DNA of 45,882 nt. Source: Clostridiales bacterium (GTDB taxonomy: Bacteria > Bacillota > Clostridia > Clostridiales > Caloramatoraceae). The notes beneath the pieces are model-generated. The model was not told the DNA's origin. It saw nothing but the letters and a program-made list of their open reading frames with translations, and made no database searches. Positions 1 through 45,882 of this stretch are shown in pieces. Numbering within the stretch: position 1 is the first letter of the stretch; each line of letters starts with the position of its first letter. The stretch spans positions 1 to 45,882 of the forward strand of contig JARDZI010000001.1 in the NCBI GenBank assembly GCA_029240935.1. The letters run 5' to 3'. A program made the translations under genes and the position numbers.

Positions 1-971
1 TTGTGAGGCTGAAAATGACCTTCAATATTCTTAAAGGAAGCAATCCTGTCTATAGCGTATTCTATTTCAATCCCTATGGAATGGACTGCTGCTATTGCAG
101 CAAGGGCATTGAGCACGTTAAACTCACCTAGGGCTGGAATAAAAGCATGGTAGTTTTTGCTATCGTATTGAAAAGTAAAATCCTCTCCAGCATCTGTGTT
201 ATTAACATTAAGAACTCTAAAATCCGAGTCTTTTGAAAATCCAAAATAAATTATTTCCCCTTTGTATTTATCAAGTTGGATTTTTTTTATATTCTTATCA
301 TCATTATTTAGAATAATTGTTCCATCATTATCAAGCCCCTCTAAAAATTCAGCCTTAGCTTTTATATAGCTCTCAGGAGTCCTGCAGCCTTCAATATGGT
401 CAATACCAATGTTGGTTATAATTCCTACCTGTGGTTTGAGAAACTTACAAGCCTTTAGAAGGCTCCCAGGGCAGTAGACAGGCATTTCAAATACTCCCGC
501 TTCAATTTTATTATCCATTCTTAATAAATATTTTAGGTTTGAACTTAAGGAGTTCTTGCTTCTATAAGTGGAATTAACCTTATATTTTTCTGATAAAATA
601 TGAGCAATCATTTCCTTTGTAGTTGTCTTTCCGTTTGTCCCAGTGACACCAATCACTGGAATTGAAAAAAATCCTCTGTAATATTCAACAAATTTCAAGA
701 AGGCTTCCTCAACATCTCTAACTTTAATTAGAGTTATGCTGTCATCCAGCTGGCCAGGCTTTGGGATAATGGAAGAAACTATAGCCGAAAATGGATACAT
801 TTGGTTCTTCTTCAACTTATCAAAACTATGATTATCCATGTTAAAAAACAAAGTCCCCCTCTTCATTACCCCTGGTACAGTTATTATATGACCTATTTTC
901 AAATTGTCAGGTCCCTGAAGCAACACGCCGCCTATGAGTTCAATAATGTCGATTAAGTTAATACTTTTCAT
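1..971 (-). CDS. Mur ligase family protein, MurF-like paralogue (N-terminal ~323 aa; C-terminus lies beyond the window start)
   Basis: Minus-strand open frame runs from ATG at 969-971 (GGGGGA RBS about 6 nt upstream) to the window edge. It is absent from the ORF track because it has no in-window stop. My translation: MKSINLIDIIELIGGVL..., P-loop VIGVTGTNGKTTTKEM, VGIITNIGIDHIEG, ILNNDD, GEFNVLNALAAIAAVHSIG. This is the ordered motif set of MurE/MurF-type ATP-dependent amide ligases. The usual MurF DSR motif was not seen. Confidence 0.75.
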   Translation of the reverse strand, partial: MKSINLIDIIELIGGVLLQGPDNLKIGHIITVPGVMKRGTLFFNMDNHSFDKLKKNQMYPFSAIVSSIIPKPGQLDDSITLIKVRDVEEAFLKFVEYYRGFFSIPVIGVTGTNGKTTTKEMIAHILSEKYKVNSTYRSKNSLSSNLKYLLRMDNKIEAGVFEMPVYCPGSLLKACKFLKPQVGIITNIGIDHIEGCRTPESYIKAKAEFLEGLDNDGTIILNNDDKNIKKIQLDKYKGEIIYFGFSKDSDFRVLNVNNTDAGEDFTFQYDSKNYHAFIPALGEFNVLNALAAIAAVHSIGIEIEYAIDRIASFKNIEGHFQPH

Positions 972-1071
972 TTTAATCCCCCTGACTTTTCTATCCTGAT
1001 TTATTATATGGTTGATTGGCAATAAATGATATAAAATGACATAAATTACTTTTGAAAAGACTTTATTTATC

Positions 1072-1099
1072 ACTTGTATAAAGTAAATAACATATAATA
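1072..1099 (+). promoter_or_regulatory. Possible mother-cell sigma-K-like promoter (AC-N17-CATATAATA) upstream of the first yheD-like gene
   Basis: AC at 1072-1073, a 17-nt spacer, and CATATAATA at 1091-1099 fit AC-N16/17-CATAnnnTA. Such matches are frequent by chance in AT-rich DNA. Confidence 0.2.
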
Positions 1100-1168
1100 T
1101 AGCGGGAAAGAAAGTAATAAAGTGTTCAAAGAATTTTTCAATGAGTATCATCAGGAGGTGAAGATACA

Positions 1169-2557
1169 TTGACAAACTGGGTTAAAATATTTTATGTTGA
1201 ATCTGAATTCAATAGAGTTTGCTTCCTAACCATAGAACAGTTGAGGCATTATGAATTAAGCAAACAAACAGAATATCTTTCATTTAGTGCAGGATCAAAA
1301 GAGGTATCTCTTCGGGTTGTAGTAACCAACAAAAAAACTAATGTTAATGAATTATATTTCTCTGAAGATGTAATGAATATGCTTTATATACCTCCAGAAA
1401 ATGTTTTGCAGCTTAAAAAAATTGATGATGATTACTTTGAGTTAGGTCCACTGATCGGAATTTTTGTAAGCTCTAAGAAAATTGCTGCCATGTGTGAAGG
1501 AAAAGAGGATGAAGTATACGAAATGCTTGCTGATACCTGCAAAGGGCTCCATGGATTATGCTGCTTTTTTTCAATAGGAGATATTGACTGGAAGAATAGA
1601 TTGGTGAAGGCTATGCTGTGGGGAAATAACAGATATTCCAGTCACATTATGCCTTTGCCAATGGTAATATATGACCGGTGTTTTGGAAGCTATGGGCGCA
1701 ACAAAGGAATGGAATTTAGGAAAAAACTTGGCAGTGATTATCGTGTAGTTAATTCTGTGCCAAAGCTTGGGAAATGGGAAACGATTAAAGCTCTGAGCAA
1801 AAACCCAGGATTAATTGAAGCAATACCTGAAACAATTTTATATCATTCCTATACTGACGTTGAAAGGGCACTCCAAAAAATAAAAAGCGTTTATGTTAAA
1901 CCTGATATGCTGTATAAGGGTAAGGGAATTTATAAGGTAAGTCGATGCAATGAGAAGATGTATAAGGTTGAGTCAAGGACAGAGACAGATAATGTAAAAG
2001 TTCATTTGCCAGATCTTAAAGGGTTGGATGAAATGTTAAGTTTATACTCTGCCCGTGGAGGGGGTTATTTAATCCAAAATGAAATTAATAAGGCCTCCTA
2101 CAGAGGATATCCATTTGACTTTAGGCTTTTGTACCAGAAAAACTGGCAGGGGCTCTGGAAACCAAGTGGGATATCTGTGCGAATGGGAGCTCCTGGAAGC
2201 ATTATTACAAGCCCTAGAAGCGGAGGAGCTGTTGAGGAACTGTCAAATGTTCTAAAAGAGGTATTTAATGAAGATGTGGATACTAAAAATGGTTTATATA
2301 AGAAAGTAATTGATATAGGAAGAGAGGCGGCAGAAGCTATAGATAGGGAATTCGGAGACTGTGTTGAGCTTGGCCTTGATATGACAATAGATGTAGAGGG
2401 GAAGGTATGGATTATAGAGATAAACGGGAAACCCTTAAAAGTAAGCATAAAATGGTTAAACAATCCACAGATGTTAGCTCGCTGCTATAAGCGTCCTGTT
2501 GAGTATGCGGTGTATCTCACCGGCTTTGAATCTTCGGATACAGAGCTAGGAGGGTAA
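1169..2557 (+). CDS. YheC/YheD-family ATP-grasp ligase, long form with ~95-aa N-terminal extra domain
   Basis: TTG start 8 nt after AGGAGGTG. Motifs PFDFRLLYQKN, SVRMGAPGSIITSPRSGG and GKVWIIEINGKP (E-x-N) are typical of the YheC/D ATP-grasp family (spore-coat-associated in Bacillus). Confidence 0.75.
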   Translation: MTNWVKIFYVESEFNRVCFLTIEQLRHYELSKQTEYLSFSAGSKEVSLRVVVTNKKTNVNELYFSEDVMNMLYIPPENVLQLKKIDDDYFELGPLIGIFVSSKKIAAMCEGKEDEVYEMLADTCKGLHGLCCFFSIGDIDWKNRLVKAMLWGNNRYSSHIMPLPMVIYDRCFGSYGRNKGMEFRKKLGSDYRVVNSVPKLGKWETIKALSKNPGLIEAIPETILYHSYTDVERALQKIKSVYVKPDMLYKGKGIYKVSRCNEKMYKVESRTETDNVKVHLPDLKGLDEMLSLYSARGGGYLIQNEINKASYRGYPFDFRLLYQKNWQGLWKPSGISVRMGAPGSIITSPRSGGAVEELSNVLKEVFNEDVDTKNGLYKKVIDIGREAAEAIDREFGDCVELGLDMTIDVEGKVWIIEINGKPLKVSIKWLNNPQMLARCYKRPVEYAVYLTGFESSDTELGG

Positions 2558-2561
2558 ATAA

Positions 2562-3677
2562 ATGAAAATAGGTGTGTATTTCAATGCAAATACTTTTAAA
2601 AGAGTAAGGTCGGGAGTAATCTTTAATGAATTAAAATATTTAGTTCAAGAAGGAATTCCTGAAGGAGTAGAGATTTTTGTTTTTTCTCCAAAGAATATAA
2701 GCTGGTGGAACCAAAAAATTAGAGGGTTAGGTTATGATGTTGACGAAAAAAAATGGAAACCAGAAATATTGGACTTTCCTGATGCAGTATATGACAGAGC
2801 AACTTTTCCTGAAAAGGAGAAGGAAATAGGTCATGAAGTAAGAAAACGGTTAAAAGAAGAATATAACATTATATTTCTGAACAGCAAGCACTACTTTGAC
2901 AAATGGGAAACCCACAAGAGCTTATCACTTTACCCAGAATTAAGAAGTTTCCTGCTTCCCACTGAAATATATAGCCATCCATTCATACTAGAAAAGTTTT
3001 TAAATAAATATAAAACTGTATATATTAAGGACTCTGCAGGAAGGCTAGGTCGTAATATTTTTAAGATTCAGAAGGAAGATAGTGGCCTGTATATTGGGTT
3101 TATTCAGAAGGAGGGAGAAATTTATCATAACAGGCTGGACCTTGAAAGCTTAAATGATAGAATTACTAATAATGAGCTTGAGGGAAAGACCCTTATAATC
3201 CAAAAAGGAGTGGAACTTGCAAGGTTCCAGGATAAACCCTTTGATATAAGGATTTTAGTTCAGAAAAACGGCAGTGGGAAATGGGAGGTAGTTGATAAAT
3301 CCATACGGGTTGCAGTTAGTAAGGATAGTGTTGTAACAAATATAAGTGCTGGAGGGGAAGCAAAAAAATTTAGAGAAGTGGTACCAGTGGTCTTTCCTAG
3401 ACTTGAAGATGATATTGAAAAGCAAATAAACACTATGTCTATTAGTATATGTAAATGCCTTGAAAAAAAATATGGTCCCCTTGGTGAATTGGGGATAGAT
3501 GCTGCATTGGATGATAAGGGAAAAGTATGGCTTTTAGAGGTAAATGGGAAGCCTGCAAAATCATGTGTTCATTATTCCAATGATCTTGAATTGATTCATA
3601 CTGCTTATAGCAATATTATTAAATATTTTAAATATCTAGCAACAGGCTCAACACAAAAAAATATGATTGATGAATAA
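2562..3677 (+). CDS. YheC/YheD-family ATP-grasp ligase, short form
   Basis: ATG 7 nt after GGAGGG, 4 nt after the upstream stop (operonic). Motifs PFDIRILVQKN, VTNISAGGE, GKVWLLEVNGKP. Paralogue of 1169-2557 without the N-terminal domain. Confidence 0.75.
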   Translation: MKIGVYFNANTFKRVRSGVIFNELKYLVQEGIPEGVEIFVFSPKNISWWNQKIRGLGYDVDEKKWKPEILDFPDAVYDRATFPEKEKEIGHEVRKRLKEEYNIIFLNSKHYFDKWETHKSLSLYPELRSFLLPTEIYSHPFILEKFLNKYKTVYIKDSAGRLGRNIFKIQKEDSGLYIGFIQKEGEIYHNRLDLESLNDRITNNELEGKTLIIQKGVELARFQDKPFDIRILVQKNGSGKWEVVDKSIRVAVSKDSVVTNISAGGEAKKFREVVPVVFPRLEDDIEKQINTMSISICKCLEKKYGPLGELGIDAALDDKGKVWLLEVNGKPAKSCVHYSNDLELIHTAYSNIIKYFKYLATGSTQKNMIDE

Positions 3678-3703
3678 ATTTTATTTTTTAGGTATGTCAT
3701 AAT

Positions 3704-3833
3704 ATGAAACTCCCCAAATTCAGCCTACTGTAGGGGCGAAAGGTGTTCACCCGATTTGGGCATAATCAATTAAAGGCTGATCGGGATTGTTGGTACGCCA
3801 CGGGCGAACACTGTTCGCTCCTACAAGTTTCAT
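3704..3833. repeat. Family-B structured repeat, copy 1 (~130 bp, ATGAAAC...GTTTCAT ends)
   Basis: About 92% identical by eye to 8950-9080. Contains two copies in inverted orientation of GTAGGGGCGAACAnTGTTCGCCC, plus complementary CCCCAAAT/ATTTGGG and TCAGCC/GGCTGA segments. Confidence 0.85.
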
Positions 3834-3901
3834 GATTTTTTGTGTTGTGCAACCGCGTGGTGGTTAATATGAAAGTCAATGCCAATTCAACGCCAAAGGC
3901 G

Positions 3902-3973
3902 TTGTCATCCTGAACATTGTGAAGGATCTTCTGTGATGCCTATTAAGCTCCTTCACAATGTTCAGGATGACAA
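3902..3973. repeat. Family-C palindrome (TTGTCATCCTGAACnnnGTGAAGGA arms), copy 1
   Basis: Near-perfect 25-nt arms TTGTCATCCTGAACATTGTGAAGGA / TCCTTCACAATGTTCAGGATGACAA around a loop of about 20 nt. It creates the false N-terminus MFRMT of ORF 3958. Confidence 0.85.
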
Positions 3974-4044
3974 TGTTGGATTCAGGAGGTTCAAACCATG
4001 CTAAAGGATCTGACTATCTCATATTAATGACGGGGGTATTGAAA

Positions 4045-5454
4045 ATGAAAAAAGAAATCCTCAAAATTGTTCCAAATTCTTTATCCACCTCAGATAATCA
4101 GCAAACTGTATATCTTTCTGCCTACTGGATGGAACATCTCAAGTTAAAGGAGAACTCCATGTATACACTGATATGTAGTATAAATAGTTTGCCTGTTAAA
4201 ATAAAAAAGATGCCGGTTAAGGATATCAGCAACAACATTCTATGGCTTAGTCCGGATATTTTCGAAAAAATTTTAATACCTGAGGGAATAACATTGGAAG
4301 TAATTTTTACAGAGAAAGTAATTAGAATTGGACCCATAATTGCCCTATTAACTGAGAATAAATTCCTGAAGGATTATTTAAATGGAACAAAGTGTGTTGA
4401 GAAATACGATCTATATGCAGATGCAGCTGAGAATGCTTCAGCACTTATTTATGTATTCAGCTTAAGGAATCTAAACTCCAAGGATAAATATATAAATGGA
4501 TATATACCTAAAAAAGATGAAAATAATAAATGGACATGGCACAAACGCCTCCTTCCAATGCCTGATGCAATTTGCAACAGAATGGCAACTGCAGCTACCA
4601 GCCCCGCATATGAAAGAATAAAGCTCATAGAAGAAATTGTACCGAATATTAAAATTGTCAACAGGGTTACAAAGATTAGTAAATGGACAATTGCTGAGAT
4701 CCTTCAAAGGGATTTGGTTGCTAAAAAGTATATACCTGAAACCCACCTGCTAAGAGGATCTGGGGATATAATTAATATGCTGGAGAAATATCCTGTAGCT
4801 TATTTGAAACCGGTAAGAAGAAGCCTGGGACTTGGCATTATAAAGATGGAGAAAAATACTGAAGGTAATTATACTGCTTATTATAATGTTAACCGATTTA
4901 ATCTTAAAATTAATGGTGATGTGAATTACATTCTAGCTGAGCTAAGTGAAATCATGGGAAAAAGGAGATACATTGTGCAGCAGGGTATTCCTGTGGCACT
5001 TTATAGAGGTGAAATCTTTGATTTAAGGGTCACTATACAGAAAAATGGTATTGGAGAATGGTCATTTTCTCGTTGGTCAGCAAGGGTTGCAGGCCCTGGT
5101 AATATTGTTTCTAATGTGGCAGCTGGAGGAAAAGGTGTTCCTGCTAAAAGAATTCTAAGAGAAATTTTTGGTGATAGGTTTCAGGGGATTAAAGATGAAG
5201 TTAAAAAGGCAGGGCTTATTATAGCAGAAGCCTTGGATAGAAGGCTGATTAGCATAGGGGACTTGGGTTTGGATATAGGAATCGATTTGAATGAGAATAT
5301 TTATTTATTTGAAGCAAATTTTAGAGCTATCCGACCAAGTAATATAAATTCAAAGGATAAAGAGGCCTGGAGAAGGACGTATCATACATCTATTTATTAC
5401 CTCAGATATTTATATGATGTTGAAATTGAGAAAAAATATAATCCGCAGCTTTAA
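4045..5454 (+). CDS. YheC/YheD-family ATP-grasp ligase, long form (third paralogue)
   Basis: I place the start at ATG 4045 (MKKEILKI..., GGGGG RBS 9 nt upstream) rather than the ORF-track 3958, whose first 29 codons read through a palindromic repeat. Motifs IFDLRVTIQKN, VSNVAAGGKG, IYLFEANFRA (E-x-N retained). Confidence 0.7.
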   Translation: MKKEILKIVPNSLSTSDNQQTVYLSAYWMEHLKLKENSMYTLICSINSLPVKIKKMPVKDISNNILWLSPDIFEKILIPEGITLEVIFTEKVIRIGPIIALLTENKFLKDYLNGTKCVEKYDLYADAAENASALIYVFSLRNLNSKDKYINGYIPKKDENNKWTWHKRLLPMPDAICNRMATAATSPAYERIKLIEEIVPNIKIVNRVTKISKWTIAEILQRDLVAKKYIPETHLLRGSGDIINMLEKYPVAYLKPVRRSLGLGIIKMEKNTEGNYTAYYNVNRFNLKINGDVNYILAELSEIMGKRRYIVQQGIPVALYRGEIFDLRVTIQKNGIGEWSFSRWSARVAGPGNIVSNVAAGGKGVPAKRILREIFGDRFQGIKDEVKKAGLIIAEALDRRLISIGDLGLDIGIDLNENIYLFEANFRAIRPSNINSKDKEAWRRTYHTSIYYLRYLYDVEIEKKYNPQL

Positions 5455-5465
5455 GCCTGCGGATT
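5440..5465. terminator. Bidirectional hairpin terminator between convergent ATP-grasp and aminomutase genes
   Basis: AATCCGCAG-CTTTAAG-CCTGCGGATT, a 9-bp stem flanked by A-rich and T-rich tracts. It overlaps the stop at 5452-5454. Confidence 0.6.
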
Positions 5466-5477
5466 ATATTTTTCTTT

Positions 5478-6737
5478 TTACAATATTGACTTAAGGTCTT
5501 TTGTGCTGTGGTTAGGATAATCAAAGCACCTGCCTTCCCAGGTACGAATTTTTATATAATCCTTGCCTCTTGATATTAAGTATTGAGGCAGAATCGGTGT
5601 TTTCCCATAACCATTTGGGGCGTTGATGACATATGTGGGAATTGCCATTCCTGAGGTATATCCTCTTAAATATTCCATAATCTCAATTCCATCATCTACT
5701 GAGGTATTAAAATGTGTAGTGCCCATAACATATTTTGCGTGAAATATATAATAGGGTCTTACCTTGCATTTAAGCAATTCCTGGTTTAATAGTCGCATTA
5801 TATATTTATCATTATTAATTCCGTTTAAAAGTACTGCCTGATTACCAAGAGGAATTCCTATATTTGCAAGTTTTTCACAGGCCTCTTTAGATTCCTTTGT
5901 TATTTCCAGAGGATGGTTAAACTGAGTGTTAATATAAAGAGGTGAATATTTCTTCAATACATTTAACAGTTCTTCTGTGATTCTTTGAGGCATATTTACC
6001 AGCACTCTTGTGCCGATTCTTATCAACTCCACTGATGGTATAGCATGAATCTCATGAAGCAGCCAGTCGATTTCTGAATCTGGCAGAGTTAGAGGATCTC
6101 CTCCTGTAATTAGCACATCACGTATTTCGGGATTGTTTTTAATGTATTCAATTGATTCAACAAGAACCGACCTGGTTTGGTGTAAATCTGTTGTGCCGAT
6201 GTTTCTCCTTCTCTGACAGTGCCTGCAGTATGAAGAACAAACATTAGTTACGTTGATAATAAGTCTATCAGGATATCTCCTGGTTATTGCACCTGCTGGA
6301 TTAGTGTATTCTTCTGACATGGGGTCCATGCAGCCATATTGGCTCATTTCTGCTAGAACAGGGACTGACTGCAGCTTTACAGGGTTAAATTTGTCATCAT
6401 CAATAAGAGAGAGATAATAGGGAGAAATAGCCCATCTATATCTTTGCTGCACTTTTTTTATGTTCTCAATCTCAAAATCCTTCAGGTCAATGATTTTTGA
6501 TAAAAGTTCTACATCCCATATCTTGTTTTTAATCTGCCATTTCCAATCATTCCAATCTTTTTCCCTAGCATTAAGGATTGAAAGTATTTTTTCTTTTTTT
6601 TGTTGTATTTTCTCTTGTTGAAGATTGGACAGACCTCTTGGTATTGAATCTTTAATAACTAAATACTCTTCAATCTTCTTTTTTAACTCATCAGCCCTTT
6701 CTATTGCTATATTTCTAGGATTTTCCTCCTGTGTCAT
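5478..6737 (-). CDS. eam: KamA-family radical-SAM/PLP aminomutase with glutamate 2,3-aminomutase signature
   Basis: CSSYCRHCQRRR (CxxxCxxC at C167/C171/C174) and PLP-lysine context NGYGKTP (K379). By alignment from memory to C. subterminale lysine 2,3-aminomutase, D293 corresponds to K335 (YIFHAK, codon 5733-5735) and D330 to N372 (VINAP, codon 5622-5624). This is the Lys/Asn pair reported for glutamate 2,3-aminomutase. Confidence 0.7.
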   Translation of the reverse strand: MTQEENPRNIAIERADELKKKIEEYLVIKDSIPRGLSNLQQEKIQQKKEKILSILNAREKDWNDWKWQIKNKIWDVELLSKIIDLKDFEIENIKKVQQRYRWAISPYYLSLIDDDKFNPVKLQSVPVLAEMSQYGCMDPMSEEYTNPAGAITRRYPDRLIINVTNVCSSYCRHCQRRRNIGTTDLHQTRSVLVESIEYIKNNPEIRDVLITGGDPLTLPDSEIDWLLHEIHAIPSVELIRIGTRVLVNMPQRITEELLNVLKKYSPLYINTQFNHPLEITKESKEACEKLANIGIPLGNQAVLLNGINNDKYIMRLLNQELLKCKVRPYYIFHAKYVMGTTHFNTSVDDGIEIMEYLRGYTSGMAIPTYVINAPNGYGKTPILPQYLISRGKDYIKIRTWEGRCFDYPNHSTKDLKSIL

Positions 6738-7048
6738 AATAGCTCCTCCTTTATGAATAGAGTTCGATTTTCTAAATAAATGAATACAAGTAATTCTATT
6801 GCCATAGACTATTTTTCACTATATATTATGAAATTGTGTCATATTATGAAACTATGCCTGTAAATTAAAATTTAGATTCTATTCAATATGCTATTATTAT
6901 TCATTTTTACAATAAATCTCTAATATTTTGCCATTACTTCATTTTTTCTGTTCCCTAATTGCATAATCCAGCATATTTTATATTAAAGCTAAGAATAATG
7001 TAGAATATAATTTCTATTATAATTTTTTTTGTTAAGGAGGATGCATCT

Positions 7049-7828
7049 ATGGAATCAAATTTTGGAAACAAACCAATTGAAAAGCCTAACTTCCCAAGTC
7101 GCAGCTGTGAATGTAAAGGTGAGGTAAAAGAATCACAAACATTGTGCGAATGTGAAAATTATCCAAATCCCTATCCAGGGTATGCAAAAATACCAATTGT
7201 TCTAGGTGAGTTTACAGTACAAATTGATGTGGAATCAAAAATAAAACTTGATGAACCTGCAATTGAAATCAAACGAATAAGAAAAAATGTTTTTTTAACT
7301 CAATGTAGGCTTATTCCCGGAACAAACAAATTATTCCTTGAAGGCTATGTTAGAAAAAATATTGAATATGCTACAAAGGATGGAAGTAAAAAAGATGTTA
7401 TTTGTGGAGATATCAAACATACAACTGTTAAGGTTCCATTTAAATGTGTTACAAAGGTATGTTTCAACAATTATCCAAAACTATTCTCATCTCCTGTTCC
7501 AAATGAAGTAGAATACTTCGACAAGAAAGCAATGGGGAAAGACATGAAAGAACAGGATATTATTAGTACAGAGTTTTTCAATGAAAAAGTTTTTTGCGAA
7601 TTGGAAAAAGCACATATTTATGAAGCAGATATTGTAGAAGATTATGATAAAATCGAATGTCATCCTAATGAATTTTTATTCTCCTACTTTATTGAAAAGG
7701 AAGTAATTTATCTAACAATCAAATTATTACAGAAGCAACAAGCATATCATTTCCCTAACGATAAATCATGCGAACCGGAGCTTTCTTCAGATGAAAGAAA
7801 AAATATGGTGAAAGTAAAATATGAATAG
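7049..7828 (+). CDS. Cys-rich hypothetical protein, SPOCS/DUF3794-like beta-strand core; putative spore coat/exosporium-associated
   Basis: Strong RBS AAGGAGG. Core EPAIEIKRIRKNVFLTQCRLIPGTNKLFLEGYVRKNIEYA resembles the repeat pattern of DUF3794 (SipL/SpoVID-type) domains. N-terminus is CECKG...CECENYPNPYPGY. Paralogue of 7990-8907. Confidence 0.4.
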   Translation: MESNFGNKPIEKPNFPSRSCECKGEVKESQTLCECENYPNPYPGYAKIPIVLGEFTVQIDVESKIKLDEPAIEIKRIRKNVFLTQCRLIPGTNKLFLEGYVRKNIEYATKDGSKKDVICGDIKHTTVKVPFKCVTKVCFNNYPKLFSSPVPNEVEYFDKKAMGKDMKEQDIISTEFFNEKVFCELEKAHIYEADIVEDYDKIECHPNEFLFSYFIEKEVIYLTIKLLQKQQAYHFPNDKSCEPELSSDERKNMVKVKYE

Positions 7829-7839
7829 GTTTCCCTTTT

Positions 7840-7868
7840 GCCGGTGTCTATTGCACCGGCTATTTTTA
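7840..7868 (+). terminator. Intrinsic terminator after the first coat-like gene
   Basis: GCCGGTG-TCTATTG-CACCGGC followed by TATTTTTAT. Confidence 0.7.
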
Positions 7869-7989
7869 TATTACTTTGCTTTTGTTGCAAGAGGTGATGT
7901 TTCTGCATATTATATTTTATATACACTTTTAATTTTATGGAGAATTATTATAGATATTGTATTATTAATAGTAATAGGAGGTTAATAGT

Positions 7990-8907
7990 TTGAGCAAACA
8001 TAGTCATTCCAATGAATGCCATAGCACCGAAGATACTGATAGGAAGCTTGTAGTATTAGATGATGAATTGTTTTCTAATGACAACAATGAAAAATTGAGT
8101 AAAAAGAATATAAAAGAATCCAAAGGCTTAATATCCTCCCAAGTCATTCAAGAATGCCACAGTTCGTTAATAGAGCCTGATGGAAGCAATGGATTTTTTG
8201 TTGCCAATATCCCAGTTGTAATATCTGAATTCGAAGTGGAAATTAATTGTGAGATAACAATAGAGCTTGACTATCCAGGCATTGAAATAAAGAGGGTTAA
8301 AAAAAATGTATTTATTACCCAATGTAGATTGCTTCCTAAACCAAAAAAGTTATTCCTTAAGGGGTTTGTAAGAAAAAACATTGAGTATGCTGCTATAAAC
8401 CCCCATGATTCCAAGGGTGGAAATAGTATAAGACATATGACATTTGAGGTTCCATTTGTTTGTACTACTGAGATTGATTATTTCATTCCCCCAATAATAA
8501 ATAAAAGTTGCAGCAAGGACATAGAAATTTATAAATCTGAGTCCTGTGAATCCAATATCTATGAAAAAAGCAATGAAAGTTATGAATACTTTAATGAAAA
8601 AATTTATTGTAAGACTGTAATGGCAAGAATCGCAGATATTGATATTATTGAGAAAAGTGATAAAGAAAGTTATAAAGAAAGTTATAAAGAAAGTTATAAA
8701 GAAAGTTATAAAGAAAGTGAAACCATGGATTATAAAGTATTTAAATCTCTGGATGAGAAAATAACCCTAATACTGAGGTTAAAGCTGCTACAGAATCAGG
8801 ATGTAAACATATATCCTAAATTAAAAAAACCTTGTAAAAAAAAGAACTCTGAAAGTTATTCAGAGGGACGGGAAGTTGTTTCTTCTTCACCTAATGGGGA
8901 AAATTAA
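7990..8907 (+). CDS. Paralogous coat-like protein with (KESY)n tandem repeat
   Basis: TTG start 8 nt after AGGAGG. Core YPGIEIKRVKKNVFITQCRLLPKPKKLFLKGFVRKNIEYA is about 50% identical by eye to the 7049 product. It also shares EYFNEK and LKLLQ motifs and contains DKESYKESYKESYKESYKESE. Confidence 0.4.
   Translation: MSKHSHSNECHSTEDTDRKLVVLDDELFSNDNNEKLSKKNIKESKGLISSQVIQECHSSLIEPDGSNGFFVANIPVVISEFEVEINCEITIELDYPGIEIKRVKKNVFITQCRLLPKPKKLFLKGFVRKNIEYAAINPHDSKGGNSIRHMTFEVPFVCTTEIDYFIPPIINKSCSKDIEIYKSESCESNIYEKSNESYEYFNEKIYCKTVMARIADIDIIEKSDKESYKESYKESYKESYKESETMDYKVFKSLDEKITLILRLKLLQNQDVNIYPKLKKPCKKKNSESYSEGREVVSSSPNGEN
8662..8718 (+). repeat. Perfect in-frame 12-nt tandem repeat (AAAGAAAGTTAT x4 plus a partial fifth) encoding (KESY)n
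   Basis: Units at 8662-8673, 8674-8685, 8686-8697 and 8698-8709 are identical. A fifth copy diverges after 9 nt. Confidence 0.95.
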
Positions 8908-8949
8908 CCGTAGAAAAATCTATGGTTAATTTGTTATTCTTCTGTTAAT

Positions 8950-9080
8950 ATGAAACTCCCCAAATTCAGCCTACTTGTAGGGGCGAACAGTGTTCGCCCG
9001 ATTTGGGCATAGTTAATTAAAGGCTGATCCGGATTGTTGGTACACCACGGGCGAACACTGTTCGCCCCTACAAGTTTCAT
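8950..9080. repeat. Family-B structured repeat, copy 2
   Basis: Same element as 3704-3833 in the same orientation. Lies between the second coat-like gene and the MCP gene, directly abutting a family-A half unit. Confidence 0.85.
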
Positions 9081-9090
9081 TCTTGTAGTT

Positions 9091-9118
9091 AATAAGTAAT
9101 AAGTCATATGGCTGCCAT
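9091..9118. repeat. Family-A unit, single arm (AATAAGTAATAAGTCATATGGCTGCCA)
   Basis: Exact reverse complement of 10958-10984. Same arm as the right halves of the hairpins at 27047-27065, 29247-29265 and 30853-30880. Confidence 0.85.
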
Positions 9119-9121
9119 TCT

Positions 9122-9949
9122 TTATAGCTCATCTGCCAGCTTTCCTAGGAGCCTTGCGGTAGAATTTAGCTGTTCAATGGATGAAGCTATTTCTTGCAAA
9201 GCTTTTGATTGCTCGTTTGATATACCATCAGCATCAACTACTTTATCGTTAATTTTTTTTATTGATGTTGAAATATTTTTGATAACATTTTCTATTTTGC
9301 TAATTGATTCGTTCGAAGAATTAGATAGCTTTCTAATTTCCTGTGCAACAACATTAAAACCTCTTCCAGCTTCCCCTGCTCTTGCTGCTTCAATAGATGC
9401 ATTTAAGCCTAAAAGGTTTGTTTGAGAGGATACTCCTTTTATAAAATTTACAATATCATCTGTGTCATTAGCCATATTATTAGCAGTATTTGCTTCACCA
9501 AGTATTTCATTATTCCTACGGGCTAATTCTTGAACCCCAGAGGAAATCTGATTTATTACTGTTTCTATGTGTGACAATGCTGTTATTAACTTATCTGTAA
9601 TATTGGTTACAGCGTTCTTTTTTGAAAGACTTTTGCCAATAGCTATTGAGCCCACAACTGTTTGTCCATCTTTTATTGGAATCATATATGATTTAAAGGC
9701 TACCCCCATAAAGTCCTCAGGAAGAACCTTTACTTGAATATCCCCTAGTTCCATTGCCTCTTTTACAAATTCTCCTGCTGGGGAGCCTACTTGCCTTTTC
9801 CCATTTATTTCTTTACTACCCTGATAATATAATACTTTTTCCTTATCAGTTAGCATTATTTCAATGTCATTATCAAAAAAAGTATCAATGTAAGGAATTG
9901 CATTACAAACGCTTTTTAATATATCATTTCCAAAATCCTTTTCCACCAT
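9122..9949 (-). CDS. Soluble methyl-accepting chemotaxis (MCP) signalling-domain protein, short form
   Basis: Hairpin-tip motif [36 protein letters not shown]. No predicted TM segment. About 120-aa N-terminal sensor-like domain. RBS GGGAGGA. Confidence 0.75.
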
Positions 9950-10035
9950 TTATTCCTCCCTTTATATGATCTTTTTCTATATTAATTTATATTATACAAT
10001 AAAGATTCGAGAAAATAAACTTATAACTAAGGAAC

Positions 10036-10053
10036 AAGTCATATGGCTGCCAT
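10036..10053. repeat. Family-A unit, truncated single arm (AAGTCATATGGCTGCCAT)
   Basis: 18-nt identity to 9101-9118 in the same orientation. Lies between the MCP and GntR genes. Confidence 0.75.
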
Positions 10054-10126
10054 TAACAGTTACTAAAAAATAGTGTATAATTATCATACTTAGGTTTTAT
10101 AAAGTTTTCTATATTTGGGGGTACAT

Positions 10127-10819
10127 ATGTTTATACCGATTAAGAATACAAAAGTTTATGAGCAGGTTATTGAGCAAATAAAAAGAATGATAATGGATGG
10201 TACTTTGAAAAAGGGTGATAAACTGCCTACTGAAAGAGATCTTGCAGAGCAACTTCAGGTAAGCAGAGCATCAGTTAGGGAAGCACTTACAGCACTTGAT
10301 GTAATCGGATTGGTGGAAAGTAGACATGGTGCTGGAAACTATATAAGAGAGAACTTTGAAAACAGTCTTTTTGAACCTATGTCCATGATGTTTTTACTTG
10401 AGAAGGGAACTCCATTGGAAATACTTGAATTGAGACAGGTGCTTGAGGTGGAAGCGGCAGTTTTGGCAGCAGCAAGAATTAATGATGATGAGGTCCAGAC
10501 TCTTGGAGAGGTAGTCCATGAAATGAAAACCTGCACTGATGAGGACAGGAGTGTAGTCCTTGATAAGGAGTTTCATTTTTCTATTGCTAAAGCCTCCAAA
10601 AACCTGCTTATTATAAATATACTTCAAGTAATTTCACAGCTTATTGATGAATTCATAAAGGATTCTAGAAAGAAGATACTGATGGTTAAGGATAATAGGG
10701 TCAAGTTAACAAAGCAGCATGAAAGGCTTTATAATGCTCTTAAAAACAGAGACCGGGATGAAGCTCGAAAAGCCATGGCTGCTCATTTCAAGCTTGTAGA
10801 AGAATATATAAATGAATAG
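10127..10819 (+). CDS. GntR/FadR-family transcriptional regulator (HTH + FCD domain), lctA/LldR-like
   Basis: Motif KGDKLPTERDLAEQLQVSRASVREAL is a GntR winged HTH, followed by an all-helical FCD-type C-terminus. Start moved to ATG 10127 (GGGGG 6 nt upstream) instead of TTG 10115. It sits directly upstream of the etfBA-LDH genes. Confidence 0.8.
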   Translation: MFIPIKNTKVYEQVIEQIKRMIMDGTLKKGDKLPTERDLAEQLQVSRASVREALTALDVIGLVESRHGAGNYIRENFENSLFEPMSMMFLLEKGTPLEILELRQVLEVEAAVLAAARINDDEVQTLGEVVHEMKTCTDEDRSVVLDKEFHFSIAKASKNLLIINILQVISQLIDEFIKDSRKKILMVKDNRVKLTKQHERLYNALKNRDRDEARKAMAAHFKLVEEYINE

Positions 10820-10837
10820 GAATAATAATAATAATTA

Positions 10838-10864
10838 GGATGGAGAATTGACTCCATCTTTTTT
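10838..10864 (+). terminator. Intrinsic terminator after the GntR-family gene
   Basis: GGATGGAG-AATTGA-CTCCATC followed by TTTTTT. Confidence 0.7.
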
Positions 10865-10957
10865 ATTGACAATAAAATAACTATTGTAGAAACTTTCAAG
10901 CAATTATGATACTATGATGTTGAAAATAAATTGGTCATGCCACCTTACCAAAAATAT

Positions 10958-10984
10958 TGGCAGCCATATGACTTATTACTTATT
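10958..10984. repeat. Family-A unit, single arm in inverse orientation (TGGCAGCCATATGACTTATTACTTATT)
   Basis: Perfect 27-nt reverse complement of 9091-9117. Lies between the GntR terminator and etfB. Confidence 0.85.
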
Positions 10985-11022
10985 TAACATAAGTCTAAAT
11001 ATAAATTCTGGAGGGAAGAAAT

Positions 11023-11811
11023 ATGGATATATTGGTATGTATTAAACAGGTACCTGGAACAACAAAGGTTGAGGTTGATCCGATTACGGGAGTATTGAAA
11101 AGGGACGGAGTAGATTCTAAAATGAATCCCTATGACCTTTATGCACTTGAGACTGCTCTCAGGATAAATGAGAAGGTGGGAGGAGCAATAAAGGTAATAA
11201 GCATGGGACCTCCACAGGCTAAGGAGGTTATAAAAGAAGCCTTTACCATGGGTGCCCAGGAAGGAATGCTTTTAACCGACAGAAAGTTTGGAGGCGCTGA
11301 CGTGCTGGCCACTTCCTATACACTCTCACAGGGAGTAAAAAGGATGGGAAATGTGGATCTTATAATATGTGGAAAGCAAACTACTGATGGAGATACTGCA
11401 CAGGTTGGACCAGAAATGGCCGAATACCTTGGAATTCCCCATATAGCCAATGTGAGGAAGATTGTTGAGCTTAGATCTGATTCAATAGTGGTTGAAATGG
11501 ATATGCCCAACACTATTGAAGTTGCAGAGGTTAAGTTTCCTTGTCTTATAACTGTTGAAAAGGATATTTTCCAGCCAAGGCTGCCTTCCTATAGAAGAAA
11601 GCTTGCAACCATGGATAAGGAAATAAAAGTAATAGGCTTAAAGGACCTTGAAGATCAGAATGAAAAAAGATATGGCCTTAATGGTTCACCAACTCAGGTT
11701 GAAAGGATATTCCCACCTGCAGTAAACACAGATAGAGAGATGTGGAATGGAACCTCTGAGGATTTGAGTATAAAGATTGCTGGCAAGCTTAAAGTCTTAA
11801 AGTTTATATAA
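11023..11811 (+). CDS. etfB: Electron transfer flavoprotein beta subunit
   Basis: [13 protein letters not shown]... is the canonical EtfB N-terminus. Also [28 protein letters not shown]. Confidence 0.9.
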
Positions 11812-11823
11812 GGAGGGGTTGTC

Positions 11824-13014
11824 ATGGCTAAACTGGTAGTAAATCAGGATAAAATAACTAATATAGATGAACTAATTAAAATCTGTCCCTTTGGAGCTAT
11901 GGAGAACAAAGGGGGCAAGCTTGAGATAAATGCAGGCTGTAAAATGTGCAAGCTCTGTGTGAGAAAGGGTCCTCAAGGAGCTGTAGAATATGTTGAAGAT
12001 AATGTAGAAGAAATAGACAAGAGCCTTTGGAGAGGTGTTGCTGTATATGTTGATCATGTTGAAGGTGAAATACATCCAGTAACACTTGAACTTATAGGAA
12101 AGGCAAGGGAGCTTGCTGAAAAGGTAAACCAACCTGTATACTGTGTATTTATGGGATATGCTATAAAGGACAAGGCAAAAGAACTTCTTCACTATGGCGT
12201 GGATGAGGTATTTGTGTATGATTATGAGGAGCTGAAGGATTTTAGAATAGAGCCATACACAGCAGTATTTGAGGATTTTATTAACAGGTCAAAGCCAACT
12301 GCAGTCCTTGTTGGAGCTACAACAATTGGAAGATCCCTTGCACCAAGGGTTGCCGCAAGGTTTAGAACAGGTCTTACTGCAGATTGTACAATACTTGATA
12401 TGAAGGAAAATACGGATTTGATTCAGATAAGACCTGCCTTTGGGGGAAACATTATGGCTCAGATTATTAATCCGAACCATAGACCTCAGATGGCAACAGT
12501 AAGGTACAAGGTTATGTCAGCACCAAAGAGAAATGCAGAGGCTTCGGGCAGTATATCATCCTGTGAAATAAGTAAGGAAAAGCTTTTCTCAAACATTAAT
12601 GTTCTAAGTGTAGTTCCAAAGGAAAAGGAAAAGGGAATATCCGATGCAGAAGTTATAGTAGCAGTAGGAAGAGGATTGAAGTCTGAAAAAGATATGGCAA
12701 TGATTAAGGAACTGGCAGGGCTATTAGATGCAGAAATTGCTACAACAAGGCCTCTTATTGAAGGCGGCTGGGTTGATGCTAAAAGGCAGGTTGGTCTTAG
12801 TGGAAGAACAGTAAGACCCAAGCTTATCATAACCTGTGGAATTTCGGGAGCAGTACAGTTTACTGCAGGTATGAACAATTCTGATTATATTTTTGCAATA
12901 AACATTGATGAAAAGGCTCCAATATTCAAGGTTGCACACTATGGAGTTGTTGGGGACATATACGAAATAATACCTCAATTAATAGAGAAAATAAAGTTGG
13001 CAAGGGAGGCTTAG
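11824..13014 (+). CDS. etfA: Electron transfer flavoprotein alpha subunit with N-terminal [4Fe-4S] ferredoxin domain
   Basis: The CPFGAM...CKMCKLC cluster motif is followed by an EtfA core (LVGATTIGRSLAPRVAARF, AVGRGL, ITCGISGAVQFTAGM). This architecture matches LctC of bifurcating LDH/Etf complexes. Confidence 0.88.
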   Translation: MAKLVVNQDKITNIDELIKICPFGAMENKGGKLEINAGCKMCKLCVRKGPQGAVEYVEDNVEEIDKSLWRGVAVYVDHVEGEIHPVTLELIGKARELAEKVNQPVYCVFMGYAIKDKAKELLHYGVDEVFVYDYEELKDFRIEPYTAVFEDFINRSKPTAVLVGATTIGRSLAPRVAARFRTGLTADCTILDMKENTDLIQIRPAFGGNIMAQIINPNHRPQMATVRYKVMSAPKRNAEASGSISSCEISKEKLFSNINVLSVVPKEKEKGISDAEVIVAVGRGLKSEKDMAMIKELAGLLDAEIATTRPLIEGGWVDAKRQVGLSGRTVRPKLIITCGISGAVQFTAGMNNSDYIFAINIDEKAPIFKVAHYGVVGDIYEIIPQLIEKIKLAREA

Positions 13015-13017
13015 TTA

Positions 13018-14418
13018 ATGGGCTATAAAAAGGTTGATAAAAAGGATATTGAAAATATACTATCTCTGGTTGCAGATAAGGAAAGAGTTTTCCATGGGGA
13101 AAGCATCAACGAGGATTACAGCCATGATGAGCTTGGAACTGTAAAGCAAATGCCTGATATTGTAGTTCAGGTCCTAAGTACAGAAGAGGTTTCAGCTGTA
13201 ATGAAATATGCTTATGAAAATAATATTCCCCTAACTCCAAGGGGTTCAGGTACAGGCCTTGTTGGAGCAGCAGTTCCAATCTACGGTGGAATAATTATTG
13301 ATTTAAGCAAAATGAACAAAATACTTGAGCTTGATGAGGAAAACCTTACTTTAACAGTAGAGCCTGGGGTACTTCTTATGGAAATATCTAAGTTTGTAGA
13401 AGCTCAGGAGCTTTTTTACCCACCAGATCCAGGTGAAAAGACTGCCACAATAGCAGGAAACATTAACACAAATGCAGGTGGTATGAGAGCAGTTAAATAT
13501 GGTGTTACAAGGGACTATGTAAGAGGACTGGAGCTTGTACTGCCAAACGGTGAAATTATGGAGGTTGGAGGAAAGGTAGTAAAAAACAGCTCTGGCTACA
13601 GCTTGAAGGATTTAATCGTTGGCTCAGAGGGAACACTGGCAATTGTTACAAAGGCTATACTGAGGCTTCTCCCACTGCCAAAGAAGGCAATAAGCCTGCT
13701 TATACCATTCCCTAACCTTGATGCAGCAATTGAAACTGTTCCCAAAATAATTAAATCAAAGTCAGTGCCAACAGCAATTGAATTCATGCAGAGGGCTGCA
13801 ATAGTTGCTGCTGAGGAATTTCTGGGAAAGAAATTCCCTGACAGCTCCGCAGATGCCTATCTTCTTCTAACCTTTGACGGAAACAACAGGGAAGAGGTAG
13901 AAAGAAACTATGAAAACGTTGCTAATATTTGTCTTGAAGCAGGAGCCCTTGATGTGTTAATTTCAGATACAGAGGAAAGGCAGGAATCCATATGGACTGC
14001 TAGGGGAGCCTTCCTGGAAGCTATAAAGGCTTCAACAACTGAAATGGAAGAGGTTGATGTTGTTGTTCCAAGAAATACAGTAGCTGAATTTGTTAAATTC
14101 ACACATGAACTTGAGGACAAGTTTGACATAAGAATAAGAAGCTTTGGACATGCTGGTGATGGAAACCTTCATATATATATTCTAAGGGACCAGCTGGATG
14201 AAACAACCTGGCACAGGAAGCTAAATGATACAATGGAATCTATGTACCAAAGGTCCAGGGAACTAAATGGACAGGTTTCAGGAGAACATGGAATAGGCTT
14301 TGCCAAGAAGCCCTATCTAAAAACTTCCCTCTCCAAGGAAACCATGGGAATTATGCAGGGTATAAAGCTAGTATTTGATCCTAAGAATATATTAAACCCA
14401 GGAAAGGTCTGCCAATAG
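13018..14418 (+). CDS. lctD: FAD-linked oxidase (GlcD family), Etf-dependent lactate dehydrogenase-like
   Basis: FAD-binding PCMH motifs [14 protein letters not shown] and [18 protein letters not shown]-terminal GEHGIG, and NILNPGK at the end. It begins 4 nt after etfA. Confidence 0.8.
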
Positions 14419-14426
14419 GGGCCTAA

Positions 14427-14507
14427 GGGTGATTGCCACCACACAAGTCTCAAGTTGCATTACAACTTGTCTTGTGAAGTGGTTGTCACCCTTTTTTATT
14501 TTTTTAA
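14427..14507 (+). terminator. Long imperfect hairpin plus T-tract ending the etfBA-LDH operon
   Basis: GGGTGATTGCCACC...CAAGTTG / CAACTTG...GGTTGTCACCC followed by TTTTTTATTTTTTT. Confidence 0.7.
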
Positions 14508-14722
14508 AAGAATATTTAAACTTAAATTCAGGGAAACTCTAATTAAGGTTATTTTTCACCTAGTGAGAAAAAGAAATATTAAGTATAACCCAAAAAGAAT
14601 TTAATAAAACAATTGCTTTTGTAATATATGGATTGAAGCTTAAAAGAAGTTGCTACAGATATACAAATGTGGTAAGCGTAAAGATTAGTTAATTAGTATG
14701 CTGAAACATATGGAGGAACAAT

Positions 14723-15652
14723 ATGGAAAATGTAAAGAAGCTTGATAAATACGGCATCGAAAGTTTTGGCCGATTAAAGAAAGTAATGCTTCATAAGCCC
14801 TCAGAGACGCTGGACAGAGTTTTTCAGGATAACTTTAATATGTTTACAAATGGTATTCCTGATACAAACAAATATCTTGAGGAACATGATGAATACGAAA
14901 AGCTCCTTGTGAAGTACGGAGTAGAAGTACTGCACCTATGTGATTATATTCATGAAAATACTGAAATTATGAATAACCATCAAACGATTACCTGCTTACA
15001 TGATAGTTCAGTAATAACAAGTAAAGGAGCTATACTATCAAAAATGTGCCATCCTGGAAGACTGGGGGAGGAGATTGCTATAAAAGAGGCACTTACTAAT
15101 CTTGGAATACCAATATTCTTTGAGTTTTCTGGTGATGACAGGTTTGAGGGATGCCTTTTACTATCACCTCAGACAATTTTTATTGCAAATACTGAGCGCC
15201 ATACCAAGGAGTCAATTGAAAGATTTATACCTAGGGCACTTGAGTTGTTTGATGAAGTTATATATGTAGATGTTCCAAAGGAAAGACGTTTTATGCATCC
15301 AGATATGATTTATAACAGAATAAATCCAAACCTGTCCCTGGTATATTTGCCAGCAATCTTAAAGGCTTACCATATTACCAGGGAGGAAAGAACAGAAATC
15401 GATTTTGAAGGATTTATGAATTCCCGGGAAATAGAATTAATAAATATATCTGATGAAGAACAGAGGAGATGGGGCTGCAGCTTTGTTCCACTGGAACCTA
15501 ATACCTTTTTTCACTATGAACTTGCATTAAGTACTCAGACGAGAAAAAAGCTTGAGCAAAGGGGCGTTCAAATTATAGACTTTAATGCATCAAGTCTTTT
15601 CTTTGATGGAGGAAGCTTAAGGTGTCATACATTGAGATTGCTTAGAGAGTAG
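14723..15652 (+). CDS. Amidinotransferase/arginine-deiminase-fold (guanidino-group modifying) enzyme
   Basis: FEGCLLL...NTERHT, FMHPDMIY (MHxD-type His) and C-terminal GGSLRCHTL (catalytic Cys context) match the ADI/DDAH/amidinotransferase superfamily pattern. Substrate is not assignable. Confidence 0.6.
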   Translation: MENVKKLDKYGIESFGRLKKVMLHKPSETLDRVFQDNFNMFTNGIPDTNKYLEEHDEYEKLLVKYGVEVLHLCDYIHENTEIMNNHQTITCLHDSSVITSKGAILSKMCHPGRLGEEIAIKEALTNLGIPIFFEFSGDDRFEGCLLLSPQTIFIANTERHTKESIERFIPRALELFDEVIYVDVPKERRFMHPDMIYNRINPNLSLVYLPAILKAYHITREERTEIDFEGFMNSREIELINISDEEQRRWGCSFVPLEPNTFFHYELALSTQTRKKLEQRGVQIIDFNASSLFFDGGSLRCHTLRLLRE

Positions 15653-15676
15653 TGTGGTTGCCACACTACATTTGTA

Positions 15677-16051
15677 TTAGTCCTTCAAAAGTGCATTGGA
15701 TATTAACTTATCGAATTTACGGATATCCACACCCTTTTTCAAGTTGACCTTGATATGACCTGCTCTAGTCCACAACTCAACTTCTGCATTAAAATCAAGA
15801 AAACTCCCTGCGTTTTCAGTAGACCACATGTTTATAGAGGAATAGGGTAAGGAATAAATCTCTACCTTTTTACCTGTAAGACCCTGTGCGTCCCTTACTA
15901 TCAGTCTTTTATTAGTGAAAATCGCGCTGTCACGGATTGTCTTGTAGGCAGCAATTGCTACTTCCCCTGCTACCAATAAATCGTTGACATCGTTTGGAAT
16001 CGGGCATTCAGATATAAATGTCCATATCAGGATACCTTGTGTTTCTGGCAT
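15677..16051 (-). CDS. Bacterial PH-domain (YokE/bPH-like) protein
   Basis: 124 aa. FTNKRLIVRD...GKKVEIYSLPYSSI...EVELW pattern is typical of small bacterial pleckstrin-homology domain proteins. Good RBS. Confidence 0.55.
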   Translation of the reverse strand: MPETQGILIWTFISECPIPNDVNDLLVAGEVAIAAYKTIRDSAIFTNKRLIVRDAQGLTGKKVEIYSLPYSSINMWSTENAGSFLDFNAEVELWTRAGHIKVNLKKGVDIRKFDKLISNALLKD

Positions 16052-16132
16052 TTTATTTTCCTCCTATTCGGAAATTATTAACTACACATACTATTCTGTA
16101 TGAATTTTGGAAATCCTGCAAGGGTAACCCCG

Positions 16133-16196
16133 GGTGCCAGCCTCATCAGATATTAGATTTGCAAATCTGATCTGATGAGGCTGGTACCTATTTTTT
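16133..16196 (+). terminator. Very long hairpin with T-tract in the divergent region upstream of livJ (terminator-like; role unclear)
   Basis: GGTGCCAGCCTCATCAGAT...ATCTGATGAGGCTGGTACC has a nested perfect palindrome AGATTTGCAAATCT, followed by TATTTTTT. No plus-strand gene ends here. Confidence 0.35.
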
Positions 16197-16271
16197 AATG
16201 AATTAGAATATTTCAACTTAAATAATAATAAAATTAGTAAAACATATAAAAATAAAAGAGGAGGCAGAGTT

Positions 16272-17459
16272 ATGAAGAAAAGAATATTTAGTTATCTTGT
16301 TGTGACCATTATGATTTTATCCACATTCCTTACTGGATGCTCAAATTCTGCAAATAATATAACCAATGAAAAGAAGGACAAGGTGGTAAAGGTAGGCTGG
16401 ATAGGATCACTTTCAGGTGACCAAGCTGTTTGGGGGCAATGTGAATCGAGCACTGTAAAAATGATGTTTGAGGATTTGAATGCAAATGGTGGTTTGCTCG
16501 GGGCTAAGTTCGAGGTTATTGCATATGATACAAGAGGTGACGCTCAGGAAGCTGTTAATGCGGTAAAAAGACTTACCAGTCAGGACAAGGTAATTGCTAT
16601 TATTGGACCAAATGCCAGTGGACAGGCGATACCAATTTCGTCTGTATTGGAAGAAATGAAGGTTCCTGATATTGCAACTGTTGCAACTAATCCAAAGGTA
16701 ACAGTGGTTGATGGAAAGGTGAAGCCCTACAATTTCAGAGTGTGTTTTATAGATCCATATCAAGGAGCGGTGGCTGCGGGATTTGCAATAGATGTTTTAA
16801 AGGCTAAATCAGCAGCAATACTTTATGACGTAGCAGATGACTATTCACAGGGATTAAGCCAATTCTTTATCGAAACCTTTGAAAAAAAGGGTGGCAAGAT
16901 AGTTGCCAAGGAGGGCTTTAAAACAGGGGACACTGATTTTAGAGCTCAGTTGACAAAAATTAAGGAAACAAATCCTGAAATAATATTTATGCCATATTTC
17001 TTTAAGGAGGTTGCATTAAGTGCTAAGCAGGCTAGAGAGCTTGGGATAACTGCAACACTGATGGGTGGAGATGGATGGCCGTCAGAACAGCTTCTATCAA
17101 TGGCACAGGATGCTGTTGATGGTTCATATATTGTAAACCATCTTGATTTTGATGACCCAGATGTGCAGACTTTTAAAACCAAGTATAAAGAAAAGTATGG
17201 CAAGGATGTTGAGCTTAACGGATATCTAGCACATGATGCAAGCTTAATGCTGATAGAAGCCATCAAAAAAGCAAACAGCCTTGATTCAGTTGCTATAAGA
17301 GATGCACTGGAGAAGATTGATATTAAAGGGATAACAGGAAAAATAACAATTGGATCAAATACACATAATCCGGAGAACAAGGATGCAGCAATAATTAAGT
17401 TAGATAAATCTACAAGTACAGGGTATAAGTTTGTACAGAAGTATTCACCAAGGGATTAA
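16272..17459 (+). CDS. livJ: ABC transporter substrate-binding lipoprotein, branched-chain amino-acid (LivJ/K) family
   Basis: Signal peptide with lipobox FLTGC. Type-I periplasmic binding fold motifs (VKVGWIGSLSGDQAVWG, IIGPNASG). Upstream of livHMGF-type genes. Confidence 0.8.
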   Translation: MKKRIFSYLVVTIMILSTFLTGCSNSANNITNEKKDKVVKVGWIGSLSGDQAVWGQCESSTVKMMFEDLNANGGLLGAKFEVIAYDTRGDAQEAVNAVKRLTSQDKVIAIIGPNASGQAIPISSVLEEMKVPDIATVATNPKVTVVDGKVKPYNFRVCFIDPYQGAVAAGFAIDVLKAKSAAILYDVADDYSQGLSQFFIETFEKKGGKIVAKEGFKTGDTDFRAQLTKIKETNPEIIFMPYFFKEVALSAKQARELGITATLMGGDGWPSEQLLSMAQDAVDGSYIVNHLDFDDPDVQTFKTKYKEKYGKDVELNGYLAHDASLMLIEAIKKANSLDSVAIRDALEKIDIKGITGKITIGSNTHNPENKDAAIIKLDKSTSTGYKFVQKYSPRD

Positions 17460-17556
17460 GATATTTACTAGGGTCGTTTTAATATAATTTGATTCGTTGT
17501 TATGAACGGCTAGTATTGTCATTAATATAAAACGCCACCCTATTAAACGCAATAAA

Positions 17557-17660
17557 CCTGTAGTGGCATGCCTCTGCGCCTGCACAGGCAACAGCATTTT
17601 ATTATGGCTGCCTGTTATTACGAGAGTACCAAAAGCAGGCATGGAAGCCTGCCACTAGGG
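17557..17660. repeat. Family-D repeat (GTAGTGGCAGGC-type arms), copy 1
   Basis: CCTGTAGTGGCATGCC ... GGCATGGAAGCCTGCCACTAGGG inverted arms enclose an inner ACAGGCAACAGC/GGCTGCCTGT hairpin. Followed by a CCTTTTTT tract. Confidence 0.7.
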
Positions 17661-17715
17661 TTTCATCCTTTTTTGTGCCAGCATGCTGGCGTGGGAGTTG
17701 CTATGAACAGCAATT

Positions 17716-17787
17716 TTGTCATCCTGAATGTGGTGAAGGATCTTTTTCATTGTGCCTATAAGATCCTTCATTGCGTTCAGGATGACA
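17716..17787. repeat. Family-C palindrome, copy 2
   Basis: TTGTCATCCTGAATGTGGTGAAGGATCT ... AGATCCTTCATTGCGTTCAGGATGACA. The loop (TGTGCCTATAA) is similar to copy 1. Lies between livJ and livH. Confidence 0.85.
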
Positions 17788-17851
17788 TAGTAGTTCAGGA
17801 AACATGGCAATATCAAGACAACTCTAACACTCTATTTAAGGAGAGATGTAT

Positions 17852-18730
17852 ATGGCACTTTTTTTACAGCAGCTTATAAATGGACTTTCAATAGGAAGTA
17901 TTTATGCACTTATGGCAGTAGGATATTCTCTAGTGTACAGTATAATGAATTTTTCAAACTTTGCACATGGTGGAGTAATCATGTTTGGGGCATACTTTGG
18001 AGTGTTTTTCATGACTCTTTACAAGCTTCCATTTTCCGTTGCATTCATTGCCTCATCCATATGTGCAGCACTAATGGCAATAATAATTGAAAAAATTGCG
18101 TACAAGCCCCTAAGAAATAGACGAGCACCATTTTTATATTTCATTATATCTGCAATGGGGGTATCCATATTTTTAGAGAATATTGTTATTGCAACAATAG
18201 GACCTACATTTAAGACCTATCCTGATGTGTTTGCAGTAGAACCTATTAGACTTGGTGTCTTGGCAATTGGAAGAATAGACTTGACTATATTTATCCTCTC
18301 AGCAGTATGCCTTGCTGGTCTAATATACTTATTGGATTTTACAAAGCTGGGAAAAGCAATACAGGCTACAGCTTATAATGCAAAAGCAAGTGCTCTTATG
18401 GGTATTAATACTGATTTTATAATCATCATTATTTTTGCACTTGGAGGTCTGCTGGCAGGATCTGCAGGTGTTCTATTTGGTATGAAGTATACTGTATATC
18501 CCCAAATAGGGGCAATAACAATAAAATCCTTTATAGGTGCAGTATTTGGAGGATTAGGAAGTGTACAGGGAGCAGTGCTGGGTTCAGTACTATTAGGGGT
18601 AATTGAAACCATAACCTCAGGATATATTTCCTCACAGTATAGAGATTTAATAGCATTTGGACTTCTTATTTTCATACTTGTTGTAAGGCCAATGGGACTT
18701 ATGGGCAAGTCAACTGAAGATAAGGCATAA
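17852..18730 (+). CDS. livH: Branched-chain amino-acid ABC transporter permease (LivH type)
   Basis: MALFLQQLINGLSIGSIYALMAVGYSLVYS is the canonical LivH N-terminus. Start placed at ATG 17852 (8 nt after GGAG) rather than 17846. Confidence 0.85.
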   Translation: MALFLQQLINGLSIGSIYALMAVGYSLVYSIMNFSNFAHGGVIMFGAYFGVFFMTLYKLPFSVAFIASSICAALMAIIIEKIAYKPLRNRRAPFLYFIISAMGVSIFLENIVIATIGPTFKTYPDVFAVEPIRLGVLAIGRIDLTIFILSAVCLAGLIYLLDFTKLGKAIQATAYNAKASALMGINTDFIIIIIFALGGLLAGSAGVLFGMKYTVYPQIGAITIKSFIGAVFGGLGSVQGAVLGSVLLGVIETITSGYISSQYRDLIAFGLLIFILVVRPMGLMGKSTEDKA

Positions 18731-18744
18731 AGGAGGTACATATT

Positions 18745-19647
18745 ATGAATTTAAGCTGGTACTATGTGCAAGGTGTGCTAATTCAGGTAGGAATATTCAT
18801 GCTTCCAGCACTGGGTCTATCCCTCCTTACAGGCTTTACAGGGTTGTTCTCCTTTGGCCACGCAGGTTTCATGGCAATTGGAGGATACACAACTGCAACA
18901 ATGATGATGATGCTTGGAATTCCATTTCTGCCTGCTCTTTTAATAGGCGGGCTTGTGGCTGGGTTTATGAGCCTTTTAATTGGAAGAGTAACTCTTAATT
19001 TAAAGGGAGATTACTTTTGTATTGCAATGCTTGGCTTTGGTGAAGCAATAAGACTTATTCTGGACAATGTACAATATTTTGGAGGTGCAAGAGGATGGCC
19101 AGGTCTTCCTATTAAGACCAATCTGTTAACAGTTCTAATTGTTGATATATTAGGGGTTATAATTCTAAGGAATATTATTAAGTCAAGGCATGGGCGAAAT
19201 ATGATTGCAATCAGGGAGGAGGAGCTTGCCTCCCAGGTTGTAGGTATAAATGTATTTAAGTATAAAATGACCTCTCTATTTATAAGCGCCTTCTATGCAG
19301 GAGTAGGTGGAGGAATGCTTGGTACATATTTTGGGTTTCTCCAGCCAAAAATATTCAGTCTCACCAGATCAACGGAGCTAATAATAATAGTAATTTTCGG
19401 AGGTTTAGGAAGCATATCCGGAAGTGTATTAGGGACACTGGTACTTGTGTCTCTCCCTGAAGTATTAAGGGATTTTTCAAAGTGGAGACTTGTGGTATAT
19501 GGTGCTGTAGTTGTGTTTATGATTATTGCAAGGCCTGAAGGGATAATGGGAGGAAAGGAAATAAGCTTCAAAGGAATATATAACCTTCTATTAAAATTAA
19601 CAGGTAGGAACAAGCAGGATAAGCAGCAGATTTCTGGAGGTGAGTGA
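18745..19647 (+). CDS. livM: Branched-chain amino-acid ABC transporter permease (LivM type)
   Basis: Polytopic membrane protein with GLFSFGHAGFMAIGGY, a LivM-type motif. RBS AAGGAGG. Confidence 0.85.
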   Translation: MNLSWYYVQGVLIQVGIFMLPALGLSLLTGFTGLFSFGHAGFMAIGGYTTATMMMMLGIPFLPALLIGGLVAGFMSLLIGRVTLNLKGDYFCIAMLGFGEAIRLILDNVQYFGGARGWPGLPIKTNLLTVLIVDILGVIILRNIIKSRHGRNMIAIREEELASQVVGINVFKYKMTSLFISAFYAGVGGGMLGTYFGFLQPKIFSLTRSTELIIIVIFGGLGSISGSVLGTLVLVSLPEVLRDFSKWRLVVYGAVVVFMIIARPEGIMGGKEISFKGIYNLLLKLTGRNKQDKQQISGGE

Positions 19648-19649
19648 TT

Positions 19650-20411
19650 ATGGCATTGCTTGAACTAAAAAATGTTACCAAGTCCTTTGGAGGAATAATG
19701 GCAGTAAATGATGTAAGCCTTGAGGTAGAAAAGGATTCAATACATGGCTTGATTGGACCAAATGGTGCAGGTAAAACTACAATTTTTAATCTCATAACCG
19801 GAATTTATAAGGTTTCACAAGGAACCATAACCTTCGAGGATAAAAACATAGAGAACTCTCAAACCTTTAAAATTGCAGGTGCAGGAATTACTAGAACCTT
19901 TCAGAATATAAGATTATTTAAAAAGCTTACAGTATATGAAAATATATTAACTGCTTGCCATTATAATGCAGAATATAATTTGCTTCATTCAATATTTAGA
20001 ACGCCTAAATATGGCCGAGAGGAAAAGATGTTATTCGCCCAGGCTGAGGAGCTTATGGGTATATTAGAGCTAAGGGACAGAAGAGATTTTCTTGCAAACA
20101 ATCTTCCCTATGGACTTCAAAGGAGGCTGGAAATTGCCAGAGCACTAGCACTCAGACCTAAACTACTTTTGTTAGATGAGCCTGCAGCAGGAATGAATCC
20201 AGATGAAACTGAAAAGCTAATGGGGTTGATTGTTGAAATAAGGGACAGATTTAAATTAACAGTTTTTTTAATTGAACATCACATGGATCTTGTAATGGGG
20301 ATATGCGATATGATAACGGTTTTAAACTTTGGCTGTAAGCTTGATGAGGGAAATCCCTTGGAGGTTCAAAACAGTCCAAGTGTTAAGGAAGCATATTTAG
20401 GAGAGGAGTGA
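19650..20411 (+). CDS. livG: Branched-chain amino-acid ABC transporter ATP-binding protein (LivG type)
   Basis: Walker A GPNGAGKTT, signature LPYGLQRRLEIARAL, Walker B LLLLDEPAAG. ATG 19650 is 9 nt after GGAGG. Confidence 0.88.
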   Translation: MALLELKNVTKSFGGIMAVNDVSLEVEKDSIHGLIGPNGAGKTTIFNLITGIYKVSQGTITFEDKNIENSQTFKIAGAGITRTFQNIRLFKKLTVYENILTACHYNAEYNLLHSIFRTPKYGREEKMLFAQAEELMGILELRDRRDFLANNLPYGLQRRLEIARALALRPKLLLLDEPAAGMNPDETEKLMGLIVEIRDRFKLTVFLIEHHMDLVMGICDMITVLNFGCKLDEGNPLEVQNSPSVKEAYLGEE

Positions 20412-20415
20412 TTGG

Positions 20416-21120
20416 ATGCTTAATGTGAAGAACCTTCATGTATTCTATGGTGGTATTCATGCCCTAAGGGGTGTAACAATTAATGTAGAACAAGGTGAGA
20501 TAGTTACAATAATCGGGTCAAACGGAGCAGGAAAATCAACTCTTCTAAATACAATCTCAGGATTTCTTAAACCCAGGGAGGGTGAAGTATTATATAAGGA
20601 AGAAAAGCTTGGGGCAGCTCCACATAAGGTAGTACAGAAGGGAATATGTCATGTTCCAGAGGGTAGACTTGTGTTTGCAAATTTGTCTGTTAAGGACAAT
20701 TTAATGCTAGGGGCGTATTTAAGAAGGGATAAGAATAGAATCAAAGAAGATTTAGAAAAGGTTTTAAATATATTCCCAATATTAAAAGAAAGAGAAAAGC
20801 AGATAGCTGGAACCCTGTCTGGAGGAGAACAGCAGATGCTTGCAATGGGCAGAGGACTTATGGGTAATCCGGAAATAATACTGCTGGATGAGCCATCCTT
20901 GGGACTTGCACCACTTATAGTTAAAACAATTTTTCAAATTATTTCGGACATTAAAGCTATGGGAAAAACAATACTTCTTGTAGAACAAAATGCCTATAAA
21001 GCCCTGGCAATTGCAGACAGAGCCTATGTACTGGAACAGGGAACAATAACAATGGAGGGCTCAGCGAGAGAGATTGCAGAAAATAAAAAGATTCAAGAAG
21101 CATACCTTGGGAAAAGATAA
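20416..21120 (+). CDS. livF: Branched-chain amino-acid ABC transporter ATP-binding protein (LivF type)
   Basis: Walker A GSNGAGKST, signature LSGGEQQMLAMGRGL, Walker B ILLDEPSLGLAP. Confidence 0.88.
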   Translation: MLNVKNLHVFYGGIHALRGVTINVEQGEIVTIIGSNGAGKSTLLNTISGFLKPREGEVLYKEEKLGAAPHKVVQKGICHVPEGRLVFANLSVKDNLMLGAYLRRDKNRIKEDLEKVLNIFPILKEREKQIAGTLSGGEQQMLAMGRGLMGNPEIILLDEPSLGLAPLIVKTIFQIISDIKAMGKTILLVEQNAYKALAIADRAYVLEQGTITMEGSAREIAENKKIQEAYLGKR

Positions 21121-21146
21121 GAATGGCAGTCATATGATTGCCATTC
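21121..21146. repeat. Family-A-related short palindrome acting as terminator between convergent livF and the SGNH gene
   Basis: GAATGGCAGTCATATGATTGCCATTC, with 8-bp arms GAATGGCA/TGCCATTC and the CATATG core of family A. Confidence 0.6.
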
Positions 21147-21151
21147 ATCAT

Positions 21152-22609
21152 TTACCTTTTTATCTTATAAGCATCCTCAAAATAAACACTATCTATCACA
21201 GTCCCCAAAACCTTATCATAAACTACAAGATTAAAGCCGTGATATCTATTTGAATAATCCTTACCATTGAAACTCAACCCGGGCATATTATTATTTGTTG
21301 ATGAGGTTGTAGCATCTAATGTTATGTTATTTTCGAAGGTAAGGGTTTTATTGAATTTGGATGCTCCATATACCTCAGATTCCACATTGTTGCTATTTAT
21401 AACAGCCATGTAATGATTCTCTGTAGTTTTTTCTTCAAGCTTTAAGCCAAATCGCCTTAGAGATTCTTGAAGGTTTGGATCTTTATTAAGGCTGCTATAG
21501 TTGTCTGAAAGGGCAATTAGTATGTAATTTTCATTCTGGGCTAGAGAAATATAATCCTCAACATACTTTGCTGCCCTTAATGCCGTTAATGCTTCCTCCT
21601 GTACATAATAATTATAATCATTATTCCACTGAGAGTATTTATTATCATTTCGATGATCCCTAAGGGTATAGTTTTCCACAAGGTATTTTCCTAAAAGATT
21701 ACTTACCTTTTCTGCTCCCCATACATTCATATGGTCTGCATTGGACATATCAGCTTTAAAGTCAAAGCCCAGTTCATCATATTTTTTATTGTATTCAATA
21801 AAAGGTATGTTATTTTCCTTTGCAATCTCTGATACAGTATTGAACATTTTTGTACTATCCTTATACCAGCTTGGCATAACATCAGTAATTGTAGGATCAT
21901 AGGGCACATTAATAAATACTAGCTTAAAGTCTTCCTGTTTTGATAACTGGATTATTTTCATCAGGTATTCCTTTGATTCTGGGGGGAGTTCTGCTTTTTC
22001 TGTGATATTAGGATTGCTTAGATTATCCTTGCCATACATATCCTGGGTAGCGGCAAACCCCTTTGTGTAATAATTTTTATCATAATCGTAATAGAAATCT
22101 TCCTGGTTCAATTCCTTCCAGCGAGTATGGAACCTTAAAAATGGGAAGACATAGGTTATCCAATAGGATTTTGGAGTAGTGTTTATTACAGCTTCAATCT
22201 TGTTTGTAGAGGTCTTCATGCTATCAAGCACATATCTAATGTAACCGCTTTTACCATAGGTTTCGTTGTACCCAAGGTAGTATAAATCAACAACAACAAT
22301 AGGGTCAGTATGCTTTTTCAGCACTTCCTTCAAAAGATAATATGTAACATTTATAGGCTGCCCGCCGGTTCCATAATTAAAGCTTGTTATTCCATACTTA
22401 TTCCAAAGCACATTAGGATTTATTCCACTGTGCATGTGGCTTGAACCTAAAAGCACAACGTCAAAGGGAGCCTCTGTAGCCCTATAAAATCCTTGATAAA
22501 GCTTTCTGCGATGCTCAAGCTTTAGGACAAATATTGGATTTAGTAGAGAAAGGATTAATACTACTATTAAAATTAAAATTGAGCTCTTTATTATTGCTTT
22601 TTTAAGCAT
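21152..22609 (-). CDS. Membrane-anchored SGNH/DltD-like protein, partner of the MBOAT acyltransferase
   Basis: N-terminal TM helix, then VVLLGSSHMHSG (GDS(L)-like block I). It lies 12 nt downstream of the MBOAT gene on the same strand. The ~130-aa C-terminal extension has no motif I recognise. Confidence 0.45.
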   Translation of the reverse strand: MLKKAIIKSSILILIVVLILSLLNPIFVLKLEHRRKLYQGFYRATEAPFDVVLLGSSHMHSGINPNVLWNKYGITSFNYGTGGQPINVTYYLLKEVLKKHTDPIVVVDLYYLGYNETYGKSGYIRYVLDSMKTSTNKIEAVINTTPKSYWITYVFPFLRFHTRWKELNQEDFYYDYDKNYYTKGFAATQDMYGKDNLSNPNITEKAELPPESKEYLMKIIQLSKQEDFKLVFINVPYDPTITDVMPSWYKDSTKMFNTVSEIAKENNIPFIEYNKKYDELGFDFKADMSNADHMNVWGAEKVSNLLGKYLVENYTLRDHRNDNKYSQWNNDYNYYVQEEALTALRAAKYVEDYISLAQNENYILIALSDNYSSLNKDPNLQESLRRFGLKLEEKTTENHYMAVINSNNVESEVYGASKFNKTLTFENNITLDATTSSTNNNMPGLSFNGKDYSNRYHGFNLVVYDKVLGTVIDSVYFEDAYKIKR

Positions 22610-22620
22610 TAGTATTCCCC

Positions 22621-24105
22621 CTAAAATTGAAAATAGATAAACTGCTGAGCATCATACCCTGCAAATACGCCAAATATTAATATTGCTATAATGGCAGTTA
22701 CATAGATTAACCACCTGAAGATAATGTTTTGCTTTGAAAACTGGAGTGTTAAATCCCTTTTTCTTTGTAATAAATTCATAGCTAAAACTATTATTATTGA
22801 TACTACAGCCACGAAAAATTCCTTTGAGTCCAAGCCTAGGTTGTATATTGAATTATCGATAAATATCCATGGGTTAAAATAAAACATATTTTTAATTAAT
22901 GTTATTGCATCACTATATGTATTTGCTCTAAAAAATATCCAGGCAAAATCAACTAGAATAAAGGTTGTGATTACCTGTAAAAGCTTATAATTGAATTCCT
23001 TTGTTCTTATTTTGAAGCGCTTTATAAGTTTCCCTTTAACAGGACTTAATACATCACCAATTATCTGATAAGCGCCATGAAGTCCTCCCCATATTATAAA
23101 AGTAAAATCTGCACCATGCCATAAACCGCTTACCAAAAATACAAACATTGTATTTAAATACTTTCTCAGCTTGCCATGTCTGCTTCCGCCTAATGGAATG
23201 TATAAATAATCCCTAAACCAGGTGCTAAGGGATATATGCCAGCGTCTCCAGAACTCCTTAATGGACTTTGAAAAATATGGTCTTTCAAAGTTTTTAGTTA
23301 ATCTAAAGCCCATAACCTTTGCTGCACCTCTTGCAATATCCGAGTATGCACCAAAGTCACAATATATCTGAAAAGCATAAAAAATAGTAGCCAAGATAAT
23401 CTGAAAACCCTTATAGCTTTTAGGAGAGTTATATACTGTGTTTACAAGCATACCCAATCTGTCAGCGACTACAACCTTCTGAAAAAATCCCCATATCATT
23501 AATAGGATTCCGTTTTTAATTCTATAATAATCAAAGTAGTGTTTTTCCTCTATTTGACTTAAAAAATTCTTTGACTTTTCTATTGGACCTGAAATCAGCT
23601 GAGGAAAAAAGGATACAAATAATGCATATTTACCAAGGTTTCTTTCAACCTTAACATCTTTTCTATAAATATCCATTGTGTAGCTAAGAGCTTGAAATGT
23701 GTAAAAGGAAATGCCCACAGGAAGCATTATATCAAAGCTTGGAAGGTTTATTGAAAGGCTAAGGGAAGAAAATAGAATATTTAAGCTTTCACTAAAAAAG
23801 TTAAAATATTTAAATATCGATAGTATAGATAAATTTATTGCAAAGCTTGCAAAAACCCATAATTTTTTTATTCTAATTGATTTCTTTTCATCTTCTATAC
23901 GATTTGCTCTATCTATAAGCAAACCACTAATATAAGTAACAATTGTTGAGGTTCCCAGAAGCAACAAATATTTGGGATTCCAGCACATATAAAAATAGTA
24001 GCTTGATAGTAACAGCCACACCCATCTAAATCTATGAGGTATAATAAAATATGCAATTGTAACAATAGGAAAGAAAATAAAAAAACCAATGGAAGTAAAT
24101 AACAA
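22621..24105 (-). CDS. MBOAT-family membrane-bound O-acyltransferase (AlgI/DltB-like)
   Basis: Polytopic. Conserved FWRRWHISLSTWFRDYLYIPLGG block with the MBOAT histidine. TTG start 5 nt after AGGAGGG. Confidence 0.85.
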   Translation of the reverse strand: MLFTSIGFFIFFPIVTIAYFIIPHRFRWVWLLLSSYYFYMCWNPKYLLLLGTSTIVTYISGLLIDRANRIEDEKKSIRIKKLWVFASFAINLSILSIFKYFNFFSESLNILFSSLSLSINLPSFDIMLPVGISFYTFQALSYTMDIYRKDVKVERNLGKYALFVSFFPQLISGPIEKSKNFLSQIEEKHYFDYYRIKNGILLMIWGFFQKVVVADRLGMLVNTVYNSPKSYKGFQIILATIFYAFQIYCDFGAYSDIARGAAKVMGFRLTKNFERPYFSKSIKEFWRRWHISLSTWFRDYLYIPLGGSRHGKLRKYLNTMFVFLVSGLWHGADFTFIIWGGLHGAYQIIGDVLSPVKGKLIKRFKIRTKEFNYKLLQVITTFILVDFAWIFFRANTYSDAITLIKNMFYFNPWIFIDNSIYNLGLDSKEFFVAVVSIIIVLAMNLLQRKRDLTLQFSKQNIIFRWLIYVTAIIAILIFGVFAGYDAQQFIYFQF

Positions 24106-24265
24106 ATAAATCCCTCCTGAAAGTTAGTTTTAGCACTATGGTAAAATATTCTAAAGTTAAAATAATTATATTAGCTTTAAACAGTGATGTCAATCACAAG
24201 GGAGAAGCAAGTGGCGGCCACCTGGGTCGAGAGAACAAATTAGAAGATTCCAATAAAAAAACAGG

Positions 24266-24293
24266 TTGCATAATATTACAATTATGGTATAAT
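24266..24293 (+). promoter_or_regulatory. Sigma-A-type promoter of the riboswitch-ABC-2 operon
   Basis: TTGCAT (24266-24271), a 16-nt spacer, and TGGTATAAT with extended -10 (TATAAT at 24288-24293). Located about 13 nt upstream of the aptamer. Confidence 0.5.
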
Positions 24294-24305
24294 ATCAAAT
24301 AATAT

Positions 24306-24430
24306 GAGAGTGTATCTAGGGTTCCGATTTATAATGCTGGTCCGAGCGATACAGGATTTTGTCTACACTTTTAGGAAAAAAGCCTAAAGGATGAGTCTCT
24401 ATGAGATTTGTTCTTGGGCTTTATTTTTTT
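24306..24430 (+). promoter_or_regulatory. ykkC-yxkD family riboswitch (guanidine-I-like aptamer, subtype unresolved) with intrinsic-terminator expression platform
   Basis: - Hallmark blocks: CUAGGGUUCCG (24316-24326) and CUGGUCCGAGCG (24337-24348).
- P1: GUGUA/UACAC (24310-14 / 24364-68).
- P3: UUUAGG-AAAAAAG-CCUAAA followed by GGAUGAG.
- Terminator: the 3' strand of P3 (24383-88) is also the 5' strand of a long hairpin (24379-24422) followed by AUUUUUUU, which gives ON-switch logic. Confidence 0.7.
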
Positions 24431-24448
24431 AGATTGGAGGGGTTAATA

Positions 24449-25453
24449 ATGAGCATTATAAAGGTTGATAATCTTTGCAAAACCTTTAGGGTAAAAACAA
24501 AGGAAGAGGGATTAAGGGGTAGTATTAAGTCAGTTTTTTCTCCTGTTTATAGGGAAGTAAAGGCTGTAAATAATATTAGCTTTGAGGTAGAAAAGGGAGA
24601 AATATTAGCATTCATTGGACCTAATGGGGCAGGAAAATCAACAACTATAAAAATGATGACGGGCATACTGTATCCATCAGATGGAAAAGTTCAAGTATTG
24701 GGGATGGATCCATCCCTGGATAGAAAGAAATTATCCTATAAAATCGGTACAGTATTCGGCCAAAAGTCACAGCTTTGGTTTCATCTGCCACCTGTGGACA
24801 GCTTCAATTTACTGGGAAATATTTATGAAATAGACAGGACAAAGCTTAAAAAGAGAATAGAGTTTCTAAAGGAAGTATTTGAAATAGGTGAGCTTATGGA
24901 TGTTCCAGTTAGAAAGCTTTCCCTTGGACAAAGAATTCGATGTGAAATTGCAGCATCCATTTTACATGAGCCTGAAATTATTTTCCTGGATGAGCCAACC
25001 ATAGGCTTGGATGTGGTTGTAAAACAGAGGATCAGAGAGCTTATATTACAGCTGAACAGGGAGGAGAAGACCACTATATTTTTAACCTCCCATGACGCTG
25101 GAGACATAGAACAATTATGTAAAAGAGCAATTATTATAAATCATGGTGAGGTTGTATTAAATGAAACAATTAAAAATTTAAAGTATGATTATCTGAATAA
25201 GAAGGTTATAAGTATTAAATATAATGAGCCTGTAAATATAGATGATTGCAATATTAATATTATCAAAAGCAAGGATAATGGGATCAAGGTCCAGGTGAAT
25301 ACAGCAAAGCAGGACATTGAAGAGGTTCTAACCAGGCTCATTAGTTATGGAAAGGTTACTGATATAACAATTTCAGAGCCTCCAATGGAAGAGATAATAG
25401 CCTATATTTATCAGCATAAAAAGGCAGGTGATAAGCTTGAAATCACCTCGTAA
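24449..25453 (+). CDS. ABC transporter ATP-binding protein (ABC-2 type system) with C-terminal extra domain
   Basis: Walker A GPNGAGKST, signature LSLGQRIRCEIAASI, Walker B IIFLDEPTIGLD. True start is ATG 24449 (MSIIKVDNL, GGAGGGG RBS). The ORF-track start 24401 lies inside the riboswitch terminator. Confidence 0.88.
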   Translation: MSIIKVDNLCKTFRVKTKEEGLRGSIKSVFSPVYREVKAVNNISFEVEKGEILAFIGPNGAGKSTTIKMMTGILYPSDGKVQVLGMDPSLDRKKLSYKIGTVFGQKSQLWFHLPPVDSFNLLGNIYEIDRTKLKKRIEFLKEVFEIGELMDVPVRKLSLGQRIRCEIAASILHEPEIIFLDEPTIGLDVVVKQRIRELILQLNREEKTTIFLTSHDAGDIEQLCKRAIIINHGEVVLNETIKNLKYDYLNKKVISIKYNEPVNIDDCNINIIKSKDNGIKVQVNTAKQDIEEVLTRLISYGKVTDITISEPPMEEIIAYIYQHKKAGDKLEITS

Positions 25454-26234
25454 ATATCTGCAAATTACTAAAATTACAATGGCAAACAGCCTGGTATATA
25501 TTTGGAATTTTCTCAGCAAAAATGTGTTTTTTATATTTATTATGTTTATTTATATGATGCTCTGGAAAAATATTTATGGACAAAAGGGGAGCAGTGTTGG
25601 TGGATTAACAATTAATCAAATGATATGGTATCTAGTGGTTACAGAGCTTGTTACACTTTCAAGAACTGATGTACACATACAGATAAATGAGGATGTGAAA
25701 AGTGGCAATATTGCATATCTTCTTACAAAACCATATAACTATGTGTTATACTGCTTTTCCTACTTTGTTGGTGAGGTTGGTATAAAGCTTTTAACCAATG
25801 GGGCCATCGGACTTGTAATTGGAATGATATATGCAGGCAGCTTGAAAAACTTTACCTTTACCCACTTGCCATTTATACTCCTATCACTGCTTGTAGGCTG
25901 CAGTATAAATTTCTTTATTTATATGATACTGGCATTAACCTCCTTTTGGTTTGAAGAGAATACACCCTTCTTCTGGATTTATTCCAAGTTGATTTTTACA
26001 TTAGGTGGAATGTTGATGCCAATAGAGCTTTTTCCAATTTGGCTTCAAAAGGTTGCACATTATCTACCCTTTGCATATGTAACCTATGTTCCAGCAAGGC
26101 TTACAGTTGATTTTTCATTTACAAACTTTTATAGGCAATTTTCTATTCAGGTTATATATCTTATTTTATTTTTTACTTTATCTATTGTCTTATACAGGAA
26201 GGGGGCAAGGAATCTAAATGTTAATGGAGGTTAA
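25437..26234 (+). CDS. ABC-2 family transporter permease
   Basis: Six-TM-type hydrophobic protein overlapping the ATPase stop. Start is ambiguous (GTG 25428, TTG 25437 six nt after AGGTG, ATG 25479). The N-terminal RKYLQITK...NFL pattern resembles this permease family. Confidence 0.7.
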   Translation: MKSPRKYLQITKITMANSLVYIWNFLSKNVFFIFIMFIYMMLWKNIYGQKGSSVGGLTINQMIWYLVVTELVTLSRTDVHIQINEDVKSGNIAYLLTKPYNYVLYCFSYFVGEVGIKLLTNGAIGLVIGMIYAGSLKNFTFTHLPFILLSLLVGCSINFFIYMILALTSFWFEENTPFFWIYSKLIFTLGGMLMPIELFPIWLQKVAHYLPFAYVTYVPARLTVDFSFTNFYRQFSIQVIYLILFFTLSIVLYRKGARNLNVNGG

Positions 26235-27015
26235 AAAGAGCTTAAAACTCATGTTCTATTATTTCAAGTTCAATATATCAGCTGCCATGGAATATAGGGT
26301 GAGCTTTTTAGTGCAAACCTTTGGAATGGCATTGAATAATTCTGCATTTATATTTTTCTGGTGGATACTTTTTACCAATGTACCCAGAATAGGAGGCTAT
26401 GGCTTTAAAGAGGAAATGATGCTCTGGGCTCTATCCTCCACAAGCTATGGTATTTGCTTTGTTCTATTTGGTAATGTAAATCAAATTACAAGGATGATAA
26501 TGAATGGAGAGCTTGACACTTATTTGCTCCAGCCAAAGGACCCATTAGTTAATCTGGTTTGCTCAAAAACTATATTATCAGCTCTAGGAGATGCATTGTA
26601 TGGGGTGATTTTGTTTTTTATAATCAATGGATTTAACTTGAAAAAATTTACGCTGTTTCTATTGTTGTGTATTACAGGTGCCCTAATAATTGCATCAATA
26701 CTGATAACCATACATGGGCTTAGCTTTTACACAGGAAATGCAGAGGGCTTTGCACAAATGGTTATAGAATTTATTATAAGCTTTAGCATTTACCCTGAGG
26801 GGATTTTCAATAATGCACTAAAAACTATTCTCTACACTATTCTTCCCGTGGCATTTATTGTGTACATTCCAGCTAAGGTTTTAACCCAGTTTTCTATAGT
26901 TCATTTAGTTAGTATTCTAGGCGTGGCAGTATTGTGGATTATAATTGCTTATACTGTCTTTTACAAGGGATTAAAAAGATATGAATCTGGAAACTTGATA
27001 ATAAGCAAGCTATAA
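26218..27015 (+). CDS. ABC-2 family transporter permease (second subunit)
   Basis: Polytopic protein overlapping the upstream permease by 17 nt. AAMEYRVSFLVQ is the N-terminal pattern shared with paired ABC-2 permeases. Confidence 0.7.
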   Translation: MLMEVKKSLKLMFYYFKFNISAAMEYRVSFLVQTFGMALNNSAFIFFWWILFTNVPRIGGYGFKEEMMLWALSSTSYGICFVLFGNVNQITRMIMNGELDTYLLQPKDPLVNLVCSKTILSALGDALYGVILFFIINGFNLKKFTLFLLLCITGALIIASILITIHGLSFYTGNAEGFAQMVIEFIISFSIYPEGIFNNALKTILYTILPVAFIVYIPAKVLTQFSIVHLVSILGVAVLWIIIAYTVFYKGLKRYESGNLIISKL

Positions 27016-27020
27016 GAAGT

Positions 27021-27065
27021 GGCAGCCATATGACTTATTCAAAAGTAATAAGTCATATGGCTGCC
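27021..27065. repeat. Family-A complete hairpin unit; terminator between convergent ABC-2 permease and SRPBCC genes
   Basis: GGCAGCCATATGACTTATT-CAAAAGT-AATAAGTCATATGGCTGCC, perfect 19-bp arms. Confidence 0.85.
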
Positions 27066-27074
27066 ATTCAAACT

Positions 27075-27506
27075 TTATTTCACTAATGCGGCTCTCAAAT
27101 CAGCATCGTATTCCAAATAGCCCTTTAAACAGGTTAACATATATACCCAGCCTTCTTTGTTATCTAGTAAATCACTTATTAGGTTATCATCATTCTCATT
27201 AAAACCTCCTTCATTTACTTCAATAATTGTACTTGAATTACTCAGCATATTCAGCTTAATCGTAACAGGATGCCCTTCACCATTAGAACCCCAACGGAAA
27301 ACAATTTTCTTATTTTCCTCAATTTCCACTATTTTAATGTCACCCTGTGCATTATATTCAACATAGCTCAATGTAATTGTTTTGCCTTGTTTCCATCTTT
27401 CAGAACTTGATGAAAACCAAAAGTTCCCTATTTTTGAAGGATCAACGATGGCTTCAAACACTTCATTTGCAGGCTTAAATATTTTAATTTTCGTGAGGTT
27501 GTTCAT
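27075..27506 (-). CDS. SRPBCC/AHSA1-family small ligand-binding protein
   Basis: 143 aa. IKIFKPANEVFEAIVDPSKIGNFWF... is the typical Aha1/START-like N-terminus. Confidence 0.6.
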   Translation of the reverse strand: MNNLTKIKIFKPANEVFEAIVDPSKIGNFWFSSSSERWKQGKTITLSYVEYNAQGDIKIVEIEENKKIVFRWGSNGEGHPVTIKLNMLSNSSTIIEVNEGGFNENDDNLISDLLDNKEGWVYMLTCLKGYLEYDADLRAALVK

Positions 27507-27533
27507 AAATAATTTCTCCTTTGATTTGTTTAA

Positions 27534-27565
27534 AAGTCATATGGCTGCCATTTAAATGGCAGCCA
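27534..27565. repeat. Family-A variant unit; hairpin downstream of the nitroreductase gene
   Basis: AAGTCATA followed by the perfect 24-nt palindrome TGGCTGCCATTTAAATGGCAGCCA. Confidence 0.75.
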
Positions 27566-27570
27566 CTGTC

Positions 27571-28092
27571 TTACTTAATTATATTTACATAGTCCTCTTT
27601 TCTTGGAGCTGCTTCTTTTACATCTTCTGCTGGATAGCCAAGGATGCAGGAGCCTACACTCATGTATTCCTCACTTACACCTATTTTCTTTTTTAATTCC
27701 TTGCCCCTTTCAGAATCAAACATTCTGTTTACGCAATTTACCCAGCAGGAGCCAATATTTAAGGATGCTGCAGCTAGGAACATATTTTCTATTGCAAGTG
27801 AGGCATCCTGAACTGGTGCTATATTATCCCTCTTTGCGAATACTAAAACTACTGTTGGAGCATCATAAAAAGGATTCTGGTCTCTACCAACTGCTTCCTT
27901 TGCCAGTGTAACAAGCTCATTCATAACCTCTTTATTTTGAACTACTGTAAAGTGACTTGACTGTTGATTCATAGCACTTGGAGCATATGTACCTGCTTTA
28001 AGTATTATATTTAGCTCTTCCTCAGTAATCTGCTTTGGCTGATAACTACGAACACTTCTTCTGCTTAAAATTGTTTTTATGGTTTCGTTCAA
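27571..28092 (-). CDS. Nitroreductase-family FMN oxidoreductase
   Basis: ILSRRSVRSYQPKQITEEEL plus PSAMNQQ motifs. TTG start 6 nt after GGAGGG. Confidence 0.8.
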   Translation of the reverse strand: MNETIKTILSRRSVRSYQPKQITEEELNIILKAGTYAPSAMNQQSSHFTVVQNKEVMNELVTLAKEAVGRDQNPFYDAPTVVLVFAKRDNIAPVQDASLAIENMFLAAASLNIGSCWVNCVNRMFDSERGKELKKKIGVSEEYMSVGSCILGYPAEDVKEAAPRKEDYVNIIK

Positions 28093-28249
28093 TTTTATCC
28101 CTCCAAATAATATATTTCATATAATATTATAGCTCAATTAAGATAATATTCCAATTTCATAAAAACATATTAAAATTGAAATTTATTGGAGGATTATTGT
28201 TCGTTTTATAGAATAGTAAAAGCATTAGGTTTTAAAAAAGGAGATAGCT

Positions 28250-29212
28250 ATGGACATACTTTTGTATATACTATTGCACAATATTTTGCCAATAATGGTT
28301 ATAATATTATTTGGATTTTTATTAGGCAAGAAATTTAATATGGATATTTTCACAATGACAAAACTGAACTTTTATATATATGTTCCATTTTTCATATTTA
28401 CACAGCTCTATACAACTGAATTACCAAAGGAAATGCTTAAGGTTTTGATATTTGTGGCTTTGTTGGCGGTTGTAAATTCAACCGTTTCTTCTTTGGTTGC
28501 CAGGGCAAGAGGGTATGATGAAGGTTTAAAAAATGCATTTAAAAACTCAATTATGTTTTATAATTCTGGAAATATTGGAATACCACTGATTACACTAGTG
28601 TTTAGCAGTGGCTCTTTTATTGTTGATGGAAAAACACCCTATTTAACATTGGCCCTTACCACACAGGTGGTGGTATTGGTAGTGCAAAACATAACTACTA
28701 ATACAGTAGGTTTTTTCAATGCAGGAAGGGATACAATGAACTGGAAGGAGTCAGTTAAGAGTATTCTGGGTATGCCTACAATATATTGTATAATCCTAGC
28801 TTTTTTGCTTAAGGGTCTGCCCTTTAGACTGGAGAATTTTCCCCTATGGCCTGCAGCTATATACATTAAGGACGGTATGATTTCAATTTCCCTTATAACC
28901 CTTGGGATTCAGCTTGCAAGAACGAAATTTTCATTTAAAAATAAGGAAGTATATATAGCAAATTTCTTAAGGCTTGTTGGCAGCGGTGTATTTGCATTTA
29001 TAATATTAAAGATAATGGGTATTGATGGAATACCTGCACAGGCACTTATGATTTCATCATCTCTTCCTACTGCAGTGAACACAGCGCTAATAGCCATAGA
29101 AAGGGACAACCATCCTGACTTTGCCTCCCAGGCAGTTATGACTGCCACGATTTTCAGTTCGATTACATTGATTTTGGTTATATACATTGCAAAAATATTT
29201 TTCCCGATTTAA
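28250..29212 (+). CDS. AEC (auxin efflux carrier) family transporter
   Basis: 320 aa, about 10 TM helices. Motifs FYNSGNIGIPL and SSLPTAVNTALIA are typical of the AEC family. Confidence 0.7.
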   Translation: MDILLYILLHNILPIMVIILFGFLLGKKFNMDIFTMTKLNFYIYVPFFIFTQLYTTELPKEMLKVLIFVALLAVVNSTVSSLVARARGYDEGLKNAFKNSIMFYNSGNIGIPLITLVFSSGSFIVDGKTPYLTLALTTQVVVLVVQNITTNTVGFFNAGRDTMNWKESVKSILGMPTIYCIILAFLLKGLPFRLENFPLWPAAIYIKDGMISISLITLGIQLARTKFSFKNKEVYIANFLRLVGSGVFAFIILKIMGIDGIPAQALMISSSLPTAVNTALIAIERDNHPDFASQAVMTATIFSSITLILVIYIAKIFFPI

Positions 29213-29218
29213 AGAAGT

Positions 29219-29265
29219 GGCAGCTATATGACTTATATACAAAAGTAATAAGTCATATGGCTGCC
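29219..29265. repeat. Family-A complete hairpin unit; terminator after the AEC transporter gene
   Basis: GGCAGCTATATGACTTAT-ATACAAAAGTA-ATAAGTCATATGGCTGCC followed by ATCCTTTATTTTT. Confidence 0.85.
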
Positions 29266-29385
29266 ATCCTTTATTTTTAAAAAAGTTTGTGCTATAAAAA
29301 TTGGACGAGTATAATATATTATAAGGCAAAAATACTATAATTTAACAGTTATTGCAGATGAAAATAATATATGGAGGTGAATTTT

Positions 29386-30021
29386 ATGTCAGAATCTGCA
29401 AGACAAGCACTTGGAATATTAAGAGATTCATCTTACTTTCAGTGGTACATAATACCTTTATTAATGATAGTAGTATATGTAATTTCTGTTGAAGTTGAAA
29501 GAAAAAACTGGAATGTGATTTTTGGAGGACTTGCATTCTGGGGCATGGATTGGTTTAATGAAATCTGGAATTCTCTTGTCTTCCACTTCACACAGTATGC
29601 TCCCGTATGGGGAGCCCCATCAAATAAAACATCATATCTAATACTAATTGGACTTAATATTGAAATAACATTTATGTTTTTAATTGCTGGTATTGCATTT
29701 GCTAAAATGCTTCCTAAGGACAAGAATATGAAAATACTTGGGATACCTAACCGATGGTTCATGGGAGCTACAAATTGTATTTTATTTGTTATTGTAGAAA
29801 TTATACTAAACAGCATAGGCGTTCTATCATGGGAATACTCATGGTGGCAGGCAAGTTTTCCATTTATACTATTCATTATAGGTTATGTCCCTTTTTTCGC
29901 TGCTTGCTACTGGGTACATGATATGGACAGTATAAAGAAAAAACTTACTTCAGTTGGAATAATATTTGGAGTTGATATTTCAGCTCTGATTATATTTGGT
30001 ACAATACTACACTGGATATAA
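29386..30021 (+). CDS. Hypothetical integral membrane protein
   Basis: About 5 hydrophobic helices and no recognised motif. Start moved to ATG 29386 (8 nt after GGAGG), because ATG 29371 overlaps the RBS. Confidence 0.5.
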   Translation: MSESARQALGILRDSSYFQWYIIPLLMIVVYVISVEVERKNWNVIFGGLAFWGMDWFNEIWNSLVFHFTQYAPVWGAPSNKTSYLILIGLNIEITFMFLIAGIAFAKMLPKDKNMKILGIPNRWFMGATNCILFVIVEIILNSIGVLSWEYSWWQASFPFILFIIGYVPFFAACYWVHDMDSIKKKLTSVGIIFGVDISALIIFGTILHWI

Positions 30022-30026
30022 TGAAA

Positions 30027-30077
30027 GGTGCCAGTCAAGTGACAAATAAAGATGTCACCTGTCATGTGATTAGCACC
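30027..30077. repeat. Family-F hairpin repeat (GGTGCCAG...GTGACAAATAAAGATGTCAC...), copy 1
   Basis: Shares CAAGTGrmAAATAAAGATGTCACyTGTCA with 39801-39857. Has outer GGTGC/GCACC arms and inner GTGACA/TGTCAC arms. Lies just after the membrane-protein gene and has no clean U-tract. Confidence 0.6.
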
Positions 30078-30116
30078 TAAAAAAACTTATAATGAGTTAT
30101 TTTTAGGGGGAATATT

Positions 30117-30788
30117 ATGTTAGTAACATGTATATCAACATCAAACACTAAGCTTATAGGAGACAATAGTACATCAACTAAGGTTTGTAACATGATAGGA
30201 GAAATAATAAAAAAAGATTTTAAGGAAACTATAGAGGTAAAAACAGTTCCTCTTGTTAATTATAATTTTAAACCATGCATACTATGTGGGAGTTGTTCAA
30301 AAACTGGTGCTTGCATTTATGATGAGAATTTTAATGATATTTATTCCCTGATGGGAAAATCTGATGCAATTTTCTTTGTTGTTCCCCACTATTCACCGAT
30401 TCCATCAAAGCTGATTATGATATTTGAGAAGATAAATGAAATAATGTATGCTGGATGGGTAAATAATCCAAACTTTACAGCCCCAATTACTGAGAAAATT
30501 GTTGGGATTATAGGACATGGTGGATGTCCTGAAAACAACAAAATATTAAAGTATTATCATGATAATCTTATAACCCCTGTTGCAAGAACATTAAAGTCAC
30601 TATCCTTTGATGTTATAGGAGTTAGTGAGGAATTTAAATACGGGACAGCATTTGGACTAAAGGATGAAAACTGTTGCAAGAGGGTAGAAGATGCAGTATT
30701 CCCAAGAATCATTCAGGATTGGGAACTCATTGAAAACAGGATTAAACCACTAGTGGAAAATGTTATTGATAAAGTTCTTAGCAAATAG
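30117..30788 (+). CDS. Flavodoxin-fold protein with compact Cys cluster (iron-sulfur flavoprotein, Isf-like)
   Basis: CILCGSCSKTGAC fits the CX2CX2CX4-7C motif of Isf-type flavoproteins. SDAIFFVVPHY is a flavodoxin-like core. Confidence 0.5.
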   Translation: MLVTCISTSNTKLIGDNSTSTKVCNMIGEIIKKDFKETIEVKTVPLVNYNFKPCILCGSCSKTGACIYDENFNDIYSLMGKSDAIFFVVPHYSPIPSKLIMIFEKINEIMYAGWVNNPNFTAPITEKIVGIIGHGGCPENNKILKYYHDNLITPVARTLKSLSFDVIGVSEEFKYGTAFGLKDENCCKRVEDAVFPRIIQDWELIENRIKPLVENVIDKVLSK

Positions 30789-30816
30789 AAAATTTTGTAG
30801 TAAAGAAATATAAAAT

Positions 30817-30885
30817 GAAGAATGGCAGCCCTATTACTTATTACTTATTTTAATAAGTAATAGGTCATATGGCTGCCGTTCTTCA
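30817..30885. repeat. Family-A complete long unit; terminator between convergent Isf-like and lipoprotein genes
   Basis: GAAGAATGGCAGCCCTATTACTTATTACTTATTTT / AATAAGTAATAGGTCATATGGCTGCCGTTCTTC. The left arm lacks ATATGAC and has an extra ACTTATT. Confidence 0.8.
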
Positions 30886-31347
30886 TTATGCCACTGTGAA
30901 TTTTGCAATAGAATATATTGATTCTCCATTTGAATATAGTGTTTTTACAATTCGATAATTACCTTCACCTAATTCACCGTAATTATTCTTTATAGAAAAC
31001 CTATCTTCACGATTATCCTTTGGTGATAATATATATCCTATATCATCCCATGCAACATTCTCCAAGGTTTTAACTGTATACCAAACTCCATCAGCTTCCA
31101 CTTCAAGATGGGGTTCTTGTCCATAAGTATATTCTTTATCAGAAAGATTGTTATATATTAAGGTAATGCTTTCTGCTTTTGTATTTATGGTTTCTTCCTT
31201 TACTGACAGAGTAACCTCTTTACTTTGCTGTGTAGTATCAAAATTGGATTTCTCTAACTTGTTAATGTCTATTTCTTTAGCTGACTTACATGCTGTTAGT
31301 ATACTAAATGCTAGTATTAACATAATAATGGATATAAATTTTTTCAT
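30886..31347 (-). CDS. Hypothetical lipoprotein
   Basis: Signal peptide with lipobox ILTAC. The all-beta-looking C-terminal domain has no recognised function. Confidence 0.55.
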   Translation of the reverse strand: MKKFISIIMLILAFSILTACKSAKEIDINKLEKSNFDTTQQSKEVTLSVKEETINTKAESITLIYNNLSDKEYTYGQEPHLEVEADGVWYTVKTLENVAWDDIGYILSPKDNREDRFSIKNNYGELGEGNYRIVKTLYSNGESIYSIAKFTVA

Positions 31348-31503
31348 ATGATAATCCTCCTTTTAATTATTTGACACTGATGAGATATTTTAGGTTCCAA
31401 ATTAAATCACAAGAAAGCAGTTTTAAACATCTGAAAAGGTGACTGCTACCTTAAAAATGATATAATATAGTTATAAAAAAATGTAACAATGGGGTAATGT
31501 AAT

Positions 31504-32172
31504 ATGAAAAAACTATTTATTATTGAAGATGATAAAAAAATACGAGAGGAGCTTTCGACTTTTCTTTCGAGGAATGGCTATATTTGTGAGGCTCCGAACC
31601 ACTTTGAGAACATAATTCAGGAGGTACTGTCAAAAAAGCCAAACCTGGTGCTTCTTGATATTAACCTTCCAGGATTGGACGGCTATTATTTATGCCGGGA
31701 AATTAGAAAGCATTCAGATGTCCCAATAATAGTGGTCACAAGCAGGAATACAGAAATTGATGAGCTAATGGCCATGAATCTTGGGGCAGATGATTTTATA
31801 ACCAAACCCTATAATACTCATATATTACTTGCCCATATTTCTTCGGTGCTGAAAAGGGCATTAAGGGAAATGCTAAAAGAAAGTATTGATTGTGGAGAGT
31901 TTGTTATAAACCTTTCTCGAAGCACCATTCAATATAGGAATAGAGAATATGAGCTTACTAAAAATGAACTAAAGGTACTAACCTTCCTCTATGAAAATAG
32001 AGGAAATATAGTGAGTCGTGATGATCTTATGACACAGCTTTGGGATAGTGATGTATTTATAGATGACAACACTCTTACTGTCAATATAAACAGACTTCGT
32101 AAAAAGCTTGAGGAAGCAGGACTTGAAGAGGTTATCCAAACAAAAAGAGGACAGGGGTATATGGTAAAATGA
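31504..32172 (+). CDS. OmpR-family response regulator, BceR-like
   Basis: Receiver domain (LVLLDINLPGLDG) plus winged-helix output (LTKNELKVL...RGQGY). Stop overlaps the kinase start (ATGA). Confidence 0.85.
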   Translation: MKKLFIIEDDKKIREELSTFLSRNGYICEAPNHFENIIQEVLSKKPNLVLLDINLPGLDGYYLCREIRKHSDVPIIVVTSRNTEIDELMAMNLGADDFITKPYNTHILLAHISSVLKRALREMLKESIDCGEFVINLSRSTIQYRNREYELTKNELKVLTFLYENRGNIVSRDDLMTQLWDSDVFIDDNTLTVNINRLRKKLEEAGLEEVIQTKRGQGYMVK

Positions 32173-33188
32173 GTATTCATGATTTTTTAATAGAAAAAAT
32201 AGCATACACTATTTCTATGTCTTTGGTGGCTTTTTTAACCATAGGAATTCTGTGGATTTTAAATCCTGTTGGAGGACCGGCTCTCTCAGTATTTATTGGC
32301 AGCTTGTACGTAATAGGTGCAGCAATTCCATTAGTTGTTGAATACTTGGGAAAGAGAGATTTTTATAACAATCTTCTTGGCATATTTGACTCCCTTGACA
32401 GGAAAAATTTGATTGCTGAGATGATTAATCCACCTTCCTTCAAGGAGGGTATTATTTTGTATGAAATAATAAAAAGCTGCAACAAGGCTATGCTTGAGGA
32501 GATTAATAAATATAAATTTATACAGGAGGAATATGTGGAATACATGGAACTATGGGTCCATGAGATAAAAACTCCTATTTCCTCATCAAAATTGATAACC
32601 CAGAATAATAAAGGTCAGGCAATGGACAGTATATCTGATGAGCTCGAAAGGATAGAGGAATATGTTGAACAGGTCCTATTCTACTCAAGAAGCAATAACG
32701 TGGAAAAGGATTATATAGTAAAGGAAGTAAATCTACAAAAGCTTTGTTTTAATGTATTAAGGGAAAACTCAAAGCTCTTTATTAATAATAATATTGGAAT
32801 TCAAACAGAAAACCTGGATGAGAATGTTTTTTCAGATGTCAAGTGGCTCCAGTTCATATTAAGTCAAATACTTACAAACTCAGTTAAATATTCAAATAAG
32901 GAAAGCTCTCTTATAAAAATTACCTCAGCAAAGATGAAAAACAGCATTGTGCTAAACATTGAGGATAATGGTGTTGGGATTAATGATAGTGAGGTCCCAA
33001 GAATATTTGATAAAGGGTTTACAGGAACTAACGGAAGAAAGAATGAAAGGTCCACTGGAATGGGCTTGTATATATGCAAAAGGCTATGTGACAAGCTAGG
33101 TCTTGGAATAAGTGCAGATTCAGAATATGGAGAAGGAACAACAATTAGCATAGTGTTTCCTAAGGGATCTATGACGGATATAAGATAA
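32169..33188 (+). CDS. Intramembrane-sensing histidine kinase, BceS-like
   Basis: Two N-terminal TM helices with almost no extracytoplasmic loop, H-box WVHEIKTPIS, and N/G boxes (LTNSVKYS, DNGVGI, GMGLYI). Confidence 0.85.
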   Translation: MSIHDFLIEKIAYTISMSLVAFLTIGILWILNPVGGPALSVFIGSLYVIGAAIPLVVEYLGKRDFYNNLLGIFDSLDRKNLIAEMINPPSFKEGIILYEIIKSCNKAMLEEINKYKFIQEEYVEYMELWVHEIKTPISSSKLITQNNKGQAMDSISDELERIEEYVEQVLFYSRSNNVEKDYIVKEVNLQKLCFNVLRENSKLFINNNIGIQTENLDENVFSDVKWLQFILSQILTNSVKYSNKESSLIKITSAKMKNSIVLNIEDNGVGINDSEVPRIFDKGFTGTNGRKNERSTGMGLYICKRLCDKLGLGISADSEYGEGTTISIVFPKGSMTDIR

Positions 33189-33245
33189 ATAAGAAACTTA
33201 AACTACTCCTTCATGAGGATTGCAAATTTATTTTTATGAGTCAAT

Positions 33246-33395
33246 CTACTGTAGTGGCAGGCTTCCACGCTTTTATGGGGCACAAATGTATAAGGTATAT
33301 ATTCTACAAATGGTGAGTGGCCAAGCAGTAGGAGGGAGACCTGCCACTACAAATCATGGGTGCCATCAAGAAGGCACAGAAGCTTGCCACTATGG
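33246..33395. repeat. Family-D repeat, copy 2
   Basis: CTACTGTAGTGGCAGGCTTCCACGC (close to the reverse complement of 17639-17660), then GACCTGCCACTACAA and AGCTTGCCACTATGG. Lies between the kinase gene and the bceA-like promoter. Confidence 0.7.
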
Positions 33396-33454
33396 TTGGG
33401 GTTGTGATGGTACATAGAAATCATCAGGTTAACCATGTGGTCCTTATAGAAAGC

Positions 33455-33510
33455 TTACAAATATGTAAGTTTCCTGTAAGCCTAAATTATGGCAGTAGTA
33501 AAACTATAAT
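33455..33510 (+). promoter_or_regulatory. Bce-type target promoter: BceR-like box TTACA-N4-TGTAA plus TATAAT -10
   Basis: Perfect inverted repeat CTTACAAATATGTAAG (33454-33469) lies about 36 nt upstream of TATAAT (33505-33510) and about 80 nt upstream of the bceA-like ATG. It fits the TNACA-N4-TGTAA consensus I recall for BceR-like regulators. Confidence 0.5.
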
Positions 33511-33547
33511 AGTAAAATGAAGCCATCACAAGATGGAGGTTTTAAAA

Positions 33548-34312
33548 ATGGAGATATTACAGGCTTTAAATGTTGAAAAATATTATGGAAATAGGAGCAA
33601 TCTTACAAAGGCCCTTAATAATGTAAGCTTCAAAGTAGATGAAGGGGAATTTGTAGGTATAATGGGTGCATCAGGAAGTGGAAAGACTACACTTCTTAAC
33701 TGCATATCCACAATCGATACTGTCACAAGTGGAAATATACATATAAGAGGTAAGGATATAACTGCAATGAAGAGCAGAATGTTGGCAAGGTTCAGAAGAG
33801 AGGAGCTTGGCTTTGTATTTCAGGATTTTAATCTTCTTGATACTCTAACAGGGCTTGAAAATATTATACTTCCCTTAAGCATTTCTGGAGTTAATTCTAA
33901 AGAAGCTGAAAAAAGAGTTGGGGAAGTTGCAGAAAAGCTGGAAATAGGGGATGTGCTTAAAAAATATCCATATGAGATGTCCGGAGGACAGAGGCAAAGG
34001 GTTGCTGCAGCAAGGGCGATTATTACAAATCCAGCAATGGTACTTGCAGATGAGCCAACTGGGGCACTTGATTCAAAGTCAGCACGTACACTCCTTGAGA
34101 GCCTTGAAAATTTAAATAAAAACCTGAATGCAACTATTCTGATGGTAACACATGATGCCTTTACAGCAAGCTACTGCAACAGAATACTTTTCATTAAGGA
34201 CGGCAGACTCTTTAATGAGCTTATAAAAGGCAGCGATACCAGGAAGGTTTTCTTTAATAGGATTATAGATGTTGTAACCCTTCTTGGAGGTGACATGGGA
34301 AATGTACTTTAA
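33548..34312 (+). CDS. BceA-type (MacB-family) ABC transporter ATP-binding protein
   Basis: Walker A GASGSGKTT, signature MSGGQRQRVAAARAI, Walker B VLADEPTGALD. ATG 33548 is 8 nt after GGAGG. Confidence 0.88.
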   Translation: MEILQALNVEKYYGNRSNLTKALNNVSFKVDEGEFVGIMGASGSGKTTLLNCISTIDTVTSGNIHIRGKDITAMKSRMLARFRREELGFVFQDFNLLDTLTGLENIILPLSISGVNSKEAEKRVGEVAEKLEIGDVLKKYPYEMSGGQRQRVAAARAIITNPAMVLADEPTGALDSKSARTLLESLENLNKNLNATILMVTHDAFTASYCNRILFIKDGRLFNELIKGSDTRKVFFNRIIDVVTLLGGDMGNVL

Positions 34313-36323
34313 GCTATCAATAAAAAATGTCCGCAAAAGCTTTAAGGATTATACACTGTATTTTCTCACACTTACCTTTGGGGTTTGTATATTTTATATT
34401 TTTAATTCAATAGAAGCACAAAAGGCAATGATGAATATATCCCAGTCAGAATCACAGATGATGCAGACACTTACACAGCTTATGGAGGTAATATCAGTAT
34501 TCGTATCCTTTGTACTGGGCTTTCTTATTGTATATGCCAATAACTTCCTAATAAGAAGGCGAAAGAAGGAAATTGGAATTTATATGACCCTTGGTATGGG
34601 AAAGGGTAAAGTAGCAAGACTACTTGTGGCAGAGAGCCTTATAATAGGCATTTTTTCTCTTGGGGCAGGACTGCTTGCAGGAGTGTTTATATCACAGGGG
34701 CTATCCATAATAACAGCAAAGCTCTTTGAAGTAGACATGACAGGGTATAGATTTATATTTTCCTTAGGGGCTTTTCTTAAGACAATTATTTATTTTGGGG
34801 TAATATTTTTGATTGTTATGGTTGCCAGCACTATATCAATATCCAAATTCAAGCTGATTGACTTGATAAATGCTGAAAAGCAGAATGAAAAACAAAGACT
34901 TAAAAGCCCTGTAATAACAGTTATACTATTTATACTTTCTATTGTATGTATTGGAACAGCATATGGGCAGGTGCTTAAAAATGGGATTATGAATTTTGAC
35001 AGGAAGCTTTTAATTGAGATTATACTTGGATCCATAGGCACCTTTTTGTTTTTTGCCTCCTTGTCTGGCTTTTTTCTGAAGCTTGTACAATCCAATAAAA
35101 ACCTGTATTTTAAGGGGCTTAATGCATTTATTCTTCGTCAGATCAATTCCAGGATAAATACTGCCCACATATCCATGTCACTTATAAGTCTAATGCTGTT
35201 TTGGACCATAGGCATACTTTCAACAGGAATGGGTATGACTAATGCATTAAATTCAGTTGAGATTAATACTGTACCATATGATGTTTCTCTCATTCTAGAT
35301 GGAGGAGGAAGCATCGAAGAAAAACTAAAGGAATATGATTTTAATCTCTATGATTATACTGATAAATTCGCAGAATTCTCATTATATGATTATAAGGATG
35401 AAGCGATAAATAAGGAAAAGGTTCTTAAAAGAGTAGTTGAATATTTGCCAGAAGGAGTTAATATTCATAGCTTGGGTAGTAAATTGTTTATGCTGAAGCT
35501 TTCAGAGTTTAATAAACTTATGGAGCTTCAGGGAAAAGATGAAGTAAGCTTATCCCAAAACCAGTTAGCTATATTTTCTGATTATACCTATGAGACTCCA
35601 GAATTAAAGGAGGCTCTATCAAAATTCATAGAAATGAAATACTCTCTTACAATAGCAGAAAAGGAATATGAGGTTTATCCCAAGCTTCTTGAGGATAAGG
35701 TTATAACAAGTCCTGGAAATCAAGTATTTCTTGCGCTTGTAGTCCCGGATAAAATGCTAGAGAGTAGCAAAACCTTTCAAACCATTCTCTCTTTTAACTG
35801 TAAGGGTGACAGTAAAGCGATGCAGAGGAAGTTTGAAGATGACGTGTATGGGCTATTAGAAAAGTATAGGGGTATAAAGGCTGATTTTAAAATAAAAGGA
35901 ATTACAAAGGAAGCAATGAGAGCTATGGAAGTTGGTGCAAAAGCTATAATATCCTTTGTAGGAATATATCTTGGTATAATATTCCTTATCACAAGTGCTG
36001 CAATACTAGCCCTCCAACAGCTTTCAGAAGCAGCAGACAACAGACACAGATATAAGATTCTTCAAAAGGTAGGTGCTGATGATAGCTTGATTAAATCTGC
36101 ACTCTTCAAGCAGATAGCCATATACTTCATGCTTCCACTAGCACTGGCCTGTGTACATTCAATCGTAGGCATAAAGGTTGCCAATGATATCATAAGGGAT
36201 GGGGGCCAATTAAATGCAATAGGCAATATAATCATAACAGCAATCCTCATCACCATTGTCTACGGCGCCTACTTCCTAGCAACCTACTTCAGCAGCAAAA
36301 GAATTATTTTAAAGAGTAAATAA
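34302..36323 (+). CDS. BceB-type FtsX-domain permease (10 TM, large extracellular domain)
   Basis: About 670 aa. Has the N-terminal KNVRKSFKDY motif, two FtsX-like TM bundles and a hydrophilic domain of about 200 aa between them. Overlaps the bceA-like stop by 11 nt. Confidence 0.85.
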   Translation: MYFKLSIKNVRKSFKDYTLYFLTLTFGVCIFYIFNSIEAQKAMMNISQSESQMMQTLTQLMEVISVFVSFVLGFLIVYANNFLIRRRKKEIGIYMTLGMGKGKVARLLVAESLIIGIFSLGAGLLAGVFISQGLSIITAKLFEVDMTGYRFIFSLGAFLKTIIYFGVIFLIVMVASTISISKFKLIDLINAEKQNEKQRLKSPVITVILFILSIVCIGTAYGQVLKNGIMNFDRKLLIEIILGSIGTFLFFASLSGFFLKLVQSNKNLYFKGLNAFILRQINSRINTAHISMSLISLMLFWTIGILSTGMGMTNALNSVEINTVPYDVSLILDGGGSIEEKLKEYDFNLYDYTDKFAEFSLYDYKDEAINKEKVLKRVVEYLPEGVNIHSLGSKLFMLKLSEFNKLMELQGKDEVSLSQNQLAIFSDYTYETPELKEALSKFIEMKYSLTIAEKEYEVYPKLLEDKVITSPGNQVFLALVVPDKMLESSKTFQTILSFNCKGDSKAMQRKFEDDVYGLLEKYRGIKADFKIKGITKEAMRAMEVGAKAIISFVGIYLGIIFLITSAAILALQQLSEAADNRHRYKILQKVGADDSLIKSALFKQIAIYFMLPLALACVHSIVGIKVANDIIRDGGQLNAIGNIIITAILITIVYGAYFLATYFSSKRIILKSK

Positions 36324-36369
36324 AAAGTGGCAAGAGTGGCAGTCATATGGCTGTCACTCTTGCCACTTT
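36324..36369. repeat. Family-A-related hairpin; terminator between convergent bceB-like and ABC-exporter genes
   Basis: AAAGTGGCAAGAGTGGCAGTCATATGGCTGTCACTCTTGCCACTTT, a stem of about 20 bp centred on the CATATG core. Confidence 0.8.
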
Positions 36370-36370
36370 G

Positions 36371-37990
36371 CTAAACAGAATAAACACCTTTGTTCTTAAC
36401 CATGAACACATTACTATATTTCCCCTTTGTTTCTTCAAATACCACATGGCTAACATTTATTACAGTAATATTCTCCAAGCTCAATATTGTATTTTCAATC
36501 TCCTTTGCTATTTTGGAATCCAAGCTTGCAAAGGCTTCATCCAAAAATATAATATCAGCCTTTTGCAACAGTCCCCTTGCTATGGCGATTCTGCTTTTTT
36601 CTCCTCCGGATACATTCTTGCCATTGTCATAAATGATACTGTCAAGTCCCTGGGTTAATCCTGTAATAAAGTCACTTAAACCTGCCTTTTCAATAGCAAT
36701 ATTGATTTCCTCATCTGAAAAATCCTTATATAGGGTAATGTTGTTTCTAACTGTATCCTCAAACAAAAACACTTGTTGCTCTACATTTGATATATGGTGG
36801 AAATAGCTTCCCTTGGTTATGTCTTTAAGGTCATTTCCGTCTATAAGTATACTTCCGATTTTAGGGGAGTAATACTTTCTTAGAAGCTTAAGTAGAGTAG
36901 ATTTTCCACCACCACTAGGACCAACAATAAGGTACTTGCCTCCCCTTTTCAAGGATAGGCTAATATTCTTCAAAACATCATTTTCTTCATAGGCAAAGGA
37001 AACATTGGAAAATTCAATAGAGTCTTGGAGTCCATCAAGTGTGATAATTTCTTGATGATTATCATGGTTTTTTAGAGTGTCCTCAATCTTTATAAATAAT
37101 TTTTTAGAGGAAAATATCTTAGGCATCCATTCTCCAACTTGTGACAGAGGAGCCATTATCCTTTCCATGTTATTTATAACCAAAATAACACCACCTAGGG
37201 TCAATTTCCCTTTTATTGCTATAAATACAGTTATACCAAGTGATATATATATAGTAAGGAGCATGTTTAAGTTTTGGAGCGAAGTAATATATGTGTATAT
37301 TTTATCTATGATATACCCTTTGTGTTGTATGGCATAGCTTTTAGTATAGAAATCCTTTTGTACCTTCTCATTTAAATTGTTGGATTTTATTATATGAAAA
37401 GCGCTGAGTACTTCTTTAATGTAGGAAGTATAATGCTCATAAAGGTCGCTTCTTTGAACTTGATGCTTTTGAACAGGTTTACTTAATAGTATTGATATTA
37501 CTGTACTAAAAAGTCCTATGCTAACCCCCAGAATTAGGGCTATTGGGCTGACATATCCAATTACAATAATACCTGCTACAAAGCTTACCATGTTCACGGT
37601 TACCTCATATAAGCCATCAATGTAGTTATTTTCTATGGTATTAACATCATTTGTTAATGCAGATATATACTTTGAATTATTGTCCCTTTGGAATTCATTA
37701 ATATTTTTCTTAAATACTCCTTTAATATAGTTAATCTTCGCAGAAACAATAGCCTTTCTTTTATAAAGCCCCTTGGAGAAGGATAGGATGATAGTGGCTG
37801 GTATTAATGATAATGCAATTATTAATAACCTTATAACCTCTGACTTAAATAAAGTCCTATTCCCTGCGGTGGCGGCATCTATTGACTTCATCATAAATAT
37901 TGTTGAAAAGCTCTCTAACCCAGCGCACAATGCTGCTATTACAATAACTAATAGCAAATAGGGGAAGTTTTTATAAATAGACTTTTTCAT
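36371..37990 (-). CDS. ABC exporter, fused TMD-NBD half transporter (heterodimer subunit)
   Basis: Six-TM N-terminal domain. Walker A GPSGGGKST, signature VSGGEKSRIAIARGL, Walker B IIFLDEAFASLD. Confidence 0.85.
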   Translation of the reverse strand: MKKSIYKNFPYLLLVIVIAALCAGLESFSTIFMMKSIDAATAGNRTLFKSEVIRLLIIALSLIPATIILSFSKGLYKRKAIVSAKINYIKGVFKKNINEFQRDNNSKYISALTNDVNTIENNYIDGLYEVTVNMVSFVAGIIVIGYVSPIALILGVSIGLFSTVISILLSKPVQKHQVQRSDLYEHYTSYIKEVLSAFHIIKSNNLNEKVQKDFYTKSYAIQHKGYIIDKIYTYITSLQNLNMLLTIYISLGITVFIAIKGKLTLGGVILVINNMERIMAPLSQVGEWMPKIFSSKKLFIKIEDTLKNHDNHQEIITLDGLQDSIEFSNVSFAYEENDVLKNISLSLKRGGKYLIVGPSGGGKSTLLKLLRKYYSPKIGSILIDGNDLKDITKGSYFHHISNVEQQVFLFEDTVRNNITLYKDFSDEEINIAIEKAGLSDFITGLTQGLDSIIYDNGKNVSGGEKSRIAIARGLLQKADIIFLDEAFASLDSKIAKEIENTILSLENITVINVSHVVFEETKGKYSNVFMVKNKGVYSV

Positions 37991-39633
37991 ATAGCAACCC
38001 CCTCAAAATATTCAAAGCCAGTATATTGGTTTATTATCCCATCACTAAGTTCTAAAATATAATCATACTTTTCTGTAATACCCTCATAATATCTATGGGA
38101 AATTGCAATAACTGTACTATCCAAGGATAATATTGTATCCTCCACAGCTCTTCCCAATTCATCGTTTAAACCAGAAGTTCCTTCGTCAACAAATAGAATA
38201 TCAGCATTCTTTATTATTGCTCTTGCAATGGATATTCTTTGTCTTTGCCCCCCAGAAAGATTCTTGCCATTTTCCATTAGCATTTCCTGTAGTCCTGAAG
38301 CTTTAGAGTCTATAAACTCCCCTAGACCTGACTTTTCTACCGCATTTATCACTTCTACCGATGGTATATCCTTAAATAAGGTGATATTATTCATTATTGT
38401 ATCTTCAAATAGAAAAACATCTTGATAAATAAACGAAATATGCTTATTAAAGTTTTTCTCATTTATTTCTCTATAATTTGTACCATCCAGCTTTATTGAC
38501 CCATCATAATTATCATAGGTCATGGAAAGCAGCTTAGTTAATGTGGATTTTCCTGCTCCACTAGCACCCTTCAACAAGTACTTTTTACCCTTTTCTATCT
38601 TGAAGGATAGACCTTTGAATATTTCCTTACCCTCATAGCTAAACTTAAGATCACACACATCTATATTAGAATTGAAAATAAAATCTTTTTCCTTCTTTAT
38701 TATGTTATTATCTTCAATATCAATCTTGGTAATTTTTTCGTATATTGCTTTTGAGGCTTTTAAATCATTGAACATTGGAAGAGCATTGCCAATTGGCCAT
38801 ATACATGAATTTGCCAGCTGAACCATAAGTACAATTGTGGTAATGGAGCCGCCAGAAAAGGTCAGGTTTATTGAATAAATAAGTACACCTATGAAAATAA
38901 AGTAGGAAAGAAATCTAGTCAGGCTTCTCTGTCCTTCTGTAAAAACAGTGTAATGAAACTTCTTCCTTTCAACCTGATCAACTGCCTTCAAGGATTTATA
39001 TAGGAACTTATCCTCTACACTATTGAGCTTTAATACTTCAAGACCATTAAAGGTATTGGAAATGTCCAGGGTGAATTTTTCGTTGTTTTCTGAGACCTCG
39101 TCCTGGAGCTTCACGGTTTTATTCTCAAAGCTTCTGGTTAGTAAAAACATCAATAAGGAAATAACAAAAATTCCAAGAGCAAACTTATAATCCAAAAAGA
39201 ACAGTATTGCTAGTGAAGAAGTATACACACCAATATTAAAAATTACATTAAGAAGCTTTAGGAAGAAATTTTGTTCAAAGGTATTAATATCATTTATTAG
39301 ATTTGAGATATAAGTATCCTTTGATTTTTTATTGAAGCTCTCAAAGGAGTGCTTAAGAATTTTCTCAAAGGCTCCAATTCTAACATCCAAAATGGTATCT
39401 CTCATATAACCAATTCTCATGAACCTGGAGGTGATGTAAAATAATTCTCCTATTAATACAAAAAAAATAGTCAGAGCAAAAACCTTAATAAAGTAATCTA
39501 TTTTCCCCACTTGAATACTGCCAATTAACAGGGCAAATGAGAGGTTTTGCAGTAATGTATTTATTACTGGCAAAAAACAGGCAAGGACATATAGCATGAA
39601 TCTTTTTTTTCTTTTTAATAATAGTTCTTTCAT
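37987..39633 (-). CDS. ABC exporter, fused TMD-NBD half transporter (heterodimer subunit)
   Basis: Walker A GASGAGKST, signature LSGGQRQRISIARAI, Walker B ILFVDEGTSGL. Start placed at ATG 39633 (MKELLLKRKK, GGGGGA RBS) rather than the ORF-track 39717. Confidence 0.85.
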   Translation of the reverse strand: MKELLLKRKKRFMLYVLACFLPVINTLLQNLSFALLIGSIQVGKIDYFIKVFALTIFFVLIGELFYITSRFMRIGYMRDTILDVRIGAFEKILKHSFESFNKKSKDTYISNLINDINTFEQNFFLKLLNVIFNIGVYTSSLAILFFLDYKFALGIFVISLLMFLLTRSFENKTVKLQDEVSENNEKFTLDISNTFNGLEVLKLNSVEDKFLYKSLKAVDQVERKKFHYTVFTEGQRSLTRFLSYFIFIGVLIYSINLTFSGGSITTIVLMVQLANSCIWPIGNALPMFNDLKASKAIYEKITKIDIEDNNIIKKEKDFIFNSNIDVCDLKFSYEGKEIFKGLSFKIEKGKKYLLKGASGAGKSTLTKLLSMTYDNYDGSIKLDGTNYREINEKNFNKHISFIYQDVFLFEDTIMNNITLFKDIPSVEVINAVEKSGLGEFIDSKASGLQEMLMENGKNLSGGQRQRISIARAIIKNADILFVDEGTSGLNDELGRAVEDTILSLDSTVIAISHRYYEGITEKYDYILELSDGIINQYTGFEYFEGVAI

Positions 39634-39800
39634 CTGATTTCCCCCAAGTATTAATGTTTTAACATATTTTAACATATCGGCAGGACACCTGTCATCTGAA
39701 AAAAGAAAGAATTTCATCCATATGACTTAGAATTTATATTGGAAAAAACATAGGTTTAGTTATTGATCTAAGAGAGCTTGAAGAGACAGACAGAATAAAG

Positions 39801-39857
39801 GGTACCAGGCTTCTGGCAAGTGGAAAATAAAGATGTCACTTGTCAGGATCCTGGCAC
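39801..39857. repeat. Family-F hairpin repeat, copy 2
   Basis: GGTACCAGGCTTCTGGCAAGTGGAAAATAAAGATGTCACTTGTCAGGATCCTGGCAC. Lies downstream of the PucR-family gene (minus strand). Confidence 0.6.
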
Positions 39858-39871
39858 TTAGAATACATAAC

Positions 39872-41476
39872 TTAAAATGTATTAAGTTCTAAATATAGCA
39901 TGCTTAATTCGAGTTGAAGACGACTTTGATAATTCTCCATATTGCATCCAAGTATCTCCTCTGCTTTTTTTAACCTATAGGCTATGGTGTTCCTGTGAAC
40001 ATACATATCCTCAGCAGTTTTACTAAGGTTAAGTCCATTTTGAAAATAGCTTAAAAGAGTTTTTATATAATCTGTTCCCTGGGATTTATCATACTCAGCA
40101 AGTCTGTGAAGTCCATCATTGAAGAATGTTTTATTACTTATTTGAGACAGCATATCATATACAACCATATTATTATAATAATAAGTAGTTTGACCTTTTT
40201 TAAGCATTTCCGCCAATAGCAGTGCTCTTTCCGCATCTTTATAACTTTTTGAAATCTCCATGAGCATGGAATATGATCTTCCTATTCCAAAACGTAGCCT
40301 ATTCTTTCTGCAATATTCTTCAATATGCTCTACTGCCTTTCTTATCAGTCTTTTTTCATCATATGTTGCTAAAACTATAATCTGCTTAGATGTAAAACAT
40401 ACTCTTGAATTTAGGATTCTCTTTGTAATAATAGACTGAATTGGTCCGAAATGCTCTCCTCCAATACGCTGTATATCAATATTGCTTATAAGCCATACTT
40501 CAAATAAACTTCCAAGTTTCCAATCTAGGGATTTCACCCTGTTTTCGCACACTGATTCACTTGGAATATTTCCCTTTACAAGGTCTCTTAAAAGTTCATT
40601 TTCCATTTCACCCCTTGCTCTTTCAACTGCATCAGATTTAGCAAGCTCCATGGCCACTATAGATGATATGAATTTGAGCATATGCCTATCAAGCTCAGAA
40701 AGAGGTTTCTCATATTCTAAAAGGGCTATATATCCTTTTATTTTACTACTAATGGACACTTCTGAAACCAGTCTTCTTATATAAACTGAAAAGGAACCTT
40801 TGTCAAGAAATAGGGGACTTTCTTCAGTTTCAAGCTGTTTTAAAAAACCTTCTCCATGTAGTATTTGAACAATGTCATAAGGACAATATCCATTATCCAC
40901 TATATTCCTCCATATGGGGTCATTAACCTCAGTGGATGATGAGTACCCAAGTAGATTGAAGCTATCATCAGTTATAATTAATGGATTTCCAAGAATTTGA
41001 GCTGAAGTATTAATAATTCTTTTTAAGCCTTGATTTTGAATAACAAGCTGTACTAGCTCCATATAGTCGTTTCTTATAAGGTCGTCAACTGAGTGATTGT
41101 AGCTATTTACAGCACTAGTTAATTCATTTAGAAGCTTTCTTATAGAGACATTTTTATCGAAGTAAATCAAAGGCATGTTGTACTTGTCTCCTATATTTTT
41201 TAATTGTTCACACTCTTCAACAGTCTGGGAATTATTAATTATTCCAATAGCAGATATAATATTTTTGGAAAACATAGTAACAAGTTCATTTATAACCTGT
41301 TTTGAATTTAAAAAAGATAACTCACATATCAGTAGTGTTTCGAGAGTGTTTATGGTTACTAATTCCTCTATTTCTTCTATGGCAATTATACCATGAACTC
41401 TTTGATGCAGAGTGTCTGGTGATTCTATTCGATATTTTCTTTGATCTATATTTTTTAACAAATCTCCTAGCAGCAT
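39872..41476 (-). CDS. PucR/CdaR-family transcriptional regulator
   Basis: C-terminal PucR-type HTH (LSKTAEDMYVHRNTIAYRLKKAEEILG). Start at the second ATG, 41476 (7 nt after AGGAGGG). Divergent from the enoate-reductase gene. Confidence 0.8.
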   Translation of the reverse strand: MLLGDLLKNIDQRKYRIESPDTLHQRVHGIIAIEEIEELVTINTLETLLICELSFLNSKQVINELVTMFSKNIISAIGIINNSQTVEECEQLKNIGDKYNMPLIYFDKNVSIRKLLNELTSAVNSYNHSVDDLIRNDYMELVQLVIQNQGLKRIINTSAQILGNPLIITDDSFNLLGYSSSTEVNDPIWRNIVDNGYCPYDIVQILHGEGFLKQLETEESPLFLDKGSFSVYIRRLVSEVSISSKIKGYIALLEYEKPLSELDRHMLKFISSIVAMELAKSDAVERARGEMENELLRDLVKGNIPSESVCENRVKSLDWKLGSLFEVWLISNIDIQRIGGEHFGPIQSIITKRILNSRVCFTSKQIIVLATYDEKRLIRKAVEHIEEYCRKNRLRFGIGRSYSMLMEISKSYKDAERALLLAEMLKKGQTTYYYNNMVVYDMLSQISNKTFFNDGLHRLAEYDKSQGTDYIKTLLSYFQNGLNLSKTAEDMYVHRNTIAYRLKKAEEILGCNMENYQSRLQLELSMLYLELNTF

Positions 41477-41670
41477 AAAGGTCCCTCCTATCATATTGTT
41501 AAATATTTATCTAACAGTACACTATTATAACATGATTAAACACATTGGTACAACTATGCAATTGTGCATATTGTATATATTCCATTAAGTAAAAACTCTG
41601 TATTGCACAAAGGAAATAGATAAAATTTTATCGAACTATCTAATATCAAGAAATTTTAGGAGGTATTATA

Positions 41671-43605
41671 ATGCAAAAATTCTCAAATCTTTTTAAACCA
41701 ATAAAAATTGGAACAATGGAGGTAAAAAACCGAATAGTTTTATGCCCAATGGGAACCGGGTATGCTGATGGAGTAAATAACTTTCCAACTGAAAGAATGG
41801 CATACTACTACGGAGAAAGAGCAAAGGGAGGAACAGGACTTATAATAGTGGAGCAAACAGTTGTTCAAAAGAAGGGTCTTTGGTCGCCGAAGGGAGGAGG
41901 TATATGGTCAGATGAATCATTACCATACTGGAAAAATGTAGTTGACGAAGTGCATAAACATGGAGCAAAGATTGTAATTCAAGTAGGTCATCTTGGACGT
42001 TCAACTACATCTGGAATAAATGGAGGATATCAACCAGTAGCTCCATCACCTGTTCCTGATCATTTTCTACAAGAAATACCTCATGAATTAACTATTGAGG
42101 AAATAGAAGAATTTAAAAATGACTATCTTGATGGAGTTAAGAGGGCCAAGGAAGCAGGCTTTGATGGAGTGGAAATCCATTGCACCCATGGATACCTTCT
42201 AGCTTCATTCCTTTCCGGAAGGACAAATAAGAGAACTGACAAGTACGGTGGAACACTGGAGGGAAGATTAAGACTTCCACTTGAGATAGTAAGTATGGTT
42301 CGAAGGGAAATTGGTAGAGATTATCCTCTACTTGTAAGAATGGCATCCCATGAGGCAAATGGTGGAAGAAATCTTGAGGAATCAAAGGTTATTGCCAAGG
42401 CATTTGCTGATGCAGGAATTGATGCAATAGATGTTTCAGCAGGTTCCTTTTCAGAACTTGATTGGGAAATACCACCATACTACTTTGGACATGCATGTAA
42501 CATGGTAAACATTGAGGAAATTAAAAAATCTGTGGATGTTCCTGTTATCTCAAGTGCACGAATAACAGAACCACGGATGGCTGAACAGCTTATTGCAGAA
42601 GGCAGAACTGATATGGTAGGAATCAACAGAGCTGCCATCGCCGATCCATTCTGGGCTAAAAAAGCCGGATCGGGAGATGTTGAGGGTATAAGAAGATGTA
42701 TAGGATGTACACGTTGTATTGACGAACTTTTCACTTCAAAGGACCAGCTCCTTAAGTGTACCGTTAATCCTCTAGTAAGTAGAGAAGGAACCATAAACCA
42801 TACTCCTGCAAAGGAACAAAAGAAGGTTCTTGTAATTGGTGGAGGTCCTTCAGGACTTCAAGCAGCAGTTGTAGCAGCGCAAAGGGGACATAAAGTTACT
42901 TTGGTTGAAAAAACACAGAATCTTGGCGGACAGGTAAGGGCTGCAGCTATTCCTCCAAAGAAATATGAAATTGCAAGCTTAATCACATATCTTTCCTATG
43001 AGGCTGAAAAAGCTGGAGTAAATATAATTTTAGGAAAAGAAGCAGACATGGAGTTTATAAATGAGTTTAAGCCATCAGATATAATTGTTGCAACAGGTGC
43101 AAAACCATTAATTCCAGGTATATCAGGTATTAATAGTAAAAAGGTTGCTACAGCACTGGAGGTTCTTGAAGGAAGAAAAACTACTGGCCAAAGAATAGCT
43201 GTAATAGGTGCAGGAATGATTGGTTGTGAGACTGCAGAATTCCTTGCAGAATACGGAAAGCAAATTACAGTATTTGAAATGACAGACCAGCCTGCAGGAG
43301 ATGTTGGGGTGGTAATAAGACCTCACCTTCTTGAGACTTTGAAGCGTCTTGGAGTGGAATTAAAAACAAACACAAAAGTCACAGCAATTGAAGGTGACAC
43401 AATCCTTTATAGCACCCTTGAGGGACAAGGCGTGTTAAATGGAATTGATACAATAGTTCTTGCAGCAGGAATGATTCCAAACAACAGCCTGTCAAAGAAT
43501 TTGTCACAGTCCCAGATACCTGTTCATACAATTGGTGATGCCAATAATGTATCGAGAATACTTGAAGCATTAACAGCAGCATATGAAATAGGTTCTGAAA
43601 TCTAA
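41671..43605 (+). CDS. 2-enoate reductase / 2,4-dienoyl-CoA reductase family flavoenzyme (OYE TIM-barrel + 4Fe-4S + FAD/NAD(P) domain)
   Basis: OYE-type N-terminus (LFKPIKIGTMEVKNRIVLCPMGT, HCTHGYLLASFLS), Cys cluster CIGCTRCIDE...KC, and Rossmann motif VLVIGGGPSGLQAA. Confidence 0.85.
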   Translation: MQKFSNLFKPIKIGTMEVKNRIVLCPMGTGYADGVNNFPTERMAYYYGERAKGGTGLIIVEQTVVQKKGLWSPKGGGIWSDESLPYWKNVVDEVHKHGAKIVIQVGHLGRSTTSGINGGYQPVAPSPVPDHFLQEIPHELTIEEIEEFKNDYLDGVKRAKEAGFDGVEIHCTHGYLLASFLSGRTNKRTDKYGGTLEGRLRLPLEIVSMVRREIGRDYPLLVRMASHEANGGRNLEESKVIAKAFADAGIDAIDVSAGSFSELDWEIPPYYFGHACNMVNIEEIKKSVDVPVISSARITEPRMAEQLIAEGRTDMVGINRAAIADPFWAKKAGSGDVEGIRRCIGCTRCIDELFTSKDQLLKCTVNPLVSREGTINHTPAKEQKKVLVIGGGPSGLQAAVVAAQRGHKVTLVEKTQNLGGQVRAAAIPPKKYEIASLITYLSYEAEKAGVNIILGKEADMEFINEFKPSDIIVATGAKPLIPGISGINSKKVATALEVLEGRKTTGQRIAVIGAGMIGCETAEFLAEYGKQITVFEMTDQPAGDVGVVIRPHLLETLKRLGVELKTNTKVTAIEGDTILYSTLEGQGVLNGIDTIVLAAGMIPNNSLSKNLSQSQIPVHTIGDANNVSRILEALTAAYEIGSEI

Positions 43606-43634
43606 TTAAATGTAGGAAAAAACAAAGTTTATAT

Positions 43635-43694
43635 AAAAGTAACAGCCATCCGAGAAGAAAAATGAAATTCTCTTCTCGGGTGGCTGTTACTTTT
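43635..43694. terminator. Bidirectional hairpin terminator between convergent enoate-reductase and LysR genes
   Basis: AAAAGTAACAGCCATCCGAGAAG ... CTTCTCGGGTGGCTGTTACTTTT. This is a stem of about 20 bp with A/T tracts on both sides. Confidence 0.7.
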
Positions 43695-43699
43695 ATGGA

Positions 43700-44581
43700 T
43701 TACCCCATTACCATCTCAACAAACCTTGCTGAAGCAGAGGAAAGAGACACTCCTTTTAGGAAGCAAAATCCGATGGACCGCTGAGGAATCTTTTCAACTG
43801 TTTCCACCTCATATAATACTTTGTTTTCCAAGTATTTCTTGGAAAACTCCCTTACAACGCAAGCTACTCCTAAATTGATTTTTGCAAAATCTAATAATAA
43901 ATCATGTGAACCAAGCTCTATATCTGGAGTTAGCTTAACTCCCTTTGATAGAATAAAATTCTCCACAAACTGCCTTGAATTGGATTTGTGGTCAAGGAGG
44001 ATAAGGGGAAGTTTTGCTATTTCTTCAAAGCTTAATGCTTTGGATAATGCCTCTTTATACTTCTCTCCACATACAAAAACATCCTGAACATCCATACATT
44101 TTTGTATTTCTATGGATGGGTCCTTTATAGGCAGGTTGCATAGTGCCATGTCTATTTCTCCAGACTTTATCATTGTGCAGAGCTCAAGGGTTGTTCGGTT
44201 CATTATTTTAAGCTTTATATTTGGAGATTGATTATGAAATTCCTCCAAATAGGGGAGTAAAAAATATCTGGAAATGGTATCTCCAACTCCTATTTTCAAT
44301 TCTCCAAACATTAAACTCTTAGCATCTTGAAGCTTTTTTTCCCCAGCATTTATTAAATTAATTGCTGAGTTTGTATATTCATAAAGTAACTGTCCCTCGT
44401 TTGTGAGCATTACTCCCCTGGAGGTTCGTGTAAACAGACGAACTTCAAGTTCACCTTCAAGCTGCATAATTGCTTGACTCACAGCAGGCTGCGTCATATA
44501 TAGTTTCTTAGCAGCGTTGGAGAAGCTTTGATTTTTGGCTACCTCACAGAAAACCTTATACAAATCTAATTTTGCAATCAT
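43700..44581 (-). CDS. LysR-family transcriptional regulator
   Basis: HTH FSNAAKKLYMTQPAVSQAIMQLE plus a LysR substrate-binding domain. Start at ATG 44581 (MIAKLDLYK, AAGGAGTG RBS) rather than the upstream alternative start at 44608. Confidence 0.85.
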   Translation of the reverse strand: MIAKLDLYKVFCEVAKNQSFSNAAKKLYMTQPAVSQAIMQLEGELEVRLFTRTSRGVMLTNEGQLLYEYTNSAINLINAGEKKLQDAKSLMFGELKIGVGDTISRYFLLPYLEEFHNQSPNIKLKIMNRTTLELCTMIKSGEIDMALCNLPIKDPSIEIQKCMDVQDVFVCGEKYKEALSKALSFEEIAKLPLILLDHKSNSRQFVENFILSKGVKLTPDIELGSHDLLLDFAKINLGVACVVREFSKKYLENKVLYEVETVEKIPQRSIGFCFLKGVSLSSASARFVEMVMG

Positions 44582-44701
44582 ATAAGCACTCCTTATATCT
44601 AATATCAAATGTATTTATTTTACTTATATCATGAATATGGTGTATATTACAAGTGTAAAGTCTATATTTATTCGAAATGATAAGAATAAGGAGATGTTTT
44701 T

Positions 44702-45882
44702 ATGGAAAGAATGGTCGGAACTGTAGTTAGAGGACTTCGTGCTCCAATTGTCAGAAAGGGAGATAGCATAGAAAAAATCGTTGTAAACAGTGTATTAGAT
44801 GCTTCAAAGGCAGAAGGATTTTCATTTAATGACAAGGATGTTGTGGCAGTAACTGAATCAGTAGTTGCCCGTGCACAGGGGAACTATGCAAGCATTGATG
44901 CCATTGCAAAGGATGTAAGCTCAAAGTTTGGAAATGAAACTCTAGGAGTAATATTTCCTATACTAAGCCGTAATAGATTTGCAATTTGTCTTCGAGGTAT
45001 TGCAAAGGGAGCAAAGAAAATTGTTTTAATGCTTAGCTATCCAGCTGATGAGGTAGGGAACCATTTAGTTGATATAGATTTACTTGATGAGAAGGGTGTT
45101 AACCCTTGGACAGATGTTTTAACAGAAAAGCAATTCCGTGAGTATTTTGGATATATCAAGCATACATTTACAGGTGTTGACTATGTAGAATATTATAAAT
45201 CTCTAATAGAAGAATATGGCATTGAATGTGAAATCATATTCTCAAATAATCCTAAGACAATTTTAAGCTATACAAAAAATGTTTTAACCTGTGATATTCA
45301 TACAAGATTTAGAACAAAGAAAATATTAAAAGCTAATGGTGGAGAAAAAATATACAGCCTTGATGATATACTATCAACCTCAATTGATGGGAATGGATAT
45401 AATGAAAAATATGGACTTTTAGGTTCAAATAAAGCAACTGAGGATAGCATTAAGCTTTTTCCAAGGGATTGTCAGCCTGTTGTGGATAAGATCCAGGAGA
45501 TGCTTAAAGCAGCTACTGGAAAAAAGGTTGAAGTTATGGTTTATGGTGATGGTGCATTTAAGGATCCTGTAGGTAAGATATGGGAGCTTGCTGACCCAGT
45601 TGTTTCTCCTGGATATACTTCAGGACTTGAAGGAACACCAAATGAAGTGAAGCTAAAGTATCTTGCAGACAACAACTTCGCTAAGCTACAGGGTGATGAG
45701 CTTAAGAAGGCCATTTCAGAATATATTAAGAACAAGGAATCAGACCTTACAGGAGTTATGGAATCCCAGGGAACTACTCCAAGAAGGCTTACTGATTTGA
45801 TAGGTTCACTCTGTGACCTAACCTCAGGAAGTGGAGATAAGGGAACACCTATAGTATTTATCCAAGGATATTTTGATAATTA
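44702..45882 (+). CDS. CofE-fold (F420-0:gamma-glutamyl ligase family) protein, long form; partial, continues past window end
   Basis: ATG 44702 follows AAGGAGA. The frame stays open to the window edge, so it is not in the ORF track. N-terminus RGLRAPIVRKGDSIEKIV...DKDVVAVTESVVARAQG and C-terminal region LCDLTSGSGDKGTPIVFIQGY match the two conserved CofE blocks. They are separated by a large insertion. Confidence 0.6.
   Translation, partial: MERMVGTVVRGLRAPIVRKGDSIEKIVVNSVLDASKAEGFSFNDKDVVAVTESVVARAQGNYASIDAIAKDVSSKFGNETLGVIFPILSRNRFAICLRGIAKGAKKIVLMLSYPADEVGNHLVDIDLLDEKGVNPWTDVLTEKQFREYFGYIKHTFTGVDYVEYYKSLIEEYGIECEIIFSNNPKTILSYTKNVLTCDIHTRFRTKKILKANGGEKIYSLDDILSTSIDGNGYNEKYGLLGSNKATEDSIKLFPRDCQPVVDKIQEMLKAATGKKVEVMVYGDGAFKDPVGKIWELADPVVSPGYTSGLEGTPNEVKLKYLADNNFAKLQGDELKKAISEYIKNKESDLTGVMESQGTTPRRLTDLIGSLCDLTSGSGDKGTPIVFIQGYFDN

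Follow-up and report, generated by a model that had tools for sequence, protein, structure and literature searches.

A glutamate 2,3-aminomutase gene linked to multiple YheC/D ATP-grasp ligases in Clostridiaceae: a candidate amide-ligation pathway

Introduction

KamA-family aminomutases are paired with ligases in two described systems, EpmB/EpmA on EF-P and AblA/AblB for N-acetyl-beta-lysine, and in both, a dedicated transferase or ligase with a nearby gene receives its beta-amino acid from the aminomutase. In peptidoglycan synthesis, the ATP-grasp enzyme Ddl makes a peptide unit that is then attached by MurF via an acyl-phosphate, while cyanophycin synthetase CphA1 produces a polyamide without the ribosome by uniting ATP-grasp chemistry with that of Mur-like ligases. 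PgsB/CapB and RimK/TTL ligate glutamate in ATP-dependent reactions into polymers or onto protein C-termini. In methanogen pseudomurein clusters, an ATP-grasp enzyme and several Mur-type ligases give rise to a peptide with unusual linkages (PMC11915815). [quoted passage not shown] An earlier reading made from the sequence alone held that YheC/D have no assigned reaction, and indeed no paper in the literature searched assigns one. How, then, does a locus that places YheC/D genes beside both a Mur ligase and an aminomutase compare with these systems?

Results

The window analyzed here is a 45,882-nucleotide stretch of DNA whose source is an uncultured Clostridium relative. Its positions 1-8907 encode a MurF-like Mur ligase, three YheC/D ATP-grasp ligases, a convergent glutamate 2,3-aminomutase (Eam) and two CsxC-family proteins. 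Every gene was found where the sequence-only reading had placed it, and the family and motif matches of the window genes are well beyond chance expectation. The features are as follows.

1..971, minus strand: MurF-like Mur-ligase paralogue, N-terminal 323 codons only (PF08245, E 2e-44; TIGR01143, 167.6 bits)
1072..1099, plus strand: sigma-K-type promoter-like site, AC-N17-CATATAATA (pattern/consensus match only)
1169..2557, plus strand: YheC/D ATP-grasp ligase 1, 462 aa (PF14398, E 3e-62)
2562..3677, plus strand: YheC/D ATP-grasp ligase 2, 371 aa, core enzyme only (PF14398, E 1e-73)
4045..5454, plus strand (open frame from 3958): YheC/D ATP-grasp ligase 3, 469 aa from the probable start (PF14398, E 9e-66)
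5432..5473, no strand: 17-bp stem-loop between the convergent ligase 3 and eam genes, with A-run/T-run flanks
5478..6737, minus strand: glutamate 2,3-aminomutase Eam, radical SAM/PLP (TIGR04368, 672.8 bits)
7049..7828, plus strand: CsxC-family spore-envelope protein 1, system membership uncertain (NF045794, 231.8 bits)
7990..8907, plus strand: CsxC-family spore-envelope protein 2 with a (KESY)5 insert, system membership uncertain (NF045794, 174.3 bits)

The Eam score exceeds the NCBIfam equivalog cut-off of 650 for glutamate 2,3-aminomutase, whereas the lysine 2,3-aminomutase model gives 448.9 bits, below its cut-off of 525.4. The protein carries a CSSYCRHC motif, and CxxxCxxC and the PLP lysine are invariant in the Eam alignment. 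When aligned to the lysine 2,3-aminomutase 2a5h, the two lysine-binding positions Asp293 and Asp330 become Lys335 and Asn372, and Lys379 is the conserved PLP lysine. The model score and these two substitutions agree with the glutamate- rather than lysine-type specificity that had been proposed. The stem-loop at 5432..5473 is likely a bidirectional terminator and, with eam lying beyond it on the strand opposite to the ligase operon, eam would not be co-transcribed with the ligases.

All three ATP-grasp products match PF14398 (ATPgrasp_YheCD), and the motifs quoted for them earlier are present (FDFRLLYQKN/IEIN, FDIRILVQKN/LEVN and FDLRVTIQKN/FEAN). The invariant ATP-grasp residues are retained in ligase 3, and the three window enzymes are, judging by their residues, predicted to be catalytically intact. 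The extra N-terminal segment claimed for two of the proteins belongs to ligases 1 and 3, since their Pfam matches begin at residues 194 and 231, respectively, compared with residue 102 in ligase 2. Ligase 1 starts at a TTG codon preceded by AGGAGG, and ligase 2 begins 4 nt past the end of ligase 1. The true start of ligase 3 is probably 4045, based on a 469-aa orthologue in L006, a close relative of the window, and on a GGGGG ribosome-binding site; this start would leave an extra N-terminal domain of ~100 aa. The AlphaFold2 model of ligase 1 (pLDDT 87.5) shows its extra domain as a ~95-aa beta-barrel that has weak fold matches only (best E 8e-3), while the confidently modeled ATP-grasp fold resembles amide-forming ligases in Foldseek searches (LysX/ArgX, Ddl, GshB, RimK and TTL).

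The Mur-ligase gene is truncated by the contig end at the window start, so that its 3' end is missing. The Pfam profile identified is Mur_ligase_M, the P-loop GTNGKT is kept, and murF (TIGR01143) is the best NCBIfam model, although the truncated gene does not reach the cut-off of 288.6 bits. The L006 orthologue is 460 aa long, 84% identical, and carries the Mur_ligase_C domain, and the paralogue aligns to E. coli MurF from residue 3. Could this simply be the only, housekeeping murF in a cell-wall operon, as had been raised earlier? That identity was rejected: full-length orthologues score 235-250 bits, below the murF cut-off, and no cell-wall operon surrounds the paralogue in L006, where its flanks are an amino-acid permease and a beta-eliminating lyase, or in Fervidicella, where a U32 peptidase flanks it. 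The Mur ligase is instead a dedicated member of a Firmicute paralogue family, which adjoins YheC/D genes in 6/6 sampled contexts. Two of these six contexts also contain aminoethylphosphonate genes, another unusual amine supplier, and two others contain an A_ENA spore-appendage gene (A_ENA: PMC13111695); in L089 and L098 this small spore-fibre gene separates the Mur paralogue from the YheC/D genes.

The linkage of eam to multiple YheC/D genes recurs in ~13 Clostridiaceae loci. Direct adjacency is seen in the window, L003 (C. cellulovorans), L005/L009 (Fervidicella), L006, L007, L008, L012, L013, L015, L016, L019, L023 (C. hominis), L090 and L091, and apart from YheC/D no family of suggestive function is found repeatedly next to eam. 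In the species scan, 9 of the 80 closest eam loci have a YheC/D neighbor, and five of these nine are arranged tail-to-tail with a gap of 67-110 nt; L012 and L023 are also convergent with larger gaps, and L015 is the sole co-directional case noted. The other 71 lack such a neighbor and sit mostly among housekeeping genes, indicating that beta-glutamate has other uses. Seen from the ligase side, 7/7 ligase 2 orthologues with enough flanking sequence lie beside eam, and 12 further ligase 2 matches are on a contig identical in size to that of an Eam match. Clostridium and Fervidicella are represented, as is a record that bears the name Acetivibrio alkalicellulosi (flagged UNVERIFIED_CONTAM). The linked loci are close relatives, with Eam identities of at least 70%, so part of this conservation reflects shared descent. 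The expectation of conserved co-localization therefore held for eam with multiple YheC/D genes across several Clostridiaceae genera despite rearrangements, but not for most of the closest eam loci.

The composition of the clusters is more variable than the sequence-only reading had supposed. The number of YheC/D genes per eam cluster ranges from 1 to 6 (one only on a 2.6-kb contig, and 3-6 at all loci read with 10 kb of flank), and the Mur paralogue is present in only ~5/13 eam clusters and occurs with YheC/D also where eam is absent, so a Mur ligase with three ATP-grasp enzymes and eam is not the conserved unit. The ligase 1 orthogroup is found in 9/11 eam clusters, ligase 2 orthologues are 42-88% identical, and the retention of distinct orthogroups (types 1, 2, 3, A and B) across clusters argues for non-redundant steps. 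From these comparisons, the conserved unit appears to be eam plus several non-redundant YheC/D ligases, with the MurF-like ligase and an APC-type permease as optional members. An amino-acid (APC) permease lies in or beside five eam clusters, which fits a small soluble product as well as precursor uptake.

The sigma-K-type site at 1072..1099 is ~70 nt upstream of the ligase 1 gene and is preserved in L006 despite 4 spacer substitutions, and similar sites precede ligase operon starts in L013 (two), L016 and L090. The pattern AC-N16-17-CATANNNTA has 7 matches in 22.3 kb upstream of ligase operon starts versus 1.65 expected; removal of the non-independent L006 site and one intragenic site leaves 5 (P = ~0.03, Poisson). 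Strict matches are absent from L003, L008, L012 and L023, and the sole L005 match is intragenic. Late-sporulation (sigma-K-like) promoter matches thus appear enriched upstream of the ligase operons.

The two proteins described earlier as coat-like both exceed the NF045794 cut-off of 135 bits for the CsxC family, CsxC being the main component of the C. sporogenes parasporal layer (bioRxiv 10.64898/2026.09.03.749163). Their proposed place in the linked cluster fared less well, as linkage is confined to the window and L006, with orthologues 79-88% identical. The gene for protein 1 has its own terminator at 7840-7860.

Discussion

We propose, with a probability of roughly one half, that the locus works as a ribosome-independent amide-ligation pathway whose product is a beta-amino-acid peptide, possibly located at the spore surface. 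From the observed family and motif assignments, predicted ATP-grasp fold and conserved gene linkage, we infer the use of beta-glutamate by the ligases, together with the order of steps, acceptor, timing and location. Eam would convert L-glutamate to beta-glutamate (3-aminoglutarate). Each of the three ATP-grasp enzymes would then make an acyl-phosphate from a carboxylate and attach an amino component, beta-glutamate included, one step per enzyme, yielding a short, defined peptide or oligo-amide and not a long homopolymer. The N-terminal beta-barrel of ligases 1 and 3 may dock on the growing acceptor, perhaps a macromolecule. Where present, the MurF-like enzyme would link the ATP-grasp product to a further carboxylate acceptor, much as MurF adds the D-Ala-D-Ala made by Ddl. 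The genes would probably be expressed at a late stage of sporulation in the mother cell, with the spore envelope as the probable destination of the product.

An alternative hypothesis, which we consider unlikely, is that the ligases are protein modifiers of the TTL/RimK/LysX type that add glutamate or beta-glutamate tails to the C-termini or side chains of spore-envelope proteins (e.g. those of the CsxC family or of appendages), instead of producing a peptide that is free or attached to the cell wall. Among the best fold matches are RimK, TTL and LysX/ArgX bound to the carrier protein LysW, and the ligases have weak sequence matches to TTL; however, the small-molecule enzymes Ddl and GshB match the model equally well. 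The extra barrel could dock proteins, L089 and L098 carry the A_ENA gene between their Mur paralogue and YheC/D genes, and YheD is a protein of the spore coat (PMC7725329). CsxC genes adjoin the cluster, and the C-terminus of CsxC protein 1 is ...KYE in the window as well as in L006. On the other hand, the CsxC linkage involves just these two close relatives, no conserved candidate substrate gene was found across the eam clusters, and a MurF-like partner and an amino-acid permease suit small-molecule chemistry better.

Less probable still is a soluble beta-glutamate di- to tetrapeptide (compatible solute, signal or antimetabolite) with no spore connection, made by YheC/D enzymes resembling L-amino-acid ligases, with the permease moving precursor or product. 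The APC permeases would fit such a product. Phosphonopeptides are built by ATP-grasp ligases, and the Mur plus YheC/D module co-occurs with phosphonate genes. Many unlinked eam genes come from halophilic or alkaliphilic Clostridia (e.g. Alkaliphilus, Haloimpatiens, Natronincola and Sporosalibacterium), consistent with beta-glutamate acting as an osmolyte (reviewed in PMC1224877). Against this, most paralogues carry an extra docking domain, the regions preceding ligase operons are enriched in sigma-K-like sites, 3-6 different ligases would be many for an osmolyte, and the sole experimental data on the YheC/D family concern the spore coat (PMC7725329).

A functionally meaningless adjacency, in which eam and the YheC/D array are neighbors by descent from a shared Clostridiaceae ancestor, ordinary amino acids serve the ligases as substrates and Eam has a separate role, is about as improbable as a soluble product: most eam genes stand alone, eam and the ligases are on opposite strands, the linked loci are related and YheC/D plus Mur modules exist without eam, yet the adjacency outlasts reshuffling (varied paralogue sets, permease and Mur insertions, the co-directional L015), spans the three genus labels including the flagged Acetivibrio record, and holds for all checkable ligase 2 orthologues.

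How does the proposed amide-ligation pathway compare with known systems? Its YheC/D ligases share PF14398 with B. subtilis YheC/YheD, whose genes, unlike those of the window, are presumably not linked to eam or a Mur ligase. The pairing of aminomutase and ligase recalls EpmB/EpmA and AblA/AblB; however, the window substrate would be glutamate rather than lysine, and the partners are ATP-grasp and Mur ligases rather than a lysyl-tRNA-synthetase paralogue or an acetyltransferase. Pseudomurein clusters differ in being archaeal, in containing MraY-like genes and in lacking an aminomutase, and pMur models score 58-115 bits versus cut-offs of 550-610. RimK and TTL are among the fold matches, whereas, unlike PgsB/CapB, the window Mur ligase is MurF-like rather than CapB-like, the amino acid supplied would be beta-glutamate, and gene and Pfam annotation of the window places no PgsC/PgsA partners near the cluster. 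The CphA1 domains are fused in one protein and those of the window are separate genes; the cyanophycin synthetase model gives 77 bits versus a cut-off of 850, and the presence of several distinct ATP-grasp paralogues suggests a product of defined sequence, unlike the Asp-Arg polymer. The closest resemblance of the window Mur ligase is to MurF, and the logic of an ATP-grasp peptide unit followed by MurF-type attachment would be that of Ddl and MurF. In contrast to that pair, the window Mur ligase scores below the MurF cut-off, lies outside a cell-wall operon, has YheC/D rather than Ddl partners and is linked to a beta-glutamate-forming enzyme.

The ligase and aminomutase genes

The ORF map and the profile searches recovered every gene listed in the sequence-only reading.

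Genes of the cluster in the window, with strand and profile match
1-971, minus strand: Mur ligase, MurF-like, cut by the contig end; PF08245 middle domain (E 2e-44), P-loop GTNGKT
1169-2557, plus strand: ligase 1; PF14398 end to end, 210.5 bits
2562-3677, plus strand: ligase 2; PF14398 end to end, 248.1 bits
3958-5454 (ORF), plus strand: ligase 3; PF14398 end to end, 222.2 bits
5478-6737, minus strand: eam, encoding Eam; TIGR04368 equivalog, 672.8 bits
7049-7828, plus strand: CsxC protein 1; NF045794, 231.8 bits
7990-8907, plus strand: CsxC protein 2; NF045794, 174.3 bits

Each YheC/D ligase covers approximately 255 of the 255 positions of the PF14398 profile, for which the gathering cut-off is 26.8 bits. 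The ATP-grasp motifs that had been read from the translations are present in all three proteins, and residues K202, K244, Q303, R319, D404 and N419 are invariant among these window paralogues. Ligases 1 and 2 are separated by 4 nt, and ligase 3 probably starts at 4045: further 5', the ORF coincides in part with a hairpin element that has been inserted, and in the close relative L006 the orthologue has 469 aa. The predicted model of ligase 1 is confident (pLDDT 87.5, pTM 0.87) and matches ATP-grasp ligases in Foldseek at E values of 1e-12 to 1e-9, with a core fold like that of the amide-forming LysX/ArgX enzymes that act with the carrier protein LysW, and of Ddl, glutathione synthetase, RimK and TTL. 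No solved structure was close to ligase 1 in sequence, and an exact-sequence look-up of the protein found no record. The additional N-terminal segment that had been claimed for two of the ligases is real and belongs to ligases 1 and 3. In the ligase 1 model, residues 1-95 are predicted to form a two-fold pseudo-symmetric beta-barrel composed of two strand-strand-helix-strand-strand repeats. Pfam gave no match on the N-terminal domains, and the domain modelled by itself (pLDDT 71.5) gave only weak fold matches to the B3, LlaJI-N and BfiI-C "pseudobarrel" domains (best E 8e-3, TM 0.5-0.66); it may serve for docking. In B. subtilis, YheD is expressed in the mother cell and located in the spore coat (PMC517825, PMC7725329).

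Is the aminomutase specific for glutamate or for lysine? Eam exceeds the cut-off of 650 bits for the NCBIfam glutamate 2,3-aminomutase model and scores higher on it than on the lysine (AblA, 448.9 bits against a cut-off of 525.4) and arginine (354.3 against 600) models, both of which it failed. The radical-SAM cysteines of the CxxxCxxC motif (C167, C171 and C174) and the PLP lysine K379, which aligns with Lys337 of lysine 2,3-aminomutase (LAM), show no variation across 18 relatives. In the alignment with the solved LAM structure 2a5h, Asp293 corresponds to Lys335 of Eam and Asp330 to Asn372. The two Asp residues of LAM bind the epsilon-amino group of lysine, and the significance of these positions was reportedly shown by Ruzicka and Frey in 2007. 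The earlier view that the enzyme is of the glutamate rather than the lysine type is thus upheld by the passed TIGR04368 model, the failed LAM model and the two substitutions, and on its sequence Eam is assigned as a putative glutamate 2,3-aminomutase.

Both proteins encoded at 7049-8907 pass the cut-off of 135 bits for the CsxC family; in C. sporogenes, CsxC is the chief constituent of the crystalline parasporal layers around the spores (bioRxiv 10.64898/2026.09.03.749163; PMC4942563). A tandem (KESY)x5 insert at 8620-8680 of the window distinguishes CsxC protein 2 from its L006 orthologue, which lacks it, and the C-terminus of CsxC protein 1 reads ...KYE in the window and L006 alike.

Linkage of eam to YheC/D genes in relatives

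A genome scan with ligase 2 alone found nothing, so an Eam alignment was used for a second scan, which at one genome per species gave 319 relatives. Of the best 80 of these 319, analysed with 10-kb flanks, 9 loci carry YheC/D genes no farther than 10 kb from eam; if only the 57 loci with 5 kb or more on either side are counted, 7 do. All nine linked loci fall among the closest Eam relatives. In five of them the ligase gene nearest to eam is convergent with it and 67-110 nt from the eam stop, in two (L012 and L023, the latter from C. hominis) it is convergent at larger gaps, and in one it is co-directional. Where eam is not linked to YheC/D (71 loci, among them those of Alkaliphilus, Tepidibacter and Paraclostridium), its neighbours are trmD, rimM, rnhB, ylqF, comM and dprA. 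A metagenome scan with the ligase-2 alignment returned only 6 loci. Seen from the ligase side, all ligase-2 orthologues with enough flank adjoin eam (the window, L006, L005 from Fervidicella, L003/L004, of which L003 is C. cellulovorans, L013, L090 and L091), and 12 further ligase-2 matches, each on a contig of exactly the same length as that of an Eam match, appear to be co-located with it.

The L006 locus has the order of the window, with a permease, the divergent Mur ligase, three ligases, the convergent eam and two CsxC genes, and its orthologues are 79-88% identical. Fervidicella metallireducens has the Mur ligase, four YheC/D genes, a convergent eam and an amidase, and in Clostridium cellulovorans a convergent eam accompanies four YheC/D genes, including one of 864 aa, but there is no Mur ligase. 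An APC amino-acid permease lies inside or beside five clusters. A neighbour-joining tree of all ligase ORFs resolves distinct orthogroups: of 11 clusters, 9 contain type 1, 5 contain type 2 and 4 contain type 3, and types A and B predominate in a second cluster layout. At least three different ligase paralogues are present in each cluster for which 10-kb flanks were read. A protein family without a Pfam match recurs in four eam/YheC/D clusters of this second layout (L008 12715-13296, L012 17820-19085, L016 17674-18528 and L023 5470-6090).

The sequence-only reading had joined the Mur ligase, the YheC/D ligases and the aminomutase in a single pathway, and took the two coat-like proteins as a sign that its product may be deposited on the spore. 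In relatives, the association of eam with the YheC/D genes recurs in the loci named above, and the CsxC pair is linked to the eam cluster in the window and L006 only; the Mur ligase accompanies eam clusters in the window, L006, Fervidicella, L012 and L090.

The MurF-like paralogue and its contexts

Position 1 probably marks the end of a contig, since the window is identical over its first 4 kb to a short contig from a JGI metagenome, which starts at the same base. The Mur ligase fragment is closest to MurF, with 167.6 bits on the murF model TIGR01143 (cut-off 288.6), and the C-terminal domain PF02875 is found in its 84%-identical L006 orthologue. Full-length orthologues likewise fall below the cut-off (L006 234.9, Fervidicella 250.1, P. 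megaterium 236.7 bits). No cell-wall operon was found around the orthologues, which lie beside a permease and a lyase in L006, a U32 peptidase in L005 and YheC/D, phosphonate or A_ENA genes elsewhere; the sequence before position 1 of the window is missing. A housekeeping MurF, which would have counted against the sequence-only reading, was rejected on the missed cut-off and on the position of the orthologues outside a murE/mraY operon.

The paralogue family comprises 527 proteins at E < 1e-30, with members of 40-52% identity in Priestia megaterium, Bacillus species, Natronincola and Peptococcaceae. YheC/D genes lie nearby in six of six sampled contexts, which indicates that the MurF-like paralogue and YheC/D form a general module and that eam is one of several suppliers or partners. 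In L087 (6383-15328, Priestia megaterium) and L097 (5589-15398), the paralogue and YheC/D occur with a PEP mutase, a phosphonopyruvate decarboxylase, an NTP-transferase/aminotransferase fusion and a NUDIX gene, gene sets that pair the ligase module with aminoethylphosphonate synthesis; the YheC/D domain of L087 belongs to a fusion protein of 873 aa, COOH-NH2-ligase/YheC/D. In L089 (9001-14538) and L098 (7001-12615), the paralogue is followed by a 103-aa A_ENA gene, two YheC/D ligases and an LPG_synthase_C-type transferase. A_ENA is the subunit family of a spore appendage, the alpha endospore appendage (PMC13111695), and these genes may act together to modify a fibre on the spore surface. Moreover, L088 has six or seven additional YheC/D genes or fragments near the paralogue, and L096 has a glycosyltransferase. 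The recurrence of the MurF-like paralogue with YheC/D genes, beside beta-glutamate, aminoethylphosphonate or spore-appendage genes, suggests a modular amide-ligation system, so far unstudied, on Firmicute cell or spore surfaces.

Transcription signals and repeat elements

At 1072-1099 of the window, AC-N17-CATATAATA is a sequence match to the sigma-K consensus. In 22.3 kb upstream of cluster genes, 7 such sites were observed against 1.65 expected from the same loci; 5 independent intergenic sites are left after dropping L006 and one intragenic match (P ~ 0.03). As evidence on transcription this enrichment is suggestive, not decisive. The sigma-E pattern showed no enrichment upstream of cluster genes, with one match (L090), about the chance level. 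A 17-bp stem with A- and T-run flanks lies at 5432-5473 between ligase 3 and eam, and each CsxC gene has its own terminator.

The window is AT-rich (GC 32-40%) and holds several repeats. At 3906-3969, where the gap separating ligase 2 from ligase 3 is enlarged, a perfect inverted repeat of 20 bp makes up a long hairpin, overlapping the ORF of ligase 3 in its 5' extension; a related copy lies at 17716-17800. Rfam gave nothing at gathering score, and miRNA matches on this hairpin were rejected as generic hairpin matches. A GC-richer element of ~120-140 nt occurs at 3716-3856 and 8962-9080 as two direct copies of 92% identity with terminal inverted repeats ATGAAACT...CGGGCGAACA / TGTTCGCCCG...AGTTTCAT. 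Ligase 3, eam and the two CsxC genes lie between these copies. L006 is without the element, which resembles a miniature mobile element. Another intergenic repeat, REP-like and with AAGTAATAAGTCATATGGCTGCCAT as its core, has five direct and two inverted copies (9078-9126, 10013-10061, 10952-10993, 27027-27075, 29227-29275 and 30815-30887).

The remainder of the window (lactate/Etf genes, a branched-chain amino-acid ABC transporter, an MBOAT protein and regulators) added no sporulation context. Positions 10115-14418, with a GntR-type regulator, EtfB- and EtfA-like genes (from reading translations) and an FAD-linked oxidase, look like a lactate-utilisation operon unrelated to the eam/ligase finding. 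A short 275-aa protein (9122-9949, minus strand) has a methyl-accepting chemotaxis signalling domain alone, with no sensor domain detected by Pfam. At 21152-24105 (minus strand), an MBOAT (DltB/AlgI-like) membrane acyltransferase adjoins a 485-aa protein without a Pfam match, and the two may be a surface-polymer acylation pair.

A proposed pathway and its alternatives

How would these enzymes act together? We propose that Eam would supply beta-glutamate and that the non-redundant ATP-grasp ligases would build it, one step at a time, into a short peptide or an oligo-amide. Where a MurF-like enzyme is present, it would attach this ligase product to another acceptor with a carboxylate, in the way that MurF uses the product of Ddl. 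Expression would probably occur late in the mother cell, with the product bound for the spore envelope. We place the probability of this reading at about 0.5. A more tentative extension, which we hold to be possible yet doubtful, is that the beta-glutamate peptide would be carried covalently on a spore-envelope component, either a protein or cortex peptidoglycan, as a novel beta-amino-acid spore modification or polymer.

An alternative hypothesis is that the ligases tail spore proteins in the manner of TTL or RimK; both are among the fold matches of ligase 1, as are LysX/ArgX and Ddl. We judge such tailing unlikely. A soluble beta-glutamyl peptide, for example an osmolyte, is less probable still, given the coat location of YheD and the sigma-K-like sites. 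An inherited eam-YheC/D adjacency with no functional coupling seems equally improbable.

YheC/D proteins are conserved spore-coat components, and covalent attachment of a beta-glutamate peptide to the spore envelope, if true, would give this widespread family and its MurF-like partner a first biochemical reaction. The conserved eam-YheC/D link provides a concrete, testable substrate hypothesis, beta-glutamate, and points to tractable organisms in C. cellulovorans, Fervidicella metallireducens and C. hominis. Beta-glutamate in spores would bear on spore resistance, surface chemistry and the source of beta-glutamate in the gut metabolome.

Comparison with known systems

In the literature searched, no reaction was reported for YheC/D and there was no mention of YheC/D with an aminomutase. 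The 2009 amidoligase paper of Iyer and Aravind, which reportedly established the YheC/D family, lay outside that search and may have noted neighbourhoods of this kind before, so an earlier computational notice is possible. Cyanophycin synthetase was rejected (TIGR02068 76.9 against a cut-off of 850) and differs in having ATP-grasp and Mur-like domains fused in one polypeptide, whereas the window has separate genes. CapB/PgsBCA was also rejected, as no PgsC or PgsA ORFs or domains occur in 1-12000 and the best Mur models are MurF and MurE. In membership tests the eam/ligase system falls outside MurF, CphA and PgsBCA. The enzyme families and the kind of chemistry are already known from Ddl/MurF, cyanophycin synthetase, PgsB and RimK/TTL, and the pseudomurein clusters represent comparable known chemistry (PMC11915815).

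Follow-up and report, generated by a model that had tools for sequence, protein, structure and literature searches.

The window, by which we mean the whole 45,882-nucleotide stretch of Clostridiales DNA analysed, contains a ykkC-family aptamer at 24306-24399 on the plus strand, extending from the 5' strand to the 3' strand of a P0 helix and lying ahead of a three-gene ABC transporter operon. Judging from the sequence, we consider it very likely (probability of roughly 0.92) that this leader is a ykkC subtype 2a (p)ppGpp riboswitch of the published natA form, acting as a transcriptional ON switch for the operon. The observations behind this reading are sequence features, covariation, competing folds and homology to a validated riboswitch. 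Both the riboswitch class and its association with natA operons are already known, and the leader is an ordinary, textbook member of that class.

RF00442 (Guanidine-I) is the only Rfam family that matches the leader. In a 261-nt search with permissive thresholds the alignment ran end to end (model positions 1-107) and scored 41.5 bits with E = 2e-6; this significant match to the ykkC covariance model, together with the covariation in 24 homologs described below, bears out the membership in the ykkC family that an earlier note on this DNA had proposed. The score is nonetheless below the Rfam gathering score for the family, 63 bits, which is why a scan of the whole window at the gathering score returned no match. 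Such sub-threshold scores are normal for ykkC subtype 2: against RF00442, ilvE-type RNA scored 47.6 bits, PRPP-type RNAs 58.8-61.7 bits and other natA-type RNAs 45.7-50.9 bits. Part of the shortfall comes from the P2 of the window RNA, which is small beside the 8-bp P2 in the Rfam model. With our own natA-type covariance model, R1, the window aptamer scored 116.9 bits, and the fold energy of the leader has a z-score of -3.4 relative to shuffled sequences. A search of sequencing runs for the window's own sequence matched only DNA runs from soil and sediment metagenomes, and no usable RNA run.

All parts of the leader lie on the plus strand. A putative sigma-A promoter, read from the sequence, occupies 24266..24293, with a -35 element TTGCAT (24266-71), a 16-nt spacer that includes an extended -10 TG (24285-86), and a -10 element TATAAT (24288-93). 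Because the -35 element matches at only three of six positions, a simple scanner left this promoter unlisted; in each of the six genomic orthologs, a TTGACA-like -35 and a TATAAT -10 precede the GAGAG that opens the aptamer by this same distance. Transcription is predicted to start near 24300-24301, 5-6 nt ahead of P0. The P0 helix pairs GAGA (24306-09) with UCUC (24396-99) in four Watson-Crick pairs, the fifth pair of most relatives being a U-U mismatch here. A24309 and the unpaired G24310 correspond to the features defined as A-5 and G-6 (PMC9881157); both are invariant in homologs, as is GAGAG (24306..24310) as a whole. There follows a 43-nt P1/P1a/P1b stem-loop (24311..24353), delineated by sequence, Rfam alignment and covariation, in which the covarying P1 helix joins UGUAUC (24311-16) to GAUACA (24348-53) and which includes CUAGGGUUCCG (24316-24326) and CUGGUCCGAGCG (24337-24348). 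The C24347 of its GAGCG is the subtype-2 pyrimidine, invariant in the 24 homologs, and its last three nucleotides, ACA (24351-53), form the published P1-ACA motif and directly abut P2. P2 (24354..24364) is a very short hairpin, GGAU and GUCU around a UUU loop, with the pairs G-U, G-C, A-U and U-G. The ACAC junction motif (24365..24368) is invariant in 44 of 44 aligned subtype-2 RNAs. P3 (24368..24390) has eight continuous pairs, from C24368-G24390 to G24375-C24383, and its core consists of UUUAGG (24370-24375), an A-rich loop AAAAAAG (24376-24382) and CCUAAA (24383-24388); GGAUGAG (24389-24395) follows directly 3' of the latter. The ykkC hallmarks, P3 hairpin, GGAUGAG and terminator quoted in the earlier note are thus all present, and P0 is the helix it had missed.

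The single-stranded linker between P3 and P0, AUGAG (24391..24395), is 5 nt long; most relatives, like the validated C101/Cba riboswitch, have ACGAG instead. Its U sits at the variable 'N' position, and AUGAG also occurs in the leaders L089, L096/97 and L104/109. Compared with the consensus (A)NARG or NAGG of 4-5 nt, the length fits and the third position is G rather than A; the ACGAG linker of the validated natA aptamer C101 departs from the consensus in the same way.

The window RNA combines the 2a features, namely P0, A-5/G-6, the G-C in GAGCG, P1-ACA, ACAC and a 5-nt linker, with the ykkC scaffold of P1/P1a/P1b carrying CUAGGGUUCC...GGUCCGAG, P2, and P3 with its A-rich loop. Guanidine-I aptamers (RF00442) share with it the P1/P1a/P1b core motifs CUAGGGUUCCG and GGUCCGAG and an A-rich P3 loop that docks on P1a/P1b, and guanidine riboswitches often control transporters, so that a guanidine-I riboswitch (ykkC subtype 1) driving a guanidine exporter might be proposed, the more so as RF00442 is the sole Rfam family matching. 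We consider this extremely unlikely. The score of 41.5 bits is below the gathering score, and the A conserved at the pocket position of guanidine-I RNAs (A46; C49 in T. mathranii), where subtypes 2a and 2b have a pyrimidine (PMC6031431), is replaced by C24347, giving GAGCG for GAGAG. The GG after ACAC, the long-range C-G pair, the S-turn G and the long P2 are all absent, and P0 is added. Subtype-2 RNAs do not bind guanidine (PMC6003355), and the operon contains neither a guanidine carboxylase nor SugE/EmrE-type genes. The departures from guanidine-I that the earlier note had pointed out, GAGCG and the lack of GG after ACAC, are therefore real, and its suggestion of a subtype-2 ligand rather than guanidine is narrowed by the evidence to subtype 2a and (p)ppGpp.

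Within subtype 2, a PRPP riboswitch (2b) would activate the operon in response to an accumulation of phosphoribosyl pyrophosphate. The T. mathranii PRPP riboswitch (6CK5/6CK4) has the same fold, P0 included, and 2a and 2b have in common the P0 helix, ACAC and the C at the guanidine-I A position (PMC6031431); the G at the third position of the window linker also suits a PRPP aptamer. We nevertheless find this reading very unlikely. PRPP aptamers are defined by a G, the conserved G96 of T. mathranii, whose partner is the first C of ACAC; the equivalent Cba position is 90 (G in PRPP aptamers; PMC10687018), and by alignment the window has A24387 there. The eight pairs of the window P3 are moreover uninterrupted, whereas the aligned purine-gene RNAs have a bulge containing G. 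PRPP aptamers precede purine genes and often follow a guanine aptamer, whereas the window RNA precedes a transporter, has no purine genes in its neighbourhood and lacks a tandem guanine aptamer such as that of L098. With the natA-type model, RNAs upstream of purE, purL, purB and xpt scored 41-63 bits and RNAs of the window group 92-129 bits. Finally, the closest validated relative of the window RNA binds (p)ppGpp.

That relative is the Cba (C101) riboswitch of Clostridiales oral taxon 876, described in 2023 (PMC9881157) and since studied for its folding pathway (PMC10687018). The aptamers are 88% identical (87% including the terminator), and in the alignment all ligand-contacting bases are identical. 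Both RNAs have the P0/P1/P2/P3 junction, a very short P2, a P1-ACA abutting P2 and a 5-nt AYGAG linker; in both, the terminator is built from the P3 3' strand, the linker and the P0 3' strand with a single bulged A, and the operon is of a similar kind. The window RNA differs in having U instead of C at the variable linker position, a P1b tip shorter by 3 nt, other P2 and terminator loops, a mismatch as the fifth P0 pair and, as its host, an uncultured soil Clostridium-like organism. In the Cba RNA, ppGpp raised read-through in vitro from 13% to 53%, or from 5.6% to 67% with a leader cassette, and the C69A mutant is binding-deficient (PMC10687018). With numbering transferred by alignment, C24366 is the equivalent of C69 in Cba, C-70 in S. 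acidophilus and C75 in T. mathranii, the ACAC base that is the pairing partner of the (p)ppGpp guanine (PMC6031431, PMC9881157, PMC10687018).

A more distant comparison is provided by the ilvE 2a riboswitches of T. oceani and D. hafniense (Sherlock et al. 2018, PMC6003355), which have the scaffold of the window RNA, its pocket nucleotides (A/G after P0, GAGCG, ACAC), and a P3/P0 antiterminator with ON logic. Unlike the window RNA, they have a long P2, a mismatched base in P3 and an NAGG or GAAGG linker, and the ilvE example L108 aligns to the natA-type model with 63 bits, against 117 for the window. natA-type and BCAA-type riboswitches have been reported to be mutually exclusive among organisms (PMC6003355).

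Ligand preference varies among natA aptamers, which leaves some room for another subtype-2 class, the nucleoside diphosphate sensors (2c) or the orphan 2d, or for sensing of a related nucleotide such as pGpp. We think this improbable. Subtype 2c is tied to NUDIX and HAD hydrolases and 2d to EamA and TauE transporters, none of which is present in the gene context of the window; both subtypes are reported with more prominent changes in the pocket; natA-associated RNAs have been placed in 2a, with representatives that bind ppGpp (PMC6003355); and the identity to Cba noted above extends to every ligand-contacting base. As to the choice between the two alarmones, the Cba riboswitch binds pppGpp in DRaCALA, and natA aptamers differ in preference: C101 is pppGpp-specific and C94 prefers pppGpp, while those of Paenibacillus do not. 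Both clostridial natA aptamers that have been tested favour pppGpp, and the window RNA may by analogy share that preference. It could even be selective for pppGpp over ppGpp, like C101, its closest tested relative, with which it shares a canonical P1-ACA directly next to P2 and an AYGAG linker of 5 nt.

The intrinsic terminator spans 24379..24430, with a centroid hairpin at about 24379-24422 followed by seven U residues (24424-24430). Its 5' arm consists of the P3 3' strand, the linker and the P0 3' strand, up to 24399, its loop is UAU (24400-02) and its 3' arm is GAGAUUUGUUCUUGGGCUU (24403-21). By folding, the hairpin alone is worth about -22 kcal/mol. In the minimum free energy structure of the nascent transcript P0, P1, P2 and P3 are already formed, and in that of the full leader the terminator is formed, so that P0 and P3 compete with the terminator. 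Because the P3 3' strand is common to the aptamer and the terminator, a stabilised aptamer would give read-through. The ON switch that the earlier note had deduced from this shared strand is thus supported by sequence and folding, and the overlap is conserved in all 24 leaders.

From these features we infer that the window RNA binds its ligand and regulates the operon in the following way. Transcription would begin near 24300, and the nascent RNA would fold into a four-way junction of P0 (24306-09/24396-99), P1/P1a/P1b (24311-53), P2 (24354-64) and P3 (24368-90). The alarmone would occupy the junction, its guanine pairing with C24366 of ACAC and its phosphates being contacted by A24309/G24310, G24346/C24347 and the linker purines (24393-95), and its binding would stabilise P0 and P3. 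Without ligand, the 3' arm (24403-21) would invade P0, the linker and the P3 3' strand to form the terminator, and RNA polymerase would halt at the U7 tract (24424-30); with ligand, it would read through into the ATPase gene, whose ATG is at 24449.

The element precedes orthologous operons in 6 genomes and on 13 metagenome contigs, and we assembled 24 homologous leaders, 20 of them distinct, for the analysis of covariation. In these leaders 98% of cells are paired, compared with 31-49% when partners are slid, and 10 pairs change on both sides, compared with 5.2 +/- 1.3 in shuffles, a count reached in 0 of 500 shuffles. Covariation is seen in all aptamer helices: P1 appears as UGCAU/AUGCA and UGUAC/GUACA, P2 changes from AU to CG and includes UA, UG and AU, and in P0 the fifth pair covaries (UA, AU, UG) and one G-C becomes A-U. 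The terminator architecture is present in 24 of 24 leaders, with compensating changes in its arms. It is conceivable that the leader is a decayed riboswitch or a ligand-independent attenuator, its terminator being constitutive or under the control of a protein or of transcription speed, and P0 in the window is indeed one pair shorter than in most relatives. This, however, is hardly credible: the ligand-contacting positions are intact and invariant in 24 leaders from different species, and compensatory changes maintain the helices, which together indicate purifying selection on the aptamer.

One structural proposal of the earlier note did not survive this analysis. It had taken P1 to be GUGUA/UACAC, and GUGUA (24310-24314) is complementary to UACAC (24364-68); the single-sequence minimum free energy structure also includes this long-range helix. 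Its bases, however, are invariant and contact the ligand, UACAC containing the conserved ACAC junction. The helix shows no covariation and is broken in both sequences that vary, while the P1 described above covaries, and we rejected it.

The first gene of the operon (24449..25453, plus strand) encodes a natA-like, DrrA-type ABC transporter ATP-binding subunit (Pfam ABC_tran, 4.5e-27), preceded by a ribosome-binding site GGAGGGG (24436-24442); against the NCBIfam drrA subfamily it scores 230 bits, under the cut-off. A mechanical ORF list had placed its start at 24401, which we rejected in favour of the ATG at 24449, given that 24401 lies inside the terminator, the ribosome-binding site is at 24436-42 and the orthologs begin MSIIK. 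ATPase orthologs that share the leader are 71-84% identical, and the closest ATPase relative, from C. tagluense, is 82% identical. Two ABC-2 permease genes follow on the same strand, 25428..26234, which overlaps the end of the ATPase gene, and 26218..27015, the last of the operon; both products match ABC2_membrane_6 (PF06182), in agreement with the ATPase and two ABC-2 permeases that the earlier note had recognised. A palindromic 20-bp hairpin (27020..27066) between the operon and a convergent AHSA1-like gene probably serves as a terminator in both directions and closes the operon. The three-gene order is conserved in orthologous operons, and the same three genes lie downstream of 13 of the 16 window-type RNAs at other loci with readable downstream sequence. 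Published contexts of 2a riboswitches are BCAA genes, glutamate synthase, or an operon of natA, COG3694 and COG4587 (2018, PMC6003355), and the window operon, with one ABC_tran and two PF06182 proteins, fits the natA context by Pfam. A sequence search found no relative of permease 2 among solved structures, and this protein consequently gives no clue to the cargo. Nor does the ligand reveal it, as the earlier note had hoped, because (p)ppGpp is a global alarmone signal.

More distant homologs of the same transporter, outside the window, have a shorter leader with strong covariation. Among 74 loci with ATPase homologs at <=61% identity, none has the full-length leader and nine have the short variant, a form of about 80 nt present in 11 copies (L007, L009, L010, L011, L014, L017, L018, L022 and L023). 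It retains P0, A-G, P1, GAGC, P2, ACAC, P3 and GAG-UC, and has lost both the A-rich loop of P3 and the entire docking domain, P1a/P1b. We did not find the short form in Rfam 15, and we found no truncated ykkC-2a aptamer or 'ppGpp-II' in the searchable literature, though it may have been published elsewhere. We tentatively suggest, at less than even odds, that the natA transporter family has two forms of one aptamer lineage, the full ykkC-2a and an apparently undescribed short form.

For annotation, a ykkC subtype 2a riboswitch can be given as the putative means by which (p)ppGpp induces operon 24449-27015; a guanidine riboswitch label would be inappropriate for the leader. More generally, the Rfam gathering threshold of 63 reports none of the subtype-2 RNAs tested (41-62 bits), and scans at the gathering score miss them. 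The window result opens no new question; it adds one more soil Clostridium-like case to a published association of alarmone control with an ABC-2 transporter. The part that may merit follow-up is the short variant in the relatives: should it have kept the ability to sense (p)ppGpp, alarmone sensing would not require the tertiary docking domain of the ykkC fold.

All sequence features that the earlier note had quoted from the leader are found in the window. The two ykkC motifs read there, CUAGGGUUCCG (24316-24326) and CUGGUCCGAGCG (24337-24348), are followed by UACAC (24364-24368), which contains the ACAC junction, by the P3 hairpin UUUAGG-AAAAAAG-CCUAAA (24370-24388), and by a long hairpin that draws on P3's 3' strand a second time and runs into seven U residues (24424-24430). 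A ribosome-binding site lies at 24436-42 and the ATG of the ABC ATPase at 24449. Judging by its motifs, a putative promoter (TTGCAT, a 16-nt spacer and TGgTATAAT; 24266-93) plausibly stands just 5' of the leader, and a promoter is found at equal distance in six of six genomic orthologs. A run search placed the sequence of this organism only in DNA runs from soil and sediment metagenomes.

Scanning the whole window against Rfam at the gathering score returned no match. Under permissive thresholds, the Guanidine-I model RF00442 (gathering score 63) aligned over its full length with the leader and scored 41.5 bits (E = 2e-6). In a control scan against the same model, a genuine ilvE-associated RNA scored 47.6 bits, two PRPP-type RNAs, each 3' of a guanine aptamer, 58.8 and 61.7 bits, and four further window-type leaders 45.7-50.9 bits. 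Since all the subtype-2 RNAs tested thus stayed below 63, the 41.5 bits are the score expected of ykkC subtype 2 and do not mean that the match is poor. Rfam 15 reported no separate ppGpp or PRPP family.

At the position of the conserved adenosine in the guanidine-I pocket, RNAs of subtypes 2a and 2b carry a pyrimidine (PMC6031431); the pocket in the window reads GAGCG, with C24347 in place of the adenosine. Subtype 2 also has an extra helix, P0, joining both ends of the aptamer (PMC6031431, PMC9881157), and in the window GAGA (24306-09) pairs with UCUC (24396-99). The observation is real, and the main interpretation of the earlier note, a ykkC-family RNA of subtype 2 that should act as an ON switch, is correct. 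Further marks of ppGpp aptamers are a conserved A that ends P0 and is followed by an unpaired G, a P1a/P1b bulge holding G-C, the P1-ACA motif, an ACAC junction that pairs its first C with the guanine of the ligand, and a P3-P0 linker of 4-5 nt (PMC9881157). The window has every one of these features (A24309, G24310, G24346/C24347, ACA 24351-53, ACAC 24365-68 and AUGAG 24391-95). PRPP aptamers are told apart by a conserved G, G96, whose partner is the first C of ACAC; in ppGpp aptamers this position is A, C or U, or is missing (PMC6031431).

The gene association points the same way as published examples. Of 105 subtype 2a RNAs, twelve precede three-gene ABC-transporter operons consisting of natA, COG3694 and COG4587, the last two of unknown function, and a representative of this group bound ppGpp (PMC6003355). 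The operon in the window has the same published arrangement of natA and two further ABC-transporter genes: its ATPase (Pfam ABC_tran) is a generic DrrA-type ABC-2 ATPase that falls under the NCBIfam cut-off, and both ABC-2 permeases belong to PF06182; a search among solved structures found no relative of permease 2. At the end of the operon, a perfect 20-bp palindromic hairpin (27020-27066) separates it from a convergent AHSA1-like gene (27075-27506, minus strand) and is probably a two-way terminator. On the other side, an MBOAT-family O-acyltransferase gene (22621-24105, minus strand), followed by a gene for a protein of 485 aa without a Pfam match, diverges from the operon. It is faced by a consensus promoter on the minus strand (24165-24193; TTGACA, a 17-nt spacer and TATAAT, 12/12) that points away from the riboswitch, so that the MBOAT and riboswitch promoters stand back to back with about 100 nt between them.

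A protein-based scan for relatives of the ATPase, taking one genome per species, yielded 80 loci. The leader is present at only the six closest, where the ATPase is 71% identical or more: those of Clostridium tagluense, C. rhizosphaerae, two other Clostridium, Lutispora thermophila and a Thermohalobacteraceae MAG. The Lutispora locus also contains, 3' of the transporter operon, a T-box leader (RF00230, L003:5694-5912, plus strand; 103.7 bits, above the gathering score), which has no relation to the ykkC finding. A generic subtype-2 DNA pattern added 33 metagenome stretches, and a covariance model (R1) built from the seven leaders separated the metagenome RNAs cleanly into 17 at 92-129 bits and 18 at 41-63 bits. 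Downstream of the former we found the same ATPase and permeases (13/17), MFS transporters (3/17) or the contig end (1/17); downstream of the latter, purE, purL, purB, xpt or purine permeases (14/18), ilvE (1/18), an SNF-family symporter (1/18), or a gene that is unclear or cut off (2/18).

The low-scoring group supplied the PRPP-type and ilvE-type references for a joint alignment, in which the three kinds of RNA differ 3' of the P3 loop: purine-gene RNAs read CCC-AGG-CGG-GUAGG-UUUC, with an extra G-containing bulge, the ilvE RNA reads CCC-A-A-GGG-AAGG-UUCC, and the group of the window reads CCUAAAGG-AYGAG-UCUC, with a continuous P3 of 8 bp. Among the PRPP-type controls (metagenome stretch L098, and L102:5728-5849 and 7935-8056), L098 (531-727 and 2772-2971) has guanine aptamers (Purine RF00167) directly 5' of PRPP-type ykkC aptamers, ahead of a purine permease and purL, an arrangement published as the guanine-PRPP tandem logic gate. 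The subtype-2 RNA at L111:531-653 (plus strand) has an ilvE-like 3' half (CAGG linker, UUCC P0 strand) and stands 5' of the gene for a sodium:neurotransmitter-symporter-like protein that is probably an amino-acid transporter. The window-type aptamers at L100:1607-1720, L104:10682-10802 and L109:923-1043 (all minus strand) precede MFS_1 transporters and not the ABC operon; they are full-length, score 106-111 bits with R1, and have the AYGAG linker and their own terminator. The ppGpp-riboswitch literature examined does not mention an MFS association.

Across 24 natA-type leaders (20 distinct), the paired share of cells is 98% and drops to 31-49% when partners are slid by 1-3 columns, and ten pairs show double-sided changes against 5.2 ± 1.3 in shuffles (0/500). 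Double changes occur within each of P0, P1, P1b, P2 and P3; the 2-bp P1a is invariant. Where the earlier note had placed P1, as GUGUA/UACAC, the assignment does not hold. GUGUA (24310-14) can base-pair with UACAC (24364-68), and a single-sequence minimum free energy fold predicts the helix, but it shows zero covariation across homologs, and its UACAC strand contains the ACAC junction, part of the binding pocket (PMC9881157). Both sequences with an altered 5' strand break this helix, and there the canonical partner AUACA covaries. The true P1 is 24311-16 with 24348-53.

Folding of the transcript to 24402 gives a minimum free energy of -21.1 kcal/mol with P0, P1, P2 and P3 already formed. The terminator hairpin, about -22 kcal/mol alone, needs its 3' arm (24403-21) to be transcribed and takes up the 3' strands of P3 and P0 together with the linker between them; the full leader folds at -38.7 kcal/mol with the terminator included. 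All 24 leaders share this design, and the arm sequences change compensatingly. As the ribosome-binding site lies outside both structures, control would be transcriptional; (p)ppGpp bound at the junction would hold P0 and P3 until the polymerase clears the U-tract.

The class, its gene association and its mechanism were described in papers of 2018-2023, which include the biochemical characterisation of a near-identical ortholog. Cba, the Clostridiales oral-taxon-876 riboswitch (sequence from the supplement of PMC10687018), is 88% identical to the leader over the aptamer and 87% with the terminator. The two sequences differ only at the P1b tip, in the loops of P2 and of the terminator, at one base 5' of P0 and at the variable position of the linker, which is C in Cba and U in the window. 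By alignment, C24366 is Cba C69, which pairs with the ligand and whose C69A mutant is binding-deficient (PMC10687018), and A24387 is Cba position 90, a G in PRPP aptamers. In single-round transcription, ppGpp raised Cba read-through from ~13% to ~53% and, when a leader cassette was used, from 5.6% to 67%; in probing, it made the end-to-end helix more stable against invasion by the terminator (PMC10687018).

Shorter leaders of ~80-95 nt occur in 11 copies at nine more distant ATPase loci (46-61% identity), all on the plus strand: L007:2717-2812, L009:1766-1848, L010:2798-2876, L014:2823-2908, L017:2843-2930, L022:2533-2630, L023:2821-2913, and in tandem L011:1891-1971 and 2029-2119, and L018:2695-2779 and 2812-2891. 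Each consists, in order, of a promoter, (R)AGUGA, G, a 6-bp P1 enclosing a small loop UAAG...GAGC, P2, UACAC, a variable hairpin, GGAG, UCAC and an overlapping terminator. The form keeps the ykkC-2a junction core (P0, A-G, P1, GAGC, P2, ACAC, P3 and the GAG-UC end) but has neither the whole P1a/P1b domain (CUAGGGUUCC...GGUCC) nor the A-rich loop by which P3 docks on that domain. In its alignment 97.7% of cells are paired, compared with 78% in shuffles and 28-44% once partners are slid, and 13 of 18 pairs, including all six of P1, change on both sides. A model of the short form (R2) matches full-length aptamers end to end (window: 37.7 bits, E = 1.4e-6), which argues for a common core. We found no match in Rfam 15 and no description in the searchable literature, a search without full journal coverage; the form may be an undescribed minimal variant. 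Its linker has only 3-4 nt, and a 3-nt linker accompanies poor binding in full-length aptamers (PMC9881157). The first L018 copy has its own hairpin and U-tract 3' of it, and the tandems, each of two complete copies (L011:1891-2119, L018:2695-2891), would give a steeper response.

The natA aptamers of two Clostridiales, tested in later work, preferred pppGpp. The aptamer in the window resembles the pppGpp-selective clostridial natA aptamer C101 in its canonical ACA abutting P2, its 5-nt AYGAG linker and its 43-nt P1 stem-loop, and by this analogy we predict, as a prediction only, that it prefers pppGpp. Because (p)ppGpp is a global signal and not a transported substrate, the ligand says little about the cargo; the authors who described the natA group found no established link and merely suggested, via NatA homology, a connection to envelope stress (PMC6003355).
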